From Candidatus Berkelbacteria bacterium (GTDB lineage: Bacteria; Patescibacteriota; UBA1384; JACPKC01), in contig JACQIO010000016.1 in assembly GCA_016198415.1 (NCBI GenBank), forward strand, positions 6,084 through 70,083: DNA of 64,000 nt, in the 5' to 3' direction. A model generated the notes under the pieces. The model was not told where the DNA came from. It saw nothing but the letters and a program-made list of their open reading frames with translations, and did not search any database. Below are positions 1 through 64,000 of this stretch, in pieces (the first letter of the stretch is position 1; each line of letters starts with the position of its first letter). A program made the position numbers and the translations under genes.

Positions 1-1
1 A

Positions 2-256
2 GCGCAGCTCCGCCTCCGAGAACTGATCGAGCGCCTCAAGCGGGATCCAGCCATCAAGGAGCTCGTCATTGCCACCAATCCCTCACTGGAGGGGGAGGCC
101 ACGGCGCTCTACCTGCAAAAGCAAATCACTGAGGCAGGCCTGAAGATCCAGATCACCCGCATCGCCCACGGGTTGCCGATGGGTGGGGACCTGGAGTACG
201 CCGATGCCGTCACCCTCACTCGGGCCATGGAGGGGAGACGAGCGTACTCCAGCTAA
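2..256 (+). CDS. recR: Recombination protein RecR, C-terminal part (5' end lies outside window)
   Basis: Frame ending at TAA 254-256 translates ...[53 protein letters not shown], the Toprim/C-terminal signature of RecR. Confidence 0.8.
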
Positions 257-294
257 ATTCGAAGCACGAAACCGTTTGGGTTTTTATGCGTCGC

Positions 295-323
295 TTGACG
301 TTTCCATCCAAAGAGTCTACCCT
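295..323 (+). promoter_or_regulatory. sigma70-like promoter candidate TTGACG-N17-TACCCT
   Basis: TTGACG at 295-300, 17-nt spacer, TACCCT at 318-323, upstream of the Zn-ribbon ORF and cysS. Confidence 0.3.
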
Positions 324-383
324 CGCACTCAATTAGGAGCTATCTGGCTTGGTCGACATGGTCGCGAGCCAAAGGGAGGGTAG

Positions 384-557
384 ATGGCACAGCAGACGTA
401 CTTTTGCCTGGAGTGCAAGCAGGAGACGGCGCTCCGCAGCTGCGAGCTCTGTGGCGAGCAGACCGAGGCGCTGAACGTCAAGGACGATCCATTGCTCGGC
501 CAATCCACGAATGGCCTGGCCTACTCAACCGGCCACGAGGACGATCTATACCTGTAG
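384..557 (+). CDS. Small zinc-ribbon protein (57 aa, CxxC-x9-CxxC); not in ORF track because <60 aa
   Basis: ATG 384 preceded by SD GGGAGGG (374-380). Translates [30 protein letters not shown]..., stop TAG 555-557. Four Cys in zinc-ribbon spacing. Confidence 0.5.
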   Translation: MAQQTYFCLECKQETALRSCELCGEQTEALNVKDDPLLGQSTNGLAYSTGHEDDLYL

Positions 558-2008
558 CCATCCAGCTCCACAACACGCGGACCCGTCGTCTCGAGCCCTT
601 CCAGCCCCTTCAACCCAACGAGGCCGGCATCTACACCTGTGGGCCAACGGTCTACCAGTACACCCACCTGGGGAACTTTCGGACCTACGTGGTGTCTGAT
701 CTCCTCCGGCGCCTCTTGGAGTACCAGGGTTTCGCCGTCAAACACGTCATGAACATCACGGACGTTGGCCACCTGGTGGGGGATGGGGACGAGGGCGAGG
801 ATCGGTTGGAAGTGGGTGCCAAGCGAGAGGGCAAGACTGCCTGGGAGATTGCCAGCTACTACACCGATGCCTTCCTCCACGATCTTGCTCGCCTCAACCT
901 CCGTCAGCCCCACGTCCTGCCGCGGGCAACTCAGCACATCCCCGAGCAGATCGCCCTCATCGAGCAGCTGGAGACCAAGGGCTTTACGTACCGAACGGGC
1001 GACGGGATCTACTTTGAGACCAGCAAGTTGTCAGACTACGGATCCCTCCTTGGTCAGGACCGAGACCAGCTCTTGGCTGGGGCGCGGGTTGAGGTCAACC
1101 CAGAGAAACACCACCCCGCCGACTTTGCGTTGTGGAAGTTTTCGGAGGACAGAAGACAGACGACAGAGGACAGAGCCGATTCGTCCTCCGTCATCCGTCC
1201 TCCGTCATCCGAAAGAAGGCAGATGGAGTGGGACTCGCCCTGGGGCGTCGGCTTCCCGGGCTGGCACATCGAGTGTTCGGCCATGAGCGTCAAGTACCTC
1301 GGCCAGCCGTTCGATCTTCACATTGGTGGCGAAGACCTCGTTTTCCCGCACCACACGAACGAGAGTGCTCAGACAGAGGCGGCCACCGGCCAGCCCCTCG
1401 CCAACTACTGGCTCCATGGGGCGTTCATGAGCGTTGATGGCGCCAAGATGAGCAAGTCGCTCGGCAATACCTACACCGTCGAGGACGTGGTCAAGCGGGG
1501 CCACGATCCATTGGCGTTCCGCTACCTCACGCTCCAGACCCACTACCGCAAACCGCTCAACTTTACCTGGGAGGCGGTCCAGGCGGCCGATCAGGCGCTC
1601 GCCAACCTTCGGGCCCTCGTCCGCGAGCTTCCAGAAGAGGGGACCGAGCTCGATCCTGCTACCGAGGAGGAGTTTCGGACCCACATCGGCCATGATCTGG
1701 GCCTGCCGCAGGCGCTGGCGCTCTTCTGGGACGTGCTCAAATCAGACCGAGAAGCAGGGGAAAAGACCACAGCCGTTCAACACTGGGACCAGGTTTTTGG
1801 CTTGGGCTTGGCCGATCAACTCGGGAAGCTCGAAGAAATTCCGACCGAGGTGAGTGCCCTGGTGGCCAAGCGCGAGCAGGCGCGGGGAGCGGGGGAGTAC
1901 GGCCAGGCCGACGAGCTTCGATCCAAGCTGACTGACCTGGGCTACACCGTCGACGACACCCCCGACGGTCCCAAGGTCCATCGAGTCGAAAAGCCAACAG
2001 AACTGTAG
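404..2008 (+). CDS. cysS: Cysteine--tRNA ligase (class I aaRS). Maximal ORF given. Homology to CysRS begins near nt 557-560 ([10 protein letters not shown]...), so the true start is probably a non-ATG codon overlapping the Zn-ribbon ORF
   Basis: HIGH-type motif [14 protein letters not shown] motif ([10 protein letters not shown]), WHIECSAM zinc-site motif. About 22-aa low-complexity insertion before WDSPWG. No SD before ATG 404. Confidence 0.9.
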
Positions 2009-2014
2009 ACTCTT

Positions 2015-2775
2015 TCACCACCCCACCTACACACCGGAAGTGTAGGTTGGGTGGTGTTATAATGCGGGCATGGCAGTCCGGCACGAATCGATCATTACCG
2101 GCGAGGTCTATCACGTCTTTAATCGTGGCGTTGAGAAGCGAGATCTGTTTATTGACGATGTCGATCGTCAGCACTTTCTCGATGTCCTCAGCTTCTACCT
2201 AGACGAAGTTCAGGCAACCCGCTTCTCATTTCTCACCACAAAGCAGCGACAAAGAATGCTGCAGAAAATGCCCACGCATCCGCGCGTTGAGATCTTGGCC
2301 TACTGCCTGATGGGCAACCACTTCCACCTGATCATCCGCCAGTTGGGCGACGAGGGGATTCGGCGATTTCTCCACCGGGCGCTGAACAGCTACGCTCGAT
2401 ACTTCAACACCCGATACGAGCGAGTCGGTGCGCTCTTCCAGGGTCGATTTCGTGCTGTCCGGGTGACGAGTGATGCCCAGCTTCTTCACCTGATCCGTTA
2501 CCTTCATCTCAACCCATACGTGAGCCATCTTGTGGAGACGCTCGACTCGTACACGTGGAGCTCTCACCCCCTCTATGCTGCCCAACGAGAGACACGACTC
2601 GTCCGCATCACTCAAGGCATGAGTTTCTTTGACAATGACCCAGAGCGATACCGGAAGTTCCTTGAGGATTATCAGGAGTACGCACGTTCGTTGCATCTCC
2701 TCCGGGACATCGCCGAGCAAAGCCGCTGATTTCACACCACCACCCTTTCACTCCGGAAGTGTAGGTGGTGTGGTG
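2015..2775 (+). mobile_element. IS200/IS605-family-like minimal element: Y1 (HUH) transposase gene flanked by subterminal hairpins
   Basis: Left hairpin CACCACCCCACCTACAC-ACCGGAA-GTGTAGGTTGGGTGGTG (2015-2055), right hairpin region with the same CCGGAAGTGTAGGTGGTGTGGTG core (2733-2775), both start with TTTCAC(C). Extended -10 (TGtTATAAT 2054-2062) immediately before ATG 2070 suggests a leaderless transcript. Confidence 0.55.
2070..2729 (+). CDS. IS200-like / REP-associated tyrosine transposase (Y1 HUH transposase, COG1943/RAYT-like)
   Basis: 219 aa. N-terminal YHVFNRG, HUH motif LMGNHFHLII, catalytic-Tyr region SYARYFNTRYERVGALFQGRF typical of Transposase_17/RAYT proteins. Confidence 0.85.
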   Translation: MAVRHESIITGEVYHVFNRGVEKRDLFIDDVDRQHFLDVLSFYLDEVQATRFSFLTTKQRQRMLQKMPTHPRVEILAYCLMGNHFHLIIRQLGDEGIRRFLHRALNSYARYFNTRYERVGALFQGRFRAVRVTSDAQLLHLIRYLHLNPYVSHLVETLDSYTWSSHPLYAAQRETRLVRITQGMSFFDNDPERYRKFLEDYQEYARSLHLLRDIAEQSR

Positions 2776-2791
2776 AGGGGTTAGGGTGGGC

Positions 2792-2820
2792 TTGACAGAT
2801 GCCACATCCTGGTGTATCAT
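2792..2820 (+). promoter_or_regulatory. Near-consensus sigma70 promoter TTGACA-N17-TATCAT
   Basis: TTGACA 2792-2797, 17-nt spacer, TATCAT 2815-2820, directly after the IS200-like right end, pointing into an ORF-free region. Confidence 0.5.
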
Positions 2821-2826
2821 CTCGCT

Positions 2827-3526
2827 GTTCCTGGCGCTTCAATCACATGGTTCCTCTTCGCGCCGGGGACGTTCACAACAAAGATGGAGGCGGGCTGGGA
2901 TGCGCACCCCTAGCCACCACGCCTCCTCGTTCCGGCCCTTGTTGGTCGGACGAAAGCCTGGTGCGCACCCTGGGTCCGGTGAGCGTTTGACGCTCCAAGC
3001 CGTACCCAAGGTTCATGGCCTCGCCCTTGCGCCGGTTCGAACCCGGCTGCCACTCATTTGGTTTGTCGGGCGAGGCAAACCGGAGGCGGTGATCTGACCA
3101 GCGATCCGGGCTGGTTAGGGAGATCAAGATCATCGCTGATGCGGGAGCGTCGTGCCGAGGGCTGGGCCTCGGCACTGTCACTGGATTCCCGGAAGAACTG
3201 GGTCCAGGATGCTCCGGGACGGAGAGAGCTGCGCTGGTGGTTGACTCCCACCTAAGCCAACTCGGCTGCTCTCCTCCTATCCCACCCGTCACCCCCACTC
3301 GCGGGACGCGTGCCAGGCCTTCGGGTCTGGACCCACGAGCGGGGCTTGCAGGCCGCACTGCGTGGCCACCCACGAAGACCTCCACTTCCCCCACCGAAGC
3401 GCGCGATGGGGCCCCGGGATCACTCGGCGGAGGCACTCATGAGGAGTCGGCGGGGTGCGTTGCACCCACCCGGGGCACCACCCCGTCGACCTCCTCCCAC
3501 AAAAAGCGCCGTAGGGCGCACACACC
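2827..3526 (+). ncRNA. Candidate non-coding transcript or decayed gene remnant (no credible ORF on either strand)
   Basis: About 0.9 kb between tnpA and the next gene. Only short Arg/Pro/Gly-rich overlapping ORFs. Consensus promoter upstream, canonical T-arm-like hairpin GCCGGTTCGAACCCGGC at 3031-3047, GC hairpin near the 3' end. Confidence 0.2.
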
Positions 3527-3560
3527 GGGCCGGCTCATCGCGAGCCGGCCCTTCCTCATG
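3527..3560 (+). terminator. Terminator-like GC hairpin GGGCCGGCTC-ATCGC-GAGCCGGCCC followed by TTCCTCAT
   Basis: Perfect 10-bp stem seen directly. Weak U-tract, as usual in a GC-rich genome. Confidence 0.3.
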
Positions 3561-3570
3561 TCATCACCAA

Positions 3571-3599
3571 TTGACAACCGCCGCGCCTTCAGGTATGGT
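3571..3599 (+). promoter_or_regulatory. sigma70 promoter TTGACA-N17-TATGGT
   Basis: TTGACA 3571-3576, TATGGT 3594-3599. SD GAGGAG precedes ATG 3710. Confidence 0.5.
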
Positions 3600-3709
3600 G
3601 ACGCGTTCTTGCACCAGAACAATTCGGACAACGAAACGCTCCTTTTGGGGCGCGTTCTGCGTGCAGACAGATCACACGCGGGCGTGGCCCGCATGAGGAG
3701 AAAGTCAAA

Positions 3710-5278
3710 ATGTTCAAAGTTCTGTTCGTTCAAACCATCGGCCTCGTCATGACCCTCGGCCTCGCTGGGCTGGCGCTCGGGAGCCTCCGGCTCCTCTGGG
3801 CAGCGCACCGGGACAATGGGTCCTACTCGTCCCGAACGCCGTGTTGGCCGGAGCGCCGGACCTGGTGGCTGCGGGGTGCCAGTTGCATCGTGGCTGCCTG
3901 GAGTGCGTACGCACTGGGGAGGATCTTGGCGCCAGACACCTGGCTCTGGTTCTTCCTGGTCACGTACACGACGACCTGGCTGACGCTCTCTACGCACCTC
4001 AGCCGGACGATGTGGCGGACCAACTCCCGTCAGCCGCGGATCCATCGCCTCTCATGGGGTGTGGCGATCTTCGCACTGATGGGTGGCACCATGACCGTCC
4101 TCGCGACCACTTGGTCCCTGTTCATGGTGGCGGCAATCTTTGTTGCCCTGCCACGGATCTGGGAGTGGTGGTCCGAGTGGTTCCAGGATGTGCGGTACCG
4201 CCGGCACCGGCCGGTCGCCGCGCTCGGCATGGGGCTGGCGATCCTCGTCGGCCTGAGCTGGATCACAGTCATGAGCGGGCGCGTTGCCATCGAAGCCCTC
4301 TTGGGGACGAAGGTTATCGTGCGGGCCGGCGGAGTCGTTACGCCGCCGCCACCTCCGCCGCCGGTGGCGCTTCCCAAGTGGATCCTCGGCAAAGGGGTCT
4401 GGATCGTCAACCTTGACCACGCCGAGGGCGGGGACCTCGAGGCCATCGTGGCGAAGGCCAAGAAGTACCACGCCGACCACCTCCTGGTGAAGCTCTTTGA
4501 CTCAGAGTGGGATGAGGGGCCGTGGATCCCGTTTCACGGCGCCGACATCCGCCCGGTGGCCAAGGAGCTCATCGCGCTCGCCCACGCCGAGGGCATCAAG
4601 GTCTACCTCTGGGGGTACGTCTACGGCAAGCGGACCCAGTGGGAGATCGGGCTCGTCCGGGAGTGCCTCATGCTCAACCCCGACGGCTTTGTCTATGACG
4701 CCGAGGGGGAGTGCAAGAAGGAGGGCCGAACCGAGAACCTGGAGGAGATCTGCCGGTCGGTTACGGAATGGCGGGACAAGTACCGGCCGAACGCACTGCT
4801 CGGGTTCTCGTCGTTCGACGGGACGATCATGCACGCCGACGGAGGGTTCCCGTACGCGGTCTTCGACCGCTACTGCGAGGTCTTCATCCCCCAGTGTTAC
4901 TGGAAGGATGATGCCACCGGCACTCCAGCCGATCGTCTCAGCTGGGCGTCGGAGCAGTGGGTCGCCTCGGCGGCCAAGTACCGTGCGCGGGGGGCAGGCA
5001 AGTCGTTCGATCGAATCCTCCCGGCTGGCCACGCCTACGACCCCAGACTCAACAGTAACCTTCGGGAGATCCCGTATGAGGAGGTCGTGGACTTCCTTGA
5101 ACGGGCCGAAGGCTTCTGGGGGGTGTCGCTGTACACCTACGAGTTTATGGGGCCGGAGCAGTGGCAGGGCTTCCGGGACGGGCCCGGGTCGCTCCGGGAG
5201 AAGGCCGAGCGGTACGGCGAGGAGCTGCGCAAGGCGCGGGAGGCTAAGCGTAGCGGCAAGAAGGGAAAGGAGGGCTGA
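3710..5278 (+). CDS. Polytopic membrane protein with poly-Pro linker and C-terminal TIM-barrel glycoside-hydrolase-like domain (GHL/DUF4015-type guess), Lys-rich tail
   Basis: 522 aa. About 6 N-terminal hydrophobic helices, PPPPPPP linker, then WIVNLDHAEGGD...IKVYLWGYVYG...LNPDGFVYDAEGE. Good SD. Domain assignment by similarity only. Confidence 0.8.
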   Translation: MFKVLFVQTIGLVMTLGLAGLALGSLRLLWAAHRDNGSYSSRTPCWPERRTWWLRGASCIVAAWSAYALGRILAPDTWLWFFLVTYTTTWLTLSTHLSRTMWRTNSRQPRIHRLSWGVAIFALMGGTMTVLATTWSLFMVAAIFVALPRIWEWWSEWFQDVRYRRHRPVAALGMGLAILVGLSWITVMSGRVAIEALLGTKVIVRAGGVVTPPPPPPPVALPKWILGKGVWIVNLDHAEGGDLEAIVAKAKKYHADHLLVKLFDSEWDEGPWIPFHGADIRPVAKELIALAHAEGIKVYLWGYVYGKRTQWEIGLVRECLMLNPDGFVYDAEGECKKEGRTENLEEICRSVTEWRDKYRPNALLGFSSFDGTIMHADGGFPYAVFDRYCEVFIPQCYWKDDATGTPADRLSWASEQWVASAAKYRARGAGKSFDRILPAGHAYDPRLNSNLREIPYEEVVDFLERAEGFWGVSLYTYEFMGPEQWQGFRDGPGSLREKAERYGEELRKAREAKRSGKKGKEG

Positions 5279-5282
5279 GCAG

Positions 5283-5326
5283 AGGTCCGTGGGGAGCAAT
5301 CCCCCGGACCTCTTTCCTTTTTGGGC
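5283..5326 (+). terminator. Intrinsic terminator GAGGTCCGTGGGG-agcaat-CCCCCGGACCTC + TTTCCTTTTTGGG
   Basis: 12-bp GC stem followed by T-rich tract immediately after stop of 3710..5278. Confidence 0.65.
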
Positions 5327-5553
5327 TGCTTCTGGTCGTAACGACCTCGGCGCGTCTACAAATGACCAATAATCAAACTCCAATAACCAGACAAGTTCCA
5401 ATATCCAATGTTCAGTTTGGTTATTCGGACCTTCGGTTATTGTCTGATCATTGAGGCTTGGTCATTGGTCATTGCCTCGCGCACCCTGCTCCTATTGAAC
5501 CACCCCTGTTGGCAGCGTCGAATGGGTCTGCGGCCGGGTGAACATCAAGGCAT

Positions 5554-5582
5554 TGACAGGAGGAGAGGTACGTGCTAGACTC
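5554..5582 (+). promoter_or_regulatory. sigma70 promoter TTGACA-N17-TAGACT
   Basis: TTGACAGG 5554-5561 and TAGACT 5577-5582, about 250 nt upstream of ATG 5834 (long leader). Confidence 0.35.
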
Positions 5583-5833
5583 CCGAGTTCGCTGCTGGTA
5601 CAGTGCGTTCAGAGGGACGCACGTCCAGTTGCTTTCCACCAAGTAGAACGTCATTCCACTCTGGTCCGGCTAGGAGCTGGGAGAGTTGTCTGCGAGCCTT
5701 GCTCAACGACTTTGCCCCTCCTTCCCAGCTGTCCCCTGAGGATACTCGAGCTCGCTCCGCTTGCCGGAGAGGGTACGTGGCCTGGCTGGACCAGAGGGAA
5801 TGACACTTAAGGAGGGGATCGTGGGGCACGACT

Positions 5834-8548
5834 ATGACCAACGAAACTCTCCGAAGTGGCACCCAATCTCCTGAAACGAACCGGCCGGACAACGCGCCGG
5901 CTTTTGGCGTTGTGGGTGAGCGACTGGCCGCCCTCGGCGAGCGCATCCGCTCGGGGTTCGCAGAGGGTCGCGAGCAGGCGATGGCCGCCGCCCGCGGGCG
6001 GATTGCGGCTGCTCCCACCCTGGAAGCGGCTGCGGCCGAGGGGCTCAAGGATCGCCTGACGCCAGAACTCAAGGCCGCCCAAGAGCGCGATGGCACTGCC
6101 TGGTACAACCAAGCCCGCGCCTGGCTCAAGCATCCCGAGGTTCGCAAGGCCCGGACTGGTCTCTCCATCGCTGCCACCGGCGCCGGCTTCTTTGGGCTGG
6201 CCACCGCTAACCTGCCGCTCGTGGCCGGTGCGGTGGCGGCTCGCTTTGGCCTGGCCGCCCTCGGTTCCTACAACCTGGCCCAAGAAATCCAACTCAACCG
6301 CGATCTCCATAAGGACACTAGCCGCGAACTCACGGGGCTCGAAAAGCTCGTCGGCGTCTTCACGCGGCGTGGCCAGGGCCTCGATGAGGCAACTGTGGCC
6401 GGGATGAGTCGCGATCAAGCCCAGGCCCGGATTGCCGCGACGGTCGCGACGGCCCGGGCGGCCGATATCACCGATGCCCGTGCCATCAGCCAGCAAGCCG
6501 CCTTTGATCAACTGCTCGTCAAGTCGACGCTCAGTGCCCAGACCGAGAAGCGCTTGGAACAACTTCGCAGCGCAATGGCAGCTCGCCTGATTCGAGCTGA
6601 GCGGGGCTTGGGCAAGCGCGCTGCCCTCGATGAGGCCGAGGTGACTGCCTACGCGGTGACTCATCAAGCGGCGATCGATCAAGCCATCGCCGAGCGCGAG
6701 GCCAAGCGGGGCGAGTGGGAGCAGACGAACGGTCAGACGCTCAGCAAGACGAGCGCGCTTGTTCGCGGTCACGCTCAAGCACGTGCCGACGTTGCCACGG
6801 TCCTGGCCGGTGCTGAGATCCAGCTGCCAGCCGCCCGCACGCAGGCCAAGCACCGAACGATCCTCTCCGGTCTGATTGGTCTGGGGATGGGCGCCCTGTC
6901 TCTCTTCATGGGTGGCGTAAGTAAGCTGGAGTCCGCCAAGGACGCAGCTGAGGCCGCTGCCACTGGCGTGACCCCGGACGTGGCCGGCCCGCCTGATGCC
7001 ACAACTTTGGGAGAGACGCCAGTGCCCCGACCCGGTTTGCCGATCCCAGCGCCTGCAGCGGCGGCGCCGGCACATGAGGCTGGTGGTCTTGGCCGTGAGG
7101 CGCTCCAGAACGCTGGGACGGCCGCGCGCGCCATCGCCAGCGGGCGTGAGCACTTCCATGCCAATCTTGTCGACACGCTCCGGGCCGGCCTGGAGCAGGC
7201 TGACTACCAAGGCACCACCCAGCCAATCCACGCGGCGGTCAATGCCCTGGTCCACAACCACCTGACCGACGGCTTTGATCTGTCCGTGGTCAACACGGAG
7301 AATGGCCAGTCGCTCGCGCAGTACCTCCTCTACCACGCGGACGAGCTGGCTGACCCAGCCAATGAGGCCAAGCTCTACGATCTCCTGTCCCATGACTTCT
7401 CAACCGCTGAGCTGGGTGAGCGGATGGCGCTGGCCGTGACTGGTGAGGTGGACGCGTCCGCGCTCGAATCAACCGTTGGGGCTGCCGCAACTGCCGCTGA
7501 GGGCGCGGCCGGAGCGCAGGAAGTCTTTGTCAACGAGCACGTCCAGGCTGCTCTCGATGCCCTTGAGTCCACAGAGACGCGGGGCGTGGTCACGCCGGAC
7601 CAGGTGGCCCCGCTCAACCGATTGATTCTCAAGAGTGAGGATGTCCGTGAGGCGTTGGCCCTCGAGGGTCCCCACGGTGGTGAGACTAATCAGATTACGA
7701 ACGTAGAGAGACTCCACGCAGGCCAGGCCGCTCCTGCGGTGACACACCTGAGCGACGGTCGGCTCCGACTCATCTACATGTTAGACGGTCGGGATATGTC
7801 TCTTGAGCCGGTGGCCGATCCGCAGAAGCTGACGGTCACCCTCGACTCAGCCGGCCACGTTGTCAAGGCCGAGAGCGAGCTCCTGGAGCACGGGAATTGG
7901 ATGAAGGATCCGGAAACGTATCCAGAGCCGGTTCCAGCAGCGCCGGCTGAGCCCGTGCCCGCACCAGAGGCCGTCAAGCCTGGCAACTTCACGGTTGTTG
8001 AGGATGGTCCAACCCAGTCACCGGTAACTGTGGCCACGTCGCCCAGCTTCACGGTCGTAGAGGATCGGGCGACCCTGCCTGTCGAGTCTGCACCAGCGTC
8101 AGTGACCCCAGTTCCAGCCGAGGCACCCCCGCAAATCGCTGCCCCAGCCGAACCGACCGAGCCAGAGGCACCGACTGCTCCGGTGACGACCGAGGAAGTC
8201 AAGGCGACGCCGATTCCTACCGAGGCGCCACCGGCTGAGGCAGTCGTCGAAGAGACCGAGCAGCCGAACCGCACGGTCCTTGACCCCAACCAACCCTGGC
8301 TGACGCTCCCGCCTGAGGGATCCGAAGAGACAGCTGAGGTGGAACCAGAAGCGGCCAAGCCAGAGGAGTCGACTGAGGACACGCCGAACATTACTGCAAC
8401 ACCCACTGATGTAGCCACGCCAGTTCCCACAGAGGAACCACCGGCCGAAGCGTCGGAACCAGTGGTTCGGGAGTCACCTCTCGCCAAGCCGTCGGATGGT
8501 GAGGTGGCACCCACGCCAACTGGCAAGTACGAGGCGGTTGGTATCTAA
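5834..8548 (+). CDS. Large (904 aa) Ala-rich membrane/surface protein with Pro/Glu/Thr/Val-rich repetitive C-terminal half
   Basis: N-terminal region with hydrophobic segments (LSIAATGAGFFGLATANLPLVAGAVAARFGLAALG). C-terminal PEPVPAAPAEPVPAPE... with internal direct repeat NFTVVEDGPTQSPVTVATSPSFTVVEDRATLPV. SD AAGGAGGGG upstream. The 528-aa antisense ORF is rejected. Confidence 0.75.
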   Translation: MTNETLRSGTQSPETNRPDNAPAFGVVGERLAALGERIRSGFAEGREQAMAAARGRIAAAPTLEAAAAEGLKDRLTPELKAAQERDGTAWYNQARAWLKHPEVRKARTGLSIAATGAGFFGLATANLPLVAGAVAARFGLAALGSYNLAQEIQLNRDLHKDTSRELTGLEKLVGVFTRRGQGLDEATVAGMSRDQAQARIAATVATARAADITDARAISQQAAFDQLLVKSTLSAQTEKRLEQLRSAMAARLIRAERGLGKRAALDEAEVTAYAVTHQAAIDQAIAEREAKRGEWEQTNGQTLSKTSALVRGHAQARADVATVLAGAEIQLPAARTQAKHRTILSGLIGLGMGALSLFMGGVSKLESAKDAAEAAATGVTPDVAGPPDATTLGETPVPRPGLPIPAPAAAAPAHEAGGLGREALQNAGTAARAIASGREHFHANLVDTLRAGLEQADYQGTTQPIHAAVNALVHNHLTDGFDLSVVNTENGQSLAQYLLYHADELADPANEAKLYDLLSHDFSTAELGERMALAVTGEVDASALESTVGAAATAAEGAAGAQEVFVNEHVQAALDALESTETRGVVTPDQVAPLNRLILKSEDVREALALEGPHGGETNQITNVERLHAGQAAPAVTHLSDGRLRLIYMLDGRDMSLEPVADPQKLTVTLDSAGHVVKAESELLEHGNWMKDPETYPEPVPAAPAEPVPAPEAVKPGNFTVVEDGPTQSPVTVATSPSFTVVEDRATLPVESAPASVTPVPAEAPPQIAAPAEPTEPEAPTAPVTTEEVKATPIPTEAPPAEAVVEETEQPNRTVLDPNQPWLTLPPEGSEETAEVEPEAAKPEESTEDTPNITATPTDVATPVPTEEPPAEASEPVVRESPLAKPSDGEVAPTPTGKYEAVGI

Positions 8549-8694
8549 GTCACGAACGTAGATCACGTAGCCCGTTGAGGCTGCTTCCCGTCCAGGAGGG
8601 CGGGGAGAGGGCCTGAAGGGGAAGGCAGGTTCCTTCACAACTTGGGGAAGACAAAACATTTTTGCCCGCAAGGGCACGGAGGGAGTACGAGACA

Positions 8695-9621
8695 ATGAAG
8701 AGGTATTTTTCAACGGTGACGGTGACGGTGACGGTGCTGCTCGCGATGGCGATGGTTCTGGTCTTGCTGGGTACGAACCCGGTGCAGGCCAAGGAGACGC
8801 CGCCGCGGAGTGGGTTCTGGGACTTCAAGTGGATCCTCGGGGGCTGGGACGACTGGAAGAAGGTCGGCGTCAAGGCGATGCTCCTGGTCGGCGTGCCGGC
8901 CGAGTATCACCCGGACGACAGCTGGAACTTCGACGACCCGAACACCGGGTTGCCGCAGGGTCTCCAGCTCCGCCTGATCACGGTCGGCGACTCGGTCCGC
9001 AAGGAGATCGATGGCGATGGGGCTGAGTTCGTGGTCCACATGAACAACGACGGCGCCCCGGGCTGGACCGAGGTTGGTCGGTGGCCGACCACCTTCGTGG
9101 ACACCACGATCGATCTCAGCGGTCGCAAGCCGGGTCCGCTGATCATCCGCGCCTACCTGGATGCGGGTGATCACGACGAGGACTCGTACGAGTTGCTCGG
9201 ACGGTGGATCATCCCCCGGGAACAGGTGTTCCGGGCGATGGGCATGGAACCGCCGGCTCGGCCGGGGGATGCCATCCTGCCTCAGGGAACCCTGACCGGC
9301 ACCGTGCTGGTCACCCTGGAAGGTGGGAGCATCGCCGAGGGCTGGGTCTCGGTCTACTGGGACGACCCCAACACCCCGGCTGCCGACTGGCTGAAGATCA
9401 TTAGTCGGCCCGTCCTGGGTCCGACCTACTTCGAACAGGTGCCGGCTGGTCGCGTGACCATCCGGATCTACGACCCGACCGGCACCCAGTGGGAAGTCCC
9501 TGGGCCGGAAGCGCTCCTGTTCCCCGAACTTCGCCCTGGGGGGATGGCCGAGATTCGGATTCGCAGGGTGAAGACGACCGGCGGCCCGACCGCCAGCACA
9601 GGAGGAGGTGGGGTGCGATGA
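8695..9621 (+). CDS. Secreted hypothetical protein (signal peptide)
   Basis: MKRYFSTVTVTVTVLLAMAMVLVLLGTNPVQA signal peptide. SD GGAGGGAG before ATG 8695. (GGTGAC)x3.5 tandem repeat encodes the TVTVTV stretch. Confidence 0.75.
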   Translation: MKRYFSTVTVTVTVLLAMAMVLVLLGTNPVQAKETPPRSGFWDFKWILGGWDDWKKVGVKAMLLVGVPAEYHPDDSWNFDDPNTGLPQGLQLRLITVGDSVRKEIDGDGAEFVVHMNNDGAPGWTEVGRWPTTFVDTTIDLSGRKPGPLIIRAYLDAGDHDEDSYELLGRWIIPREQVFRAMGMEPPARPGDAILPQGTLTGTVLVTLEGGSIAEGWVSVYWDDPNTPAADWLKIISRPVLGPTYFEQVPAGRVTIRIYDPTGTQWEVPGPEALLFPELRPGGMAEIRIRRVKTTGGPTASTGGGGVR

Positions 9622-10622
9622 ACGAGCACCTGAAGAAGACGGCCAGGCGCCCAATGTCGAACGGGACGCTCTGGCTGGTGCTGGTGGTCGCGCTCTGCGC
9701 GCTCTCGCCGGCTTTCGCGTTCGACGCGTCTAACGTCTGGTACTGGGAGAACTACGGCGGGGACAAGCGGAACCCGCTCGGAGTTCGTTCCTGGAGCCAG
9801 TACCGCGACTGGTTCATCTCGGCGGCTGGGCAGAACGATCTCCGGCGGGTCAACCTCCTGCCGGAGGTGGCCGAGAAGATGCTGGAGATGGTCAACCAGC
9901 GGCGCTGGGACGGCCGGGTCTACACCTGGCCGGACGGCTGGTCGGCGCGCCTGTCCAAGGCGGTGGTCAAGAAGGGTGATCGGTACGACGCCCTCACCTT
10001 CAACCCCGCCGGCGTGACGGAGGTGAACGTCGAGGTCGCGTGGAAGGGCCAGAGCTCCGAGACGGTCTACCGCGTGGAGGTCTGGCAACCCGACGGCATC
10101 GGGTGGTCGCTGGACACGTTCCCCAAGTGCGTGAACGGGGGCGTGTTCAGCATCCTGACCATCAAGCCGCCGCCTCCGCCGGTGATTCCGCCCCGGACGC
10201 CGATTCCGCCGGAGACGCCGCCGCCCACTTACCGCTACCGGCCGGTGTCGGTGCCGGGGATCGCCCTCAACTACGGCGAGCACCGGTCCGCGGAGGTGAA
10301 GGGCAACCTGGGTGCCTTCCTGGGGGTCCTGGGTAAGTGGCTGGGAAAGCCGGTCACCAACTTGAGCTTCGCGACGGGTGCCGTGACCGGTGCTAACGCG
10401 TACGCCCAGGGCGGGCAGGTGGGAGCGGTGTCGGCGGTCACGGGACCGATCGACGTCCGCAACGCCCAGTTCCAGGGCCAGGGGCAAGGCCAGCTGACCA
10501 TCGTCCCCATCGTGAACAACGTTGGGGACGGGAATGCTGGCTCGGCGGCTGGGGCTGGGACGGTGACCGCGCCGGTCATCCAGGCCCCGGGCGGGGCCGG
10601 CCCCATCGAGATCAACGACTAA
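9618..10622 (+). CDS. Secreted hypothetical protein with Pro-rich linker and C-terminal QGQGQG-TIVPIVNN module
   Basis: Start ATGA overlap with upstream gene. Signal peptide MNEHLKKTARRPMSNGTLWLVLVVALCALSPAFA. IKPPPPPVIPPRTPIPPETPPP linker. C-terminal NAQFQGQGQGQLTIVPIVNNVGDGNAGSAAGAGTVTAPVIQ. Confidence 0.75.
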   Translation: MNEHLKKTARRPMSNGTLWLVLVVALCALSPAFAFDASNVWYWENYGGDKRNPLGVRSWSQYRDWFISAAGQNDLRRVNLLPEVAEKMLEMVNQRRWDGRVYTWPDGWSARLSKAVVKKGDRYDALTFNPAGVTEVNVEVAWKGQSSETVYRVEVWQPDGIGWSLDTFPKCVNGGVFSILTIKPPPPPVIPPRTPIPPETPPPTYRYRPVSVPGIALNYGEHRSAEVKGNLGAFLGVLGKWLGKPVTNLSFATGAVTGANAYAQGGQVGAVSAVTGPIDVRNAQFQGQGQGQLTIVPIVNNVGDGNAGSAAGAGTVTAPVIQAPGGAGPIEIND

Positions 10623-10796
10623 CCAGCCGGCTCACTCGCGCTTCGGCGCGGATGGGCTCGGCTCTCTGGAGGGAAGGAGGGGAAACCCCACTCCACTGCG
10701 CAAGCGGTGGGGTGGGGGAGTACCTCCTCTGCTTGAACACTCGAGCCGAGGCGCGTACTCCGCGAGACAGAGATTACAACCCGAGGAGGACAACCC

Positions 10797-11399
10797 ATGA
10801 GCAAGTTGCTCACCCTGATCGCCGTTGTGCTGATGGCGATCCCGCAAGCGGCATTCGCGACGGAGGACGGCGTGCACGTCGCGGTCCTGCAGGCCGAGGA
10901 GCTGGCCACGGAGGAGAACAACAACTCCGAGGTCGGGCAGACCCAGACGGTGGATGACGGCGTTCGCTGGGTCGCGATCGAGCCGCCGCAGGTGGAGCTG
11001 CCGGCGCCCCGCATCGAGATGCATCCGGCGACCCTGACCCCCTGGGTCAAGCGGGTCAGCGGCTGCCCGCACTGCGAGCACTGCCAGGCCGAGTCCCAGC
11101 AGCGGACCGACCACGGTCAGGTCCCGAACACCGAGTCGGTGTCGACGCTGCTCGAGCGGTTCATGGGCCGGCCGATCACGCTTCCCGGATCGGGATCGGA
11201 GCAGCAGAACCCGGTCAACATCCAGCTGCTCAACGTGCAGACACTGCCCCCGACGGTTCACCAGCTGGAGCCGACCACATTCCAGCCCACCGAGGAGCAG
11301 ATGCTGCGGGCCCGGTTCCTCTGGGAGGAGCGCGTCCGGCAAGGACTCGAGTCCGACCCTGCCGGCATCGTCGACGGAGGGAGGTACAAGAGCGAGTAG
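10797..11399 (+). CDS. Secreted small hypothetical protein (CPHCEHC motif)
   Basis: Signal peptide MSKLLTLIAVVLMAIPQAAFA. 200 aa. No recognisable domain. Confidence 0.7.
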   Translation: MSKLLTLIAVVLMAIPQAAFATEDGVHVAVLQAEELATEENNNSEVGQTQTVDDGVRWVAIEPPQVELPAPRIEMHPATLTPWVKRVSGCPHCEHCQAESQQRTDHGQVPNTESVSTLLERFMGRPITLPGSGSEQQNPVNIQLLNVQTLPPTVHQLEPTTFQPTEEQMLRARFLWEERVRQGLESDPAGIVDGGRYKSE

Positions 11400-11619
11400 A
11401 ACTGGGGGTCTGACGGCCTGAACCACCACGGGGTGTGTTCGGGCCCTGCCTTCCCACGTCAACACCCGCGTGACCGTCACCGTTTCGATCGCAACTCGAG
11501 AGCGAGTGAGACTGAGCGGTTGGCACAAGGGGGACCGTTGACTGGGGAAGTATAGGAACAGGAGCGGCGTCGAGCGGTCGGTCTCGACCGATAGTGCAAC
11601 GGAAGGGAGGTGAGACAAT

Positions 11620-12519
11620 ATGCAAAAGATTCTTTCTCTGCTCGGAGTGGCGGGCCTCTTGATGGTAGCAGCTGGACCATCAACTGCTGCTGCCCAAGAT
11701 GCCTTTGCCGACCCGATCTTTGCTGGTTTCAACCTCAACTGGGTCAGCAATGCTCAGTTCCAGGGCCAGGGACAAGGTCAGCAAACGATTGTTCCCATTG
11801 TCAATAACAACGGGACCAACAACGCTGGGTCTGCCTCGGGTGCCGGGAACGTGACCGTTCCGGTCATCCAGGTGACGCCGGCGCCAACTGCCGGGACGCC
11901 TGTTTCAGGCGGTTCTGGCACTGGTACGTGCAATGCCAACGCCAGTTGCGCAACCGTTCCGGTCACGATGGACCCGGCCAGGCCGGCGATCATTGTGAAC
12001 GGTGGTGACGCGAATGCGGCGGCTGCGGCCTCGGCGGCCACAGCCGGCAACGGTGGTGGTGGCGAGAACGGTGACGGCGGTTCGTCCGCTGCGTCGAGCT
12101 CGTCTGCTGCCAACGCTGGTGGCAATGAGAACGGCGCCGGTGGTGCCAATGCGGCTGCGGCTGCATCGGCTGCTTCAACTGGTGGCGGTAAGGGTGGCAA
12201 CGGTGGCGGGAGCGCCGCTGCCTCAAGTGCTGCCAATGCCGGTGGCAAGGACGGGGCGAGTGCGGCGGCTGCGGCCGCGGCTGGCCCCAATGCCAACGCG
12301 GAAGCCAGGGCCGGTGACGGCAAGGCGGAAGCTAAGGCTGAGTCCAAGAGCGAACCAACCAAGGTTGCTCTGGCCAAGGGCGCGCTCCCTAAGGAGCTCC
12401 CCAAGGCTGGTGCCGAGGCTGGTGCGCTGGCCGTTGGTCTGACCACGCTGACAGGCGCTGGTTCAGCCCTCCTGGCTCGCAAGCGTAAGCTTGACCTGGC
12501 TGACCTCATCGTCGGCTAA
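11620..12519 (+). CDS. Secreted Ala/Gly/Asn-rich surface protein with N-terminal QGQGQG-TIVPIVNN module and C-terminal LPxAG-type sortase-like sorting signal
   Basis: Signal peptide MQKILSLLGVAGLLMVAAGPSTAAA. NAQFQGQGQGQQTIVPIVNNNGTNNAGSASGAGNVTVPVIQ. C-terminus LPKAG + hydrophobic stretch + RKRK tail. Confidence 0.75.
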   Translation: MQKILSLLGVAGLLMVAAGPSTAAAQDAFADPIFAGFNLNWVSNAQFQGQGQGQQTIVPIVNNNGTNNAGSASGAGNVTVPVIQVTPAPTAGTPVSGGSGTGTCNANASCATVPVTMDPARPAIIVNGGDANAAAAASAATAGNGGGGENGDGGSSAASSSSAANAGGNENGAGGANAAAAASAASTGGGKGGNGGGSAAASSAANAGGKDGASAAAAAAAGPNANAEARAGDGKAEAKAESKSEPTKVALAKGALPKELPKAGAEAGALAVGLTTLTGAGSALLARKRKLDLADLIVG

Positions 12520-12556
12520 GGACGCTCTGGTTGGCTGGTACCAGCTGACTGGAGGC

Positions 12557-12590
12557 AAAGAGACCCCGCCCGGGGTCTCTTTGTGTTGGT
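12557..12590 (+). terminator. Intrinsic terminator AAAGAGACCCCG-CC-CGGGGTCTCTTT + GTGTTGG
   Basis: Perfect palindromic GC stem flanked by A and T tracts after stop of 11620..12519. Could act bidirectionally. Confidence 0.55.
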
Positions 12591-12745
12591 ATCACCTTAG
12601 TCCTCCCCTTGCCAACCCCTCCTCCTGACACGCTCATTTCAACACGTCACTTCCTCAAAGACACTCTTCGTTCCTGACGGCCGAAGTTTCTTTGGGAGCG
12701 TGATGCGTCGAAATGGGGATGGTATCCGCCTTTGGCGGATGGATT

Positions 12746-12800
12746 GGTATCTGTGTGATCTGCGAGTCGCCAGGGAGGCGACCTATGTATCTGTGGTGTG
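12746..12800 (-). repeat. Box-hairpin-box intergenic repeat, copy A (minus orientation)
   Basis: RC reads CTCACACCACAGATACATAGG - GTCGCC..GGCGAC hairpin - CAGATCACACAGATACC. Homologous to copies at 19516-19575 and 43484-43543. Confidence 0.5.
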
Positions 12801-12812
12801 AGCTACCCCTGC

Positions 12813-12841
12813 TTGACAGAGCACCGAGAACGCGGTACCCT
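12813..12841 (+). promoter_or_regulatory. Promoter candidate CTTGACAGAG-N17-TACCCT (weak -10)
   Basis: Shares the CTTGACAG -35 context with promoters at 2792 and 13597. Points into the ORF-poor region. Confidence 0.25.
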
Positions 12842-13064
12842 CCGTCCAGCTGAACGCAGCTTTACCTTTGTGAGAGCAACCCACCGGACCTGATGTTGTC
12901 GGCACGGCCGGTAACCAGTGAAGGGGACGTCAGGTCCCGGTGGGTTCACACGAATTGACGGCTGGCTGTCGCTGGGCTCGGGCCGTGAGGCCGTAGGCCC
13001 CGGGGCTTACACCGAGCACGCCGTGGTCTCAGGAGCCACGGATGGCGCCGAGCTAGCCGTCTCA

Positions 13065-13106
13065 ACAACTGGATCCCGCCGGATTAACCCCCCCGACCGG
13101 CGGGAT
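13065..13106. repeat. Perfect 14-bp inverted repeat hairpin CTGGATCCCGCCGG-attaacccccccga-CCGGCGGGATCCAG
   Basis: Seen directly. Lies inside the ORF-poor region 12830-13500. Confidence 0.5.
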
Positions 13107-13511
13107 CCAGCACCAGAGCCCTGCCCTGGTCCACCTTCCCCCAACCAGGGTGGGGTTCCCAGAGCGCCGGACCCGTGCCGGGTCTGGGCGTTGGTGCGAC
13201 CTCTCGCCCGAGCGAGAGGTATCCGGTGAGGAGAACAGAGGTGGGACGGACTCCGTGGCAGAGTTCCTCCGCTCCCAAAGAGCGTGGGCCAACCACCACG
13301 GTGACACCTCGGCACGGCGGAGCCGCGCAGTGCCAGTTGGGGGATTCACATCGCTGACGAACGCCGAGCCCTGGCTCCGGATCGCGTCGGCCTTGCCCCT
13401 AGCCGTCCAGTTTTTCTTGAGCCTGAACGTCCCACCCCTCCCGGGACGTTCACCGCTCGACCCCCTGAAGAGTCCGCCCACGTGCGGACTCTTCCTCTGT
13501 CATGCGGGCAA

Positions 13512-13586
13512 GGGTGAACGTGAATGGTGAAAGGAGAAGGCAGCGTGACGCTTTGCGCTGTACCTTTCACTTTTCACGTTTCACCC
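13512..13586. repeat. GTGAAAG/C heptad-repeat hairpin element, copy 1
   Basis: Forward arm GGGTGAACGTGAATGGTGAAAGGAGAAGG, 20-nt palindromic spacer, reverse arm TACCTTTCACTTTTCACGTTTCACCC. Confidence 0.6.
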
Positions 13587-13596
13587 AAGGTACCCC

Positions 13597-13626
13597 TTGA
13601 CAGGTGGTCGGCATCTGCAGTATCTT
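13597..13626 (+). promoter_or_regulatory. sigma70 promoter TTGACA-N18-TATCTT (homologous to the promoter at 2792)
   Basis: CTTGACAGGTG...ATCTGCAGTATCTT aligns with CTTGACAGATG...ATCCTGGTGTATCAT at 2791-2820. Confidence 0.4.
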
Positions 13627-13632
13627 GCCCCA

Positions 13633-14184
13633 GCAACCTAACAAGTTGACAGAAATCCCTGGGCGAGTGTCTGGTGGGCTGAGGCTCGCCAACATGACGC
13701 AGCGAGGCACCTCGCCTGCGCCCGTTCGAACCTGCTGCAGAAGAATGGAGAGGCGAGTAGACGTTTATCAGCCTCGCTCAGGGATTCACATAACAAGTTC
13801 ATCTGGCTAGCCCCAGGGCCCTGTGGGCATCGGAGACGTCCCTGACCTCGGTCAGGACCGGTGCGCGCATCCTCCTTGAGAAGCGGAGGGGTGAAAGGCT
13901 CGGCTTCCAACAAAGCCCGTCGTGTGATCTCCGGTTCAGCCGCTTCGGCTTGGTGATCACCTTCGGACTTGGCCGATCTTGCCAGATGAACCCTCTTGAA
14001 CGTTCGGTTGGTGGGCGAGGAGTCGTACGCGACCTCTCCCACCGGCCCAACGCCAGCGGCCGGGCCGCGAGCTCCTACCTGGTCCACCTTCCCTAACCAG
14101 CGGAGTCGCGCGGTGCGGCTGCCTCAACGCAGACGGACGACGAGGGCCCCTGTGCCCCCAGAGCATCTCGCGTCCATCTGCCCC
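13633..14184 (+). ncRNA. Candidate non-coding transcript between a promoter and a strong terminator (no credible ORF)
   Basis: About 580 nt. Contains GGAGGGGTGAAAGGCTCGGCTTCCA and GAATCCCGGCC, which loosely resemble RNase P CR-I/CR-V, but the match is too weak to call. Confidence 0.2.
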
Positions 14185-14220
14185 GAATCCCGGCCCTCAA
14201 AGCCGGGATTCACCTTTTCC
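14185..14220 (+). terminator. Intrinsic terminator GAATCCCGGC-cctcaaa-GCCGGGATTC + ACCTTTTCC
   Basis: Perfect 10-bp stem then T-tract, followed by a half-arm of the TTTCAC repeat (CGTTTCACCC). Confidence 0.6.
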
Positions 14221-14243
14221 GTTTCACCCGCTACAGTACGCTT

Positions 14244-15248
14244 ATGTCCACCCTTGATGATCGGAAATCGAAACTCTACGAGCTCCTCAAGCTTGAGGAG
14301 AAAGACGCCCGGATTCGTGCAATCGAGGCGCTGATGGCCGCGCCCAATTTCTGGGCCGATCAAACCCAGGCCACGCAGCTCAGCACTGAACTGGCCCGGC
14401 TCAAACAGACTATTGCCGAGTGGGAAATAGCCGAGACCGATGATCAGGTTCGGGCGCTGGAACTGAAGTCGCTCCTCTCTGGTAAGTACGACGCCAGCAA
14501 CGCCATCGTCAGCTTCCACGCCGGCGCCGGGGGGACCGAGGCCATGGACTGGGCCGGAATGCTCCGGCGGATGATTGAGCGTTGGGCCGAAGGTCGGGGT
14601 TTGCCGGTGACGGAAATCGAGCAGTCGCTCGGTGAGGAGGCCGGCCTCAAGTCCGCCACCCTCAAGATTGCCGGCGAGCACGCCTACGGCTATCTCAAAG
14701 GGGAGGCCGGCGTTCACCGCCTGGTCCGGATCTCGCCGTTCGACGCCGATAAAGCCCGCCATACTTCTTTTGCGCTCATTGAGGTGGTGCCCGAGCTCGC
14801 AGATCTGGGCGATGTGGTGATCGACGAGAAAGACCTCCGGACCGATCTCTTCCGCTCCGGCGGCAAGGGTGGTCAGAACGTCAACAAAGTGGAAACGGCC
14901 GTTCGGATCACGCACCTCCCCACCGGCCTGGTTGCCACCAGCCAGAACGAGCGGTCTCAGGCTCAGAATCGAGCGCTCGCAATGGGCGTCCTGGTTGCCA
15001 AGCTCCAGGCCTTGGCGCACGAGCAGCGGCTCGAGCAGATTGGCGAGCTCAAGGGCGAGCACCGGAAGGTGGAGTGGGGGAGTCAGATTCGCTCCTACGT
15101 CCTCCAGCCCTACCAACTGGTCAAGGATCTCAGGACCGGGCATGAGGAGAGTGATGCCGAGGCTGTCCTTGAGGGCAGGAAGCTGCAGGGGTTTATGGAT
15201 GCCTACCTTGCGTGGCAGGCCACACAAGGGGTGAAACGTGAAAGGTAA
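14244..15248 (+). CDS. prfB: Peptide chain release factor 2
   Basis: SPF motif (RISPFDADKARHTSF) and GGQ motif (GGKGGQNVNKVETAVRITH). Single uninterrupted ORF with no CTT-TGA-C frameshift site. Last 6 codons plus stop lie inside the GTGAAAG repeat. Confidence 0.9.
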   Translation: MSTLDDRKSKLYELLKLEEKDARIRAIEALMAAPNFWADQTQATQLSTELARLKQTIAEWEIAETDDQVRALELKSLLSGKYDASNAIVSFHAGAGGTEAMDWAGMLRRMIERWAEGRGLPVTEIEQSLGEEAGLKSATLKIAGEHAYGYLKGEAGVHRLVRISPFDADKARHTSFALIEVVPELADLGDVVIDEKDLRTDLFRSGGKGGQNVNKVETAVRITHLPTGLVATSQNERSQAQNRALAMGVLVAKLQALAHEQRLEQIGELKGEHRKVEWGSQIRSYVLQPYQLVKDLRTGHEESDAEAVLEGRKLQGFMDAYLAWQATQGVKRER

Positions 15249-15303
15249 AAGGTGAAAGGTGCACGGAGACAGCCCGTTTCACGATTCACCTTTCACGTTT
15301 CAC
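15228..15303. repeat. GTGAAAG/C heptad-repeat hairpin element, copy 2 (overlaps prfB 3' end)
   Basis: GGGGTGAAACGTGAAAGGTAAAAGGTGAAAGGTG - cacggagacagcccg - TTTCACGATTCACCTTTCACGTTTCAC. Confidence 0.6.
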
Positions 15304-15371
15304 TCGTCTAGAGTTCTCGAGGCCTCTCGGGTATGCTGGCGCTGAGCATCGGTGACCAGAAAGGATGACGC

Positions 15372-15674
15372 ATGCCCGGCATGTTCGATCAAATGAAGGC
15401 GATTGCCAAGGCCAAGAAAGTCCAGAACGACCTGAAAAAGACCGAGATTGAGGCGAGCGGGGGCGATGGCGCCGTGACGGTGGTCTTTACCGGCGAACTC
15501 AAGCTCCAGTCCATCACGATTGCCGAGCGGATGCTCGCACCGGAGCGCAAGCAGGAGCTCGAGCGGCTCATCAAAGACACCATGACCCAGGCGATGCAGC
15601 AAGCCCAGGCCTTGGCGGCCGAGAAGACGCGCGAGGTCATGAAGCAAATGGGCGTCAACCTGCCGGGACTCTAG
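15372..15674 (+). CDS. ybaB: Nucleoid-associated protein YbaB/EbfC
   Basis: 100 aa, MFDQMKAIAKAKKVQNDLKK...LPGL. Typical YbaB length and coiled-coil composition. Confidence 0.85.
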   Translation: MPGMFDQMKAIAKAKKVQNDLKKTEIEASGGDGAVTVVFTGELKLQSITIAERMLAPERKQELERLIKDTMTQAMQQAQALAAEKTREVMKQMGVNLPGL

Positions 15675-15677
15675 GTT

Positions 15678-16104
15678 GGTGAAAGGTGAAACGTGAAAGG
15701 TGAAACGACCACGATCAACCTCTCCCGGCCTCATTACCGTCTCGATGCTTGGAAGGAATCACTCAAGCTGGCCAAACTGATCTACGAGCTCAGTCAACGC
15801 TTCCCCGACTCTGAACGGTATGGGTTAGTCAGTCAGATGCGTCGGGCGGCAGTCTCGGTATTGAGTAACATCGCGGAGGGCGCAGCGCGGAATAGCAGAA
15901 AGGAATTTGCCCAGTTTCTCTCAATTGCTCAGGGGTCACTCAGTGAGCTTGAAGCCCAGGTGATCATTTCACAGGAGCTTGGCTATATTGCAGATTCAGC
16001 AGAGGTGCTTGAGCTCCTCGATCGGGTATCTCGTCTTGTCGGTGGATTGCAGAGGAGTTTGCGATGACCCTGGACCTTTCACGTTTCACATTTCACCTTT
16101 CACC
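15678..16104 (+). mobile_element. GTGAAAG-repeat stem whose loop carries a four-helix-bundle protein gene (rRNA-IVS-like cargo element)
   Basis: Forward arm GGTGAAAGGTGAAACGTGAAAGGTGAAACG (15678-15707) and reverse arm CCTTTCACGTTTCACATTTCACCTTTCACC (16075-16104) flank the ORF. Same arms as the cargo-less hairpin copies. Confidence 0.5.
15693..16067 (+). CDS. Four-helix-bundle protein (23S rRNA intervening-sequence protein family, TIGR02436-like)
   Basis: LAKLIYELSQRFPDSERYGLVSQMRRAAVSVLSNIAEGAARNSRKEFAQFLSIAQGSLSELEAQ matches the family consensus. GTG start lies inside the repeat arm. Confidence 0.8.
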   Translation: MKGETTTINLSRPHYRLDAWKESLKLAKLIYELSQRFPDSERYGLVSQMRRAAVSVLSNIAEGAARNSRKEFAQFLSIAQGSLSELEAQVIISQELGYIADSAEVLELLDRVSRLVGGLQRSLR

Positions 16105-16107
16105 ACT

Positions 16108-16689
16108 ATGAAACTCATCGTCGGTCTTGGAAATCCAGGCAAGGAGTACGCCCAGACGCGTCACAACGTTGGGTGGATGGTGCTCGATCGACTGGCGGAG
16201 CAGCTGGGGACCCATCCGTGGTCGCACTCGGAGAAGTTTACGGCTGAGTTGGCTGAGATAGGGGAGGGGATTCACAGAACAATCCTCCTCAAGCCCACCA
16301 CCTTCATGAACAACTCTGGGCGGGCCGTGGAACGACTCCGCCACTTCTCCAAGCTCGAGCCAGCGGACATTGTGGTTGTCCACGACGAGCTGGCGCTTCC
16401 CCTGGGGTCAATGCGCGTGCGGCTGGGCGGAACCTCGGCCGGCCACAACGGGGTAGGCTCAATCATTCACCACCTTGGAACCGAGGCGTTCTGGCGGGTT
16501 CGGATTGGGATCGAGCAGCCAGGCGCAACTCGACCGTACGGGGAGCAGTCGGACTTTGTCCTGGGACGGTTCAGCGCCGAGGAGCGAGTCATCATTGCGC
16601 CCGTCATTGACCGAGCGGTGGCACTCCTGGTAGACTTCAGCTCTTCAGGAACCCTCAGCGACGAGACCATCACCATTCCAGCAGCGTAA
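16108..16689 (+). CDS. pth: Peptidyl-tRNA hydrolase
   Basis: MKLIVGLGNPGKEYAQTRHNVGW... catalytic His motif. Start chosen at the MKLIVGLGNPG ATG rather than the longer ORF. Confidence 0.9.
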   Translation: MKLIVGLGNPGKEYAQTRHNVGWMVLDRLAEQLGTHPWSHSEKFTAELAEIGEGIHRTILLKPTTFMNNSGRAVERLRHFSKLEPADIVVVHDELALPLGSMRVRLGGTSAGHNGVGSIIHHLGTEAFWRVRIGIEQPGATRPYGEQSDFVLGRFSAEERVIIAPVIDRAVALLVDFSSSGTLSDETITIPAA

Positions 16690-16746
16690 CCACTGGTGGG
16701 AGATCGCCAGCGTCGTGGCGGTCGTTCGGACCACGAAAGGAGCCTG

Positions 16747-17685
16747 ATGGCTAAGCCAGCAGACAAGGCCGAGAAGCCGACTCGGCGGAGCCCAAAGAAG
16801 CGATCGGCGCCGGTGGCTGAGGAGCGTCAGAGCGAGGTGAGCTCAGACCCGGCGCTCGAGGCGGAGGTGCTGGACGCGGAGTCGGGCAGCCAGCTTGTGG
16901 ATGAGACGCAGGTGGCGGCCGAAGGGTACGAGCACGGGACGGACACTGATGCCGTGGTGCCGGCCGAGGTGGAGGCGATCCACACGGACACGCCCGTGGT
17001 CCACGAGGCTTCCCGGGAGAAGAAGCGAGCGAGCGAGGCGCCGCCAACTCGGCGGACCGCCACCAAGCCCAAGCGACGGAGCGTTCGCTACCAGCAAGCG
17101 ATCGCCACGCTCAATCTCACCAAGAGCTACCCACTCAGGGCGGCTTTGGAGCAAGCCGTGGCCGGCTCCTACACCAAGTTTGACGGCACGGTGGAGCTGC
17201 ATGTCCGTCTTGCCCCCAAGAAGCGGGGTGAGCCGGTGGCGCTCCGGGGCCTAGTCCAGCTCCCCCACGGGTCCGGCAAGCCGGTCAAGGCGGCCATTCT
17301 CACCGAGGAACTGATCGCAACCATTGCCAAGGAGAAGAGCACGGACTGGGATATCCTCATTGCCCCCAAGTCGCTCATGCCCAAGGTGGCGACGATCGCC
17401 AAGATCCTCGGACCGCAAGGGAAGATGCCGAGCCCCAAAGCCGGCACGGTTTCTAACACGCCCGAGGACGTCCTGGCCTCGATCCAGTCCGGCCGGATTG
17501 AGTACCGGACGGATGCCGGCGGCATTGCCCACCTGCCGATTGGGAAGACCTCCTGGCCAGCGTCCAAGCTCGAGGAGAATGCCCGGGCGATCCTAGGGGC
17601 GTTGCCCCTCGTCCAGTTGACCTCGGTCACCGTGGCTGCCACAATGGGGCCAGGCGTGCGGGTTGATCGGACCAGTCTCAGCTAG
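16747..17685 (+). CDS. rplA: 50S ribosomal protein L1 with a ~115-aa Lys/Ala/Glu-rich N-terminal extension
   Basis: C-terminal 200 aa align with L1 (VELHVRLAPKKRGEPVALRGLVQLPHGSGK...ILGPQGKMPSPKAGTV). SD AAAGGAG before ATG 16747. Confidence 0.85.
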   Translation: MAKPADKAEKPTRRSPKKRSAPVAEERQSEVSSDPALEAEVLDAESGSQLVDETQVAAEGYEHGTDTDAVVPAEVEAIHTDTPVVHEASREKKRASEAPPTRRTATKPKRRSVRYQQAIATLNLTKSYPLRAALEQAVAGSYTKFDGTVELHVRLAPKKRGEPVALRGLVQLPHGSGKPVKAAILTEELIATIAKEKSTDWDILIAPKSLMPKVATIAKILGPQGKMPSPKAGTVSNTPEDVLASIQSGRIEYRTDAGGIAHLPIGKTSWPASKLEENARAILGALPLVQLTSVTVAATMGPGVRVDRTSLS

Positions 17686-17710
17686 CACTCCGGCGCGCTT
17701 CCCAACCTGG

Positions 17711-18334
17711 ATGATCAAACGAAGGACCCACCCCGGGTTATTCATCGCCTTTGAAGGCTTGGACGGATCCGGTTCAGACATTCACGCAGCGGCCCTGGCT
17801 CGGCTCCTCAGCCGTGACGGGTACAGGGTTGTCCTTCGCCATGAGCCCACCAACAGCATGATCGGTGGGCTCATTCGTGCCCGTCTGGCGGGGGAGTGGG
17901 AGATTGCGCCGGAAACGCTCCAACTCCTCTTCACGGCCGATCGAGCTGAGCACCTCCGGAGCATGATTCTCCCTGGCCTTGAGGCTGGCAAGATCGTCAT
18001 CTGCGATCGCTACGTCCTCTCGGCGCTGGCCTACAACGTGGTCTTAGTCAACGACCGCGAGTGGCTCCGTGCCCTCAACAAGCGCTTCTTGAAGCCGGAT
18101 GTGACGTTCCTCATTCAGGTTGATCCCAAGATCTGCGCGCGTCGGCTGAAAGAGATGCACCTGGAGCTCGAGCTCCATCGGGAAGAGTCCAAGCTAAAAC
18201 ACGTCTGGCGCGAGTACCAGGCCCTGGCGGCGGAGTTTGATGGCGTCCACGTCATCGACGGCGAACGGGACGATGTGGCGATCATTGACGAGATTGCCGA
18301 GCGTGCCAAGGAGGCCCTGAACGAGCGGGCGTGA
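17711..18334 (+). CDS. tmk: Thymidylate kinase family protein with non-canonical P-loop (GLDGSGSD instead of GxxGxGK[ST])
   Basis: IAFEGLDGSGSDI aligns with the IVIEGLEGAGKTT P-loop. DRYVLSALAY matches the Tmk DR(Y/H) motif. P-loop Lys is absent. Confidence 0.7.
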   Translation: MIKRRTHPGLFIAFEGLDGSGSDIHAAALARLLSRDGYRVVLRHEPTNSMIGGLIRARLAGEWEIAPETLQLLFTADRAEHLRSMILPGLEAGKIVICDRYVLSALAYNVVLVNDREWLRALNKRFLKPDVTFLIQVDPKICARRLKEMHLELELHREESKLKHVWREYQALAAEFDGVHVIDGERDDVAIIDEIAERAKEALNERA

Positions 18335-18347
18335 GTTGCCGTACCCC

Positions 18348-18376
18348 TTGACGGTGGGGAGCTCGCAGGGTACCAT
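18348..18376 (+). promoter_or_regulatory. sigma70 promoter TTGACG-N17-TACCAT upstream of rplJ-rplL (about 150-nt leader, probable L10 leader)
   Basis: TTGACG 18348-18353, TACCAT 18371-18376. Confidence 0.45.
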
Positions 18377-18529
18377 CCGGTCAGATTGGTCCCGGAGACT
18401 GCAGGGGTCCGCCGCACTGGCGGACTGAAACCACCACCCTGCTGAGGGCCGTGAACGACCGTGTGCGTTCTCACCTCGTGTCTCGCCGGTCGGCGGGATT
18501 TTTGTATCAAGAAAAGAGTTTGGAGACGC

Positions 18530-19060
18530 ATGGCCAAAACACGGGCCCAAAAAGAGGCGCAACTGGCTCACTTGGTGAGCGATGTGGCGGGCAAGGCGAC
18601 GGTCTTTACGCGCTACGCCGGCTTGACGGTTCGGGACATGGAGACGCTGCGCGCGGATCTCCGCCGGGTGGGCGGAACGTACCGGGTCAGCAAGACGACC
18701 CTCCTGGCCAAGGCGCTTGAGCAGGCCGGGATCACCGATGTCCCAGCCGAGATCCTCTCCGTCCAACTGGCGATCGCTACCAGCCCCACGGACGGGGTGG
18801 AGGCGGGGAAGATCGTGGTTGGCTTTGCCAAGACCAATGAGTCCATCCAGATCCTTGGCGCCTTGATCGACGGGACCTTTGTTGGCGAGGCCGGGGTCCG
18901 CGCGCTGGCCGCGCTGCCGAGCCGAGCCGAGCTGTACGCCAGGCTGGTGGGGAGCCTCAACGCGCCCCTGTCTGGACTGGTCAACGTCCTGGCCGGCAAT
19001 CTCCGCGGGTTGGTGACGGTCCTCAAGCAGTATCAAGCGAAGGTCGCAAGTAGTCAGTAG
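18530..19060 (+). CDS. rplJ: 50S ribosomal protein L10
   Basis: [45 protein letters not shown]... typical L10. Confidence 0.9.
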
Positions 19061-19080
19061 TCAGTGACGAAAGGAACCCA

Positions 19081-19506
19081 ATGGCCGATGAAGCCAAGAC
19101 AGAAGCAACCAAGCCAGAGGCGAACCCAAAATTCACCAAACTCATCGAGGAGATCAAGGGACTCTCGGTGATGGAACTCTCTGAGCTCGTCAAAGCGCTC
19201 GAGGATGTGCTAGGCGTGAGCGCGGCGGCTCCAGTCGCGATGGTCGCGGCCGGTGGTGCCGCTGGTGGTGCCGCGGCTGCGGAGGAGGAGAAGTCCAGTT
19301 TCACCCTCGACCTGACCGACGCTGGCGCGCAGAAGATCGCCGTTATTAAGGCGGTCCGGGAGATTCGCCCCGATCTGGGTCTGAAAGAGGCCAAGGACCT
19401 GGTGGACGGCGCACCCAAAGAAGTCAAGAAAGACCTGCCCAAGGATGAGGCGGAAGCCGCCAAAGGGAAGCTTGAGGCCGCCGGGGCCAAGGTTGAGTTG
19501 AAGTAA
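19081..19506 (+). CDS. rplL: 50S ribosomal protein L7/L12
   Basis: Ala-rich hinge, C-terminal [57 protein letters not shown]. Confidence 0.9.
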
Positions 19507-19515
19507 CTCGCTCGG

Positions 19516-19575
19516 CTTACACCACAGATACACAGGTCGCCTCGCGGCGACAGGCAGATCTCACAGATATCACGA
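19516..19575 (+). repeat. Box-hairpin-box intergenic repeat, copy B (immediately upstream of the tRNA operon)
   Basis: CTTACACCACAGATACACAGG - GTCGCCTCGCGGCGAC - AGGCAGATCTCACAGATATCACG. Confidence 0.5.
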
Positions 19576-19641
19576 ATCGAGCCTTGAGGGCTCTACGTGC
19601 GATCAGATCTGACGAATACGATGGCGTATTGGTCAGATCGA

Positions 19642-19717
19642 CGGCGCGTAGCGCAGCCAGGGAGCGCACTACGTTGGGACGTGGAGGACGTGGGTTCAAA
19701 TCCCATCGCGCCGGCCA
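19642..19717 (+). tRNA. tRNA-Pro (anticodon GGG), CCA encoded. Hand-fold gives a 6-nt anticodon loop
   Basis: Acceptor CGGCGCG/CGCGCCG, D-arm GCGC-AGCCAGGGA-GCGC, anticodon arm CTACG-TTGGGA-CGTGG, T-arm GTGGG-TTCAAAT-CCCAT, discriminator G, CCA. Confidence 0.75.
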
Positions 19718-19759
19718 GTTCGGACTATGAGGGTAGCCTCGTCGTTCGATACTCAATAG

Positions 19760-19837
19760 TTGGGCCAGTAGCTCAGTGGTGAGAGCGGCGGGGCTTTCAA
19801 CCCCAGCAGGTCGTGGGTTCAAATCCCATCTGGTCCA
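19760..19837 (+). tRNA. tRNA-Glu (anticodon TTC), no encoded CCA
   Basis: Acceptor GGGCCAG/CTGGTCC, D-arm GCTC-AGTGGTGA-GAGC, anticodon loop CTTTCAA between G-rich and C-rich stems, T-arm GTGGG-TTCAAAT-CCCAT. Variable region appears longer than usual. Confidence 0.6.
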
Positions 19838-19843
19838 CACACC

Positions 19844-19920
19844 GCAGACGTAGCTCAACTGCGCAGAGCACCCCCGTGGTACGGGGGAAGATGCGGGTTC
19901 AAATCCCGTCGTCAGCTCCA
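19844..19920 (+). tRNA. tRNA-Thr (anticodon GGT), CCA encoded
   Basis: Acceptor GCAGACG/CGTCAGC (one A-A mismatch), anticodon arm CCCCC-GTGGTAC-GGGGG, T-arm GCGGG-TTCAAAT-CCCGT. D-loop lacks canonical GG. Confidence 0.7.
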
Positions 19921-19937
19921 GGGCCTACCCTGGCCCA

Positions 19938-19970
19938 GGGCCCCCTCGGTAAGGAGGGGGCCCTTCCCTT
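19938..19970 (+). terminator. Intrinsic terminator GGGCCCCCTC-GGTAAG-GAGGGGGCCC + TTCCCTT after the tRNA cluster
   Basis: Perfect 10-bp GC stem and T-rich tail. Confidence 0.55.
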
Positions 19971-20035
19971 GCCACTTCCCTCGTTCCACTTCTCAAGTGA
20001 AAATTGACAAGTGGAGAGTGTGGTAGGATCGGCGG

Positions 20036-21322
20036 ATGCGGATGCAGCCCTTCACCGTTCTCGCGACTGAGGGCCAGGCCCGGCGGGGACGAATCACGAC
20101 GGCGCATGGCACCATCGAGACACCGGCTTTTGTGCCGTGTGCCACGCATGGGTCGATTCGCGGAGTGCCGACGGATCGATTGAGACCTCGCCGCTCCCTT
20201 CGACCTCGCTCAGGACCGGCCTCCGCCTCGGGAGAGTCCGACATCACTCCCGGGGAGATCCCGCGGCTCGAACTGATCCTCTCCAACATTTATCACCTGA
20301 TGCTCCGGCCGGGGATTGAGGCGATCGAAGCGCTCGGTGGCATCCACCGGTTCATGGGGTGGGAGCGCGCGATCATCACGGATTCCGGTGGTTTCCAAGC
20401 CTTTGTGTTCGCGGAACGAACATCCTCCCGAAGCTCGAAGAACGAAGGGGGACCAGCCCAACTGCGCCAAGGCTTCGCTGGACAACCATCCTTGCGGATG
20501 TCGGAAGAGGGGATGACCTTCCGGTCACACCTCGATGGCTCGACGCACCTCCTGACGCCGGAATCAGTGATCGAGATGCAAGAGCGGATCGGGGTCGACA
20601 TCGGCACCTGTTTGGACGTTTGCACTGGCTTTCCGGTGCCCGAACGCGAGGTCGCGCAGGCGGTCGATCAAACCAATCGCTGGGCCGAGCGCTCGATCGG
20701 TCACTGGTCAAGTGTCACTGGTCAACTGTTACTGTACGGCATGGTGCAAGGGAGTATCTACGAGGACCAGCGCCGTCGATCGGCTGAGTTCATTCGAGCA
20801 CTGCCGTTCGCTGGGTTTGCGATTGGCGGCAACATGTACACCTTTGGGGCGACCCTCGCCGAGCTCGCAGCCCAGAAGCCACGGATGTGGGAGGTGGTTG
20901 GCTACACCGCCTCGCTTCTGCCAGAGGACAAGCCGCGGCACCTCTTGGGGGTAGGGGAGCCGAGCGACCTGATTGCTGGGGTCAAGCAGGGGATCGACAC
21001 CTTCGATTGCGTCATGGCGACGCGGATTGCTCGGCACGGGTCCGCTTGGGTCCGGACCGAGCCGGAGGGGTGGGCCTATCGGCGCGAGAATCTCCGGTCG
21101 GCCGAGTTTTCCCGATCGACGGCACCCATCGATGCGCGGTGTGCCTGCCTAGCTTGCCGCCGGCGTGTGCCGCGGGGGTACCTGCGCCACCTCCTGGTCG
21201 AACAGGATCCGGTGGCGGCTGAGCTCCTCACCCTCCACAACCTGACCTTCCTGGCCACGCTCATGGCCGAGATTCGCTCAAGCCTCGAGGTGGGGACGTT
21301 CACGGACCGCTTTGGCGGTTGA
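20036..21322 (+). CDS. tgt: Queuine tRNA-ribosyltransferase with two low-complexity insertions
   Basis: GQARRGRITTAHGTIETPAFVP, YHLMLRPG, DSGGFQ, C-terminal zinc site CACLACRRRVPRGYLRHLL. About 25-aa Arg/Pro/Ser-rich insertion after IRGVPTD. Confidence 0.9.
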   Translation: MRMQPFTVLATEGQARRGRITTAHGTIETPAFVPCATHGSIRGVPTDRLRPRRSLRPRSGPASASGESDITPGEIPRLELILSNIYHLMLRPGIEAIEALGGIHRFMGWERAIITDSGGFQAFVFAERTSSRSSKNEGGPAQLRQGFAGQPSLRMSEEGMTFRSHLDGSTHLLTPESVIEMQERIGVDIGTCLDVCTGFPVPEREVAQAVDQTNRWAERSIGHWSSVTGQLLLYGMVQGSIYEDQRRRSAEFIRALPFAGFAIGGNMYTFGATLAELAAQKPRMWEVVGYTASLLPEDKPRHLLGVGEPSDLIAGVKQGIDTFDCVMATRIARHGSAWVRTEPEGWAYRRENLRSAEFSRSTAPIDARCACLACRRRVPRGYLRHLLVEQDPVAAELLTLHNLTFLATLMAEIRSSLEVGTFTDRFGG

Positions 21323-21717
21323 CAACGGGCCCACTAACAGGTATACTCGAGCCTGCAATGACCCCCGACGAGGCACGACGAATCCCACCAGCCGGCGAGC
21401 CAATCGCACCGGCCCCAGTGGCTGAGCCGAACGTCCAGAGTGGTGACATCCTGCCCATCCCTGAGTCAAGCGGTCCTCCGGAAGCTGCCCCGGCCGCGGA
21501 GACGGTTCAGAGCGAGTTGATTGAACCGACACCAGACCAATCGACACCAACGTCTCCAGCGCCTCAGACCGAAGCCAAGCCCGGTGTTGCTGCCGATCCG
21601 CCCCATCCCGAGACCAAGCCAGTCGCCCAGAGCTCTGTGGTCGCAGGACCCAACGGGGCCGTCACGGGCCTGCCCAGCATCGAAGCCACCGTTGGCACGC
21701 TCACCAACGCCGCCTAA
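21319..21717 (+). CDS. Pro/Ala/Glu-rich low-complexity hypothetical protein
   Basis: ORF overlapping the tgt stop (ATGA). No domain. Real coding status uncertain. Confidence 0.35.
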   Translation: MTTGPLTGILEPAMTPDEARRIPPAGEPIAPAPVAEPNVQSGDILPIPESSGPPEAAPAAETVQSELIEPTPDQSTPTSPAPQTEAKPGVAADPPHPETKPVAQSSVVAGPNGAVTGLPSIEATVGTLTNAA

Positions 21718-21780
21718 GGCGCTCATCACGCCGTCGTCCCGTCACTCCTCCTCTGGTACAATGGACTGGAGCGAGTCACA

Positions 21781-24261
21781 TTGACGGGTTTTGCATTTCT
21801 CCTCCTGATACTGGGACTGGCTGGGGCTGGTGGCTGGCTCTGGCTTGATCGTTATCGAGAACGATTGGGGAGTGAGCGCGCCCGAGACCTCGTCCTCTTG
21901 AAGGTCCTAGTCCCCAAGGAGTCTGGTGAGTCGCAAGACGAGACCGGAAAGCGAGACTTCCGGGAAACGATGTCGGTGGCGGAGCAGTTCCTGGCCAGCT
22001 TTGCCTCGCTCCACAAAGAGGGGCTCCTGGAGTGGATTCCCGGTCAGCCCACCATTAGCTTGGAGTTCGTGGCCAAGAACGGGCTCCTGACGTTCTACAT
22101 TGCTGTCCCCAAGGCGTTCCGAGAGCTGGCCGAGCGGCAGCTTCACAGCTACTACCCCTACGCCCAGATCGAGCCGAGCGAAGCGTTCCGCATCTTTTCC
22201 GAGACGGTCTATCCGGAGGGCATGTACGTCAAAACCAAGAAGACGTACGTCCTCCCTATCAAAACCTACAAGGAGCTCGAGAGCGATCCGCTGAACGCCA
22301 TCACCAACGCCTTCAGCAAGCTCCCCGATGGAGTCAATGCCGGGTTCCAGCTCCTCCTCCGGCCCACCTCGGGAGCCTGGCGGGACAAGACCGTCCACGC
22401 CGCCAAATCGGTGGCGCAAGGCAAGAATCTGACCAAATCGCACTGGGCGCTTCAGGCGCTCAATGCGGTTGTGTCCTCGCTTCGCAGTGGCGGAGCCGCG
22501 GCTGAGGAGAAAGAGAAGGAGAAGGAGACCGTTCGCCTGACGCCCATCCAAGAAGAAGTGATGAAGGGAATCCAGGAGAAGGGGAGTAAGGTCGGTTTCT
22601 CGGCCCAGCTGCGGGTGATTGTCCTGTCTCCCACCTCCACCAACGAGGCCAAGATCGCCCTGGACAACATCGCCTCGTCGCTCGGCCAGTACACCGCGCC
22701 CGAGATGAACTACCTGAAGAAAGTTGGGGCGACGGACGCCAAGCAGTTTGCCACCGATTTCATCCTCCGCCGGTTCCGAGAGCGCGCCCCGTCGTCCATC
22801 CTCAACACCGAGGAGCTGGCTTCCCTCTACCACGTGCCCAACGAGTTCATTGAGACGCCCAACATTGAGTGGCTGGCCGCTCGGACCATGGCGCCCCCAT
22901 CTAACTTACCGCCGGAGGACCCCAACGCCGTCATCCTCGGCAAGAGCGTCTACCGAGGTGAGGAGCGGCCGGTCAGGATCAAGCAGGACGATCGGCGCCG
23001 TCACCTCTACTCGATTGGAAAAACTGGCGTGGGCAAGACGACGCTCTTCATCCACCAGATCGAACAGGACATCAAGGCGGGCCGAGGGGTGGCGTACCTG
23101 GATCCCAATGGGGACGCCATCGAGTCGATTCTGACGATCATTCCCAAGGAGCGGGCCGAGGACGTCGTCCTCTTTGATCCGGCCGACCTGGAGCGGCCGA
23201 TGGGACTCAACGTCCTTGAGTGGAAGCGGCTGGAAGACCGCGACTTCCTGGTGGCCGAGTGGCTGGAGATCTTCTACAAGCTCTTTGATCCCAATCGAAC
23301 CGGCATGGTCGGTCCGCAGTTTGAGCACTGGGGGCGGAACGCCTCGCTCTCCGTCATGGCCCGGCCCGGTGGGGGGACGCTCATCGATATCCCACGGCTC
23401 TTCACGGACGATGCGTTCCGGGACGACACGCTCCGGTACGTGACCGATCCGGTCGTCAAGGCATTCTGGGAGCAACAGATGGCCAAGACCGCTGACTTCC
23501 ATAAGTCGGAGATGTACAACTACTTCATCAGTAAGTTCGGTCGTTTCATGACGAACGATCTCATTCGCAACATCATTGGCCAGACCAAGAGCGCCTTCGA
23601 CATTCGCGAGTTGATGGATGGCCATAAGATCTTCCTGGTCAACTTGAGTAAGGGGAAGATTGGTGAGACCAACTCTCACCTGCTGGGTATGATCTTAGTG
23701 GCCAAGATGCAGGTGGCGGCCTTTCAGCGCGCCGACACGCCCGAGGCAGATCGGAAAGACTTCTACCTCTACGTGGATGAGTTCCAGAACTTCACCACCG
23801 ACACGTTCAAGACGATTCTCTCTGAGGCACGGAAGTACCGCCTGAACCTCAACATCACCAACCAGTACATTGCCCAGTTGCCAGAAGAGATTCGAGACGC
23901 TGTCATCGGCAACGCCGGGACCCTCATCTCCATGCGCGTGGGCGCGGCTGACGCTGAGTTTCTCGAGAAGGAGTTCCCCAACGTGACCGAGCACGACCTC
24001 GTCAACCTGCCCTTTGCGAGCTCCTACACCAAGCTCCTGATTGACGGGACACCCACCAAGCCGTTCTCGATGATGACCATCAAGACGGCCACTCCGCCGA
24101 ATGCGGAACTGGGAGCGGCCATCCGTGAGCTCTCGCGCCTCAAGTATGGGAAGGAGAAGCGGCAGGTTGAGCAGGAGATGGAACAGCGCTACCAAGCCAA
24201 GAATCCCTTTGCACCAGACAATCTTCACATTCCGGACGTGCCGCCGGGACGGGAAGGGTAG
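21781..24261 (+). CDS. Membrane-anchored P-loop ATPase, type IV coupling protein (VirD4/TraG/TrwB)-like, paralog 1
   Basis: TTG start, one N-terminal TM helix. Walker A SIGKTGVGKTTL, VAYLDPNGD (as TrwB VIVDPNGD), FDPADLERPMGLNVLE, Walker B DFYLYVDEFQNF, NQYIAQLPEE. Confidence 0.8.
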   Translation: MTGFAFLLLILGLAGAGGWLWLDRYRERLGSERARDLVLLKVLVPKESGESQDETGKRDFRETMSVAEQFLASFASLHKEGLLEWIPGQPTISLEFVAKNGLLTFYIAVPKAFRELAERQLHSYYPYAQIEPSEAFRIFSETVYPEGMYVKTKKTYVLPIKTYKELESDPLNAITNAFSKLPDGVNAGFQLLLRPTSGAWRDKTVHAAKSVAQGKNLTKSHWALQALNAVVSSLRSGGAAAEEKEKEKETVRLTPIQEEVMKGIQEKGSKVGFSAQLRVIVLSPTSTNEAKIALDNIASSLGQYTAPEMNYLKKVGATDAKQFATDFILRRFRERAPSSILNTEELASLYHVPNEFIETPNIEWLAARTMAPPSNLPPEDPNAVILGKSVYRGEERPVRIKQDDRRRHLYSIGKTGVGKTTLFIHQIEQDIKAGRGVAYLDPNGDAIESILTIIPKERAEDVVLFDPADLERPMGLNVLEWKRLEDRDFLVAEWLEIFYKLFDPNRTGMVGPQFEHWGRNASLSVMARPGGGTLIDIPRLFTDDAFRDDTLRYVTDPVVKAFWEQQMAKTADFHKSEMYNYFISKFGRFMTNDLIRNIIGQTKSAFDIRELMDGHKIFLVNLSKGKIGETNSHLLGMILVAKMQVAAFQRADTPEADRKDFYLYVDEFQNFTTDTFKTILSEARKYRLNLNITNQYIAQLPEEIRDAVIGNAGTLISMRVGAADAEFLEKEFPNVTEHDLVNLPFASSYTKLLIDGTPTKPFSMMTIKTATPPNAELGAAIRELSRLKYGKEKRQVEQEMEQRYQAKNPFAPDNLHIPDVPPGREG

Positions 24262-24267
24262 GGGAGG

Positions 24268-27200
24268 ATGCTGACCATCATTCTCCTCCTCATTCTCGCG
24301 GTGGCCGGTTGGTTTGGCTGGCGGGCCTTCCAGCAGTGGCGCTTGGCCCGCCGGGCCGAGGAGTACGCCGGCTGGCTGGGCTCGCAGCGCTCGATCATTC
24401 TCCACGTCCTCGTCCCCAAGAACAACGAGAAGACGCCCCTGGCGGCCGAGCAGTTCTTTGCGGCCATCCACGGCGTCTTCCGGGAGGGCGCTGACTTTCA
24501 GGAGCAGATCAGCTTTGAGCTGGTCAGTCACGACACCTTCATCCATTTCTACCTCCACGTCCCAGCCCACCTCAAAGAGTTCGTTGAGGGCCAGCTCTAC
24601 GCCCAGTACCCGCAGATTGAGATTCAGGAGGTCGAGGATTACCTGACGCCGCTCGTGCCTTCCCAGGCGATGCTCGGTGCCGAGCTCGTCCAGACCAAGG
24701 ACCCGGTCTATCCCATTCTGACCTTCCAGAATTTCACCGTTGATCCGCTCTCGGGGATCACGGCCGTGCTCGGCAACCTCGGTGCGGGCCAGCAGCTCTA
24801 CGTGCAGATCGTCATCAAGCCGGTTGCCGAGTCCTGGCAGGAGCGAGGCGTCAAGTTTGTGGCTGCCAAACGACTCGGCGTTCCGCTCAAAAAGCCGAGC
24901 GGCTTTGTCCAGCTCATCGGGGTGGCCAGTCGCGTGGTCGTCAGTATCCTCCAGACCATCTTCCTACCGTCTGGTGGGGGCGGGGAAGGGGCGGCTGAGG
25001 CGGCGCCCGCCAAAGAGCCGGACAAGCGGCCCGAACTCTCGGCGCCAGAAGAAGCGGCCTTGAAGGGGATTGAGTCCAAGGTCACCAAGTTGGGGTATGC
25101 CGTCAGGATTCGTCTCCTCGCCGTCGCGTCGGATCCCTACACCGCCCGGAGCCGGATTGAGGCGATCAGCGGTGCCTTCAAGCAGTTCAACACCAATAAC
25201 CTGAACGGCTTTCGCTCGGCGATTGTGGACCAGGTTGAGCCATTCCTCCACGCCATGAAGGCGCGTGAGTTTGCTGGCGACGGCATGATTCTCAACACCG
25301 AGGAGCTGGCCTCGCTCTACCACTTGCCGTCGGTCAGCGTGGAGACCCCCAATATGATGTGGGCCGGGAGCAAGAAGGGGGAGCCTCCGGCCAACCTACC
25401 GGTAGCCGGCCGAGACGACGAGTCAGACATCACCTTCCTGGGCATGACGGACTTCCGGAACAATCGGCACAAGTTTGGGATCAAGTCGAAAGATCGCGGT
25501 CTCCACATGTACACCATCGGCAAGACCGGCACGGGGAAGTCAACCCTCCTCCTCAACATGGTCATCGACGATATCCAGAAGGGGAAAGGGGTGGCGGTGG
25601 TTGATCCACACGGGCAGCTCATTCAAGACGTCCTCGAGCGTCTCCCACCCCACCGGACGAACGACGTCATCTACTTCAATCCGGCCGATCGAGATCACCC
25701 GATCGGTTTCAACCTGTTTGAGAGCGTTGATCCAGACCTTCGCAACGTCGTGGCCTCTGGCATCCTGAGCATCTTCAAGAAGCTTTGGGCCGACTCCTGG
25801 GGCCCGCGACTTGAGTACATCCTTCGGAATGCCATCCTCGCCCTCATGTACTATCCGGACACGACCCTCCTGGGGATCAACCGGCTCTTGACCGATCCAG
25901 CCTATGAGCGGCGGGTGATTCGCAAGGTGACCGATCCCGTGGTCCGAGACTTCTTTGAGAACGAGTACGACATGTACGATCCCAAGTTCCGCCGTGAGGC
26001 GATCGCGCCCATTCAGAACAAGGTGGGCCAGTTCCTCTCCTCGAGCACCATCCGCAACATCCTCGGTCAACCGCAGAGCTCCTTCAACATGCGCGAGGTC
26101 ATGGACGAGGGGAAGATTCTGCTCCTGGATCTCTCGATTGGCCGGATTGGTGAAGACAACGCCTCGCTCCTTGGTTCCATGCTGATCACCAAGATTCAGT
26201 TGGCGGCGATGAGTCGGGCCGATATCCCAGAGGCCGAGCGGCGCGACTTCTACCTCTACGTTGATGAGTTCCAGAACTTTGCCACCGAGTCCTTTGCCGT
26301 CATTCTCTCTGAGGCTCGGAAGTACCACCTCAATCTGAGCCTGACGAACCAGTACATTGCCCAGATGCCAGAGGTAGTGGCTAAGGCCATCTTTGGGAAC
26401 GTCGGCACGATTATTTCGTTTCGAGTTGGTCCGAGCGATGCGGCTGGCCTGGCCAAAGAGTTTGAGCCAGTCTTTGAGTCGCAGGACCTGATCAACCTCG
26501 ATAACTACCACATCTACGTGAAGATGGCGATCGATGGGGTGACGCGGCCGGCGTTCTCGTCCAAGACGTTACCGCCCATGAATGTCCAGCCAAGCCGGGA
26601 GAACTACGAGAAGGTTGTTCGGGTATCCAGAGAGCGCTACGCCTCACCACGCGTCTTTGTGGAACAGAAGATTCAGGACTGGGCGGACGACGTCCAGGTC
26701 AAGCAGGCGCAGGAGTGGCGCCGGAAGATTGAGGAGCGAGAGCAGGGGAGTGGTGGCACCCCGGGGACGCCACCCTCACCAGCTGGGGCCAGTCAGCCGC
26801 GACCGGAACCGCGCCGGGAGCCGGAGTACCGCAATCGGAACGACTTTGTGAAGTTTGTCGACGATACCAAGCCGACTCCATCGCCAGCGCCACGCTCAGT
26901 TGCTCCACGACCCCCAGCGGCGCCGAGTGGCCAGGGTGGCCGGCCCTCCTCCAATCGGGATGCCGATCGGAGTCGTCGGTCTCGAGGAGGGAGGAATCGC
27001 CGTGGTCCCGCTGGATCTGGAGGGCAGGGGAGTGGTCAGGCCCCATCCACTGGATCTCGGCCGAGCGGGCCACCGAGAACTCGCGGGCCGGAGCAGGGGA
27101 GTCGACCAGCTCCAGCAGCTCTGAGCCCGAGTCAACCACAACCGGCGCAGCCGCCCAAACAAGAGGGGAGTGCCGAACCCATTCGACCCAACCCACCGCC

Positions 27201-27363
27201 AGCGCCACGATCGGTGTCGGCTGTACCAGCGCGACCAATCATCTCAGCAGAGGACATCCAGGCCCTGAGAGAAGCGGCCGGGGCTGAGCCGGAGGCGGAC
27301 CTCGGCACGCTCACTCCCGGTGAAGAGATCTCGCTTCACGATGACCGGGACGTCACACCCTAG
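24268..27363 (+). CDS. Membrane-anchored P-loop ATPase, T4CP-like, paralog 2 with ~230-aa Pro/Arg/Gly/Ser-rich C-terminal tail
   Basis: Same motif set as paralog 1 (TIGKTGTGKSTL, VAVVDPHGQ, DFYLYVDEFQNF, NQYIAQMPE). SD GGGAGG before ATG 24268. Confidence 0.8.
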   Translation: MLTIILLLILAVAGWFGWRAFQQWRLARRAEEYAGWLGSQRSIILHVLVPKNNEKTPLAAEQFFAAIHGVFREGADFQEQISFELVSHDTFIHFYLHVPAHLKEFVEGQLYAQYPQIEIQEVEDYLTPLVPSQAMLGAELVQTKDPVYPILTFQNFTVDPLSGITAVLGNLGAGQQLYVQIVIKPVAESWQERGVKFVAAKRLGVPLKKPSGFVQLIGVASRVVVSILQTIFLPSGGGGEGAAEAAPAKEPDKRPELSAPEEAALKGIESKVTKLGYAVRIRLLAVASDPYTARSRIEAISGAFKQFNTNNLNGFRSAIVDQVEPFLHAMKAREFAGDGMILNTEELASLYHLPSVSVETPNMMWAGSKKGEPPANLPVAGRDDESDITFLGMTDFRNNRHKFGIKSKDRGLHMYTIGKTGTGKSTLLLNMVIDDIQKGKGVAVVDPHGQLIQDVLERLPPHRTNDVIYFNPADRDHPIGFNLFESVDPDLRNVVASGILSIFKKLWADSWGPRLEYILRNAILALMYYPDTTLLGINRLLTDPAYERRVIRKVTDPVVRDFFENEYDMYDPKFRREAIAPIQNKVGQFLSSSTIRNILGQPQSSFNMREVMDEGKILLLDLSIGRIGEDNASLLGSMLITKIQLAAMSRADIPEAERRDFYLYVDEFQNFATESFAVILSEARKYHLNLSLTNQYIAQMPEVVAKAIFGNVGTIISFRVGPSDAAGLAKEFEPVFESQDLINLDNYHIYVKMAIDGVTRPAFSSKTLPPMNVQPSRENYEKVVRVSRERYASPRVFVEQKIQDWADDVQVKQAQEWRRKIEEREQGSGGTPGTPPSPAGASQPRPEPRREPEYRNRNDFVKFVDDTKPTPSPAPRSVAPRPPAAPSGQGGRPSSNRDADRSRRSRGGRNRRGPAGSGGQGSGQAPSTGSRPSGPPRTRGPEQGSRPAPAALSPSQPQPAQPPKQEGSAEPIRPNPPPAPRSVSAVPARPIISAEDIQALREAAGAEPEADLGTLTPGEEISLHDDRDVTP

Positions 27364-27703
27364 CACTCCCTCACCCCACTCCCCTGCACTGACCGGGGGA
27401 GAGGGGGAGGAGGCGCACCGTTTTATGTCAGTCGTTCGGCTGCGCCCGATTGTCTCCACGATCACTCACCCGTCGTTTGATCCCGGAGGTGGTGGATGAT
27501 GGGTACGCGATTGGACGTGACGGGTTGCTGGCCGGATCACCGCCCGCCATGCCAGTATTGTCGTACAACTTACATTGTACGACACGCCATCAGGTTGGGT
27601 AACGCCTTCCACTGTTGAGGACTCCCCCGCCGCCCCTTCTCCTACTCTGTCAGGTCTCGAGGCTCCAGCATGCGCTCTGTGGCGTTTTCTCTGCTAAGAC
27701 GAC

Positions 27704-28630
27704 TCACGCCCTGTTCGACTTGACCTTTTGCCACACAATCAGGAGCTGGGCCGCCAGGAAGATCGAGCTGTAGACGCCCACGATCACCCCGATGAGCAGG
27801 GCGCTTGTGAAGGCACGGATCGAACTCCCCCCCAGCAGGAGGAGTGTGGTCAGTACCAGTACGAGCGTGAGGGATGTGCTGATCGATCGGACGACCGTCT
27901 GTGCCACCGAGACGTTGACGACGTCCTCAAACGGTGCCGTTGGGTTTCTGAGGAGATTCTCGCGGATCCGATCGTACGTGACAATCGTATCGTGGACGGA
28001 GAAGCCCATGACGGTCAGCATGGCCGTGATGAAGAGCGAGTCGACCTCGTAGCCAAAGAGGTGGCCAAGGAGGGCAAAGGCGCCCACGGTGATCAGGAGG
28101 TCGTGGAGGAGCGCAATCACAGCCGTCACACCAAAGCGCCAGGAGTTGGTGGGGGCAGGGACGCGCCGGAAGGCCCAGGCAATGTAGAGGATGATTGCAC
28201 CCGAGGCCAAGACGATCGCCCAGATGGCCTTGCGGGTCAGATCCTGGCCCACGGTTGGGCCGACGTTCTCAAACCGTAGCTCCTCCCACTCGCCCACCTC
28301 GCTGAGCGTCGTTCGGAGCCGGTCCAGCTCCTCGCTCGACGCTCGGGTTCGGATGAGGAAGCTCGCCTCATCGGTTGGGGCCACGCTCGCGGCTGGGATG
28401 ATCCCCGCTGCCTCGGCCTGGGTGACTCGGTCTCGGAGATTTTCACTGGCCACCGGTGCCAGGTAGCGGAGCTCTAGGAGCTGACCGCCCGTGAAGTCGA
28501 TCCCGATCCGGAGACCGTACCCCCACAGGAGGGCCACGCTCGCCAGGGTCAGGACCAAGGACAAGGTGAACCACATACGCCGCTGTGCCAACCAGCGGAC
28601 AACTTGAGGGTTACTGGAGTTGTTTGGCAT
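27704..28630 (-). CDS. secF: Protein translocase subunit SecF
   Basis: Six-TM SecF topology, GIDFTGGQLLELRY, C-terminal RND-like helices. Confidence 0.9.
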   Translation of the reverse strand: MPNNSSNPQVVRWLAQRRMWFTLSLVLTLASVALLWGYGLRIGIDFTGGQLLELRYLAPVASENLRDRVTQAEAAGIIPAASVAPTDEASFLIRTRASSEELDRLRTTLSEVGEWEELRFENVGPTVGQDLTRKAIWAIVLASGAIILYIAWAFRRVPAPTNSWRFGVTAVIALLHDLLITVGAFALLGHLFGYEVDSLFITAMLTVMGFSVHDTIVTYDRIRENLLRNPTAPFEDVVNVSVAQTVVRSISTSLTLVLVLTTLLLLGGSSIRAFTSALLIGVIVGVYSSIFLAAQLLIVWQKVKSNRA

Positions 28631-29909
28631 AGCGGGCCACTCCGTTGAGATTGAGCCTGAGTAGCGTTCGGCTCACGGTCACGGCCGTGAACATGGAGAC
28701 CAGAATGCCGATGGCGAGCGTGACGGCAAAGCCGCGGACCAGACCGGTCGTTGTGTAGTAGAGAATGGCGGCCGTAATCAGCGAGGAGACGTTCGAGTCC
28801 AAGATGCTCGACCACGCCCGGCGGAACCCGTCTTCAACGGCCTCGGCACTCCCCTTTCCGCCCCGAATCTCCTCACGCATTCGCTCAAAGATAAGGATGT
28901 TGGCGTCGACGGCCATGCCAATCGAGAGGATGAAGCCGGCAATGCCTGCCAGGGTGAGCGTGACGGGAATGATCTCAAAGAGCGCCAGGGTAATGATCCC
29001 GTAGATCATGAGGGCCATCGTGGCCAGGAATCCCGGCAGGCGGTAGTAGAGGATCATGTAGAGCGCCACCAGTAAGAGACCAACGACGCCGGCCAGGAGG
29101 CTCTCTTGGACCGAGAGTGCTCCGAGCGTCGCCCCGATCGTCCGTTCTTCCACCAGCTCAACGGGCACGGGCAGGGCGCCGGCGTTCAACTGGATGGCCA
29201 GCTCCTTGGCCTCGTCGATGCTGAAGCCGCCACTAATGATCGCGGTCCCATCGGTGATCTCGCTCTGGACCGTTGGAGCCGTGATCAGTTCCTCGTCTAG
29301 GAAGACCGCGATCGGCTGACCAAGGTGGGACTCAGTCAAGGCGCGGAACTTCTCACGGCCGTCGGCGTTGAAGTCGAGCTGGACCACGGGCGAGCTCCCC
29401 AGCCCCAGGCTCCCGGTTGCCCCGGATTGATCAAAGCTGACGCTGGCTCGCGTCAGGTCGGCGCCGGTCAGATCCGTTGGGGCAAAGCTCCCCACAAACG
29501 TTGCTCGGATGCCCTCGTCACCCTCCAGGGCCGGCTGCCAGAACTCAAGCCGGGCCGTCCGGCCAATTAGAGACTTTGCCTCACCAACGTCTTGGACCCC
29601 CGGTAGCTCCACCAAAATGGCCTCTCGCTCCCCCACTCGGCTGGTCTGAATGACCGGTTCGGCCACGCCCAGGGCATCGACGCGGCGGCGAATCGCTTCC
29701 TGAACGCCGGCGATCGCATCGTCCTGTTCGTTCGGCTCGACCGTCGCCAAATCAAGCTCGTAGACCAGCTGCGTCCCCCCTTGGAGATCCAAACCCGGGT
29801 GGAGGCGGACGCCCTTCACAAACCACACGTCCGTTGGCCACGCGAACATACCGGCCACGACCGTGAGAAGTGCAATCAACCAGAATGTCCACCACGTGCG
29901 TCGGCGCAT
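28611..29909 (-). CDS. secD: Protein translocase subunit SecD (start taken at internal Met MRRRTWW, just downstream of manC stop)
   Basis: LDLQGGTQLVYELD periplasmic domain and SecD TM bundle. The longer ORF would overlap manC by 107 nt. Confidence 0.9.
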   Translation of the reverse strand: MRRRTWWTFWLIALLTVVAGMFAWPTDVWFVKGVRLHPGLDLQGGTQLVYELDLATVEPNEQDDAIAGVQEAIRRRVDALGVAEPVIQTSRVGEREAILVELPGVQDVGEAKSLIGRTARLEFWQPALEGDEGIRATFVGSFAPTDLTGADLTRASVSFDQSGATGSLGLGSSPVVQLDFNADGREKFRALTESHLGQPIAVFLDEELITAPTVQSEITDGTAIISGGFSIDEAKELAIQLNAGALPVPVELVEERTIGATLGALSVQESLLAGVVGLLLVALYMILYYRLPGFLATMALMIYGIITLALFEIIPVTLTLAGIAGFILSIGMAVDANILIFERMREEIRGGKGSAEAVEDGFRRAWSSILDSNVSSLITAAILYYTTTGLVRGFAVTLAIGILVSMFTAVTVSRTLLRLNLNGVARYAKQLQ

Positions 29910-29916
29910 CGTGCTC

Positions 29917-30999
29917 CTAGAGGTACTGCCGGAGCCCTTCATTGGTGAGGAGCTCGACGACCTTCTTGACCTCTTGCGATCGTTCTTTTGGAGTGACCAG
30001 GAGGGCGTCGGGGGTGTCAACAATCACCAGCCCGGAGACGCCAATCGTCGCGATCAGCTTCTCAGGAGGACCGTACACGAGCGTATTCTGTGTATCAATC
30101 CCCCGCCAGTGTGCCTTGACGAGATTGCCGTGCTCGTCGGCTTGCTCAGCGAGCTGCTCGGAGAGCATATGCCAATCTCCCAGATCAGCCCAGCCAAAGT
30201 CGCCGCGGACGGTCCGGACCTCGCTTGAGTCCATCTTCTCAATCACCGCGTAGTCAATCGATTTCGCTTCCATCCTGGCGAACGCAGCGTGCAGTGCGTC
30301 TTCGTTCTTCTTCTCGAGTGCGTCGATGATCGCTGGCAACTGGCGACCGATGGATGGTGCAAACCGTTCGTAGGCGTCCATAAAGCGTTGTGGCGTCCAC
30401 AGGAAGTAGCCACCGTTCCAGAGGTAGTTGCCCTCAGCGAGAAACTGCTTGGCGGTCTTGGCGTCTGGTTTCTCGCGCTGGCCTTCGAAGGCGAAGACGT
30501 GGACTCCGCCACGCGTTTCGAGTTCCTCGCCGACCTTGAGGTAGCCGAGGTTTGTGTTTGGGAACGTTGGCGGCAGGCCAATGTTGACCATCACGCCGAG
30601 CTCACGGACTAGCGCCTCGCCGACCGAGAACGTTGCCCGATACATCGCCGGATTCTTGATGTGGTGGTCAGCCGGCATGAGGATCATCGGCTCGTCAGCG
30701 CCGACCCGTGACATCCAGGCGGCGACGAACGCCATGGCCGGGCCGGTATCACGCCGTTCCGGCTCGATGATGTAGTGGTCCTTGGGGACCTTCGGTAGGA
30801 GGCGGTGGACGACTGGCGCAAACGGGCCGATCGTCGAGATGTACGTGTTCGCTGGGGTCGCGAGTCCGTCGAGCCGCTTGACCGTTTCCTCGAGCATGGT
30901 GAGCTCAGTGACGAGCTGGGCAAACTGCTTTGGCTGCGTGAACCGGCTCCGTGGCCAGAGTCGCGTCCCCGATCCCCCGCACATGATGACGTAGTTCAT
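29917..30999 (-). CDS. Mannose-1-phosphate guanylyltransferase (GDP-mannose pyrophosphorylase) family
   Basis: MNYVIMCGGSGTRLWPRSR...KQF nucleotidyltransferase signature. 360 aa. Confidence 0.85.
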   Translation of the reverse strand: MNYVIMCGGSGTRLWPRSRFTQPKQFAQLVTELTMLEETVKRLDGLATPANTYISTIGPFAPVVHRLLPKVPKDHYIIEPERRDTGPAMAFVAAWMSRVGADEPMILMPADHHIKNPAMYRATFSVGEALVRELGVMVNIGLPPTFPNTNLGYLKVGEELETRGGVHVFAFEGQREKPDAKTAKQFLAEGNYLWNGGYFLWTPQRFMDAYERFAPSIGRQLPAIIDALEKKNEDALHAAFARMEAKSIDYAVIEKMDSSEVRTVRGDFGWADLGDWHMLSEQLAEQADEHGNLVKAHWRGIDTQNTLVYGPPEKLIATIGVSGLVIVDTPDALLVTPKERSQEVKKVVELLTNEGLRQYL

Positions 31000-31613
31000 G
31001 CTCCTCCCTGTGTTCCGGGTACGCTACCAGAAGCCGAGTGCCGTCGCAAACCAAGGTGGTGCTCGATGATCTGGGCGACCTCCTCGACCGCCTCATCGAG
31101 CTTCCCTGCTCGGTTGATCACGGTCGCTTCACAGACGTCTTGCTGCTCCATTTCACGCTGAGCAATCGCGAGCCGCCCCGCGATGTCTTGCTCCGTCATC
31201 ATTGGTCGGGTCCGACGCAGCCGATCCGGCATGTCGCCGAGCGACTCGTAGGCAATGAAGATGGCCAGCGTGCCGGGAAAAGTACGCTTGTAGCTGACCA
31301 CGCCGCGGACGTCGATCGCTGAACGTGGCACTGGGTACTGGCCCCGATCCAAGATCTCCCGGAGGTGGCGGATTTGGGTGCCGTAGCGGTGGTGGTCGAA
31401 CTCCTCCCACTCTAGGAACGCCCCAGCCTCAATGAGGCGCGTGAACGCCTCTTCACTGACAAAGTGATACTTATCCTCGCCTGGCGTCCGTTGCGGGCGG
31501 GTTGTCGTCGTCTTGTAGAACTCAAGGTTCGGAAACATCGGGACGATGCGATCAATGATGACGTTCTTCCCTACTCCAGAGGGTCCAACGACGAGAACTG
31601 GTACGGGTTTCAT
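30996..31613 (-). CDS. gmk: Guanylate kinase
   Basis: P-loop GPSGVGK, TTRPQRTPGEDKYHFV guanylate-binding motif. Confidence 0.85.
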   Translation of the reverse strand: MKPVPVLVVGPSGVGKNVIIDRIVPMFPNLEFYKTTTTRPQRTPGEDKYHFVSEEAFTRLIEAGAFLEWEEFDHHRYGTQIRHLREILDRGQYPVPRSAIDVRGVVSYKRTFPGTLAIFIAYESLGDMPDRLRRTRPMMTEQDIAGRLAIAQREMEQQDVCEATVINRAGKLDEAVEEVAQIIEHHLGLRRHSASGSVPGTQGGA

Positions 31614-31720
31614 GTGGCGAGTATATCGAACTCACGGCGAATGGCACCCTTTCGTATGTGTTCCCCGGTATCCACTTCGGGAGTTGATACCCCGAGACAC
31701 ATCGGGAGATGGCAGTGCAT

Positions 31721-32509
31721 TTAGCCTTGAAGTGAGTCGAAGACGTGTTGGAGGTCGGGTGCCAGGGGGCTCTTCATCACGACGCGCTCTTGGCGGAGTG
31801 GGTCGGTAAACGTGAGCGATGTCGCGTGGAGGAACTGGCGATCGAGGCCAAGGGATTTGCTCACTTCCCTGCTCTCCTTGGTGCTGTACATTGGGTCGCC
31901 GATGATCGGGGTGCCTGCGTCGAGGAGCTGAACGCGCAGCTGGTGGGTCCGGCCCGTCTTGGGCCGAAGCTCCAGCCAACACAGGCGCGTGCCTACTTCT
32001 TGGTTCAACCCTAAGGGTCGAACCAAGAACCGATCGATCACATGGAAGTCGGTTTCGGCGGGTTTCGGCGTGCGCTTCTCCCAAGAAAACGAGAGGTGTT
32101 TCACGCCCTGTCGTGTGTCCTCCCCCACTCTCCCGATCGACCCACGGAGTGTCCCACGTTCGCCTGGATCGCCCAGGACGAGGGCTTGGTAGACCTTCTC
32201 AACCGTCCGCGCTCGGAACTGATCCTGGAGTGCTGTCAGCGTCTCTGGATCCTTGGCCACCAGGATGATGCCGGAGGTATCAGTATCGAGTCGGTGAACA
32301 ATCCCTGGTCGTAGATCGTCTGAGGAGAAGTTCCTTGTGATCTCCGGTACGTTCGCCCTCAGCCAGTTGGCCAGCGTCTCTCCCGCGTGCTTTGCGCCGG
32401 GGGCAGGATCGCGTCCTACCATCGCCTCGGGCGAGGGCGGATGGACAACCAGGCCGGGCGGTTTCTCAAGCGCCAACCAGCGTGCTGTCTCGTGAAGAAT
32501 CCGAATCAA
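31721..32509 (-). CDS. RluA-family pseudouridine synthase
   Basis: Catalytic HRLDTDTSG motif. 262 aa without S4 domain. Confidence 0.85.
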   Translation of the reverse strand: MIRILHETARWLALEKPPGLVVHPPSPEAMVGRDPAPGAKHAGETLANWLRANVPEITRNFSSDDLRPGIVHRLDTDTSGIILVAKDPETLTALQDQFRARTVEKVYQALVLGDPGERGTLRGSIGRVGEDTRQGVKHLSFSWEKRTPKPAETDFHVIDRFLVRPLGLNQEVGTRLCWLELRPKTGRTHQLRVQLLDAGTPIIGDPMYSTKESREVSKSLGLDRQFLHATSLTFTDPLRQERVVMKSPLAPDLQHVFDSLQG

Positions 32510-32528
32510 TTGAGAGCCTCACTGCCAA

Positions 32529-33578
32529 CTACTGAGCGTCTGGTTCCGGTACCGGTGGCCTGAGGGTCGGTTGACTCTCCCCGACTGCAAGTCCCTCAGC
32601 GGTGTCTGGGGCGTCGAGTTGCAAGACCCGATCAACCTTTTCTGCCAGACGGATGTAGTCTGACTGGACAGAGTCAGAGACATTCTTTGCGTTCGTGATA
32701 TGTTTCCCCAAAACCCGCACGCCGTCGCCGAACTTGTGGGTTTCCTGCTGAATGGCCCGGACCGTGGTCAGGACCTGGTGGGCCATGCGGTTCAGACGCT
32801 GGCCCTCTAGGCCAACCATGATGGTGCGCAGGTAGTAGAAGAACGTAGCGGGACTGGTCACAATCACCTTCTCGGCTGCTGCATGATCGTAGAGATCGCG
32901 GAACTTGTCGTTGGTCACCAGCTCGTAGTAGACGGACTCGCTCGGCACGTACATGACGGCAAAGTCAACGGTGCCTTCGTCTGGGAGGAGGTACTTCTTG
33001 CTGATCTCATTGACCCGTCCACGGAAGTCTCGTCTGAAGGCGTTGGCGTAGTTGGTCTTCTCACGTTCGTCTGAAGACTGAAGGTAGCGGTTGAAGTTCT
33101 CCAGCGGGAACTTGGCGTCAATTGGCACAATGCCAGCCTGAAGCTTGATGGCGGCATCGACGATATCGCCGGTCGTAAACCGGTACTGGAAACGAAGCAT
33201 CTCGGCCGGCAGGGCTTGAGCGAGCATGTCCTTGAGTCCCTGCTCACCCAGTCCTCCGCGGAGCTTCGGTGACTTGAGGAAGTCCTGGAACTGCGTCAGT
33301 TGCGTCCCAATCTGGCTCATGGTGCCGAGTTCGCGGTGGACTTGTCCCACCACCGTGGCTGCTCGGTCAAGTCGTTCATTGATGGCCTTGGTTGTGGCGT
33401 CAATCCGCTCTTGCATCCCTTGGATGTTTTGATTGAGCAGGACGGCGGACTGATCATTAGCGCGGGACTGCTCAATCTCGCGCAAGCGCCGCAGGACAAT
33501 CGCAAAGCCTACGCCGAGTCCGACGGCGAGGAGAACGAGTCCAACAATCAGAATGAGTTCCATACCCCGCATTATCAA
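32529..33578 (-). CDS. rmuC: DNA recombination protein RmuC
   Basis: N-terminal TM, long coiled-coil, C-terminal RmuC domain (KYLLPDEGTVDFAVMYVPSESVYYEL). Confidence 0.85.
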   Translation of the reverse strand: MIMRGMELILIVGLVLLAVGLGVGFAIVLRRLREIEQSRANDQSAVLLNQNIQGMQERIDATTKAINERLDRAATVVGQVHRELGTMSQIGTQLTQFQDFLKSPKLRGGLGEQGLKDMLAQALPAEMLRFQYRFTTGDIVDAAIKLQAGIVPIDAKFPLENFNRYLQSSDEREKTNYANAFRRDFRGRVNEISKKYLLPDEGTVDFAVMYVPSESVYYELVTNDKFRDLYDHAAAEKVIVTSPATFFYYLRTIMVGLEGQRLNRMAHQVLTTVRAIQQETHKFGDGVRVLGKHITNAKNVSDSVQSDYIRLAEKVDRVLQLDAPDTAEGLAVGESQPTLRPPVPEPDAQ

Positions 33579-33595
33579 TCATTCATCATGAATCA

Positions 33596-36517
33596 TCAAT
33601 CATAGTCCCGGAAGGGATTGTTTGGATTCGGATCAAACTTTCCTGCCTTGATCGCTTCAACGGTCTCGACGATGAGTTGTCGAGTTGACTCCATCAAAGG
33701 CTCGTCGGGTTCGATCACACCCTCCAGATCGTGCTCGACAAAGTCCAGGACCACGCGCTTGGGCATGTGGCCAAACTGCTGCTGGTAGGCAAGAGCATAG
33801 ATCCGAATGGGGACGTTCTCCCTAGCCTTCTTGGTTGCTTCCTTCTGATCAGTGACGTGACTGGTCTTGAAATCGCGGATCTCATCACGGCTGGTGAAGA
33901 TGGCGTCCATGCGACCACTGATCCTTGTGCCCGGCAGACCGAGCTTGAAGCTGTGCTCCACCAGCTCGGGGACGGCCTGCGTGTGAGCTCGCTTCACGAA
34001 TCGTTGGAGCGTCTCTTGGCCGTGCTCAAACTGTCGGTTCTCGTCCGCCTTTGACTCAAAGCCTTCGCTCTTCCATGCCTCGCTGTAGCGGCGGAGCACG
34101 TCGTCGAGAGTCGGGCTCTTCCCCTCTTTCCGGAATCTGTGGTAGGCCTCGATGGCCGAGTGAATCGCGTTTCCATAGACCAAGTGACGACTCGGCTCCT
34201 GCGGCGCCTTGAGGACGTAGCGCCAGTAGAACTGGTAGGGATCCTGCTGGTAGCACTCGATCGCGGCTGGTGAGAGGAACAGGAGGCCATCGTAGGTGGG
34301 CAGCTGAATCGTTGGCTTGACCGGCAGACTCGGTGCAAACTCGTGCAGGCGAGCCATTGGTTCCACCACGGAGAGTGGCTCGGGGGCCTGCGTCAGTTCG
34401 AGCGCCTCGAGGACAAACGGACTGATCTTGCCCGCCCGCGTTCCACTGCCAGAGCGTTCGGCGCCAGAGAGAATGAGCTGCTGCTTGGCCCGGGTCATTG
34501 CCACGTACATCAGGCGCCGCTCCTCTGCGAGGTGCCCGTCACCCGTCGGCAGCTCTTCGGCGATCAGTTGGCCCGGCAGCTCGATGGGATCGCGTCGGCG
34601 CCGGGCCGGGAATCGGCTGTTGGTCAAGCTCGGGAGGAAGATCGTATCAAACTCTAGCCCCTTGGCCGCGTGGACGGTCATCACCTGCACCGCCGGAGTA
34701 TCCGGGCCAAGGCTGACGCTCGGCGGTACCACCGATCCCAGGAGTTCGTCGAGCTGGTCAACAAACGCGAAGGCAAAGGGATCGCGGCCCGCATCGAGAT
34801 AGCTCTTGATGGCCTCAAAAACGGCGGCAATGTTCTGAATCATGACCAATCGATCGGGCTCGGGGGCCTCGAGAAAGAGCGACCGTTGCGTGCCACTGTC
34901 CGCCTGGTCCAGGGTGAGTACCCCGCGCTCGCGCAAAAACTGGTAGAGAATCTCACCCGGGTTCTTGGTGCCGATCATGGCTCGGTAGCGGACAAGATCG
35001 TCGCGAAAGGCCTCAATTGCTGCCTGGCCTGACTCAGGCACTCGTTGCCACGCGACCGAATGAGGATCATGGAGCACGTCGTGGATACCCCGATTGCCTC
35101 GTCGCGAGGCATCGTTGAAAGGCAGGATCCACTCTGGCTCGAGGTGGTAGTAGGGACTGAGTGCCAACTTGAGGTGGGCGAGGGAATCATCGGTCCGGGT
35201 CAGACACTTGAGGAAGGCGACGATCCCGCGGATCTCCGGCCGAGCCGTGAAGCCCTGATCCTTGCTGGTTCGGTACGGGAGCCCAGCGGTAGTGAGGGCT
35301 GAGGTGACTGAGCTGATCAGGGAGTTGGAACGAACCAAGATGGCGATGTCCTGGAGCGGCACCTGCATTGATCGCTGTTGGATCTCAGTGGCGAGGGCGG
35401 CGAGTTCGTCGGCCTCATGAACGTACCACCGGAACACGGGTTGACTCCCCGGCTCCTGCCCGTGGAGTCGTTTCTGGATGTCGAGTTTACTCTCTAAGCG
35501 ATCGGGATCATTGTGACGGATCAGCCGGTAGGCGCTGTCAAGAATCGACTGCGTCGAGCGATAGTTCTCCGTCAGGACCACCTGCGCAGCCTTTGGAAAG
35601 TCCTTGATGAAGCCCAGGATGTTTGAGACGGCCGCTCCACGGAACTTGTAGATGGCTTGGTCATCATCGCCAACGACCGTGAGATTCCGAGACGGTCCGA
35701 GAAGCCGCTTGACCAATTGGTACTGGGCGATGTTCGTATCTTGGAACTCATCAACAAGGACGAACGAGAACTGTTGCTGCAGCCGCGCCCGGATGGTCGG
35801 ATGGGCATCGAGGAATGTCACCAAGCGCAGGATCTGGTCGCCAAAGTCGATGACGCCTTTCTCGGCCTTGAACTCCTCATACGCCGCATAGATGGTGGCA
35901 ACGTCCAGCTGGCGCCGTGCTTCCTGAACTTCATCCTCATTGCTGGCCTGTGCCAGGAGTTGCTCGGCAACAACCCGGTACCGGGCCGGTGTTACCAGCT
36001 CATCTTTGGCCCGTGAAATGACGGTCAAGATCGGCTGGATGAATTTGCGTGGATTGCCCAGTGGCCGAAGCTCTGCTAGGCCCTCGATCGCATCGAATCG
36101 ATCAGCCAGGAAGATGGCCTGCTCGTTCGCCCCCAAGACCGAGAACTCAGGTGGCAAGCCGAGGTCGAGCGCGTACTCACGTAGGAGCTGATCGCCAAAG
36201 GCATGAAAGGTGGCAACGGTGGCGCCGGTCTGGCCGTACGGTAGGAGCTGGTCAACCCGAGCTTCCATCTCCCCTGCCGCCTTCTCCGTGAAGGTTAGTG
36301 CCAAGATCTCACTTGGCTTGGCTAGGCCTTCAGCAACTAGCCAGGCCACCCGGTGCGTCAGGACCTTGGTCTTGCCGGTGCCGGCTCCCGCCACCACTAA
36401 CAGAGGTCCTGTGCCATGGGTGACGGCCCGGCGTTGGGCGGCGTTCAGGCTCTCTAGGAGGGTGTCCGTCGGCTGAGTCGGGACCGACGGTGTGGTTGGA
36501 GATCGAGGCTTGACCAT
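33596..36517 (-). CDS. UvrD/PcrA-like superfamily-1 helicase fused to a C-terminal PD-(D/E)xK RecB-family nuclease domain (AddA-like)
   Basis: Walker A AGAGTGKT, UvrD motifs throughout. C-terminal GRMDAIFTSRDEIRDFKTS nuclease motif. Confidence 0.85.
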   Translation of the reverse strand: MVKPRSPTTPSVPTQPTDTLLESLNAAQRRAVTHGTGPLLVVAGAGTGKTKVLTHRVAWLVAEGLAKPSEILALTFTEKAAGEMEARVDQLLPYGQTGATVATFHAFGDQLLREYALDLGLPPEFSVLGANEQAIFLADRFDAIEGLAELRPLGNPRKFIQPILTVISRAKDELVTPARYRVVAEQLLAQASNEDEVQEARRQLDVATIYAAYEEFKAEKGVIDFGDQILRLVTFLDAHPTIRARLQQQFSFVLVDEFQDTNIAQYQLVKRLLGPSRNLTVVGDDDQAIYKFRGAAVSNILGFIKDFPKAAQVVLTENYRSTQSILDSAYRLIRHNDPDRLESKLDIQKRLHGQEPGSQPVFRWYVHEADELAALATEIQQRSMQVPLQDIAILVRSNSLISSVTSALTTAGLPYRTSKDQGFTARPEIRGIVAFLKCLTRTDDSLAHLKLALSPYYHLEPEWILPFNDASRRGNRGIHDVLHDPHSVAWQRVPESGQAAIEAFRDDLVRYRAMIGTKNPGEILYQFLRERGVLTLDQADSGTQRSLFLEAPEPDRLVMIQNIAAVFEAIKSYLDAGRDPFAFAFVDQLDELLGSVVPPSVSLGPDTPAVQVMTVHAAKGLEFDTIFLPSLTNSRFPARRRRDPIELPGQLIAEELPTGDGHLAEERRLMYVAMTRAKQQLILSGAERSGSGTRAGKISPFVLEALELTQAPEPLSVVEPMARLHEFAPSLPVKPTIQLPTYDGLLFLSPAAIECYQQDPYQFYWRYVLKAPQEPSRHLVYGNAIHSAIEAYHRFRKEGKSPTLDDVLRRYSEAWKSEGFESKADENRQFEHGQETLQRFVKRAHTQAVPELVEHSFKLGLPGTRISGRMDAIFTSRDEIRDFKTSHVTDQKEATKKARENVPIRIYALAYQQQFGHMPKRVVLDFVEHDLEGVIEPDEPLMESTRQLIVETVEAIKAGKFDPNPNNPFRDYD

Positions 36518-36546
36518 GCTCCAACTGTACCAGACCGAGCGGAGCC

Positions 36547-37578
36547 TTACCGTGGCTGAATCGATTCGAGGATTCGCTGGAAGAGGCCTCGGCTCCCGGC
36601 GCTCTCGCGAAGCTCAAGGGCTCGCGCCGCTTGGTCGCCTGGCAGCGTCATGAAGCCTTTGAGTTCGCCCTCAGTCGTCATGAACGCTCTGAGTCCTCCC
36701 GCTTCCTTGATGAGCTCACACCGTTGGCCGTTGCAGGTATTGTTCGCCTCATCAAAGGTGGTGATGGGGGTGATGGTGAACGAGAGTCGCTCCACAAAGT
36801 AGTACCGACCATCCTCGGCCAGGGTTGGGTGGCCATAAGCCTTGGGATAAGCAAGCTTGATCCCGTGCTCGCCGAGTGACACGGTCTGCCACGTCTCGTA
36901 ACTGGGAGCATCTGGAAAGCCCAAGCTGGCGAGGATGGTGTCCCTGGAATTTTGGAGTGCTCCACCGACACAGAACCGAAACGTCAGTACGACGCTCACG
37001 TTCCCGTTCGGCCGTGGCACCAAGTAGGCTTCCCGGCGGCACCCGTCCTCGTCCGGGAGTTGGACGGTGGCGTAGAGTCGCTCGCCAATCCGGACCACCT
37101 CAAACGTATCCATCCGTGCGCCGCGTTCCTCAAAGGCTCGGTAGGCCTGTGAGGCCAGGCGGAGGTAGTCGATCAGCTGGAAGGCGAAGGCGTCGTTCCC
37201 AAGAGTGAAGACAACTCGGCTGCTCGTAGTGTCAAAGCGAACCGGCATAGCGGGCGGATACCGAAGGGCGACGTCCGAGGACGTTTCCCAGTATGTTTTC
37301 CAATCCTGGGAGGGCGGTGCGACGTCCCGCGTCTGCACGTCCTGCTCGGCAAGTTTCTTGCCGGGGTTCTCGGCGGACTGCCACTGCCCTTCGCCCTGGG
37401 CTGCGGTATCGAGCTGGACGCCCAGCTGATCGGCTGGAACCAAGCCACGCAAGAGTCCAGTGGATCGGTTCGGATGAGTGACCTGCCAGAGCGCGAGGGC
37501 AGCGACGATGAGCACGCTCGCCGCCACCAGCAGACGTGCCGATGAACCCCGCTGCATGAGGTACGAGCGTGACTTCAT
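36547..37578 (-). CDS. Membrane-anchored hypothetical protein
   Basis: N-terminal signal-anchor helix. 343 aa. No recognisable motif. Confidence 0.6.
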   Translation of the reverse strand: MKSRSYLMQRGSSARLLVAASVLIVAALALWQVTHPNRSTGLLRGLVPADQLGVQLDTAAQGEGQWQSAENPGKKLAEQDVQTRDVAPPSQDWKTYWETSSDVALRYPPAMPVRFDTTSSRVVFTLGNDAFAFQLIDYLRLASQAYRAFEERGARMDTFEVVRIGERLYATVQLPDEDGCRREAYLVPRPNGNVSVVLTFRFCVGGALQNSRDTILASLGFPDAPSYETWQTVSLGEHGIKLAYPKAYGHPTLAEDGRYYFVERLSFTITPITTFDEANNTCNGQRCELIKEAGGLRAFMTTEGELKGFMTLPGDQAARALELRESAGSRGLFQRILESIQPR

Positions 37579-37693
37579 TCCTGAACTCTAGCGAGCTTGG
37601 AGAAAAATGCAACGCTTCGAGACGGGTATCGCCTACTCGTTTTACGGACGTGCGACGTATCACGGGCTGACGGTTCTCGACCTCGAGCGACCG

Positions 37694-38356
37694 TCAATCC
37701 GTCACGAACGGCACAAAGACAAAGCCGGGATGGCGCTGCTCGTCGAACTCGCCTGTCTCTAGCTTCTCGAGCCGAATGATCTCAGAACCAACCGGCAGGA
37801 CAATTCGTCCACCAACCTCCACCTGCTCTTGCCACGCTGCGGGGACCGCGCTCGCGCTGGCGGCACCAATGATCCCATCAAAGGGCGCCTCATCGGGTAG
37901 GCCTGGCTCGGCGTTCTGACAGAGAATCTGACAGACCCCACGGTCAGCAAGTGAGTAACGACTGACGGTGTGCTCAGCCAGGTCTGCGAGCTCGGGAATG
38001 CGCTCGATCCCAATCACCCTCCCCCGCTTCCCATGCTGAGATACAATGTGTGACAGGAGTGCCGTTTGCCAGCCGGAGCCGCAGCCAACGTCCAGGATGG
38101 TGTTGCCCGGCTGAGGATCAAGCAGCTCGAGCATGAAGGCGACGGTATACGGCTGGGAGATGGTCTGGCCGTGGCCAATTGGTAGCGGCGTGTTCTCGTA
38201 GGCGCGATCACGAAGGCTGTCCGGGACAAAGTCAGCTCGATCAATCTCACGGAAGGCTCGAATGATCGAATCACTCTCTAGCACACCGGTCTCAACCAGC
38301 CCGTCGACGAGCTGGTCGTTCTGACTCAGCGTAGTCAACCTACGTTCGTAGTCCAT
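37694..38356 (-). CDS. pcm: Protein-L-isoaspartate O-methyltransferase
   Basis: SAM-binding LDVGCGSGW, TISQPYTVAFMLELL. Confidence 0.85.
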   Translation of the reverse strand: MDYERRLTTLSQNDQLVDGLVETGVLESDSIIRAFREIDRADFVPDSLRDRAYENTPLPIGHGQTISQPYTVAFMLELLDPQPGNTILDVGCGSGWQTALLSHIVSQHGKRGRVIGIERIPELADLAEHTVSRYSLADRGVCQILCQNAEPGLPDEAPFDGIIGAASASAVPAAWQEQVEVGGRIVLPVGSEIIRLEKLETGEFDEQRHPGFVFVPFVTD

Positions 38357-39104
38357 AGCCGCGGCGGAATAGGAACTCGGTGAGTAAGCCCAGGACGAGG
38401 ACCGAGCCGATCACCATGACGTAGCCCACGGTTGCGTTGCCCTCGCTAAAGCCAATCATCGAATGACGAATGCCGTCAATGAAGTAGAAGAACGGGTTCC
38501 ACTGAGCGATCGCCCGGAGGCTCTCCGGGAGCATATCGAGCGTGTTGAAGACACCGCCCACAAAGCTGAGGGGTGTGATCACGAACGTGCCGAGAATGTT
38601 CAGCTGCTCAAAGCCCTTGGCCCAGAGGCCAACAATGATGCCCAGGAAGCCAAAGACAATCGAGACCGCCACGAGGTAGAAGAGGAAGAGCCAGAAGTGA
38701 CTGATGGTGGCAGCTGAGAAGAAGATGGCAATCACGTAGATCCCCACGCCTACGGTCAGTGAGCGGATGACAACGCCCACAATGAAACCTAAGATCATCT
38801 CCGCGTAAGAGAGTGGCGAGACGAGGATCTCCTCAATGTGCCGGGCAAAACGGGCAAAGTAGATGGAGCTGGAGCTCTGGCCAAAGGCCGCGCCAATCAC
38901 GCTCATCATAAGGACGCCGGGCAAGACAAAGTCGATGTAGGAGTGGCCGCCAATCTCACTGATCCGCTGGCCGACCACCTGGCCAAAGACAAAGATGTAG
39001 AGCAGCGCACTGATCCACGGGGTCACGAGCGTCTGGCCGGAGACGCGGAAGAAGCGCTCCACCTCGCGTCGCATAATGGTGTACAGGCCAATCCAGTTGC
39101 CCAT
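38340..39104 (-). CDS. ABC-2 type transporter permease
   Basis: Six predicted TM helices. Overlaps the upstream ATPase gene stop. Confidence 0.8.
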   Translation of the reverse strand: MGNWIGLYTIMRREVERFFRVSGQTLVTPWISALLYIFVFGQVVGQRISEIGGHSYIDFVLPGVLMMSVIGAAFGQSSSSIYFARFARHIEEILVSPLSYAEMILGFIVGVVIRSLTVGVGIYVIAIFFSAATISHFWLFLFYLVAVSIVFGFLGIIVGLWAKGFEQLNILGTFVITPLSFVGGVFNTLDMLPESLRAIAQWNPFFYFIDGIRHSMIGFSEGNATVGYVMVIGSVLVLGLLTEFLFRRGYGLRT

Positions 39105-39865
39105 TACTTTTTCCCTACTTTCTCACGGTTCTTGGCGTCTCTCGTGAACTTGAGGTACGTGTCTTCCAGTCGGCCGCCCTTCGTCAGATTCTTCATGCTG
39201 TCATCGGCCACGATCGTGCCATCGACAATGATCACACACCGTTCGCACAGCTGCTGCACCTCCTCAAGGTAGTGTGAGGTGAAGAAGATCGTCTTCCCCT
39301 CTTTATTGAGCCCTCGAAGATACTCCCAGAGTTCCAGCCGGAGCTCCACGTCAACGCCAGCCGTTGGTTCGTCGAGGACGAGGAGTTGTGGGTCGTGCAT
39401 GAGGGCCCGGGCCAGAATCGCCCGGCGCTTGAGCCCGCCAGAGAGCTGACCGAATGGCTTCTGAGCGTGCTGCTCCAGTTCAAAGCGCTTCAAGAGCTCC
39501 TTGATGCGTTCGCCTCGATCGTACCCAGGCATGCCATAGTAGCCACCCATGTAATCGAGGATCTTCCAGAGCGGCGCAAAGATGTCCACGTTGAACTCTT
39601 GTGGCGAGAGCCCAATCTGCCGGCGCGCCTGGCGGTACTGGGACTGGACGTCATAGCCGTAGACCTCAATCGCCCCCTCTGTGAAGGTTGAGATGCCGGT
39701 CGTGCAGTGGATCGTGGTGGACTTGCCGGCGCCGTTCGGTCCCAGGAAGCCAAAGAACTGACCCTGCGGAATCGTCAGGGTGATGTTGTCCACCGCCAGT
39801 GTTTTCCCGTAGCGCTTGGTGAGATCGCGGATCGCCAGCGCCGGAGTGTTTGGGCTCGTCGTCAC
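39104..39865 (-). CDS. ABC transporter ATP-binding protein
   Basis: Walker A GFLGPNGAGKSTT, signature LSGGLKRR, Walker B LLVLDEPTAGVD. Confidence 0.9.
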   Translation of the reverse strand: MTTSPNTPALAIRDLTKRYGKTLAVDNITLTIPQGQFFGFLGPNGAGKSTTIHCTTGISTFTEGAIEVYGYDVQSQYRQARRQIGLSPQEFNVDIFAPLWKILDYMGGYYGMPGYDRGERIKELLKRFELEQHAQKPFGQLSGGLKRRAILARALMHDPQLLVLDEPTAGVDVELRLELWEYLRGLNKEGKTIFFTSHYLEEVQQLCERCVIIVDGTIVADDSMKNLTKGGRLEDTYLKFTRDAKNREKVGKK

Positions 39866-40113
39866 CGGTCCTCCAGCTTGGCGAACCGTGGTCCCTGGTA
39901 GCCGTACTCCGGTTTGTCAACGTGCTCGACGAACATCTCGTACGGCCGGACGCAGAGGGGACGATCACCGTACTCGGCCTGGTAGACCACCATCGACTCG
40001 CCGGTTTCAGTGTGCCGGGCGACGCCCAAAACAGTGTACTCTTTTCCCTTGAAATGCCGATATCGACCAGCTGGAAGCGTCTTCACCTGGTCGATCGACG
40101 TGGCTTCGGTCAT
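39862..40113 (-). CDS. DUF1653-family small protein
   Basis: YRHFKGKEYTVLGVARHTETGESMVVYQAEYGD matches the DUF1653 pattern. Confidence 0.7.
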   Translation of the reverse strand: MTEATSIDQVKTLPAGRYRHFKGKEYTVLGVARHTETGESMVVYQAEYGDRPLCVRPYEMFVEHVDKPEYGYQGPRFAKLEDR

Positions 40114-40670
40114 TCCTCCTCCTTGAACGTACCTTCTACGACGTGGTCCTCGGTGATGCCGTCGAGGCCCATGATCTCAGTTTCCTCGGTGATGACAACG
40201 CGGGTGAGGCCCCGAAGATCCTCGCTCGAGTTATAGGTGAGCCGGTATGTGTCATCGTCTGTGCGCTCAAGGCGACCGGTCGAGAGGACGCGCGAACCGT
40301 CAGTCAGCCACCCTTCGTAGAAGCGACCAGTTGCTGGACTTGGCAGCGAGGCAGTCACGGTATGATCAAAGCGTCCGTTGACGTACGTCCGAGTTGCACT
40401 CCCCGATCCTGTCCGTCCGGCCACGGGTGTGAGCGTAATGGTAGCGGCGTGGGTCTCCTGCCCGTTGGTCCGGAGATTGATGGTGGTCCGGTTCGTACTG
40501 GTACCGGCAGACGTAACAGCGGACGATGTGGTCGAGGTGCCCTCCGCTAACGGCACCGGGGTTGTATCTCTGTCACGCTGCGTTGGCAGGAGTTTCTGGT
40601 CCCAGGCGATCCAGCCGAGGAGCAGAATAGCAAGCACGATCCAGAGGTATACCCAGGGAGAACTTCTCAT
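40110..40670 (-). CDS. Membrane-anchored Thr/Ser-rich hypothetical protein
   Basis: N-terminal TM. 4-bp overlap with the downstream gene (operon with the ABC genes). Confidence 0.6.
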   Translation of the reverse strand: MRSSPWVYLWIVLAILLLGWIAWDQKLLPTQRDRDTTPVPLAEGTSTTSSAVTSAGTSTNRTTINLRTNGQETHAATITLTPVAGRTGSGSATRTYVNGRFDHTVTASLPSPATGRFYEGWLTDGSRVLSTGRLERTDDDTYRLTYNSSEDLRGLTRVVITEETEIMGLDGITEDHVVEGTFKEEE

Positions 40671-40873
40671 GAAATGAGTCTAGTCCTCTTCCCCGGTATC
40701 GTCCATACATTATACGACCGTCTGATGTGTGAAGAGCGCTGCGTATAGGGTGACGTTCAGTGATCGTATCGTTCCAGCGACATGACTACAAAGCCTTGGT
40801 CGTGGATCTCGTCGGCGTTCCAGACGGGTAGGTCGCGGGTGTGGAGGACGTCGGAGATCCGCCGCATCGCGCG

Positions 40874-41341
40874 CTACGGTCGGTCTCGGTTCGCCAGGAT
40901 GATGAGGCCCACAATGACGAGGAGGAGCGGCCAGAGTTTCCCAAAGACGATCAGGCTGACCACGCCCAGGTTGCCAAGGAGAAAGACCACGCCCAGGAGA
41001 ATGAGGATCACTGCCCACCAGGTCTTGATCCCGGCTCGCTCGGCCATGGCCTCCAAATCCTCACCGAGCGCCTCGGCTCGCTCCCCAAGCTCTTCGGCGT
41101 TCGTCCTGACCACCTTCTCCACCGCCTTACTCCCATGGTAGGACTGGCTCGGCACGAGGATCCAGAGGATGAGGTAGAGGACGAGCCCTCCCCCGCCCCA
41201 GAGCGTCAGGAGGACAAAGAGAACGCGAACCAGTGTGGCATCAATATTGAGGTGCTCGGCAATGCCGCCGGCCACCCCGGCAATGACGCGGTCGGTCTCG
41301 GATCGGTAGAGACGCTGCTTGGTGGTCTTGGTCATACGCAC
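40874..41341 (-). CDS. PspC-domain membrane protein
   Basis: YRSETDRVIAGVAGGIAEHLNIDATLVRVLFVLL is the PspC domain, followed by extra TM helices. Confidence 0.8.
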   Translation of the reverse strand: MRMTKTTKQRLYRSETDRVIAGVAGGIAEHLNIDATLVRVLFVLLTLWGGGGLVLYLILWILVPSQSYHGSKAVEKVVRTNAEELGERAEALGEDLEAMAERAGIKTWWAVILILLGVVFLLGNLGVVSLIVFGKLWPLLLVIVGLIILANRDRP

Positions 41342-41353
41342 TCAGTATACCAG

Positions 41354-41941
41354 CTACCGCTGGAGGAAATCGTCAAGCAACCGGACCTGCTCGGCAGTTG
41401 AGAGTGGCTGGAGGGTCCCCGCAGCCAGTCGCTGTCGGGTGGCCTCGGCCAGTGCCAGGGCTGCGGTCACCGAAACATTGAGACTCTGGACCAGCCCGCG
41501 CATGGGGATCATGGCCACCGCATCAGCCACCTCGAGAGCTCGTGTAGACAGGCCAGCCTTCTCGTTGCCCACCAGGAAGGCGAGCCGCGGACCCGTCAGA
41601 TCAAGCTCGTAGAGATCCTTGGCCTCGGCCGCCAGGGCGAGGGCAATCGTCTGATAGCCGTCTGACCTCAGTGTGTTGATCCCAGCATCAATTGACCGGT
41701 GGATTGAGAAGTCCAGCCAGCGGTTGGCGCTGGACGAGCTCGCCTTGCCCACCTGTCGGGGATTGAACGGCGCCTCTCGCGCAAACACACAGTGGACGCG
41801 TTGGACGCCCAAGGCATCGGCTGTGCGCAGGATCGCCGCGGCATTGTGCGGATCGTGCATGTCTTCCAGGAGCACCGTCAGGCCGGCCTGTCGCTGCTCG
41901 ACCACCCGACGGAGTCGCTGGTGCCGTGCCTCAGTCACCAT
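41354..41941 (-). CDS. TrmH/SpoU-family tRNA/rRNA 2'-O-methyltransferase
   Basis: LEDMHDPHNAAAILRTADALGV and C-terminal SPOUT knot motifs. Confidence 0.85.
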   Translation of the reverse strand: MVTEARHQRLRRVVEQRQAGLTVLLEDMHDPHNAAAILRTADALGVQRVHCVFAREAPFNPRQVGKASSSSANRWLDFSIHRSIDAGINTLRSDGYQTIALALAAEAKDLYELDLTGPRLAFLVGNEKAGLSTRALEVADAVAMIPMRGLVQSLNVSVTAALALAEATRQRLAAGTLQPLSTAEQVRLLDDFLQR

Positions 41942-42434
41942 GGCGGAGGGGTCGAAGTGGTGAGGCGAGCGTGACCGCCACGAGTGAGAGCGTAATCCCG
42001 GCCGAGAGGAGGCAGTAGAGGCAGTAGGCGTTCAGGATGACGGCTTGTATGTAGAACAGGCCGAGCGTCGTGAGGCTTCCCAGCCCGACGAGGAGCCAGA
42101 GTCCTCGTCGTCGCATCTGAACCGTCAAGCGCGCTGATGGCAGCGTCACGAGGAAGACGGCCAGGTAGTAGAACGCGCCTAGGAGTGCGATGGGAATCGG
42201 TCCCAGTGTGGCGTACTCGCTCGTGAGCACCAGCTCACAGCCACCCACCGTGCAGGGCGGGATCGTCCCAAGGAAGTGCTCGACCGTCAGGTAGGTCGCA
42301 TCAGCCAGGCCCACGAGCGCGAGGCCGCGGACGATCAGCCAGGCCGAGGCGGCCGGTGTCTTACTGCCCAAGTTCGGTGCGGACGAGCGTGCGGAGGGTG
42401 TCATAGCTGTTGGGGTTGTCGATCTTCTTCCCAT
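41931..42434 (-). CDS. Vitamin K epoxide reductase (VKOR) family membrane protein
   Basis: Multi-TM protein with CTVGGC active-site pair. Adjacent to DsbA-like gene. Confidence 0.75.
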   Translation of the reverse strand: MGRRSTTPTAMTPSARSSAPNLGSKTPAASAWLIVRGLALVGLADATYLTVEHFLGTIPPCTVGGCELVLTSEYATLGPIPIALLGAFYYLAVFLVTLPSARLTVQMRRRGLWLLVGLGSLTTLGLFYIQAVILNAYCLYCLLSAGITLSLVAVTLASPLRPLRHGD

Positions 42435-43005
42435 TCAAGATGAAGGTGGGCGTGGCGGTCACTTGCGCAACGTTGCCGGACCGAACATCGGCCTGGACAG
42501 CCTCCTTGGTTTCCGGCCGGTCCAGGGTCTCCCGGAAGAGGGCGAGATCGAGCCCAAGGTCCTCGGCGTAGGTGGCGAAGACGTCCGTGGGATCGTCGAG
42601 CTCGGACCACTCAGGCTGGCGTTCGTAGAGAAGATCGTGCATGGGGAAGAACTTGCCCTGCTCCCCGGCGGCCTCGGCGGCATGTGCAGCGGCCCGCGCG
42701 TTGGAGTGAATGTTGTCCAGCGGAAAGTGTCGGTAGATCACGCGGAGTTCCTGGGGCGGAAACTCGGTCTTGAGTTGGCGCAGCAGTTCAAAGAAGAACC
42801 GGCAAGCCGGACACTGGAAGTCGCCGTACTCAATAAGGGTCACCCGCGCCGACTCGTTGCCGGTTGACCACTCGTCCGTTGCCACCTCGGCCACAGACTG
42901 AGGGATCGTCACAGGTGCAGTGACTTGCTTGGCGTCGAAGAACGCAATTCCCACCACCAAGCCGATGATGCCCAGCGCCGCTAACGTCCAACCCCAACTT
43001 CCCAT
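42361..43005 (-). CDS. DsbA-family thioredoxin-fold oxidoreductase (secreted)
   Basis: N-terminal signal anchor, CPAC active site (GDFQCPACRFF). Confidence 0.8.
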   Translation of the reverse strand: MGSWGWTLAALGIIGLVVGIAFFDAKQVTAPVTIPQSVAEVATDEWSTGNESARVTLIEYGDFQCPACRFFFELLRQLKTEFPPQELRVIYRHFPLDNIHSNARAAAHAAEAAGEQGKFFPMHDLLYERQPEWSELDDPTDVFATYAEDLGLDLALFRETLDRPETKEAVQADVRSGNVAQVTATPTFILNGKKIDNPNSYDTLRTLVRTELGQ

Positions 43006-43022
43006 GACAACTCCTTCTCTCC

Positions 43023-43463
43023 TTAGGTCTGCTCGTACCGGCCCATCAGCTCGGCGTGGTTGACGATGTGACCTTCCATCGCTGCTTCGAGGTCGGCCTT
43101 CGCCGTGGAAGGCGGCAGCTCGAGGAGGGTATCGAGCGCGAACACCTTGAAGTAGTAGCGATGCTCGCGGTCGGGTGGACAGGGACCGTGGTAGCCGGTG
43201 GTCTTTGCACTCGTGGTGCCCTCAACCCCACCCCGCGGGACTGTCCCGGCCGGGATCTCGGTCAGTGTTGGGTCGAGATTCCAGACCAGCCAGTGGACCC
43301 AGAGGCCGACCGGCGCATCTGGATCGTCGACGATGAGCGCCAGGCTCTTGGTCCCGTCCGGCACGTCGGCAATCGCAAGCGGCGGACTGACATCGCCACC
43401 TTGGCAGGTGTATCGAGTCGGAATTGCACCACTCTGCTCAAAGGCAGGCGAAGTTAGCTTCAC
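43023..43463 (-). CDS. YbhB/YbcL-family (PEBP) protein; start set at GTG matching the family N-terminus (ORF track extends to 43511 through the repeat)
   Basis: VKLTSPAFEQSGAIPTRYTCQGGDVSPPLAIADVPDGTKSLALIVDDPDAP aligns with YbhB MKLISNDL...DPDAP. Confidence 0.8.
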   Translation of the reverse strand: MKLTSPAFEQSGAIPTRYTCQGGDVSPPLAIADVPDGTKSLALIVDDPDAPVGLWVHWLVWNLDPTLTEIPAGTVPRGGVEGTTSAKTTGYHGPCPPDREHRYYFKVFALDTLLELPPSTAKADLEAAMEGHIVNHAELMGRYEQT

Positions 43464-43483
43464 GGCTCCAGCTCCGATCCCAG

Positions 43484-43543
43484 CATCTGTGTGATCTGTG
43501 TGCCCCGACAAATCTGCCGGGGCCTGTGCATCTGTGGTGTGAG
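43484..43543 (-). repeat. Box-hairpin-box intergenic repeat, copy C (upstream of PEBP gene)
   Basis: RC reads CTCACACCACAGATGCACAGG - CCCCGGCAGATTTGTCGGGG - CACACAGATCACACAGATGCTG. Confidence 0.5.
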
Positions 43544-43544
43544 A

Positions 43545-44105
43545 CTAATCTTTGGCTGCGTCAATCACCTCTTGGGCGCCGTCCACGGACGAGACGAGGA
43601 CGTCCTTGACCGCATCCACCGCCGTCCCGCCCACCTCGCCGGCGCCCTTCAAGGCACCGGTCACGGCGGACTTGGTGACCGCTCCCACATCGCCACCCAC
43701 CTCGCGCGTGGCGTCAATTAAACTCATGACGACGGCTTTGGCGGCCTCGGCGGTGTCTTCTCCAGTCTCCCCGGCTTCACTGACGGCCGTACTGGCCACT
43801 TCCCCAGCGGCCGTGGTCAGGTCGCCGCCTACCTGAGAGACGCCCTCAATGACGCCGCGGGCGACGCCGCGAATCCCATCGAGCGTGCTCGCACCAGCCT
43901 CAGCTGCACCCTCAATCGCCCCTCGGGTGACGTCGCTGACGACTGCCACGAGTTTCTCGGCCACATCGCCGGTCCCGCCTAGAGCGGTCTTGGTGGTATC
44001 GGCCACCGTCTGGGCGGCCGTGCCAGCCACGTCCCCGGCTGTCCCCAAGACGCCCATCAAGGCATCGTGTGCCTGTTTACCCAACTCTCCTAGTGGATGA
44101 GCCAT
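43545..44105 (-). CDS. Ala/Gly/Thr/Val-rich repetitive hypothetical protein
   Basis: Strong SD GAGGAGGAA 4 nt before ATG. Periodic GxVAxTAxxxVxDxxxxA repeats. 186 aa. Confidence 0.6.
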   Translation of the reverse strand: MAHPLGELGKQAHDALMGVLGTAGDVAGTAAQTVADTTKTALGGTGDVAEKLVAVVSDVTRGAIEGAAEAGASTLDGIRGVARGVIEGVSQVGGDLTTAAGEVASTAVSEAGETGEDTAEAAKAVVMSLIDATREVGGDVGAVTKSAVTGALKGAGEVGGTAVDAVKDVLVSSVDGAQEVIDAAKD

Positions 44106-44267
44106 CGTTCCTCCTCTCAGCTGATTTTCTCCACTCTAGCGCACGGTCTGCGTACCTCCAAGCCCAGTTGGACACAGCTTGACACCCCCTCAACCCTCCA
44201 GCTAGCCTCAACTCCAGAGCGTGCCGCTGGCACCTCAACATCTTGTGGAAGAACGGAGGTGAGCGCT

Positions 44268-45815
44268 GTGACGGAAGTCAACGGACTCACCAAGCTGGTC
44301 GGAGCATACCGACCCACCCGGATCGAACCCTTTCTCCTGAGATTCTTGCAACTAGCCGACGCGCAACCGTTGGTGGGAGAGATCGAGCTCGATGAACCAA
44401 CAACCATCAAGCCGCCCCGCGAGGAGTCGGTCTGTTGGTTTGAACACGAGGGCAGCGTGGCCCTGACCGTGACGGTCGAGATTGCGTCCGAGCGTCACAC
44501 CACTCACCAGGTGGCACGGCTCTACGCGGCGGGATCCAAGAAGCGCGGGATCGTCCTCCTTGGGCCACTCGAGCATCGGATGGTTGAGCTGGCTGCAGCT
44601 CACGGCGTCACCTACAGGGGCCGCCACCGACAGAGTCAAGATCGGAAGAGCGAGGCAGATCCCAAGGCGCTCAAGCGACTCGAGGACCTAATGCTTCGTC
44701 TCAGAGAAGAGGTCTCTGCCCTGGGGCCGGCAAACCTCGACCGCATCACCAAGGTGGTGAACGAGCTCGTCCGCAGGGTGGCCGCGCTCGAGAAAGTTGC
44801 CACTGAACCCCGCACCGACGAGGGTTCGAGCGGGCACAGTGAGCTCATCGAGCGGCTGGCCAGGAAAGTCGAAGGTCGCTCGGACGACACCGCTGCGCTC
44901 CAGAATCAGGTGGGCAGGCTGGCGGAGGAGCTCAATCGACAAGGGGCACTGCTCAGGGGGCAGCGCGCCCCGGAGGTCGAGATCAGTTCAAGCCCGACGG
45001 CCCTGGACCAGTTTGAGCGGGCCATCGATCGGCTCAGGACTGCCTCCCAGTGGCACGGGAACGAGCTGGGTCAACTCAAGGAGGCGCTGGAGCAGGGGCT
45101 GGGTGAGCTTTCGGCTCGGCTCCAAGTCTGCGAGGGGCAGCTGGTCGAGTGGTCGCCAAACGCCGCGGCAGAGCCCGAACCCAGCAACTGGCGGCTCGAG
45201 GTCGAGTTGGCGTTGGCTGGGCTCACGGCGCGGATCGACGCCCTGGTAGTGGATCGCAACGTCGCCGAAGATGACCTGCGCTCTCGGGTCGTGACCCTGG
45301 AGATCCGCTTGGCCGAACAGGCCGAGGCTTTCCAGATCCGACTTGCGGCGCTGGAAGCTCGGCAGGCTGACGCGACTTCCGAGGTGGAGGAACAGGAGGA
45401 TCAACAAGAAGAGGACGAAATCGACGAGGACGTCGATCCCCTTCACCTTGTCCTCTTCGCTGTCTACCGGTGCGCCGACGATCAGAGTATCACGACCAAC
45501 CGCCGGAACTGGGACCGGTGTCTGTGGCGCAAGCACCTTCTCCCCATTCCGGTCTCCCAGCTGGTCCGTGATCTCCGGGAACGGTTGCGGAGCTGGAACG
45601 GCAAGCCGGTCACGGAAGCGGTTGCCGAACAGCTCTACGACTACCTCCCCCAGAAAGTCCGGCGCTACGCCAAGCGCCAGGCTGTCCTAACCGTGGCGCG
45701 CTGTATCGTCGATGGCTTCTTTGCCCGCGGCTTGGGCAAGGATGGCCGGCTCACGTTGGACGACGAGGACGCGGTTGCGGCGTTCACGGCCACGCTCGTC
45801 ACCCTCGACGACTAG
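44268..45815 (+). CDS. Coiled-coil hypothetical protein with acidic C-terminal segment (GTG start after SD GGAGG; ORF track extends to 44097)
   Basis: N-terminal globular region, long heptad-like Ala/Leu/Glu/Arg stretches, EEQEDQQEEDEIDEDVD acidic patch. Confidence 0.55.
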   Translation: MTEVNGLTKLVGAYRPTRIEPFLLRFLQLADAQPLVGEIELDEPTTIKPPREESVCWFEHEGSVALTVTVEIASERHTTHQVARLYAAGSKKRGIVLLGPLEHRMVELAAAHGVTYRGRHRQSQDRKSEADPKALKRLEDLMLRLREEVSALGPANLDRITKVVNELVRRVAALEKVATEPRTDEGSSGHSELIERLARKVEGRSDDTAALQNQVGRLAEELNRQGALLRGQRAPEVEISSSPTALDQFERAIDRLRTASQWHGNELGQLKEALEQGLGELSARLQVCEGQLVEWSPNAAAEPEPSNWRLEVELALAGLTARIDALVVDRNVAEDDLRSRVVTLEIRLAEQAEAFQIRLAALEARQADATSEVEEQEDQQEEDEIDEDVDPLHLVLFAVYRCADDQSITTNRRNWDRCLWRKHLLPIPVSQLVRDLRERLRSWNGKPVTEAVAEQLYDYLPQKVRRYAKRQAVLTVARCIVDGFFARGLGKDGRLTLDDEDAVAAFTATLVTLDD

Positions 45816-45980
45816 TCACAGAGGCAGTCGTCACCCAGGCCCCGGTATCACGCCGGGGTCTCATCATGTCCGCACATCCCCTACAGACGTGTCATTCATG
45901 AAATTTCGGGGAACACGTCTGATGGAACACTGGTGGGACACCGACAAGCCCGCTCCCGCTTCTCGAAGTGTTGAAGCCCC

Positions 45981-46022
45981 CCCATCCACCCTTATACTAC
46001 CATGCTATATAGCATGGTAGTA
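45981..46022. repeat. Perfect AT-rich 40-bp palindrome between convergent genes (probable bidirectional terminator or binding site)
   Basis: CCCTTATACTACCATGCTATA|TAGCATGGTAGTATAAGGG seen directly. Stands out in a GC-rich background. Confidence 0.5.
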
Positions 46023-46037
46023 TAAGGGTCTATACGC

Positions 46038-47129
46038 CTAGCGTTTTGACCTCCGATAGCCAGCTGTCACGGCCTCGGGCTCGGTGGCGAAGCAGGCCTC
46101 CGGCTTGGTCCGCTCGTAGAACTCGCCGCCCGGGACGTGGTAGATCATCGACTGGGCGTTCCCTTTGATTGCACGATCCAGTGGGCAGTCTGTGGTTGCG
46201 GCTTGGGGAATCGCCTCGTTGTAGTCGGGACGATTGGTCGATCCTGATGGTGTCGAGGAGGTGGTCGGCGCGTCCTCGCAGGCACCCCAGAGTCCTCTCC
46301 CCTCCTCCCGGGCCTCGGCCGCAAGCTCGGCAAAGTGATCGGCAAACCGGACGTTCGGCGGGATGGTCAGCGTGCTTGCAAACCCCTCAGCCACCAGGAC
46401 CTCGTTCACGAACGTTTTGCCCACCGTCACGTACGCGAGCGTCCGCCCATACTTATCGAACGGCTCGACGTCCCGCTCCAGCCTCACTCGCTGGCCGTCG
46501 ACGAGCTCTCGGTTTCGCTCTACTGCGGCCTGCCCATAGCAGTCATTCTTGCCGAGCGTGGTCTCCGGCGTGTCGATCCCAATGTAACGGACCCGTTCCC
46601 CTCCCTCGACCTCAATCGTGTCCCCGTCAATCACGCTCGTGACCAAGACCCCTTCCAATCCAACCCCCGGGGTTGGATGGTTGGCCGAGATGCTTGGCGA
46701 ATCATCAATCAGCGGGTCCGCATCGTCGCTCTCCTGGTTAGCATTGGCCGGAATCCCAAAGAGCTGTTGAGTAGATGGAGTTGGCGTGCCCACGATTACC
46801 GGCGTGGCTAGCCCTTGCGCCGAGGTCCCCAAGTCTCCAAGCGGTGTCGAAGCGTTCTCGCTGCGCTGTGGTGTCGCCGGCGATGCTGGTCTTACTGGTA
46901 CTCGGCTCGATACAGGGTCATCGGTGGTCGGACGGATCTCCCCTTGGATACCTGCCTGCGGGCGGGGCAGGCTTGACAAGTGGCGAGGGGGAAGTGTCTG
47001 GTCAGTGTTCGCATGAGTCGACTGAATCTGAGGCCGTCCCTCGCTGACGGGCAGGTCTTGCCGTCCAAGCCAGACAAGGCCGACGATCACAATCAGCCCC
47101 ATCCCCCATCGCCATGGCTTGGTACGCAT
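46038..47129 (-). CDS. Membrane-anchored thermonuclease (SNase-like) with Pro/Ser/Thr linker and C-terminal Cys-containing conserved domain
   Basis: SNase core (VTSVIDGDTIEVEGGERVRYIGIDTPETT...YGRTLAYV). C-terminal CPLDRAIKGNAQSMIYHVPGGEFYERTKPEACF. Confidence 0.8.
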   Translation of the reverse strand: MRTKPWRWGMGLIVIVGLVWLGRQDLPVSEGRPQIQSTHANTDQTLPPRHLSSLPRPQAGIQGEIRPTTDDPVSSRVPVRPASPATPQRSENASTPLGDLGTSAQGLATPVIVGTPTPSTQQLFGIPANANQESDDADPLIDDSPSISANHPTPGVGLEGVLVTSVIDGDTIEVEGGERVRYIGIDTPETTLGKNDCYGQAAVERNRELVDGQRVRLERDVEPFDKYGRTLAYVTVGKTFVNEVLVAEGFASTLTIPPNVRFADHFAELAAEAREEGRGLWGACEDAPTTSSTPSGSTNRPDYNEAIPQAATTDCPLDRAIKGNAQSMIYHVPGGEFYERTKPEACFATEPEAVTAGYRRSKR

Positions 47130-47585
47130 TGTTTCACTATACCGGCATCATCGATGCGCAAGACAGAAGTCTCGAGGGAGCGTCCAGAACCAGACGGCCG
47201 TCACGTTATGGACTCTTGCGGCCGCCATTCAATTGTGCGGTCGATCACAAGATCGAACGAACCCGCCTCGGGCGGGGAAACCACTCGTCGAGTGGGATCG
47301 TGGGGAGTGGAAGTCGTTTAGCTTGACGCTCACCTGTCGCCCGTCTTGACACCAGGTTCAGGATGGTGGTACGCTCGCCCGTCTTGCGCTGAGCTGGCGC
47401 GAGACAAATCTCATTGTGGAGTGTGGAACCTTCACAACCCACAGCTCAACCGCCCCGGTGTCATGACCGCCACAAGGCGGTGGATTCACTGCGGCACCAC
47501 CACCGGCAGGAAGTTCGCTGGCCGGCCTTTCGAGCGGTGCTCAAGGTTGGTCCGCGTCCAGGCCTGTCGTTAGGAGGATGAAAGG

Positions 47586-48602
47586 ATGCGTAAGGAGAAA
47601 GAAACGACGCAGCCGACTTGCGAGTGCTGCGTCGAGCACCGAAAGGTGCTTGGAGATCTCACCTGGAGGCGCTCGATGCTTGCGATCGTGCTGATTGGCT
47701 TCCTGGCATTGGGTGTCACCCTGATCTCAAACATGACAAGCGACACCAACGAACCTGAAGAGCTGATAGGGTTCGTCCTGACTCTCGTGGGCCTGGTCTG
47801 GGGTTTCGTATCGGCGCTGATCAGCCTCGCAACTGTGCGCACCCACTTCCTGTTCGAGGACGAGACCGGCTTGGTCCACGTTCACGACGAGGAGCCCGTG
47901 CTGATCAAGGTCTTCAACGAGGGCTCCAGGGAGTACCTGATCCGGATCACGCGCGCTATCCCGACGAACGACGTGAAGGTTATGGCGCAACTTGCCAAGT
48001 TCTTTGAGCTTCCGCCGGGTGTCCTACGGATTCGCGGACCAATCGTCAAGGTGACCCACGAGGTTCTTCGAGGGACCGGAGGTGGTTTCCTGGGCGATCT
48101 CAGCTGGGAAGTGAAGGGATGCAACCTGGTTGCTGACAACGACCTGTTTATTCGCTTCCAGCGTTGTGATGAACGAGGCGGGGTTGAGGTCTCGTTCGAC
48201 CACGTGTTCCGATTCTTCGTCCTTGCCAAGGGAAGGCCAGGGCAGGTTGGGAGCGTTGAGAATCTACTACGGCTGGCGATGCGATCAAGCATGAACCATG
48301 AAGCGGCCGAGGCAAGCAGAGAGGAGGCCGCCAAGCTCCGCGCTGCTTGCCAGGCCTTGAGCCAGGGATTCAGCGACGCCGTCTCGGTTCTTGTTCGTGG
48401 AGAGGAGCGGAGTCAGGTTTGCGCCAAGGCGCGGGATGCTCTGGTGATGGCCATGGCCAACGCTGCCACCGATCTCGGTGACCAGTCGATGTTCGTGAGC
48501 TTCGGGCGGGCGCTCCAAAAGGCTCGAGGTGAGATCGAGTCTGCCAAAGCAGGACGCCGAGGCAAGAGAAAGAAGGGGACCGAGCCGTCGCCGGCCTCGT
48601 GA
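47586..48602 (+). CDS. Hypothetical membrane protein (2 TM) with C-terminal Lys/Arg tail
   Basis: 338 aa. N-terminal CECCVEH. Slightly lower GC than neighbours. Confidence 0.6.
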   Translation: MRKEKETTQPTCECCVEHRKVLGDLTWRRSMLAIVLIGFLALGVTLISNMTSDTNEPEELIGFVLTLVGLVWGFVSALISLATVRTHFLFEDETGLVHVHDEEPVLIKVFNEGSREYLIRITRAIPTNDVKVMAQLAKFFELPPGVLRIRGPIVKVTHEVLRGTGGGFLGDLSWEVKGCNLVADNDLFIRFQRCDERGGVEVSFDHVFRFFVLAKGRPGQVGSVENLLRLAMRSSMNHEAAEASREEAAKLRAACQALSQGFSDAVSVLVRGEERSQVCAKARDALVMAMANAATDLGDQSMFVSFGRALQKARGEIESAKAGRRGKRKKGTEPSPAS

Positions 48603-48649
48603 CGGCATAAGATAGATCGCTACCGCGGCCAGGAGCTGCGGGGCACGCA

Positions 48650-48690
48650 CAGGACCACCTGGAAACGGGTGGTCCTGTCTCGTTGCTGTA
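48650..48690 (+). terminator. Intrinsic terminator CAGGACCACC-tggaaac-GGGTGGTCCTG + TCTCGTTGCTGT
   Basis: Perfect 10-bp stem after stop of 47586..48602. Confidence 0.5.
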
Positions 48691-48756
48691 CTTGTCATTG
48701 GTTCAGCAGGCCGCGCCCCCTCCACTCCCGGAGTGTCCCGGCGCGGATTAGAGCTC

Positions 48757-49089
48757 CTACCCGAGCAGTTTCTCGAGATGTCCCGTCAGTTCGGACTTAT
48801 CCACGAGGCCGACGGTCTGGCCGGCCGGCTTGCCGCCCTTAAAGTAGATCGTCGTCGGAATGCTCATGACGCCAAAGCGCATCGAGATCGGCGACTCCTC
48901 ATCCACGTTCACCTTGAAAAAGTTGATTCGGTCCTGGTACTCGGCCACCACCTCGTTCCACATTGGCTCCATGGCCTTACACGGTCCACACCAGACGGCC
49001 CAGAAGTCAACAACGACCGGCCGCGTCTTGGATCCTTCAATCACCTTCTGGTCAAACGTAGCCTGGGTGAGGTCTTGGGCGTCGCTCAT
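48757..49089 (-). CDS. trxA: Thioredoxin
   Basis: WCGPC active site. 110 aa. Confidence 0.9.
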   Translation of the reverse strand: MSDAQDLTQATFDQKVIEGSKTRPVVVDFWAVWCGPCKAMEPMWNEVVAEYQDRINFFKVNVDEESPISMRFGVMSIPTTIYFKGGKPAGQTVGLVDKSELTGHLEKLLG

Positions 49090-49143
49090 ACGTCTCCTTT
49101 GCTCCGTTCGATCCTGCTCCAGTATTCGGAGGCGGTCAAGGGC

Positions 49144-49200
49144 GGTGAAAGGTGAAACGTGAATCGTGAAAGGACAGACCTTTCGCGTTTCACCTGTCTG
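49144..49200. repeat. GTGAAAG/C heptad-repeat hairpin element, copy 4 (between trxA and nrdJ)
   Basis: GGTGAAAGGTGAAACGTGAATCGTGAAAGG - acagac - CTTTCGCGTTTCACC. Confidence 0.6.
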
Positions 49201-49211
49201 GATTCACTAGA

Positions 49212-51890
49212 CTACGCACACTTGCTGTAGCCGCAGCTGGTGCAGTCCATGCAGCCTTCGCGGAAGGTCAGGGTGCCACCACAGTTGGGACAGGCGGGGG
49301 CGTGACCCAGGTCGGCCAGCCGCACCTTCTCGGCGGTGGCAACGGCCGTTCCCCCACTCGCTAACTGAGCGCCCGTGCCATCGGCGGTGGCGCGGACCGG
49401 TGGAATACCGGGTGCGCCAGCCAAGACGTCGCCTGGCCCTGTCACCAGTGGCGGCTCACTTGTCCCGTCTTTGAACTCGAGCGCTAACTCACCCTGGCCG
49501 CGTTGAATGTGGCGGGTCAAGACCTGGGCGATCGCATCTGGGACGGAGAGGACCATCCCATTCTCGGTCCAGAGCGGACTCGGTCCCCGGATTCCCTTCA
49601 GTTCATCGATGACCTCCTCAATCTTGACGCCCGCTCGGAGCGCCAGTGAGGCCAGGCGTGAAATCGCCTCGGTCTTGGCGGCAAAGAAGCCGCCGGTCTT
49701 GCCGAGCGCCGTGAAGAGCTCAAAGGGTTGGCCTTGCTCGTCATCGTTGACGGTCAGGTACATGCTCCCGTAGGCCGTTGGGACCTTGTAGGTAGTCCCG
49801 CGCATGGTGTCCGGACGCTTCCGAGGCGTGATGCCCACCGCCGTGGCCAGGGCGCTGGCGGCGCTCCCCTGCCCCTGCTTGGCCAGGGCATTGGAGTCGT
49901 TCGATTCGGTCAAGTTGAGGACCTGGACATCGCGTGAACCATCGCGGTAGACCGTGCCCCCCTTGCAGCCGAGGTCGTACATGAGCCGGTAGAGCTCCCC
50001 CACTTGCTCGCGGGTGTAGTCGTTCGGGACGTTGCAGGTCTTGGAAATCGATGAGTCAATCCAGCGTTGAATAGCGGCCTGGACGCCGATGTGCTCTTCC
50101 GGCGCCAAGTCCATCGCCGTCACAAAGTAGTCCGGCTTCTCCTGTCCGGGGTGGGTGGCCTGCCAGCGCTCGTAGACCTCGACGGTCTCCTCATGCATGC
50201 CCAGGCGGGACTTGCGCTGGTACGTCCAGTAGTAGAAGGGTTCAATGCCGGTGGAGGTACCGACCATCGTGCCGATGGTCCCATTGGGTGCCTGGGTATT
50301 GAGGGTGACGTTGCGGAGGCCGCGCTCCTTGATGGTGGCCCGGATCTCCTCCGGGAGCGTCTGAATGAACCCAGTCTTCAGGTGCTTGGCGGCCTTGAAC
50401 TGCGGGAAGCTGCCCTTCTCAGCTGCCAGCTCCGTGCTCATTCGGTAGGACTCGACCGTGAAGAACTCGTAGAGCGCATCGATGAACTGATTCCCCTCGG
50501 GGCTTCCGTAGCGGATGCCGAGGTTGATCATCATCTCGGCCAGGCCCATGGTGTTCAGGCCAACCCGCCGCTCAGAGAGCTGCTGCTTACGATTCTCCTC
50601 AAAGAAGTACGGCGTGGCGTCAATGACGTTATCGAGGAATCGGGTGGCGGCGCGGATGGTCTGGCGGAGCTCGTCCCACTTGACGCCCTGGATCGCTTCC
50701 TCGGTGGTGTGGGCGGTCTGGGCCTGGTACTCGTCCTTGACGAACTTGGCAAAGTTGACGGCCCCCAAATTACAGACGCCCCACTCCGGCAGGCCTTGCT
50801 CCCCGCACGGGTTGGTGCAGAGGATCGGGGCAAAGTAGGCCGACGGGCTCATCGCGTTGTAGCGATCCATGAAGAAGAGGCCGGGCTCGGCGCTTGCCCA
50901 GGCCGAGTCGATCATCTGCTCCCAGAGCTCCTTGGCGCGGATCGTTCGATAGACCTTGACCTTCTTCCCCGCTGCCTTCCATGTGTCTAGGTTGCCGTCC
51001 CACGCCTCGTCGTAGTCAGGATCGTCTCGATCCGGGAAGACCAGCTGCCACTCCTTGTCCTCCCGGGCGGCTGTCATGAAGTCGTCCGTGATGCCGACGG
51101 AGATGTTGGCGTTCGTGATCTTGCCCATCTTGGTCTTGGAGACAATGAAGTCTTCGATGTCCGGATGCCAGACGTTCAGGATGAGCATGAGGGCACCCCG
51201 GCGGGAGCCGCCCTGCTCAATGAGGCCGGTGGCGAAGCTGTAGAGGCTGCCCCAGCTGACGGCACCGGAGCTCCGGCCGTTGACGCCTTTGACGTGGTCG
51301 TACCGAGGCCGGAGACTGGAGAGGTTGATGCCCACCCCGCCACCTCGGGAGAAGACCTCGTTCATACTTCGGAGGACGTCGATGATCCCGTCGCGGGAGT
51401 CGCGCGGGCTCGGCAGGACGTAGCAGTTGTAGTACGTCAGGGCTTGCTTGGTGCCGCCACCAGCCAGAATCCGGCCACCCGGGATGAACTTCCAGTCGGT
51501 CAGGGCCGCCCGAAACTCGGCCTCCCAGAACTTCCTGAGCTTTTGGGTTGGCTCAACCGCGGCCATCCCCTTGGCGAGCCGGGCATGCATCTGGGCTGGA
51601 TCGGTTTCCACCGGCCGGTCGACGTGTTCGTCGGTCCGCATCACCTCAGAGCCATCAACGCGGAGCCGAACGGTGATCTGCTCATCCGCAATCTTGGTGA
51701 TCGTCCCAATTTCCCGCTGGCTCGTTTCCAGGTTGGTACAGACCACCACCGTGTCTCCCACCTCCATCGCACCCTTGCGGCGGTCCTTGGTGGCGTAGCG
51801 GTCCAGGAAGATTTTGTAGCCGATCTCGTTCAGGGCGTTGACGGTGGCGGTCTTGGGATCGTAGTTGGTGGTGGCAACGTTGGTGGCCAT
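49212..51890 (-). CDS. nrdJ: Class II (adenosylcobalamin-dependent) ribonucleotide reductase NrdJ with C-terminal zinc ribbon
   Basis: TNPCGEQ active-site Cys, radical-transfer region, C-terminal CPNCGG...CMDCTSCGYSKCA. Start set at ATG after SD GAGGAGGG (ORF track starts at TTG inside the repeat). Confidence 0.9.
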   Translation of the reverse strand: MATNVATTNYDPKTATVNALNEIGYKIFLDRYATKDRRKGAMEVGDTVVVCTNLETSQREIGTITKIADEQITVRLRVDGSEVMRTDEHVDRPVETDPAQMHARLAKGMAAVEPTQKLRKFWEAEFRAALTDWKFIPGGRILAGGGTKQALTYYNCYVLPSPRDSRDGIIDVLRSMNEVFSRGGGVGINLSSLRPRYDHVKGVNGRSSGAVSWGSLYSFATGLIEQGGSRRGALMLILNVWHPDIEDFIVSKTKMGKITNANISVGITDDFMTAAREDKEWQLVFPDRDDPDYDEAWDGNLDTWKAAGKKVKVYRTIRAKELWEQMIDSAWASAEPGLFFMDRYNAMSPSAYFAPILCTNPCGEQGLPEWGVCNLGAVNFAKFVKDEYQAQTAHTTEEAIQGVKWDELRQTIRAATRFLDNVIDATPYFFEENRKQQLSERRVGLNTMGLAEMMINLGIRYGSPEGNQFIDALYEFFTVESYRMSTELAAEKGSFPQFKAAKHLKTGFIQTLPEEIRATIKERGLRNVTLNTQAPNGTIGTMVGTSTGIEPFYYWTYQRKSRLGMHEETVEVYERWQATHPGQEKPDYFVTAMDLAPEEHIGVQAAIQRWIDSSISKTCNVPNDYTREQVGELYRLMYDLGCKGGTVYRDGSRDVQVLNLTESNDSNALAKQGQGSAASALATAVGITPRKRPDTMRGTTYKVPTAYGSMYLTVNDDEQGQPFELFTALGKTGGFFAAKTEAISRLASLALRAGVKIEEVIDELKGIRGPSPLWTENGMVLSVPDAIAQVLTRHIQRGQGELALEFKDGTSEPPLVTGPGDVLAGAPGIPPVRATADGTGAQLASGGTAVATAEKVRLADLGHAPACPNCGGTLTFREGCMDCTSCGYSKCA

Positions 51891-51900
51891 GACCCTCCTC

Positions 51901-51963
51901 ATGAATGGTGAAAGGTGAATGGTGAAAGGTGAAACGCCCAAACCTTACGTGTCACGCTTCACC
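51901..51963. repeat. GTGAAAG/C heptad-repeat hairpin element, copy 5 (between nrdR and nrdJ; supplies nrdR stop and nrdJ RBS region)
   Basis: ATGAATGGTGAAAGGTGAATGGTGAAAGGTGAAACG - cccaaacc - TTACGTGTCACGCTTCACC. Confidence 0.6.
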
Positions 51964-52433
51964 TCGATCCTTTCCCCCTCTTTCTGTTGGTCAGCGAGGA
52001 TCTTACCGAGTTCCGTTTCAAAGGCCTCCAGGTCCTCAAAGGATCGGTAGACCGAGGCAAAGCGCAGGTAGGCAATCGGGTCGAGCTGCTTCAAGTGGCC
52101 CAGGACTTGTTGACCGATCTGCTCCGAGCTGACCTCGTCTTTGCAGGTGGCGTAGAGATCGCGTTCGATGGCATCCACCAGCTGCTCGGCGTGCTCGGCC
52201 ACGGCTGACCGCTTCTCCCCAGCCTGGTGAATGCCCGCCAAGAGCTTCTCCTTAGAGAAGGGCTCGCGCCGGCCGTCCCGTTTGACCACCATGAGATTCA
52301 GGACTTCAATCCGCTCAAACGTGGTGAAGCGGAACTGGCAGGCCATGCACTCGCGCCGACGGCGAATCGCTTGCTCGTCTTCGCGCGAGTCAATCACTCG
52401 AGTCTCGCCCTTATTGCAGTGCGGACAAACCAT
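51945..52433 (-). CDS. nrdR: Transcriptional repressor NrdR
   Basis: Zn ribbon MVCPHC...CMAC plus ATP-cone. About 15-aa C-terminal extension ending VKRDT encoded by the repeat. Confidence 0.9.
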   Translation of the reverse strand: MVCPHCNKGETRVIDSREDEQAIRRRRECMACQFRFTTFERIEVLNLMVVKRDGRREPFSKEKLLAGIHQAGEKRSAVAEHAEQLVDAIERDLYATCKDEVSSEQIGQQVLGHLKQLDPIAYLRFASVYRSFEDLEAFETELGKILADQQKEGERIEVKRDT

Positions 52434-52606
52434 ACTGGCTCCTTGGCCGGGAAAAAGAACAGGTTGGGTAAAACCCAACATCTTGTGTTCCCTCACTTAG
52501 TCTAGGCACTAGATCTTGTGGTGCAAGTGGACAAGCTGGGGATAATCTGCTGTACTCCACCCAGGTTTTGAACCTGAAGTATCTGAGGATGAAAGGAGGG
52601 AGGCAG

Positions 52607-53629
52607 ATGAGCCTCGCACCATTGATTGAGCGGCAGGTCGAGGCCGAGGCTGAGCACCGCCTGCTGTTCCAGCGGCTCGATCACGCCCGGACCGTAACGC
52701 TCCGCGAACTGCTGACCGATGCTGCGGCTCCAGAGCGGCTTCAGGCTCCGTGGCTGAACCTTGCAGTCATCCAAACTCGTTTTGGTCGTGCTACTGAGTG
52801 GCTGCATCAACATCAGGGAGTTGGCCGGGTGCGTGGCTGGCAGCACCTGGGCCCGGTCTTCTTCCAAGCCAGTCCCCTCGCTGAGGACGAGGCGGAGCAC
52901 AGCCGTCGGCTGGCTGACCCGTATGGGTTCTGCTACGCCGAGCGCTTTCAGGATTTACCGGCTCAAGCTGCGTACTTGGTGACCAACTACGGGAGTACGC
53001 CCGTTGGTATGGAGGAAGGATGGCAGCGTGGCTGGACCCTCTGGCCGCTCTCGGGCTTTAGTTCGCTGCTCTGCTTTGGAGGCGATGCAGTGTGGCGGGA
53101 GTACTTCCGCTCAAGACGGACGGCGGTTGGGAATCGCGTGCCGGACTGGCCAAGCCTCTTGGGAGTGGGCGGTGCGGTCGCCACTGAGTACCTGGTTCGG
53201 CTCGTGATTCACGATCTCGGACACAGCTTCCTGCCCACCATCGGACCGCTGCGTGAGTCCTACCACAACGTGATGATGCTCCGGGCTGGCGGTGGACCAG
53301 GACTGGTCGATCCCGGCTCGGACTGGGAATCCCTCGTGCTTGCTGAGTGCACGGATCCGTACTTCCCCATGCAGGCAGCCCGCCTCCTGGAATCGTGGCG
53401 CGATCGGATCGGGGAACTCACGCCCGTCCAGCGGTTCCTCCTTAACCTGTGGTCGCGCTGGTACGTGCCAACGTGCTCTAGGCGCCGGCAGCGCTACTGG
53501 GGCTTACGGCCCCGGATGGATGAAGGAGCCTGCTGCCGGCAGGCGGATCGGGTCCTGGATGCGATCGTGGTTGGTGGGTTCGCTGCCTACCATGATCGAG
53601 ATGACAAACGGGTGACACTGAGGAGGTGA
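52607..53629 (+). CDS. Hypothetical protein (Trp/Arg-rich)
   Basis: SD GGAGGGAGG before ATG 52607. No recognisable domain. Confidence 0.55.
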   Translation: MSLAPLIERQVEAEAEHRLLFQRLDHARTVTLRELLTDAAAPERLQAPWLNLAVIQTRFGRATEWLHQHQGVGRVRGWQHLGPVFFQASPLAEDEAEHSRRLADPYGFCYAERFQDLPAQAAYLVTNYGSTPVGMEEGWQRGWTLWPLSGFSSLLCFGGDAVWREYFRSRRTAVGNRVPDWPSLLGVGGAVATEYLVRLVIHDLGHSFLPTIGPLRESYHNVMMLRAGGGPGLVDPGSDWESLVLAECTDPYFPMQAARLLESWRDRIGELTPVQRFLLNLWSRWYVPTCSRRRQRYWGLRPRMDEGACCRQADRVLDAIVVGGFAAYHDRDDKRVTLRR

Positions 53630-53636
53630 GAAAAGG

Positions 53637-53906
53637 ATGGAGGAAATCGAGCACGCGTCAGACGAACAGGTGGCAGCCAAAATGAAGCTTGGGGCCACTC
53701 GGCGTCGCGAGGGCGAGCCGATGGTCTACAAGGTGCCACTGGAGTGGCTCGCGCACCGTGCGCCCCACATGAAGCAGGCGCAGGTCTGGCAGAGTCCGGA
53801 GGGCGAGCTCAAGTTGCGGGGTGATCACCACCAGCGTGGGACGATCACGCCCCTGACGGTGGACAGCATCGAGCACGCGCTCGGGCTGCTCCGCCAGATG
53901 ACGTGA
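53637..53906 (+). CDS. Small hypothetical protein (89 aa)
   Basis: SD GAGGAGGTGAG before ATG. Tightly packed after the previous gene. Confidence 0.5.
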   Translation: MEEIEHASDEQVAAKMKLGATRRREGEPMVYKVPLEWLAHRAPHMKQAQVWQSPEGELKLRGDHHQRGTITPLTVDSIEHALGLLRQMT

Positions 53907-53993
53907 CCAGTGGGCCGGGGATCTTCTTCTCCGGCCCACTCTTTGTCTATGCACGCTCATCACGAGCCCGCACCAGAATGCTATGCTGATCCT

Positions 53994-54575
53994 ATGCCAT
54001 ACAAGCCAAGCGCAATGCTCACACTCGTCCGGCGGGCTCACGGGTCGCAGTCTCGGTCTGGCGGACGCATCCCGTATTGGCATCATTGCGCAGGTGTTGC
54101 GGAACTACTGGCGTGGGCGTTCGAGCGTTCCGGTGAAATACCAGAACCGGTGGCCTACGAAGACTTCCACCTCGCCGCGCTTGGCCACGATCTCTACGAA
54201 GACACTGAGGTAACGCGCGCCGAGATCATTGACGCATTCGGCCCGCGCGTTGACGAACTCATCGAGGCGCTCACCAACCGTCAGGGCGATGATCACCAGG
54301 CCGCGTACCATCGGCAGATCGCTACCGGCCCCGAAGAGGCTCGGCTCATCAAGCTCTGCGATCTCATTGACAACACGCTGAGTGTGGCTGAGGCGCTCCC
54401 CGAGCTTGGTCAGGACTGGGTCAAGAACACCTTCCTACCGATTGTGTCGGGAATGCAAACGGTAGTCCTCGCCGCGACGTACCCAACCTTCCCGGTCACG
54501 GGCAGGGTCCTCGGAGAGCTTCTTGCCTACGTATCCACCCGCCTGGATCACGCCCTCCAGCGGGATGATGCCTAA
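53994..54575 (+). CDS. HD-domain phosphohydrolase (HD_4-like)
   Basis: H...HD...D metal ligands (HHCAGVAELL, ALGHDLYEDT, CDLIDN). Confidence 0.7.
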   Translation: MPYKPSAMLTLVRRAHGSQSRSGGRIPYWHHCAGVAELLAWAFERSGEIPEPVAYEDFHLAALGHDLYEDTEVTRAEIIDAFGPRVDELIEALTNRQGDDHQAAYHRQIATGPEEARLIKLCDLIDNTLSVAEALPELGQDWVKNTFLPIVSGMQTVVLAATYPTFPVTGRVLGELLAYVSTRLDHALQRDDA

Positions 54576-55480
54576 GAGTCCCCGGTGGTTGCGCGGCTCT
54601 CCAGGGTGACGGGAGTGTCGGAACCAGTCTTTGTGGGTTGCACGAGTTGAATCTGCTTGTTTGAGAAGTCCGGATACGGTTCCGGATAGTGGACGACGCG
54701 ATAGGCCTTGAGGTGATCCACGTCGGTCTGGGTGAGTCGTTCGTCGGCAAAGAGTGCCTCGGGGAAGTACGGGACGAGGTCGAGTGTTTGGAAGAGCTCA
54801 ATGAGCGGACGCCAGATCCAGTCTCGCTCCTGCCAGGTGAGGCGGTCGAGGTCGTGGAGGATGATGAGCAAGAGGAGGATGCTCTCGCTCAAGATGGGGA
54901 CGATAATGAGGCTCGTCGTCGTGCCGTCGTTGATGAGGATCAGCCCGGCCCAGAGAATGGCACTCAGGACCAGGAGACTCAGCCAGAGCGCCACCGGCAT
55001 CTCGTCTTGGACGTTGTGCGTCACGCCACTGTGGCCGCGCAGGAGATCGCGCAGCTCGTAGAGCATGTGATCAAGGAGCTGCCGTTGCCGGTCAGTCTTG
55101 ACCTTGAGGGAGAGGATAAAGGCGTTGAGGGCTTGGAGTTCAGGGAGGGTCTTGGTGAAGTCGGTCAGTCGGTAATCGAGCTGGGCCTGGAGGTAGCGAT
55201 CAACATGTCCGAGGTACAGAGCCGCCTCGTCGGCATCGAAGACCTTGGTCAGCTGACGCAAGCTAAAGAGCTGGCCATCCATCTCTCGGAGCGTTGTCCG
55301 GAGGCTGCTCAGTCGGTCGTTCTGCTGGGAGATGGAGAAGCCCAGGAGGATGGCGAAGGTGAACGTGGCAATCGAGAGGAGCGTGTCAAGGACAGGCGAC
55401 TCCACCTTGCCGGGGAGAAGGATGGCGAACGCCAGGAAGATAAGGTAGCCAGCCGTGAGAATCGGTACGTAGCGTCGCAC
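54572..55480 (-). CDS. Hypothetical integral membrane protein (4-5 TM)
   Basis: Hydrophobic helices at both ends, 302 aa. Confidence 0.6.
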   Translation of the reverse strand: MRRYVPILTAGYLIFLAFAILLPGKVESPVLDTLLSIATFTFAILLGFSISQQNDRLSSLRTTLREMDGQLFSLRQLTKVFDADEAALYLGHVDRYLQAQLDYRLTDFTKTLPELQALNAFILSLKVKTDRQRQLLDHMLYELRDLLRGHSGVTHNVQDEMPVALWLSLLVLSAILWAGLILINDGTTTSLIIVPILSESILLLLIILHDLDRLTWQERDWIWRPLIELFQTLDLVPYFPEALFADERLTQTDVDHLKAYRVVHYPEPYPDFSNKQIQLVQPTKTGSDTPVTLESRATTGDS

Positions 55481-55510
55481 TCCCCCTCCTTGCGCAGACC
55501 CCCTGGCGGG

Positions 55511-56722
55511 CTACTTGAGCTTCCGGCGGATGAAGGCCGGGACCTCGAGCTCGTCGTCTTCAACGTGGGGCGAGAGGTCAGCTGGATCGGCTGGACCGGC
55601 TTGCGGGGTGGACTGAGGCTGTGGCTGATACTGGGGATAACTTGGTTGCGGTTGCTCACGGCTGGGGAACCCAAAGCCGCGGCCGGTCAGCGCGCCCAGG
55701 CGGTTGCTCGGCTTGGTGGCCTGGGGCATCGGCTCTGAGGTGGCCTGGGGCTTGGCACCCTGGCGATCTCGAATCTCGTCAAAGCCGGTCGCGATGACCG
55801 TGATCTTCACCTCGCCCGCCATCGCCTCATCAATGATTGAGCCAAAGATAATGTTGGCATCGGTATCGGCAGCTTCGGTGATGGTCTTGGCGGCCTCGTC
55901 GATCTCGTACATCGCCAGGTCCGGTCCACCGGTGATGTTGAAGAGGATCCCCTTGGCGCCCTCAATCGAGAGCTCCAGGAGCGGTGAGTCGATCGCAGCT
56001 CGAGCGGCCTCGACAGCGCGGTTGTCGCCGGTCCCGTACCCAATGCCCATGAGTGCACTGCCAGCATCGGCCATGATGGTCCGGACGTCGGCAAAATCGA
56101 CGTTGATGATGCCGTGGAGCGTGATGAGGTCGGAGATGCCCTGGACGCCCTGGCGGAGGACGTCGTCCACAATCCCAAAGGCATCCATGAGTGAGGTCTT
56201 CTTATCAATGATCTGGAGGAGGCGGTCGTTGGGGATGACGATGAGGGTGTCCACCTTGTCCTTGAGTTCCTGGATCCCCAGCTCGGCCACCTTCTTGCGT
56301 CGAGCCCCTTCAAACGTGAATGGCTTGGTGACCACGCCAACCGTCAGCGCCCCGAGCTCCTTGGCAATCTGGGCCACGAGCGGCGCGGCGCCGGTCCCAG
56401 TGCCACCACCCATGCCACAGGTGGCAAAGACCATGTCGGCACCCTTGAGGACCTCATAGATCTCGTCCTTGTTCTCCTCAGCGGACTTGCGGCCAACTTC
56501 AACATCGGCCCCGGCGCCAAGGCCACCCGTCGTTTCCTTCCCAATCTGGACCTTCGTGGGTGCCTTGTTGTCTAAGAGGGCCTGCGAGTCGGTGTTGATG
56601 GCAATGAACTCAATGCCCTTCACCTTCGCCTCAATCATGCGATTGATGGCGTTACATCCACCACCACCACAGCCAGCGACTTTGATGATGGCAAACGACT
56701 CGATTTCGCTACTCTGGCTCAT
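55511..56722 (-). CDS. ftsZ: Cell division GTPase FtsZ
   Basis: GGGTGTG tubulin signature, NTDSQAL, Pro/Gln-rich C-terminal linker and conserved C-terminal tail. Confidence 0.95.
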
Positions 56723-56740
56723 CGAGCGCTCTCCTTATCC

Positions 56741-57991
56741 TTATGGAAGTAGTTGTTTGAAGAAATCCCGAGCTTTCCCGACCACCCCCTCCACATTGTC
56801 TAAGGAAAAGGATTTCGCGTGTGGTTCATGGGGCGTTTTCCCCTGAAGTCCCCAGAGAACCAAACCAACGCTGGTAGCGTACGTTGGGTCATCCAGCTTG
56901 TCAACGCTGCCTGCAAACTCCGTAATCGGCCGGCCAAGTTTGGCCGGCAGGTGGAGATTCTGCTTGGCCATCTCCACGAGGCCATGAAGCTGGGAACCGC
57001 CCCCGGTGAAGACGGCGCCGGCCGGGAGCGTCCCGTCCTTACCGATCTTGCGGAGCTCGTCGTTGACCATCATGAAGAGCTCGGAGAGGCGGGCCTCAAT
57101 GATCTCAGCAATGTAGCGGAGCTTGGGGCGCTCGAGCTCGCTCGGATCGATGGTGGTCAGGTCGATCGTGTCGATGTCACGGACGTCTTCTTTCAAGGCG
57201 GTGCCGTACTTGATCTTGATCGCCTCTGCTAGATCGATGGAGGTCTTGAGCCCAATCGCAATGTCGTTGGTGATGTGCATCGATCCAACCGGCAGGACCG
57301 CGGCGTGGACCAGATCCCCTTCCTCGTAGACCACCACGCCGGTGGTCCCCGCGCCAATATCAATGAGGACCACCCCGCTCTCACGCTGCCGTTTCGTCAA
57401 GAGCACCTCGGCGGTGGCGAGTGGCGAGAAGACGAGCTGGTCCACCTCCAGCCCGGTCTGATTGACGGCTCGGAGGGCGTTCTTCATGGCTGGTGACGGG
57501 CAGCTGACCACGTGTGCTTCCACCTCCAGGCGAATCCCTGTCATCCCCACTGGATCGACAATCCGATCCTCCGCATCCACCGTGAACCACTTGGGGAGGA
57601 CATGGACAATCTCTCGATTAGCCGGCATCGCAATCGCTCGGGCGGCTTCAATGACGCGGTCAACGTCCTGGGCCGTGATCTCGCCGTCCGGCCGAGAAAC
57701 GGCGATGACGCCTTTGGAGGCGATGCTTTCCACCTGAGCGCCACCCAGTCCAACGATGGCGTTCTTGAGGGGCTGTCCAGCGGTGCGTTCCACCTCCTCA
57801 AGGACGGCTGAGATCGACGAGACCGTTTCCTCCACGTCCACCACCTGTCCGCGCCGGAGTCCGGCGTTCGGCGTCTTGGTCATGGAGAGGATCTCTATGC
57901 CACCCTCGGCATAGTGTCCCGCGCAGGCCGCAATCTTCGTTGTCCCAATGTCGAGTCCCAGCACAATGTTCGATTGGGCCATGGGTGCCAA
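56741..57991 (-). CDS. ftsA: Cell division protein FtsA
   Basis: Actin-fold motifs (LDIGTTKIAA, DIGAGTTGVVV). Confidence 0.9.
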   Translation of the reverse strand: MAPMAQSNIVLGLDIGTTKIAACAGHYAEGGIEILSMTKTPNAGLRRGQVVDVEETVSSISAVLEEVERTAGQPLKNAIVGLGGAQVESIASKGVIAVSRPDGEITAQDVDRVIEAARAIAMPANREIVHVLPKWFTVDAEDRIVDPVGMTGIRLEVEAHVVSCPSPAMKNALRAVNQTGLEVDQLVFSPLATAEVLLTKRQRESGVVLIDIGAGTTGVVVYEEGDLVHAAVLPVGSMHITNDIAIGLKTSIDLAEAIKIKYGTALKEDVRDIDTIDLTTIDPSELERPKLRYIAEIIEARLSELFMMVNDELRKIGKDGTLPAGAVFTGGGSQLHGLVEMAKQNLHLPAKLGRPITEFAGSVDKLDDPTYATSVGLVLWGLQGKTPHEPHAKSFSLDNVEGVVGKARDFFKQLLP

Positions 57992-58144
57992 CTCCTCTTC
58001 TGGAATGCGTAGGCTCAGTATACCCAGCGGTTTGAACGAGTGACAAGTTTTCTGCGGTGAGTCGCTCGGGTGTGGAAAACTTTCTCTCCTGAGCGAGGTG
58101 CTATAGTATGTCTTAAGTAGTTCAACGGTGCGAGGAGGTCATGA

Positions 58145-58348
58145 ATGGAAGATCCACTCCAGAGTCCTCAAGCGGTGCCAGCGAGTTCGCCAGTCCCAGC
58201 CGATCCAGCCATGCCGGCTGATCAGCCATTGCCGGCGGCCCCGCCTCCCGCCATGCCGGAAGAGCCAGCTCCGGCGCTGCCGGCCGATCCAGCCGGTCCT
58301 ATGCCAATGCCGGACCCACTGCCTGGCCAGGGCGACCAAGCGGCGTAG
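58145..58348 (+). CDS. Small Pro/Ala-rich ORF (67 aa), uncertain
   Basis: SD GAGGAGG 6 nt before ATG, followed by a hairpin terminator. Very low complexity. Confidence 0.3.
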   Translation: MEDPLQSPQAVPASSPVPADPAMPADQPLPAAPPPAMPEEPAPALPADPAGPMPMPDPLPGQGDQAA

Positions 58349-58377
58349 TTGCACGTTCGTTGAAGGTATGACCACGA

Positions 58378-58412
58378 GTGGCCCGGTTTCACCGGGCCAC
58401 TCGTCTTGTGGA
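58378..58412 (+). terminator. Intrinsic terminator GAGTGGCCCGG-tttca-CCGGGCCACTC + GTCTTGTGG
   Basis: Perfect 11-bp stem. Confidence 0.5.
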
Positions 58413-58489
58413 TAGATATCGAACGGTCGTGATCTGTCTGTGATACAATCAACAAAAGTAACCATCGTACTCGTACAAAGGAGGGGCAG

Positions 58490-59122
58490 ATGGATCCACG
58501 GAAAGTCACGTTGCTTCGCAGCGTGCTCTCACTCGTCGCCGTCGTAGCGCTCGGCGGTGGCGTCACCTACGCGTTGTTTACCAGTAACCAGGTGACGGTG
58601 TCACAGACCCAGGTCACCACGGGAAGCGCAGATCTGAAGATCTGCAACTCCCTGAACTCAACGCCGGCTGGATCGAATACCTGGAAGACCTCGGTCTCAC
58701 CACTGATCAACTTTGATGGAATCAGCCCGGGTGACTCCGATGTCGATATCTCGACTGGCGTCTCAATCTACGTTGGAAACGACGGCGGACAACTGCAAGA
58801 TAATCTGGGGGCTGAGTGCAATTCCTACGATGCGACCGTAACTGCCGGCAGCTCGACCGTCGACATGAAAATGGTTCCAGTCGTGACCGCAACCAGCTGC
58901 CCGAACCTCTCAGGAGATCTCCAGCTACGGTTCGGCTTTGATGGTACGTTCACAGCGTATAAGACGATCACGAATTGGGGCACGAACACCAGTGCGCTCG
59001 GTCCAACCTTTGCTGTGGACGATGCCAAGCTTCTCGCCATGCAGGCCAAGCTTGCCAACGGAGTCACCCTCCAAGACGAGAACTGCACCTTCGACGTCAA
59101 CTTCACGGGCGAACAGGTCTAA
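58490..59122 (+). CDS. TasA/camelysin-family (SipW-cognate) secreted protein
   Basis: N-terminus LSLVAVVALGGGVTYALFTSNQ matches the SipW-cognate signal (..LGGGTxAxFxD). 210 aa beta-rich. Confidence 0.75.
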   Translation: MDPRKVTLLRSVLSLVAVVALGGGVTYALFTSNQVTVSQTQVTTGSADLKICNSLNSTPAGSNTWKTSVSPLINFDGISPGDSDVDISTGVSIYVGNDGGQLQDNLGAECNSYDATVTAGSSTVDMKMVPVVTATSCPNLSGDLQLRFGFDGTFTAYKTITNWGTNTSALGPTFAVDDAKLLAMQAKLANGVTLQDENCTFDVNFTGEQV

Positions 59123-59179
59123 CTCACCCTAGGTAGAGTCCCGATTCTCGATCGGGACTCTCTCCTGTGGTGAGGTGCG

Positions 59180-59716
59180 ATGCGTATACTTGGATCCATC
59201 GTCAGTAGTCTGAGCTGGGTGATCCTCGGGATCGCGCTGCTCGTTGCCCTCTCCGGCCTCCCGATCCTGCCCGGTGGCTACCGCACGATGGCGGTAGTGA
59301 GCGGTTCGATGGAGCCAGCCCTAGCTGTTGGGAGTCTGGTGCTGACACAACAAATGCCTGATCCTAGTCTTCTCAAGATCGGCGATGTGATTAGCTTCCA
59401 GCAACCTGGGGCACCCGATCGGATCATTACTCACCGGATCGCAAGCATCGAGACGGTTGGGGCTACCCAGTTCTTTCGCACTCAAGGCGACGCCAATCCC
59501 ACGCTCGATTCGTGGAAAGTGAGCTATGGCCAGATTGTTGGCAAGGTCGTCCGCGACGCTCCCAGTCTTGGGTCTCTCATGCAGGCGCTTCGTACGCCCT
59601 GGGCAGTTGCAACCTTTGTCTGGATCCCAGTTCTCGCTCTTGCCTTCCACGAGCTCTACAAGATTCACACAATTCTCATGGAGCTCCAGCTGGAACATCG
59701 ACGGAGTCTCGCATGA
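59180..59716 (+). CDS. sipW: Signal peptidase I, archaeal/SipW type
   Basis: Catalytic VVSGSMEP box, TM anchor at both ends, 178 aa. Confidence 0.85.
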   Translation: MRILGSIVSSLSWVILGIALLVALSGLPILPGGYRTMAVVSGSMEPALAVGSLVLTQQMPDPSLLKIGDVISFQQPGAPDRIITHRIASIETVGATQFFRTQGDANPTLDSWKVSYGQIVGKVVRDAPSLGSLMQALRTPWAVATFVWIPVLALAFHELYKIHTILMELQLEHRRSLA

Positions 59717-60933
59717 CACTGCGGGGTCGGGCGTTATTGATTGGTGCTGCAAGCTTTGCTCTGACGGTCGTGGCAGGACACGCGATCGCTGCCTTTCTCG
59801 GTAACACCGTTATCATCACCGGTATTTCCATTACGACGTCAGGCGGTCCACTGATCTTCGCGGCTCGGCTCTTACCGACTGCCGATACCAAGCTTGTCGA
59901 GAGCGGACCAGATGATAACTTTGGTGCGGCGGACAATCTGTACGTCAGCTCAAAGGTTGGACGCAATGAACGGTCGTTGTTCCGGTTCGATCTGAGTGTC
60001 TTGCCGGCCAGTGCCAGTCTCCAAGCCTGTTCCCTCAATCTCTGGCTTGATGGTGCGCCGGGACGCGGGAGTCGCGATCATGCCGCGTACCGATTGAGCG
60101 ATCATGAGATCGACTGGGGTGAGGGCACGCACATCGGGACAGGGGCTGATCCGGGCGAGAGTAGCTGGGACTGGTTTGCCCAGCCGAACGCCTGGACCAC
60201 GCCGGGTGGTGATCTGGCAGCCACACCAACCGATACCATCGCGACCGGTGAGGAGAGCAACGTCTGGAGGGCCTGGAATGTCTTGCCGGACTGCGATCAG
60301 CTCCAAGAGCGGTCGTGGCTCGTGCGCGACACGGTCGAGGACGCGAGCGACACCCACCGCGCTCGGTACAAGTCCAAGGAAGAGACCCTCACGGAAGAGG
60401 ATCCCTATCTGGCCGTCTCGTTCAGCGCCGATCCGGCAACCACCGCCCACGTGGTGATCAACGAGGCCTTCTACGACGTCAGTTCGGGGCAGGGATCGGA
60501 GGGTGACAACGAGTGGGTTGAGCTCTACAACCCAACCGCTACCCCAATCGATCTAGCGGGTTGGCGGCTCTGCGACAGTCAGTCCTGTGTGATGGTTCCG
60601 GCGGGCACGATCATTCCCGCGACTGAGTTTCTCGTGGCAACGCCCAACGCCTCAACGTTCGATTACTGGACCGTCCCGGCCAACCGGCAACTCGTCTTAG
60701 GCGTGGATGAGATTGGGAATGGTTTGAGTAACGGCAGTGACGCGGTACTGCTGAAGGATGCGAGTAGTGTCTTGGTTGATGCGATGAGCTACGGAGGCAA
60801 CACGAGTGCGTTCAGTCCGTCGGTACCCGGCGTCGACCCAGGCTGGTCACTCCCCCGTCTCATGCCTGGTCACGATACTGACCAGGCCACTGACTTCTGG
60901 CCGAATCCCGATCCAACTCCTGGCACGTTGTAG
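59714..60933 (+). CDS. Secreted DNRLRE-domain plus lamin-tail-domain (LTD) protein
   Basis: DNRLRE-type NLYVSSKVGRNERSLFRFDLSVLP. C-terminal LTD HVVINEAFYD...GDNEWVELYNPTATPIDLAGWRLCD. Signal peptide. Confidence 0.8.
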
Positions 60934-60952
60934 ATGAAGCTGAGCTCGCCGC

Positions 60953-61690
60953 TTACTGACCAAAGTTGAGATCGATCTTGACCTTCCCGTGTTTGACGTC
61001 GCCAACGTCTTGATCCTCAGTGTCTCGGATATCGTTGTTACCAGCGTTGACGTCCTCGTCAACGTCTTCGTCAAGATCATTGTCAGTGTGCTGCCTGACA
61101 CTGACGTCACGGTCAACATCGACGTTCGTTTGATTGCGTGAGCCGTCGAGCGTGCCAGCGTTCTGAACGCTGATGGAGATATCGTCAGAGACCTTTAAAG
61201 ATTCAACCGGTACTGCTTGGCCGTTGACCGTGACCTCGGTGCTGCGCGCCTCACGGCCGGCTGAGTCCTTGACCTGGATGGAGACGGATGCATCCTCGGT
61301 CATGCCACTCACACTGCTCGCGCTGGCCATTGCCGGTGAATCGATCTGGATGCTCGTGGTGCCGGTTGAGCGATCCAGAGTGCCCGCTGCCGGTGGCGCG
61401 CTGGCCCCGCTTCCCGATGAGGCCTGGGCTTCCACGGAGACATCCACCGTCCGTGACTGATCTAATTCTGCGGTGGTGGTGGTTGCTCCACTGGCCGTCG
61501 GCGTTCCTCCGTTTGGGGTAACCTCAACGGCTTGACCGTTGAGGGTCAAGCTGACGGGCGTCGCCTCGGCTTGCATGCTCGCCACCTGACTGGCCGACCA
61601 GCGCGCACTCATAGCAATCACCGCCAGGGCCAGGAGACCCAGGACCAGCGGCAGTCGCTCAGATGGGATGGTCAGTGATGGGCGTTCCAT
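60953..61690 (-). CDS. Secreted Ser/Thr/Asp-rich hypothetical protein (start at MERPSL signal peptide)
   Basis: Signal peptide, repetitive VxV(S/D) segments. Convergent with the SipW cluster. Confidence 0.55.
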   Translation of the reverse strand: MERPSLTIPSERLPLVLGLLALAVIAMSARWSASQVASMQAEATPVSLTLNGQAVEVTPNGGTPTASGATTTTAELDQSRTVDVSVEAQASSGSGASAPPAAGTLDRSTGTTSIQIDSPAMASASSVSGMTEDASVSIQVKDSAGREARSTEVTVNGQAVPVESLKVSDDISISVQNAGTLDGSRNQTNVDVDRDVSVRQHTDNDLDEDVDEDVNAGNNDIRDTEDQDVGDVKHGKVKIDLNFGQ

Positions 61691-61766
61691 TGCCACCTCC
61701 TCGCCCCTTGACGCTCTTACCCTTGCACAGTTTCTCGTGGCGTGCAAGTGGATGGTTTCCAAGGAC

Positions 61767-62306
61767 TCATTTTACGGTCGAGAAGCGTCGAATGGTCTGC
61801 CTGATCTCATCAACAATCCCGTGAATGCAGGGAAGCTCCTGGGCCTCGCCTTCGTTCGCCCAGACGTAGTCAGAGAAGCTCCCCATCTCGAGCTTGACGT
61901 CGCCGCCGGCGTACTCGGCAGCGAACTTGACGAGGATTGCCGGCACGCCGTCGGGGCGGACGTAGGCGACACTATTGAGATACGCCAGCGACCGAGAGAT
62001 CGCAATCCCAGCCTCCTCCATCGCCTCTCGACTCAGAAGATCCTCAATGGCGTTCGGGAAGTCGATCACGCTCCCATTCATTCGGCCGGGGTGTGCCAGA
62101 TCGTAGTCTAGCCACTCAAACTTCCCCCCAATCACGCCGTACTTGCCTGGGTGAACGATCTCTCGATCATGCCGCTTGAGCAGGAGGCAGCGCCCATCGG
62201 AACGCCGGTAGACCACCACGTTGGCCACCACATAGAACAGCTTCTCTGTCTTGGCCTGATCGATCGAAATTGCCTGAGCGGGATGCTGGACTACGGTGTC
62301 TGCCAT
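61767..62306 (-). CDS. NUDIX hydrolase
   Basis: Nudix box GGKFEW...REAMEEAGI. Confidence 0.8.
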   Translation of the reverse strand: MADTVVQHPAQAISIDQAKTEKLFYVVANVVVYRRSDGRCLLLKRHDREIVHPGKYGVIGGKFEWLDYDLAHPGRMNGSVIDFPNAIEDLLSREAMEEAGIAISRSLAYLNSVAYVRPDGVPAILVKFAAEYAGGDVKLEMGSFSDYVWANEGEAQELPCIHGIVDEIRQTIRRFSTVK

Positions 62307-62710
62307 CTTCCCTCCTGATCGTGAGCATGTCCAAGGAGATGTCTCAAGCCATGCCCGGCTAGGCCAAGTATCTCAGCTGGTGTGGTCGCACCAAAGTGAC
62401 CAACCTGCCGCCTGGCTTGCTCGAGTGAGATCACGATCGTGCCCAGGTGACTCGGCTGGTCCGATTCTGGCACCACCCTCCCGTGCTCCGTGTCGATCGT
62501 GATCGGGAGACTCAAGACATCCGTCGTTGTATCCTTGCCCCGATGTTGGTGATTCAGCACCCTCATACGTTCATCGGTCGTGAGCAGTATCTCGACCATC
62601 GCCTCACTCGATCCCCACTCATCGAACGTTCGCTGAAGCACTAAGCGCAGCTCCTCGGCTGGGATCGGAGACGGGACGTCCTCAATGAGTTCAACGTGGA
62701 GCGTGGGCAT
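62291..62710 (-). CDS. ybeY: rRNA maturation endoribonuclease YbeY
   Basis: Zinc motif HGLRHLLGHAH (H..H....H). Confidence 0.85.
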   Translation of the reverse strand: MPTLHVELIEDVPSPIPAEELRLVLQRTFDEWGSSEAMVEILLTTDERMRVLNHQHRGKDTTTDVLSLPITIDTEHGRVVPESDQPSHLGTIVISLEQARRQVGHFGATTPAEILGLAGHGLRHLLGHAHDQEGRWQTP

Positions 62711-63668
62711 GGCGGGCGTGCTTCACAATTGGCTGGGCTGGGTTGGGATAGGCAATCCGCTGGTGATGCATCGACTGAAGCGTTCGGATGAAGCTTTCCT
62801 TGATGGCGGCCACATCCTCATCGCTGAGATCGGCGAGATCGAGCTGGCGGTCCGCGTGCTTAATCCGAACCGCCTCGTCAACCATCTCAGCGAGCCGGGC
62901 CTTGGTGGGTTGCTTGACTGCTCGGGCCAGCGACTCCACGGCGTCGGCGAGCATAACCAGGGCCGTCTCCTTCCGCATCGGTTTTGGCCCTGGGTAGCGG
63001 AAGTCGCGCTTGTAGACACCTCGACCTCCCTGGAGTTGCTTAGCCTTTTGGTAGAAGAAGTAGACCAACGTGGTCCCGGCGTGTTCGGGGATGAACTGGA
63101 TGACCTCCTTGGGGATCTGGTACTGACGGGCCAGGTCCATGCCGTCAATGATGTGTTTGATGATGATGCCCGCGGATTCTTGGGGGGCGATGCTGGCGTG
63201 AGGGCTCTTCGCCTTCCCCACAAGATTCTCGATAAAGTAGGTGGGATTCTTGACCTTGCCAATATCGTGGTAGTAGCCACCAACTCGGGTCAGGACCGCA
63301 TTCGCGCCAATCTCACGGGCGGCCTCATAGGCTAGATGGGCAACCGCGATGCTGTGATGGTAGGTGCCGGGCGCCTCCTTCTGGAGTCGCGTCAAGAGGG
63401 GGTGAGAAAGGCTCTCGAGCCGAAAGAGTGATCGATAGGTTCTGATGAGATTTTGGACGACGGTCGAGCCGGTCAGGAACATGGCCGCCAAGACGAGTGA
63501 GACAATGAGGGATGACAGGACGAGCACCCCGGACATTCCCAGCACGTCGAGCTGGAGAGACTGCCCAAGGAAGTACCCAGCCAACACCACTAGAGATACT
63601 ACGATCGTGAGAGAAGTAATCAGCAGGGCGGCGTATCCGGTTGGTCCAAGGGAGCGCACAGGATCCAC
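62691..63668 (-). CDS. Membrane-associated HD-superfamily hydrolase (PgpH/YqfF family)
   Basis: N-terminal TM helices, HD motif HDIGKV, classic neighbour of ybeY. Confidence 0.8.
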   Translation of the reverse strand: MDPVRSLGPTGYAALLITSLTIVVSLVVLAGYFLGQSLQLDVLGMSGVLVLSSLIVSLVLAAMFLTGSTVVQNLIRTYRSLFRLESLSHPLLTRLQKEAPGTYHHSIAVAHLAYEAAREIGANAVLTRVGGYYHDIGKVKNPTYFIENLVGKAKSPHASIAPQESAGIIIKHIIDGMDLARQYQIPKEVIQFIPEHAGTTLVYFFYQKAKQLQGGRGVYKRDFRYPGPKPMRKETALVMLADAVESLARAVKQPTKARLAEMVDEAVRIKHADRQLDLADLSDEDVAAIKESFIRTLQSMHHQRIAYPNPAQPIVKHARHAHAPR

Positions 63669-63675
63669 TCTCTGG

Positions 63676-64000
63676 TTAGCGTGAGAGCTGTTGCTTGACC
63701 AGGGCCGAGACGCGCCTACCGTCCGCTTTACCCCTCACCTCGGCCATGACGGCCCCAATCACTCTACCCATGTCTGCCATGGTGGTTGCGTCGGCCTGAC
63801 CGATGGCTGTCTGGACCAGCGTCTGGAGCTCTTCATCGCTCAGCTGGGCTGGCAAGTATCGTTGCAGGATCTCGGCCTCATGGGCCTCTTTGTCAGCCAG
63901 CTCGTCCCGCTTGGCAGCGCGGTACTGGTCGATTGAGTCCTGACGCTGCTTGACCTCTTTTTGGAGGACCGGGATGACCTCGCTGTCAGTCAGGGGGTGG
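63676..64000 (-). CDS. yqeY: GatB/YqeY-domain protein (5' end outside window)
   Basis: C-terminus ...MADMGRVIGAVMAEVRGKADGRRVSALVKQQLSR* matches the YqeY consensus. Confidence 0.7.
   Translation of the reverse strand, partial: HPLTDSEVIPVLQKEVKQRQDSIDQYRAAKRDELADKEAHEAEILQRYLPAQLSDEELQTLVQTAIGQADATTMADMGRVIGAVMAEVRGKADGRRVSALVKQQLSR

Follow-up and report, generated by a model that had tools for sequence, protein, structure and literature searches.

Introduction

Patescibacteria live in dependence on host bacteria. Their T4SS, which has no relaxase, was the first for which a requirement in the growth of its own bearer was demonstrated. In Southlakia epibionticum the T4SS gene cluster is essential and is without a recognisable coupling protein (PMC10633639). 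Orphan T4CP-like genes are the obvious candidates for this missing T4SS motor. In a survey from 2025, 5,713 T4CP homologues of this sort were recorded in 2,918 of 3,035 Patescibacteria genomes, and just 148 lay near virB4; VirB4 was recorded in 2,417 genomes, and the authors did not dismiss exaptation of the homologues (PMC12102498). This family has been catalogued throughout Patescibacteria, and the two genes described here are ordinary members of it. A preliminary description, made from the letters of this DNA, had suggested that they may be uncharacterised and by implication unnoticed; with the survey at hand, the first of these still holds and the second does not.

Results

The window we analysed is a 64-kb stretch of contig JACQIO010000016.1 from a Candidatus Berkelbacteria bacterium. 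Two plus-strand genes for DUF8128/T4CP-like ATPases were identified in it from the list of open reading frames, Pfam and BLASTP. Gene A, of A-type, spans 21781..24261 and encodes 826 aa from a TTG start, and gene B, of B-type, spans 24268..27363 and encodes 1031 aa from an ATG start. By BLASTP the two products are 37% identical across 824 aa (E 1e-154), far past chance, and they are paralogues. The database protein P0001 is 100% identical to A, and the NCBI record of B (P0121) holds the final 668 aa only. The start of gene B lies 6 bp beyond the stop codon of gene A, and a GGAGG overlaps that stop, an arrangement that suggests translational coupling. Upstream of the pair lies tgt (20036-21322), and downstream lie secF/secD (27704-30023, minus strand). 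No VirB4-like or other T4SS gene was found within the 64-kb window, where a UvrD-type helicase-nuclease and an ABC ATPase were the only further proteins of any size to carry a Walker A. Relaxase, integrase and MPF genes were absent from the neighbourhood of A and B in the window, and no VirB3, VirB6 or VirB8 genes adjoined them. GC content and skew at the locus were unremarkable, with no compositional anomaly. The preliminary description had reported two adjacent paralogues of these lengths, lying between tgt and secDF with no VirB-like partner in the window, and we confirmed the coordinates, the paralogy and the setting. A consensus scan returned a candidate sigma-70-type promoter (TTGACA-17-TATACT, 11/12) at 21319..21347 on the plus strand, at the tgt stop codon and upstream of a small open reading frame, A and B; the scan gave 2 sites in the region against 1.6 expected by chance, so that the candidate is suggestive only.

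The small upstream frame (21319..21717, plus strand, from the ORF list) would encode 132 aa from a TTG, or 119 aa from an ATG at 21358. Its product is rich in Pro, Ala, Thr and Glu (pI 4.05), is probably disordered, and is a possible partner protein of A and B. Its coding status is uncertain, since its codon-position GC (0.71/0.61/0.63) is atypical for the genome. At 72 of 83 loci the equivalent position holds a small low-complexity frame, and these frames belong to class-specific families. Iterated HMM searches for homology of these frames across classes instead returned three separate class-specific families, none of which the frame in the window joined. With its counterpart at locus L001 it shares a likeness of composition and a weak C-terminal match only.

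Each protein has one strongly hydrophobic 19-mer by hydropathy, located at the extreme N-terminus and followed by an Arg-rich stretch. In A this single transmembrane anchor covers residues 4-22 (21790..21846, plus strand) and is part of a helix at residues 2-35 in the structural model, and in B it covers residues 1-19 (24268..24324, plus strand); B has an additional weaker hydrophobic stretch near residue 200, within its N-domain. Judged from the sequence by the positive-inside rule, the implied topology of A is N-out/C-in, which would leave all of its domains in the cytoplasm. All five of the motifs that we sought were found in both proteins: Walker A (residue 411 in A, 416 in B), VAxxDP(N/H)G (437 and 442), F(D/N)PAD (465 and 470) and, with the same residue number in both, Walker B DFYLYVDEFQNF (660) and NQYIAQ(L/M)PE (694). 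Walker A, Walker B, R684 and Q695/Q699 were invariant across 122 aligned A- and B-type sequences, and the catalytic motifs are intact in both copies. From their positions relative to Walker B, R684 is presumed to be the arginine finger, and the two glutamines the conserved ones of classical T4CPs. Gene B ends in a low-complexity tail (residues 801-1031; 26668..27360, plus strand), recognised by composition and RGG-like runs, that is 17.7% Pro, 12% Arg, 10% Gly and 10% Ser, also Ala-rich, and has a pI of 10. Tails occur on all B-type orthologues, with a median of 145 aa past the motor vs 18 aa in Berkelbacteria A-type proteins, and are without sequence conservation. The preliminary description had read these features correctly, namely the full shared motif set, the single N-terminal helix of each protein and the ~230-aa Pro/Arg/Gly/Ser-rich tail on the second gene.

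The motor of A, delimited by Pfam, model and motifs, occupies residues ~384-770 (22930..24090, plus strand; Walker A at 23011-23046, Walker B at 23758-23793), with an all-alpha insertion at ~485-600. That of B, delimited by TrwB_AAD_bind and motifs, occupies residues ~389-775 (25432..26592, plus strand; Walker A at 25513-25548, Walker B at 26245-26280). Against Pfam, A matched T4SS-DNA_transf (PF02534) at 28.8 bits (gathering cut-off 20.1) and TraG-D_C (PF12696) at 23.5 (22), and B matched TrwB_AAD_bind (PF10412) at 37.5 bits (cut-off 20.5) over residues 412-730. The best PDB sequence matches were DotL and TrwB. An AlphaFold2 model of A (pLDDT 92.9, pTM 0.85) gave its best motor superpositions on TrwB (TMt 0.60-0.66) and Cagbeta (0.55), and matches to HerA folds were weaker than those to TrwB by TM-score; in the structural alignments to classical T4CPs the identity was ~13-15%. 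FtsK_SpoIIIE (PF01580) reached B under its cut-off (E 0.096, 12.6 bits) and did not match A, and DUF87/HerA likewise scored 20.8 vs a cut-off of 23.2 on B and had no match on A. There was no gamma domain of FtsK in either protein, and no NurA-like neighbour, the partner of HerA, in the window. The VirB4 families AAA_10, CagE_TrbE_VirB and P-loop_TraG matched neither protein at E<=1, and on hundreds of relatives the precomputed families were PF26449 with PF10412, PF02534 or PF12696, with no VirB4-specific family among them. By sequence and fold, the motor sides with TrwB, VirD4 and DotL and not with FtsK, HerA or VirB4; the original assignment to T4CP-type ATPases, for which a HerA or FtsK placement had been named as the alternative, was borne out. 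The NCBIfam equivalogs TraD and CD1115 VirD4-like gave at best 47 bits vs a cut-off of 366 and 40 bits vs 250, and A and B are distant from every named T4CP subfamily.

Between anchor and motor lies an N-domain that had been described as a ~300-aa non-ATPase region. The region is present, but it is not anonymous. It corresponds to PF26449 (DUF8128), an N-terminal domain of ~320-340 aa precomputed on P0001 and, with hardly an exception, on the A- and B-type relatives; a literature search on the name DUF8128 returned no papers. In A the domain is alpha/beta and spans residues ~37-350 (21889..22830, plus strand; from PF26449 on the identical P0001 and a domain-only model), and in B it spans residues ~41-355 (24388..25332, plus strand; collinear with the N-domain of A, and PF26449 on B-type orthologues); the two are 29% identical in alignment. 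The domain-only model for A (pLDDT 83.5) was significant only vs TrwK/VirB4 chains (E 1e-6 to 2e-4; probability 1.0 at E 1e-6), and full-length A aligned with TrwK/VirB4 over ~870-930 columns, with a best Foldseek E-value of 4.8e-15. At the level of sequence we looked for homology between DUF8128 and VirB4 and found none: hhalign of DUF8128 against a plasmid VirB4 gave a probability of 0.2%, and a DUF8128 profile search of the PDB at E<=10 returned no VirB4. The models predict a VirB4-NTD-like fold for DUF8128, a resemblance at the level of the fold only.

The family is present in every Patescibacteria class. When gene context was read from the relatives' loci, the tandem of A and B was found only in Berkelbacteria-like relatives (L001-L006), while 76 other loci had one A-type copy within +-10 kb. 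The expectation that the pair is conserved in small-genome bacteria therefore stands for the family and not for the tandem. Housekeeping synteny was kept in relatives at 55-76% identity, and the rplJ-rplL-tgt...secDF context down to 51% identity. Relaxase genes and MPF genes (VirB4 and others) were absent from the recurrent neighbours at 82 loci. Beside the single A-type gene of other classes we found a XerC/D-type recombinase at 21 loci and DivIC at 23; both neighbours are absent at Berkelbacteria and Saccharibacteria loci, and so this looks like class-level synteny. Taxon-labelled A-type genes clustered by class. In 40 of 40 bootstraps A branched together with the single-copy genes from every other class and B was left outside this group, which indicates that the duplication is old; a broad monophyletic B clade was weak (20/60 bootstraps).

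In S. epibionticum the counterpart of A is SEML1_0142 (1019 aa, P-loop domain at 381-800). The protein P0352, also of 1019 aa, is 39% identical to A and 33% to B, and its gene order matches SEML1_0138-0145; because this syntenic protein falls in the clade containing A, we placed SEML1_0142 there too. SEML1_0142 was called essential by Tn-seq (ES/ES/ES) and belongs to a core, Patescibacteria-enriched family; SEML1_0141, the small frame upstream of it, had 0 Tn insertions and is essential, and SEML1_0293, a second family member, is dispensable (Wang et al. 2023, Tables S1 and S2). The essentiality of SEML1_0142 and its small frame sits in a supplementary table, and goes undiscussed in the papers that we read. 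SEML1_0293 has 921 aa and carries PF10412, PF12696 and PF01935, the Pfam signature of B, and is presumed to be the B-type copy. The same organism has a canonical, essential FtsK, SEML1_0096, with alpha, gamma and 4TM domains.

A search of plasmids returned 540 records with relatives at 24-29% identity, 19 of which span at least 80% of the query. On the B. licheniformis plasmid NZ_CP035190 the relative (WP_128472464.1, 885 aa) is gene 1 of an operon for TcpC, an AAA_10 VirB4 and a cell-wall hydrolase, and is followed directly by a Replic_Relax gene. Its N-terminus matched the DUF8128 profile with a probability of 99.1%, and the VirB4 of the operon scored 389.5 bits on AAA_10. On the haloarchaeal plasmid pHTS138 the relative is a split pair, WP_204749458.1 and WP_204749459.1, matching the DUF8128 profile with a probability of 99.4% and, in its motor, the three T4CP Pfam families found on A and B. 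A and B descend from the kind of protein that fills the T4CP slot in Gram-positive conjugation operons. Since their architecture is shared with these coupling proteins, they derive from conjugative T4CPs and are not peculiar to episymbionts; the role of a DNA/protein translocation pair, which the preliminary description had raised, is putative.

Discussion

Two old paralogues in the monoderm/archaeal subclass of T4CPs, A and B belong to the DUF8128/T4CP-like family, have its architecture and lie at a core chromosomal location, and the family is spread across the phylum. We regard as evenly balanced the proposition that they are membrane-anchored hexameric substrate-receptor ATPases serving the relaxase-less T4SS of the phylum, A as a core component and B, with its disordered basic tail, as an accessory one. 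Descent from T4CPs, a putative VirB4-NTD-like docking domain, and the essentiality of the A-type gene and small frame in S. epibionticum together make them candidates for the missing T4SS motor. By analogy with other T4CPs, A and B would form rings anchored in the membrane, in which ATP drives the recruitment of substrates and their delivery to a translocation channel. The likeliest channel would be the chromosomal relaxase-less MPF-FATA-related T4SS encoded elsewhere in Patescibacteria genomes, whose cluster is without a coupling protein. A and B would couple substrates to it, as the essential A-type orthologue and the lack of a T4CP in that cluster indirectly hint. The VirB4-like N-domain might dock the motor on the membrane platform of VirB4 (VirB3/VirB6-type proteins). 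A would be the core unit, probably with the small acidic upstream protein, as the essential pair in S. epibionticum suggests, and B an accessory or alternative receptor whose long tail may recruit other substrates or adaptors, as do the C-terminal extensions of TraD and DotL. With hardly any relaxases in the phylum, the cargo is less likely to be conjugative DNA than a protein or some other macromolecule that is exchanged with the host.

If the genes worked apart from any T4SS, then the rings and the small protein would form or energise a conduit of their own, exapted from conjugative T4CPs, for instance for import or export of nucleic acid or protein at a host contact site. A-type and B-type genes are almost never linked to virB4 and have housekeeping neighbours, T4CP homologues outnumber VirB4 by genome (2,918/3,035 vs 2,417), and the survey authors kept exaptation open (PMC12102498). 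We discounted the wider spread as an effect of copy number and MAG completeness, since 96% vs 80% prevalence is what two unlinked copies vs one would give at a detection probability of 0.8 (0.2 squared = 0.04). No conserved candidate channel protein lies beside the genes, a single transmembrane helix is too few for a pore, and the plasmid relatives function within complete T4SS operons. We consider such a translocase rather unlikely. Its most specific form is unlikely as well: here the A-type ATPase and the small acidic protein, with B as second ring or alternative subunit, would be an essential Patescibacteria-specific motor, independent of the T4SS and exapted from conjugative coupling proteins, that moves macromolecules between epibiont and host, the N-domain being a surviving VirB4-T4CP intermediate.

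The collinearity of N-domain and motor with TrwK/VirB4 end to end, and an N-domain that matches VirB4 chains only, would also fit a divergent assembly ATPase, holding the VirB4-type position in the inner-membrane complex and powering machine or pilus assembly instead of receiving substrates. This is a decidedly weak contender, given that no VirB4 Pfam family matched at E<=1, vs 389 bits on AAA_10 for the true plasmid VirB4, which the DUF8128 profile in turn fails to match; moreover, the plasmid relatives adjoin a relaxase-family gene and have a VirB4 of its own kind encoded separately beside them, and Patescibacteria have a VirB4 clade of their own. The recurrent Xer and DivIC neighbours, and the kinship of T4CPs and FtsK as ring translocases, could point to chromosome translocation in cell division and dimer resolution. 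That role is very improbable: the PF01580 signal is sub-threshold in B and nil in A, with no gamma domain, and the separate essential FtsK of S. epibionticum and the class-specific occurrence of these neighbours, missing in Berkelbacteria and Saccharibacteria, led us to reject a replacement of FtsK. Finally, among characterised settings the one nearest to this architecture is the conjugative plasmid, and the pair might be what is left of an integrated conjugative element, mobile DNA and not a core function. This we find scarcely credible for a locus with no relaxase, integrase or MPF genes nearby, unremarkable composition and a context kept to 51% identity, where A-type genes cluster by class, both frames are intact with invariant catalytic residues, and the orthologue is essential.

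A substrate receptor with a VirB4-like N-domain would bear on the way in which coupling proteins attach to the inner-membrane complex of a T4SS, and these T4CP-like genes are concrete experimental targets in the cultivable Saccharibacteria system. As in the window, a ~140-aa frame (SEML1_0141) precedes the A-type gene there; unlike the window, the two family members are unlinked, and the A-type protein, unlike A, carries a long low-complexity tail.

Compared with VirB4/TrwK, A and B have the same two-domain layout of an NTD and a C-terminal ring ATPase, but match no VirB4 sequence family and have a motor closer to T4CPs. With TrwB (R388), VirD4/Cagbeta and DotL they share the N-terminal membrane anchor and a P-loop motor with an all-alpha insertion, Walker A and B, and the presumed arginine finger and conserved glutamines. 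They differ from these classical T4CPs in having one TM helix vs two or more, in the additional DUF8128 domain of ~320 aa that separates anchor from motor, in the lack of neighbouring relaxase and T4SS genes, and in being chromosomal core genes in two paralogues. The Bacillus and pHTS138 proteins, unlike A and B, are plasmid-borne within T4SS operons and have neither tandem paralogues nor a long basic tail; the Bacillus gene adjoins a relaxase-family gene and is accompanied by a separate AAA_10 VirB4, and the N-domain of pHTS138 is a 399-aa frame of its own. With both of these, A and B nevertheless have the whole architecture in common, and the alignment runs over residues ~39-800 at 24-26% identity.

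Organization of the gene pair

Gene calling placed two ORFs side by side on the forward strand, gene A at 21781-24261 (826 aa, TTG start) and gene B at 24268-27363 (1031 aa, ATG start). Their products share 37% identity across 824 residues (BLASTP, E 1e-154) and are clear paralogues, as the preliminary description had proposed. The five sequence motifs quoted there were all found in A and in B, and the catalytic residues are intact in both proteins. One strongly hydrophobic segment lies at the extreme N-terminus of each, in keeping with the single transmembrane helix claimed for them. Since an Arg-rich stretch follows this segment, the positive-inside rule predicts an N-out/C-in anchor with the remainder of each protein in the cytoplasm. 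The Pro/Arg-rich C-terminal tail of about 230 aa ascribed to B was recovered as 231 residues with 17.7% Pro, 12% Arg and a pI of 10. Because only 6 bp separate the A stop codon from the B ATG and a GGAGG overlaps that stop, B is likely to be translationally coupled to A.

The pair is flanked by tgt and by convergent secF/secD, the placement described earlier, and base composition is flat over the region. Genes were called over the full 64 kb and the large or unannotated ORFs were searched with Pfam; no VirB4, VirB6, VirB11, relaxase or pilin was recognisable among them anywhere in the window, which bears out the claim that VirB-like partners are missing from it. The only other sizeable Walker-A proteins in the window are an ABC ATPase and an AddA-like UvrD helicase fused to a PD-(D/E)XK nuclease (973 aa, 33596-36517, reverse strand). 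Five consecutive forward-strand ORFs at 3710-11399 (522, 904, 319, 377 and 200 aa) gave no Pfam match and none contains a Walker A motif; several have N-terminal signal or transmembrane segments, and the block may encode lineage-specific surface proteins. A tRNA gene at 19642-19717 (forward strand; Rfam tRNA, a solid 52.3 bits), for which ARAGORN could not determine the anticodon ('gg'), is the first of a cluster between rplL and tgt whose other members are tRNA-Glu(ttc) and tRNA-Thr(ggt). A 473-aa CBM96 and Lamin-tail protein is encoded at 59512-60933 on the forward strand.

The start of B is placed too late in the NCBI record, where the protein (P0121) has only 668 aa; the orthologue in the related locus L001 has 665 aa. 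About 1 kb coding for DUF8128 is thereby unannotated although the frame is open, at 24268-25356 in the window (the N-terminal third of B) and at 12397-13420 in L001.

A and B belong to the T4CP family

A is 100% identical to a Candidatus Berkelbacteria protein at NCBI (P0001). Precomputed domains of hundreds of relatives show PF26449 (DUF8128) followed by PF10412, PF02534 or PF12696, all of them families of type IV coupling proteins (T4CPs), and none of these hundreds of domain strings includes a VirB4 family. In a Pfam scan, A scored above the gathering thresholds for T4SS-DNA_transf and TraG-D_C and B above the one for TrwB_AAD_bind, while HerA/DUF87 and FtsK_SpoIIIE remained below theirs for both proteins. 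The NCBIfam TraD and VirD4 equivalogs matched only far under their cut-offs. Searched against solved structures, a profile of 122 family members matched the sequences of DotL and TrwB best and retrieved no VirB4, FtsK or HerA. Given the passing T4CP models and the DotL and TrwB matches, the HerA/FtsK placement that the preliminary description had set against its own assignment fails. A and B are membrane-anchored, chromosomal, core ATPases of the T4CP family. That family is very large: searching exhaustively with residues 1-800 of B yielded 24,431 representative clusters at E<=1e-3, of which 7,042 reach E<=1e-30. Many 'ATPase-only' representatives in this search begin at B residue ~384, and these may reflect the same start-site artefact as P0121 or true split genes.

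An old duplication in a lineage-specific arrangement

A scan with one genome per species gave at least 597 relatives, in Microgenomatia, Paceibacteria, ABY1, Gracilibacteria/Peregrinibacteria, Saccharimonadia and Berkelbacteria, along with a few implausibly labelled bins. The latter (L021, L008, L069, L081, L082 and others, labelled Gammaproteobacteria, Pseudomonadales, Bathyarchaeia, Nitrospirota or Limisphaerales) have typical Patescibacteria A-type loci and are probably mislabelled or mis-binned contigs. The expected conservation was found for the family across many Patescibacteria classes, and for the tandem in Berkelbacteria-like relatives alone. Among 82 loci, A and B stand together only in L001-L006, which have at least 51% identity to A and the rplJ-rplL-tgt...secDF context in common. 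The remaining 76 loci carry a single copy within +-10 kb that is always more A-like (~600 vs ~470 bits). Housekeeping genes recur beside these single copies, namely DivIC, a XerC/D-type recombinase, Cob_adeno_trans, NrdR with ribonucleotide reductase, and MurC. In these loci (L007-L082) the recombinase gene lies on the opposite strand, a median of ~0.8 kb downstream of the A-type gene, in 21 cases, and DivIC is beside the A-type gene in 23. This linkage is probably class-level synteny, though the association with division and dimer-resolution genes is a repeated one.

In a distance tree rooted on a Bacillus plasmid protein, A joins the single-copy genes from all labelled classes in a group that leaves B outside in 40 of 40 bootstrap replicates. 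The A/B duplication would therefore predate the divergence of these classes, unless the position of B is a strong rate artefact. B's side of the tree has many deeply branching representatives, with identities (median 47%, minimum 33%) comparable with those on A's side (median 42%, minimum 31%); this broad side is monophyletic in 20 of 60 replicates, which is weak support. A published count of 5,713 T4CP homologues across 2,918 genomes, about two per genome (PMC12102498), fits two old paralogues, and the tandem in the window is a lineage-specific arrangement of them.

A small ORF precedes A-type genes

Of 83 loci, 72 have a co-directional ORF of 60-260 aa upstream of the A-type gene, ending no more than 300 bp and frequently just a few bp short of it. 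The encoded proteins have a low-complexity N-terminal part rich in Pro, Glu and Gln, and end in a short helix that is conserved. Each of their families is confined to one class: 27 of the proteins are Microgenomatia-type, 10 are Paceibacteria-type and 7 are Saccharimonadia-type, and no homology between classes was detected among the ORFs from the 83 loci. The candidate in the window, at 21319-21717 on the forward strand, is Pro/Ala-rich with a pI of 4.05. Its codon-position GC is atypical and its similarity to the nearest counterpart is compositional plus a weak C-terminal match, so whether it is a real gene is uncertain. An 11/12 match to a sigma-70-like consensus (TTGACA-17-TATACT) occupies 21319-21347 on the forward strand, exactly at the tgt stop codon. 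Transcription from this candidate promoter would make the ATG at 21358 the start of the small ORF, and the mRNA would be leaderless or nearly so.

Essentiality of an A-type gene in Southlakia epibionticum

Southlakia epibionticum has two family members, SEML1_0142 (1019 aa, P-loop domain at 381-800) and SEML1_0293 (921 aa, PF10412 + PF12696 + PF01935) (PMC10633639). The A-type gene of locus L041 was used to retrieve a Saccharimonadia clade, and this clade contains a 1019-aa protein, P0352, whose gene order is that of SEML1_0138 to 0145: YifB, a 125-aa ORF, a 143-aa ORF, the ATPase, two minus-strand genes, gyrB and gyrA. P0352 scores 578 bits (39% identity) against A and 431 bits (33%) against B, has the A-specific insertions and is placed in clade A. 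Together with the gene order, this led us to take SEML1_0142 as the A-type orthologue. In the published Tn-seq data SEML1_0142 belongs to a core, Patescibacteria-enriched family and is called essential at all three time points, with 114 insertions in the input and 11, 11 and 9 after selection (PMC10633639 Table S1). SEML1_0141, a 139-aa ORF 12 bp upstream, falls from 9 input insertions to 0 (PMC10633639). The main text of that paper mentions neither gene; it describes an essential T4SS cluster without a recognisable coupling protein. The sole t4cp homologue that a 2025 survey mentions for this strain is a non-essential one (PMC12102498). SEML1_0293 is called non-essential (PMC10633639 Table S1). 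Over T0-T2 the normalised reads for this gene drop from 5,817 to 2,940 to 1,372 at a persistently high insertion count (PMC10633639 Table S1), which hints at a mild fitness cost of its loss.

Proposed role and alternatives

We favour, at roughly even confidence, a reading in which A and B serve the relaxase-less T4SS of Patescibacteria, encoded elsewhere. Both would assemble into rings, recruiting substrates and driving these into its channel, the VirB4-like N-domain offering a docking surface. The core unit would be A with the small acidic upstream protein. B would act as an accessory receptor, with other cargo or adaptors recruited through its basic, disordered tail. Such tails are present in all B-type orthologues, with a median of 145 aa past the motor compared with 18 aa for the A-type proteins of Berkelbacteria.

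The main rival, which we consider unlikely, is a translocase that works independently of any T4SS, and it draws on the lack of linkage to virB4. T4CP homologues occur in 96% of genomes and VirB4 in 80% (PMC12102498), a difference that does not discriminate between the T4SS-coupled and T4SS-independent readings because it is what two unlinked copies against one would give at 80% per-gene detection. Specific tests disfavour the views that A and B assist assembly as VirB4 does, that they act in the manner of FtsK, or that they are the remnant of a mobile element.

Relation to known coupling proteins

Searching 72,556 plasmids by tblastn, we found relatives at 24-29% identity in 540 records, 19 of them with at least 80% query coverage including the N-domain. 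The main hosts are Bacillus (293), Streptomyces (70), Staphylococcus, Clostridium, haloarchaea and Sulfolobus. On the B. licheniformis plasmid NZ_CP035190, a typical Gram-positive conjugation operon opens with the gene for an 885-aa relative, with a Replic_Relax gene directly next and TcpC, an AAA_10 VirB4 (389 bits) and a CwlT-like hydrolase further on. This first position is the coupling-protein slot, VirB4 being separately present, and the relative's N-terminus matches the DUF8128 profile (probability 99.1%, E 1e-18). On the haloarchaeal (Haloterrigena) plasmid pHTS138, DUF8128 is a stand-alone 399-aa ORF (probability 99.4%) immediately upstream of a 1034-aa ATPase matching all three T4CP Pfam families. 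The two overlap by 11 bp (7758-12051 of locus L086), a naturally split architecture. Sharing this architecture, A and B are chromosomal descendants of a monoderm/archaeal T4CP subclass, which fits the derivation of the Patescibacteria T4SS from MPF-FATA conjugation machinery (PMC12102498).

The family was already in Pfam as DUF8128, and an earlier survey had tallied its members throughout Patescibacteria as orphan T4CP homologues and considered that they might have been exapted (PMC12102498). To this we add the predicted VirB4-NTD-like fold of the N-domain, the finding that the architecture takes the T4CP position in conjugation operons of Gram-positive bacteria, its split form in haloarchaea, the distinction of A-type from B-type proteins, and the essentiality of an A-type gene and its small upstream partner in published Tn-seq data.

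Follow-up and report, generated by a model that had tools for sequence, protein, structure and literature searches.

A SipW-type signal peptidase operon of Candidatus Berkelbacteria encoding a putative TasA-like fibre subunit and a carbohydrate-binding accessory protein

Introduction

The structures of TasA-type fibres have been worked out only in Bacillus and a few archaea. As in the locus described here, the tapA-sipW-tasA operon of Bacillus subtilis includes a dedicated ER/archaeal-type signal peptidase. TasA fibres assemble by means of an N-terminal donor strand (residues 28-38), the N-terminus of TapA resembles this strand and nucleates assembly, and the start and stop codons of tapA and sipW overlap; AbpB has been proposed as a strand-donating initiator bearing adhesin domains (PMC9674648, PMC10151520, PMC9245690). 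More specifically, F29, P62 and Q232 are the protomer-interface residues of the TasA 'proline box' (PMC10151520). In the archaeal bundling pili AbpA/AbpB of Pyrobaculum calidifontis (PDB 7UEG) and AbpX (9SJ2), the subunit is a TasA-related jelly-roll that undergoes donor-strand polymerisation. For Patescibacteria, the only record of TasA-type fibres is a Pfam count (PMC9245690), and our search of the literature on SipW/TasA in combination with Patescibacteria/CPR returned only a one-line mention in the AbpA paper.

How ultrasmall episymbiotic bacteria attach to a host or build a matrix is a largely open question. Patescibacteria have a lifestyle of attachment to other microbes; the papers on host attachment that we found point mainly to type IV pili. 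Here we describe a locus that bears on this question, located on a contig from a Candidatus Berkelbacteria (Patescibacteria/CPR) MAG.

Results and discussion

The window, by which we mean the whole 64-kb stretch of DNA that was analysed, contains all four open reading frames that a first-pass annotation had placed within 58490-61690. Three of them (P1, sipW and P3) are co-directional and span 58490-60933 on the + strand; the fourth, P4, is convergent. The gene identities, domain content, conservation of gene order, common N-terminal motif and conserved interface residues described below were all obtained with computational tools. The features of the locus are as follows.

58490-59122, + strand: P1, TasA/camelysin-like putative major subunit, 210 aa, secreted
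58490-58573, + strand: predicted signal peptide of P1 (residues 1-28), cleavage between A28 and L29, aligned to A27/A28 of TasA
58574-58630, + strand: predicted donor strand of P1 (residues 29-47)
Residues 48-210 of P1, + strand: beta-rich body
59123-59174, + strand: GC-rich stem-loop between P1 and sipW, inner 12-bp stem at 59135-59161
59180-59716, + strand: SipW-type (archaeal/ER-type) signal peptidase I, 178 aa
59713-60933, + strand: P3, accessory secreted protein, 406 aa
59713-59790, + strand: predicted signal peptide of P3 (residues 1-26)
59791-59847, + strand: P1-like N-terminal strand of P3 (residues 27-45)
59851-60432, + strand: CBM96/DNRLRE beta-sandwich of P3 (residues ~47-240)
60436-60930, + strand: lamin-tail Ig domain of P3 (residues ~242-406)
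60953-61690, - strand: P4, convergent acidic Ser/Thr/Asp/Val-rich protein, 245 aa

P1 is preceded by the ribosome-binding site AAAGGAGGGG and has a SipW-type N-terminus (GGGVTYALFTSN), its residues 19-32 reading VALGGGVTYALFTS. The P1 family comprised 17 clusters in a 5.8 billion-sequence search, the named ones all belonging to uncultured CPR bacteria, and 41 representatives at E<1e-10. Its GGG-x-TYA-x-F motif is invariant (G22-x-G24-x-T26-Y27-A28-x-F30-T31-S32-N33) and four cysteines are conserved. Two of the HMM checks proposed with the first-pass annotation did not recognise P1 as such, as Peptidase_M73 (PF12389) gave no match at E<=0.1 and TIGR04088 scored 15.6 bits, below its cut-off of 19. 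P1 matched no Pfam family directly, and a search of PDB sequences with its profile found nothing at E<=10. Since no family HMM matched P1 directly, the label 'TasA-like' had to be shown indirectly.

To this end the P1 profile was compared with 1.84 billion representatives, yielding approximately 120 distant proteins of 175-200 aa. Among the 57 that were tested, 26 matched PF12389, 25 TIGR04088 and 11 the TasA model. PF12389-positive proteins were reached at E 2e-4 to 3e-7 (1.84 billion sequences) with both halves of P1 covered, examples being P0132 (31.1 bits, matched over P1 5-206) and P0073 (25.7 bits, matched over P1 120-212), both above the gathering threshold of 22.5. Profile-profile alignment with hhalign gave 74% for B. 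subtilis TasA and 68% for an independently obtained PF12389-positive set, in both cases confined to the first 60-70 columns at the N-terminus, which run from the signal peptide up to a PGD motif; the C-terminal half of P1 is tied to TasA/camelysin through the intermediates only. A full-length hhalign of P1 against one such intermediate alignment, A2, is circular because A2 was picked for its similarity to P1. The interface residues of TasA have counterparts in P1: F29 corresponds to F30 (16/16), P62 to P80 (16/16) and Q232 to Q209 (14/15), the last equivalence being transitive, via A2. Judged by sequence comparison, the relationship of P1 to TasA/camelysin is distant but genuine. Both TasA and P1 have an N-terminus of the GGG-x-TW/TY-A-x-F type along with these interface residues, whereas P1 is too divergent for PF12389 and differs in its four conserved cysteines and in an inserted loop of ~25 residues.

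The AF2 model of P1 (pLDDT 76.8) has a beta-sandwich core at ~90 and low confidence over the N-terminal 40 residues. Its Foldseek matches were weak; the best in the PDB were donor-strand pilins, headed by self-complemented FimA (E 3.5e-3) and including the TasA homologue AbpA (7ueg, E 0.029, TM 0.39-0.43). The best PDB match of the A2 profile was AbpX.

The assignment of the second gene product as an archaeal-type signal peptidase I was upheld by TIGR02228 (84.3 bits, cut-off 51.85); the bacterial-type model TIGR02227 scored 24.1 bits, under its cut-off of 47, and the Bacillus SipW equivalog NF046067 74.8 bits, under 190. By these HMM scores the peptidase is SipW-like in type and context, without an orthologue-level match to Bacillus SipW. 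Sec11/SipW-type enzymes have a serine in SGSMEP, histidine rather than lysine as the general base and the aspartate of GDAN. The SGSMEP motif reported earlier lies at residues 41-46 with the catalytic Ser43 at 59306-59308, His85 occurs within ITHRI (59432-59434) and Asp104 within GDAN, as read from the translation. Both termini of the enzyme carry hydrophobic segments. In every related locus with downstream sequence, the peptidase gene follows a P1-like gene.

The start codon of P3 is the ATG at 59713, sharing bases with the sipW stop codon (ATGA); the upstream GTG at 59512 is not the real start. The protein had been described as secreted and as combining a DNRLRE with a lamin-tail domain, and both domains were found by HMM and by fold. 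The lamin-tail model LTD PF00932 scored 61.3 bits (cut-off 34.3). The DNRLRE model NF033679 itself fell just short (31.9 bits, cut-off 34), and the assignment of this domain stands through CBM96 PF24517 (37.5 bits, cut-off 26) and a fold match. In the AF2 model (pLDDT 82.6) both domains reach ~90 and residues 1-43 are unstructured. Foldseek matched P3 to a chondroitin-sulfate-binding CBM (8wab, TMt 0.77), an alginate-binding CBM96 (7vbo, TMt 0.69) and the lamin Ig fold (3gef, 0.70; lamin A/C and B1 Ig folds, TMt ~0.7); TapA was absent among the best 50 matches listed. A CBM96 ligand, an acidic polysaccharide, has been described for the founding members only (PMC9971899). Three of the 12 P3 orthologues lack the LTD.

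Comparison of the P1 and P3 families with hhalign (86.4%, E 4.7e-6) aligned residues 14-47 of P1 with residues 12-45 of P3. In P3 the stretch that matches the signal and first mature strand of P1 leads straight into CBM96, and a TasA-like body is lacking, as is also known for TapA. An HMM of the P1 N-terminus scored 11 of the 12 P3 orthologues above all 300 shuffles; P3 of the window is the weakest match to the motif, at 6.1 bits with 2/300 shuffles as good. Across the orthologues A26 and F28 are invariant, and N31 and I40 nearly so. Within the window, the cognate motif was found in P1 and P3 only. The P1-like SipW-type N-terminus would make P3 a second substrate of the peptidase and an analogue of TapA. 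TapA and P3 are alike in having an N-terminus that mimics the donor strand of the subunit and a gene that overlaps sipW (PMC9674648, PMC10151520). P3 may therefore work like TapA; it is not a member of the TapA family, as it has CBM96 and LTD in place of the V-set Ig/macroglobulin-like central domain of the B. subtilis protein. This N-terminus of P3 had been overlooked in the first-pass annotation.

The order P1-sipW-P3 occurs in every related locus with enough sequence (L002, L003, L005, L006, L007, L009, L010 and L011). It is the reverse of that in B. subtilis, with subunit-sipW-accessory in the window and accessory-sipW-subunit in the Firmicute. In two distant Patescibacteria loci, L012 and L013, one or more Peptidase_M73 genes are followed by an S26/S24 peptidase and then a CBM96-LTD protein, the P1 slot being filled by PF12389-positive genes. 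These operons are like that of the window in gene order, in the domains of the third gene product and in the overlap of the peptidase and CBM96-LTD genes; the start-stop overlap of sipW and P3 recurs in the window, L003, L009, L012 and L013. Proteins of CPR relatives, 700 aa in length, carry a complete TasA-like domain fused to CBM96-LTD (hhalign 96.8%), and single-chain SipW-LTD fusions also exist; these two kinds of fusion indicate that the parts are functionally linked. The description of the DNRLRE-LTD partner as unusual thus holds relative to Bacillus only, since within Patescibacteria it is a regular third component.

The stem-loop between P1 and sipW has a minimum free energy of -36.6 kcal/mol (z = -4.8), and none of 200 shuffles folds as well. 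In 8 of 9 related loci the corresponding position carries a hairpin of comparable strength and differing sequence. The stem-loop probably acts as a partial terminator or 3' stabiliser, holding expression of the major subunit above that of the downstream genes. A consensus scan of 57900-61900 detected neither a T-tract terminator nor, on the + strand, a sigma-70-like promoter, and Rfam gave no match there.

Overall, HMM, profile, synteny and fold data bear out the core module of the first-pass annotation, namely a SipW-type peptidase with a TasA/camelysin-like substrate and a secreted DNRLRE/CBM96-LTD protein. The operon would be a variant form of the already known TasA-type system, and we infer all of its function. 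We favour the reading that P1-sipW-P3 is an operon for a SipW-processed, donor-strand-exchange fibre, whose glycan-binding protein nucleates, caps or anchors it, and consider this somewhat better than an even bet. The role originally suggested, a surface filament or adhesin, still deserves the word 'probably', its core having survived testing.

In the proposed mechanism we infer where cleavage occurs, that fibres form, that P3 donates a strand and what the ligand is. P1 would be the major fibre subunit. The membrane-anchored peptidase, with a Ser43/His85 dyad, would remove the signal peptides, which are of an unusual kind, from P1 after A28 and from P3 after A26. The mature N-terminal strand of P1, LFTSNQVTVSQTQVTTG, would then insert into the beta-sandwich of the next P1 to give a linear fibre, through the donor-strand exchange by which TasA and the archaeal bundling pilus AbpA also assemble. 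In P3 a P1-type strand is joined by a short linker, rich in Pro in the orthologues, to a carbohydrate-binding module of CBM96 type and the lamin-tail Ig. Because it has the strand and lacks a TasA-like body, P3 could donate to the first P1 and could not accept. It would, like TapA, nucleate and cap one end of the fibre and tie that end to a glycan, either of its own envelope (as an anchor) or of a partner cell or matrix (as an adhesin). Stoichiometry would be governed by the hairpin behind the P1 gene together with the ATGA overlap that couples sipW and P3, giving much P1 and little peptidase or P3.

The role suggested for P3 is that proposed for AbpB, a strand-donating start bearing adhesin domains. 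The Abp operon differs in having no dedicated SipW and in its accessory domains, and sequence similarity is negligible. Chaperone-usher pili (FimA/FimH, Pap) share with the proposed fibre donor-strand complementation and a lectin-bearing subunit at one end, and in both systems differential expression could arise from a hairpin behind the gene for the major subunit. They are not homologous to the system of the window, which has no chaperone, usher or outer membrane, and the lectin subunit FimH accepts a strand whereas P3 could only donate one.

P1 and P3 might instead form no fibre and be independent secreted or surface proteins that use one dedicated SipW-type peptidase, the motif being just a recognition/cleavage determinant. 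P3 would then act by itself as a surface lectin that binds glycans, and P1 as a monomer in the envelope or matrix. The similarity of P1 and P3 indeed extends over just ~34 columns, including the hydrophobic region and cleavage site, and the motif behaves as a portable export/cleavage tag since it precedes unrelated cargo, such as a lone LTD in P0194 and P0223. By definition TIGR04088 models a signal peptide. P1 resembles known fibre subunits only weakly in fold, and the TasA monomer is soluble (PMC9674648). However, the conserved residues right after the cleavage site of TasA are its donor strand, and P1 keeps F30, P80 and Q209, of which two are remote from that site. In P3 the post-cleavage strand (I40, ITT motif) is conserved among orthologues well past the usual needs of cleavage recognition and has no partner in its own fold in the AF2 model. 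The tight three-gene synteny and the TasA-like/CBM96-LTD fusions also argue for physical cooperation, and we regard the absence of a fibre as possible but rather doubtful.

CPR genomes are small, and the peptidase could be the housekeeping type I enzyme, its adjacency to two abundant secreted proteins being incidental co-expression. A motif search found no LepB-type peptidase in the 64-kb window, which says little about the whole genome, and the neighbourhood of the operon is housekeeping in character (ftsA, ftsZ, ybeY, NUDIX) and syntenic in other Berkelbacteria. Against this, P1-sipW-P3 order is kept in loci with entirely different flanks and in distant Patescibacteria, whose operons begin with a camelysin gene that Pfam recognises, the sipW/P3 overlap recurs, single-chain SipW-substrate fusions exist, and the cognate motif is confined to P1 and P3 within the window. 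Incidental adjacency is on this evidence very improbable. Lower still, at the edge of what merits consideration, we place a camelysin-type secreted metalloprotease (P1) that P3 would target to a polysaccharide substrate. Nothing speaks for it except the historical name Peptidase_M73 and the distant kinship of P1 with PF12389 members. P1 lacks histidine entirely and has no motif resembling HExxH, which makes a zinc site implausible, and the current view of TasA is that of a structural fibre subunit (PMC9674648). The metalloprotease reading was rejected.

On the favoured reading of a donor-strand-exchange fibre, the locus is a compact three-protein system in which the role of TapA falls to a carbohydrate-binding protein with a donor strand only. 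If this is true, strand-donating nucleators would be modular and interchangeable, and the CBM would point to the glycan tied by the fibre; if the genes merely serve to secrete two surface proteins in a generic way, the value is that of routine annotation. The P1 family would escape a PF12389-based count.

A broader proposal, which we advance as speculation and think unlikely as it stands, is that Patescibacteria possess a second adhesive organelle besides type IV pili, a SipW-processed TasA-like donor-strand fibre whose end lectin (CBM96 and lamin-tail Ig) recognises an acidic host-surface glycan, the window holding its minimal form. The relatives would then represent fuller forms, with a TasA-domain-lectin fusion and a membrane-anchored acceptor-only subunit, and the single-chain peptidase-substrate fusions would self-process.

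The subunits of L012 and L013 are Pfam-recognisable and duplicated, compared with one subunit in the window that Pfam does not recognise. Their CBM96-LTD protein (~700 aa) holds a full TasA-like domain where P3 has the strand only. Their fourth gene encodes a TasA-like body without donor strand but with a C-terminal TM helix, a candidate anchor; unlike these operons, the window module has no membrane or cell-wall anchor gene, a point against the favoured fibre. We found no description of camelysin-SipW-CBM96/LTD operons of the L012/L013 type in the searchable literature. By comparison the system of the window is reduced: it has a single subunit, its accessory protein brings the strand alone, and a gene for an anchor is missing.

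Lastly, the convergent Ser/Thr/Asp-rich frame P4 is present as first described (S 12.7%, D 9.8%, T 9.0%; 37 acidic and 16 basic residues). It had been counted in a four-gene unit, of which P1-sipW-P3 is conserved and P4 is not. Just two clusters of P4 were found in the 5.8 billion-sequence search; it is missing from most related loci (L011, L002, L003, L006 and L007), and a relative occurs in the closest locus L009 only (40% identity over 117 aa). It matched no family HMM and has no SipW-type N-terminal motif, and a TasA-like identity was ruled out (hhalign 0.4%). By its sequence distribution P4 is a lineage-specific orphan, a neighbour outside the conserved module, and the unit is therefore one of three genes. 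P4 has a GAGGAGG ribosome-binding site and a hydrophobic segment at its N-terminus.

Organisation and conservation of the operon

The first-pass annotation had described a four-gene SipW-type cluster, and all four open reading frames were found in place with exact coordinates:

58490-59122, forward strand: P1, putative TasA/camelysin-like subunit, 210 aa; strong ribosome-binding site; N-terminus MDPRKVTLLRSVLSLVAVVALGGGVTYALFTSN
59180-59716, forward strand: sipW, SipW-type peptidase gene, 178 aa; motifs SGSMEP, ITHRI and GDAN
59713-60933, forward strand: P3, CBM96 and lamin-tail domain (LTD) protein, 406 aa; best start is the ATG at 59713, overlapping the sipW stop codon (ATGA)
60953-61690, reverse strand: P4, convergent Ser/Thr/Asp-rich protein, 245 aa

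This region of a CPR/Patescibacteria genome (G+C content of about 61%) is flanked by ftsA and ftsZ upstream and by genes for a NUDIX protein, YbeY and an HD protein downstream. A Candidatus Berkelbacteria MAG includes a protein identical to P1, annotated as hypothetical. The order P1-sipW-P3 was found in all related loci whose sequence extended far enough. Five loci (L002, L003, L005, L006 and L007) keep the three genes amid unrelated flanks, and the two Berkelbacteria loci L009 and L011 keep them inside an ftsA...ybeY frame, where the neighbourhood is only partly syntenic because the genes adjacent to ftsZ differ. The sipW/P3 overlap is also present in L003 and L009. In two loci from more distant Patescibacteria reached via P3 homologues (L012 and L013), one or more Peptidase_M73 genes come first, the S26/S24 peptidase gene second and the CBM96-LTD gene third, overlapping again; P1 therefore occupies the slot of Pfam-recognised camelysins.

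The fourth gene fared differently. P4 had no family match, formed two clusters in 5.8 billion proteins (an orphan) and had a relative only in L009, where a gene at the same position is 40% identical to the acidic C-terminal half of P4; it was absent from the other loci. P4 is a neighbour and not a component of the operon, and the proposed four-gene unit is reduced to P1-sipW-P3. The P4 protein is acidic and S/T/D/V-rich, with an internal repeat V..T.NGQAV.V and a hydrophobic N-terminal segment.

The gap between P1 and sipW contains a strong stem-loop (59123-59174; z = -4.8). A hairpin occupies this gap in 8 of 9 loci, with its structure kept and its sequence different; stem-loops between subunit gene and sipW were seen in L002, L003, L006, L009, L011, L012 and L013, the exception being L007, with a gap of 29 nt. 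Together with the sipW-P3 coupling, the hairpin fits a high output of the subunit and a low output of the accessory protein.

P1 and the TasA/camelysin superfamily

The TasA/camelysin-like assignment of P1 in the first-pass annotation was not confirmed by direct HMM comparison: P1 gave no Pfam match and scored 15.6 bits against TIGR04088, the SipW-cognate signal model, under its cut-off of 19. Its family comprised 17 clusters in a search of 5.8 billion sequences, from uncultured CPR wherever named, with 41 representatives at E<1e-10. In the alignment the motif G-x-G-x-TYA-x-FTSN was invariant and four cysteines were conserved. An exhaustive search of 1.84 billion representatives with the P1 profile retrieved about 120 more proteins of 175-200 aa (E 1e-9 to 1e-3), most with two matching stretches, one N-terminal and one C-terminal. 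Among 57 of these distant relatives tested, 26 matched Peptidase_M73 (PF12389), 25 TIGR04088 and 11 the TasA model. Two single proteins, P0132 (aligned to P1 residues 5-206) and P0073 (aligned to 120-212), scored above the PF12389 gathering score. Searched against the PDB, the profile of the intermediates matched AbpX at E 2.7e-4 and structures of TasA at E 0.012. Direct comparisons of the P1 profile gave weaker links than these searches, with probabilities of 74% to B. subtilis TasA and 68% to a PF12389-positive set gathered independently of P1, both confined to the region that begins with the signal peptide and ends at the PGD motif. A full-length 100% hhalign match between P1 and the intermediate set carries little weight because it is circular.

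In the B. subtilis TasA sequence used for comparison, the length and residues A28, F29, I32, F39, P62 and Q232 agree with published papers. A conserved protomer interface in TasA filaments is formed by F29, P62 and Q232 (PMC10151520), which correspond to P1 F30 (16/16), P80 (16/16) and Q209 (14/15). Sequence transitivity, these interface residues and gene context lead us to assign P1 as a putative remote member of the TasA/camelysin superfamily; the original assignment is upheld on these grounds and not by the direct Pfam and TIGR04088 thresholds.

The peptidase and the accessory protein

The peptidase passed TIGR02228, the archaeal/ER-type signal peptidase I model (84.3 bits, cut-off 51.85), which with the SGSMEP motif agrees with its first description. 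It fell below the cut-offs of the Bacillus SipW equivalog (74.8 bits vs 190) and of the bacterial LepB-type model, and is therefore SipW-like in type and not an orthologue.

P3 had been described as a DNRLRE-LTD protein. The LTD part held (61.3 bits vs 34.3); the DNRLRE model was narrowly missed (31.9 bits vs 34), and CBM96 was passed instead (37.5 bits vs 26). In an AF2 model (pLDDT 82.6, pTM 0.80), the predicted first domain matched two CBMs, 8wab (TMt 0.77), which binds chondroitin sulfate, and 7vbo (TMt 0.69), the founder of CBM96, which binds alginate; the predicted second domain matched lamin Ig folds (TMt ~0.7). The LTD is optional, since 3 of 12 P3 orthologues stop after CBM96.

The orthologues share an N-terminus consisting of a hydrophobic segment followed by A-x-F-x-S-N-x-V...[ST]-I-T-[TV]-[GA], in most cases joined to CBM96 by a proline-rich linker. 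This motif aligns with the signal peptide and first mature strand of P1 (hhalign of the two families: 86.4%, E 4.7e-6, P1 14-47 to P3 12-45). An HMM of the P1 N-terminus, run against 1,018 ORFs from the window and the loci, picked P3 orthologues at their N-termini, scoring above all 300 shuffles in 11 of 12; the weakest was the window copy (6.1 bits, equalled by 2 of 300 shuffles). Residues 1-43 have no fixed structure in the AF2 model and the first domain begins at residue 47; as modelled, P3 leaves no space for a TasA-like body. In relatives of about 700 aa, CBM96-LTD is fused to a complete TasA-like domain. Other single chains, among them P0194, P0200 and P0203 from other Patescibacteria, run from a SipW-type peptidase (SGSMEP/SASMQP) through a TM segment and an internal SipW-cognate-like motif such as VTYASFTSGQATITG to a lamin-tail domain; here peptidase and substrate appear to be fused in one polypeptide, a hint of self-processing.

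Proposed mechanism

SipW cleaves TasA at A27|A28, residues 28-38 form the donor strand, and TapA, whose N-terminus resembles that strand and whose gene overlaps sipW, nucleates assembly (PMC9674648, PMC10151520). By analogy with TasA, cleavage by the peptidase is expected after A28 of P1 and after A26 of P3, and mature P1 would polymerise via donor-strand exchange. P3, which would be able to donate a strand but not to accept one, would initiate and cap one end of the fibre, and its CBM96/LTD part would tie that end to a glycan, either on the cell's own envelope or on a partner. An identical role was proposed for AbpB of archaea (PMC9245690). Homology, conserved motifs and gene context make this TasA-type fibre, taken as a whole, reasonably probable; strand donation by P3 stands at a little under an even chance.

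The main rival explanation is that the shared N-terminus serves only as a SipW recognition tag, with P1 and P3 acting separately, which we consider unlikely. That the peptidase is a housekeeping enzyme is a good deal less probable again, given the synteny conserved despite different flanks and the observed fusions, and a protease function for P1, which contains no histidine at all, is scarcely credible.

For the proposed fibre, the window offered no candidate membrane anchor, unlike L012 and L013. These fuller CPR operons contain a fourth gene (8093-9154 and 8121-9185, respectively) coding for about 353 aa: a TasA-like body without the donor-strand region (hhalign 94% to columns 67-181 of the intermediates' profile), followed by a linker (Gly-rich or fn3) and a TM helix at the C-terminus. 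This protein is a candidate acceptor-only membrane anchor of the fibre.

SipW with a TasA-like subunit is a known type of system, and PF12389 homologues in Patescibacteria have already been mentioned (PMC9245690). What is new is a divergent subunit family undetected by Pfam, an operon architecture conserved CPR-wide and a TapA-like, putatively strand-only accessory protein made of CBM96 and LTD. The system would gain in interest if episymbiotic CPR bacteria turned out to use the fibre as an organelle for host attachment.

Additional observations

Beside ftsZ the window encodes a membrane protein resembling bestrophin (54572-55480, reverse strand) and a protein with an HD_4 domain (53910-54575, forward strand). 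Just upstream of P1 lie a 67-aa Pro/Ala-rich ORF (MEDPLQSPQAVPASSPVPADPAMPADQPLPAAPPPAMPEEP..., 58145-58348, forward strand, ribosome-binding site GAGGAGG) and, after it, a GC-rich hairpin of 14 perfectly paired bp (58374-58404; z = -3.7). This ORF had no Pfam match and recurred only in L001, a near-identical short contig; in L009 and L011 its place is taken by unrelated genes. Two paralogues of P1 lie on different contigs (L004 and L005) of one Patescibacteria MAG (JAYRIO01), so that some genomes have more than one subunit gene. On an unrelated MAG contig (L008), three adjacent ORFs (128-1606, 3566-4198 and 4203-4778) combine SipW-type N-termini with TasA-like bodies, one of them in a 492-aa multi-domain form.
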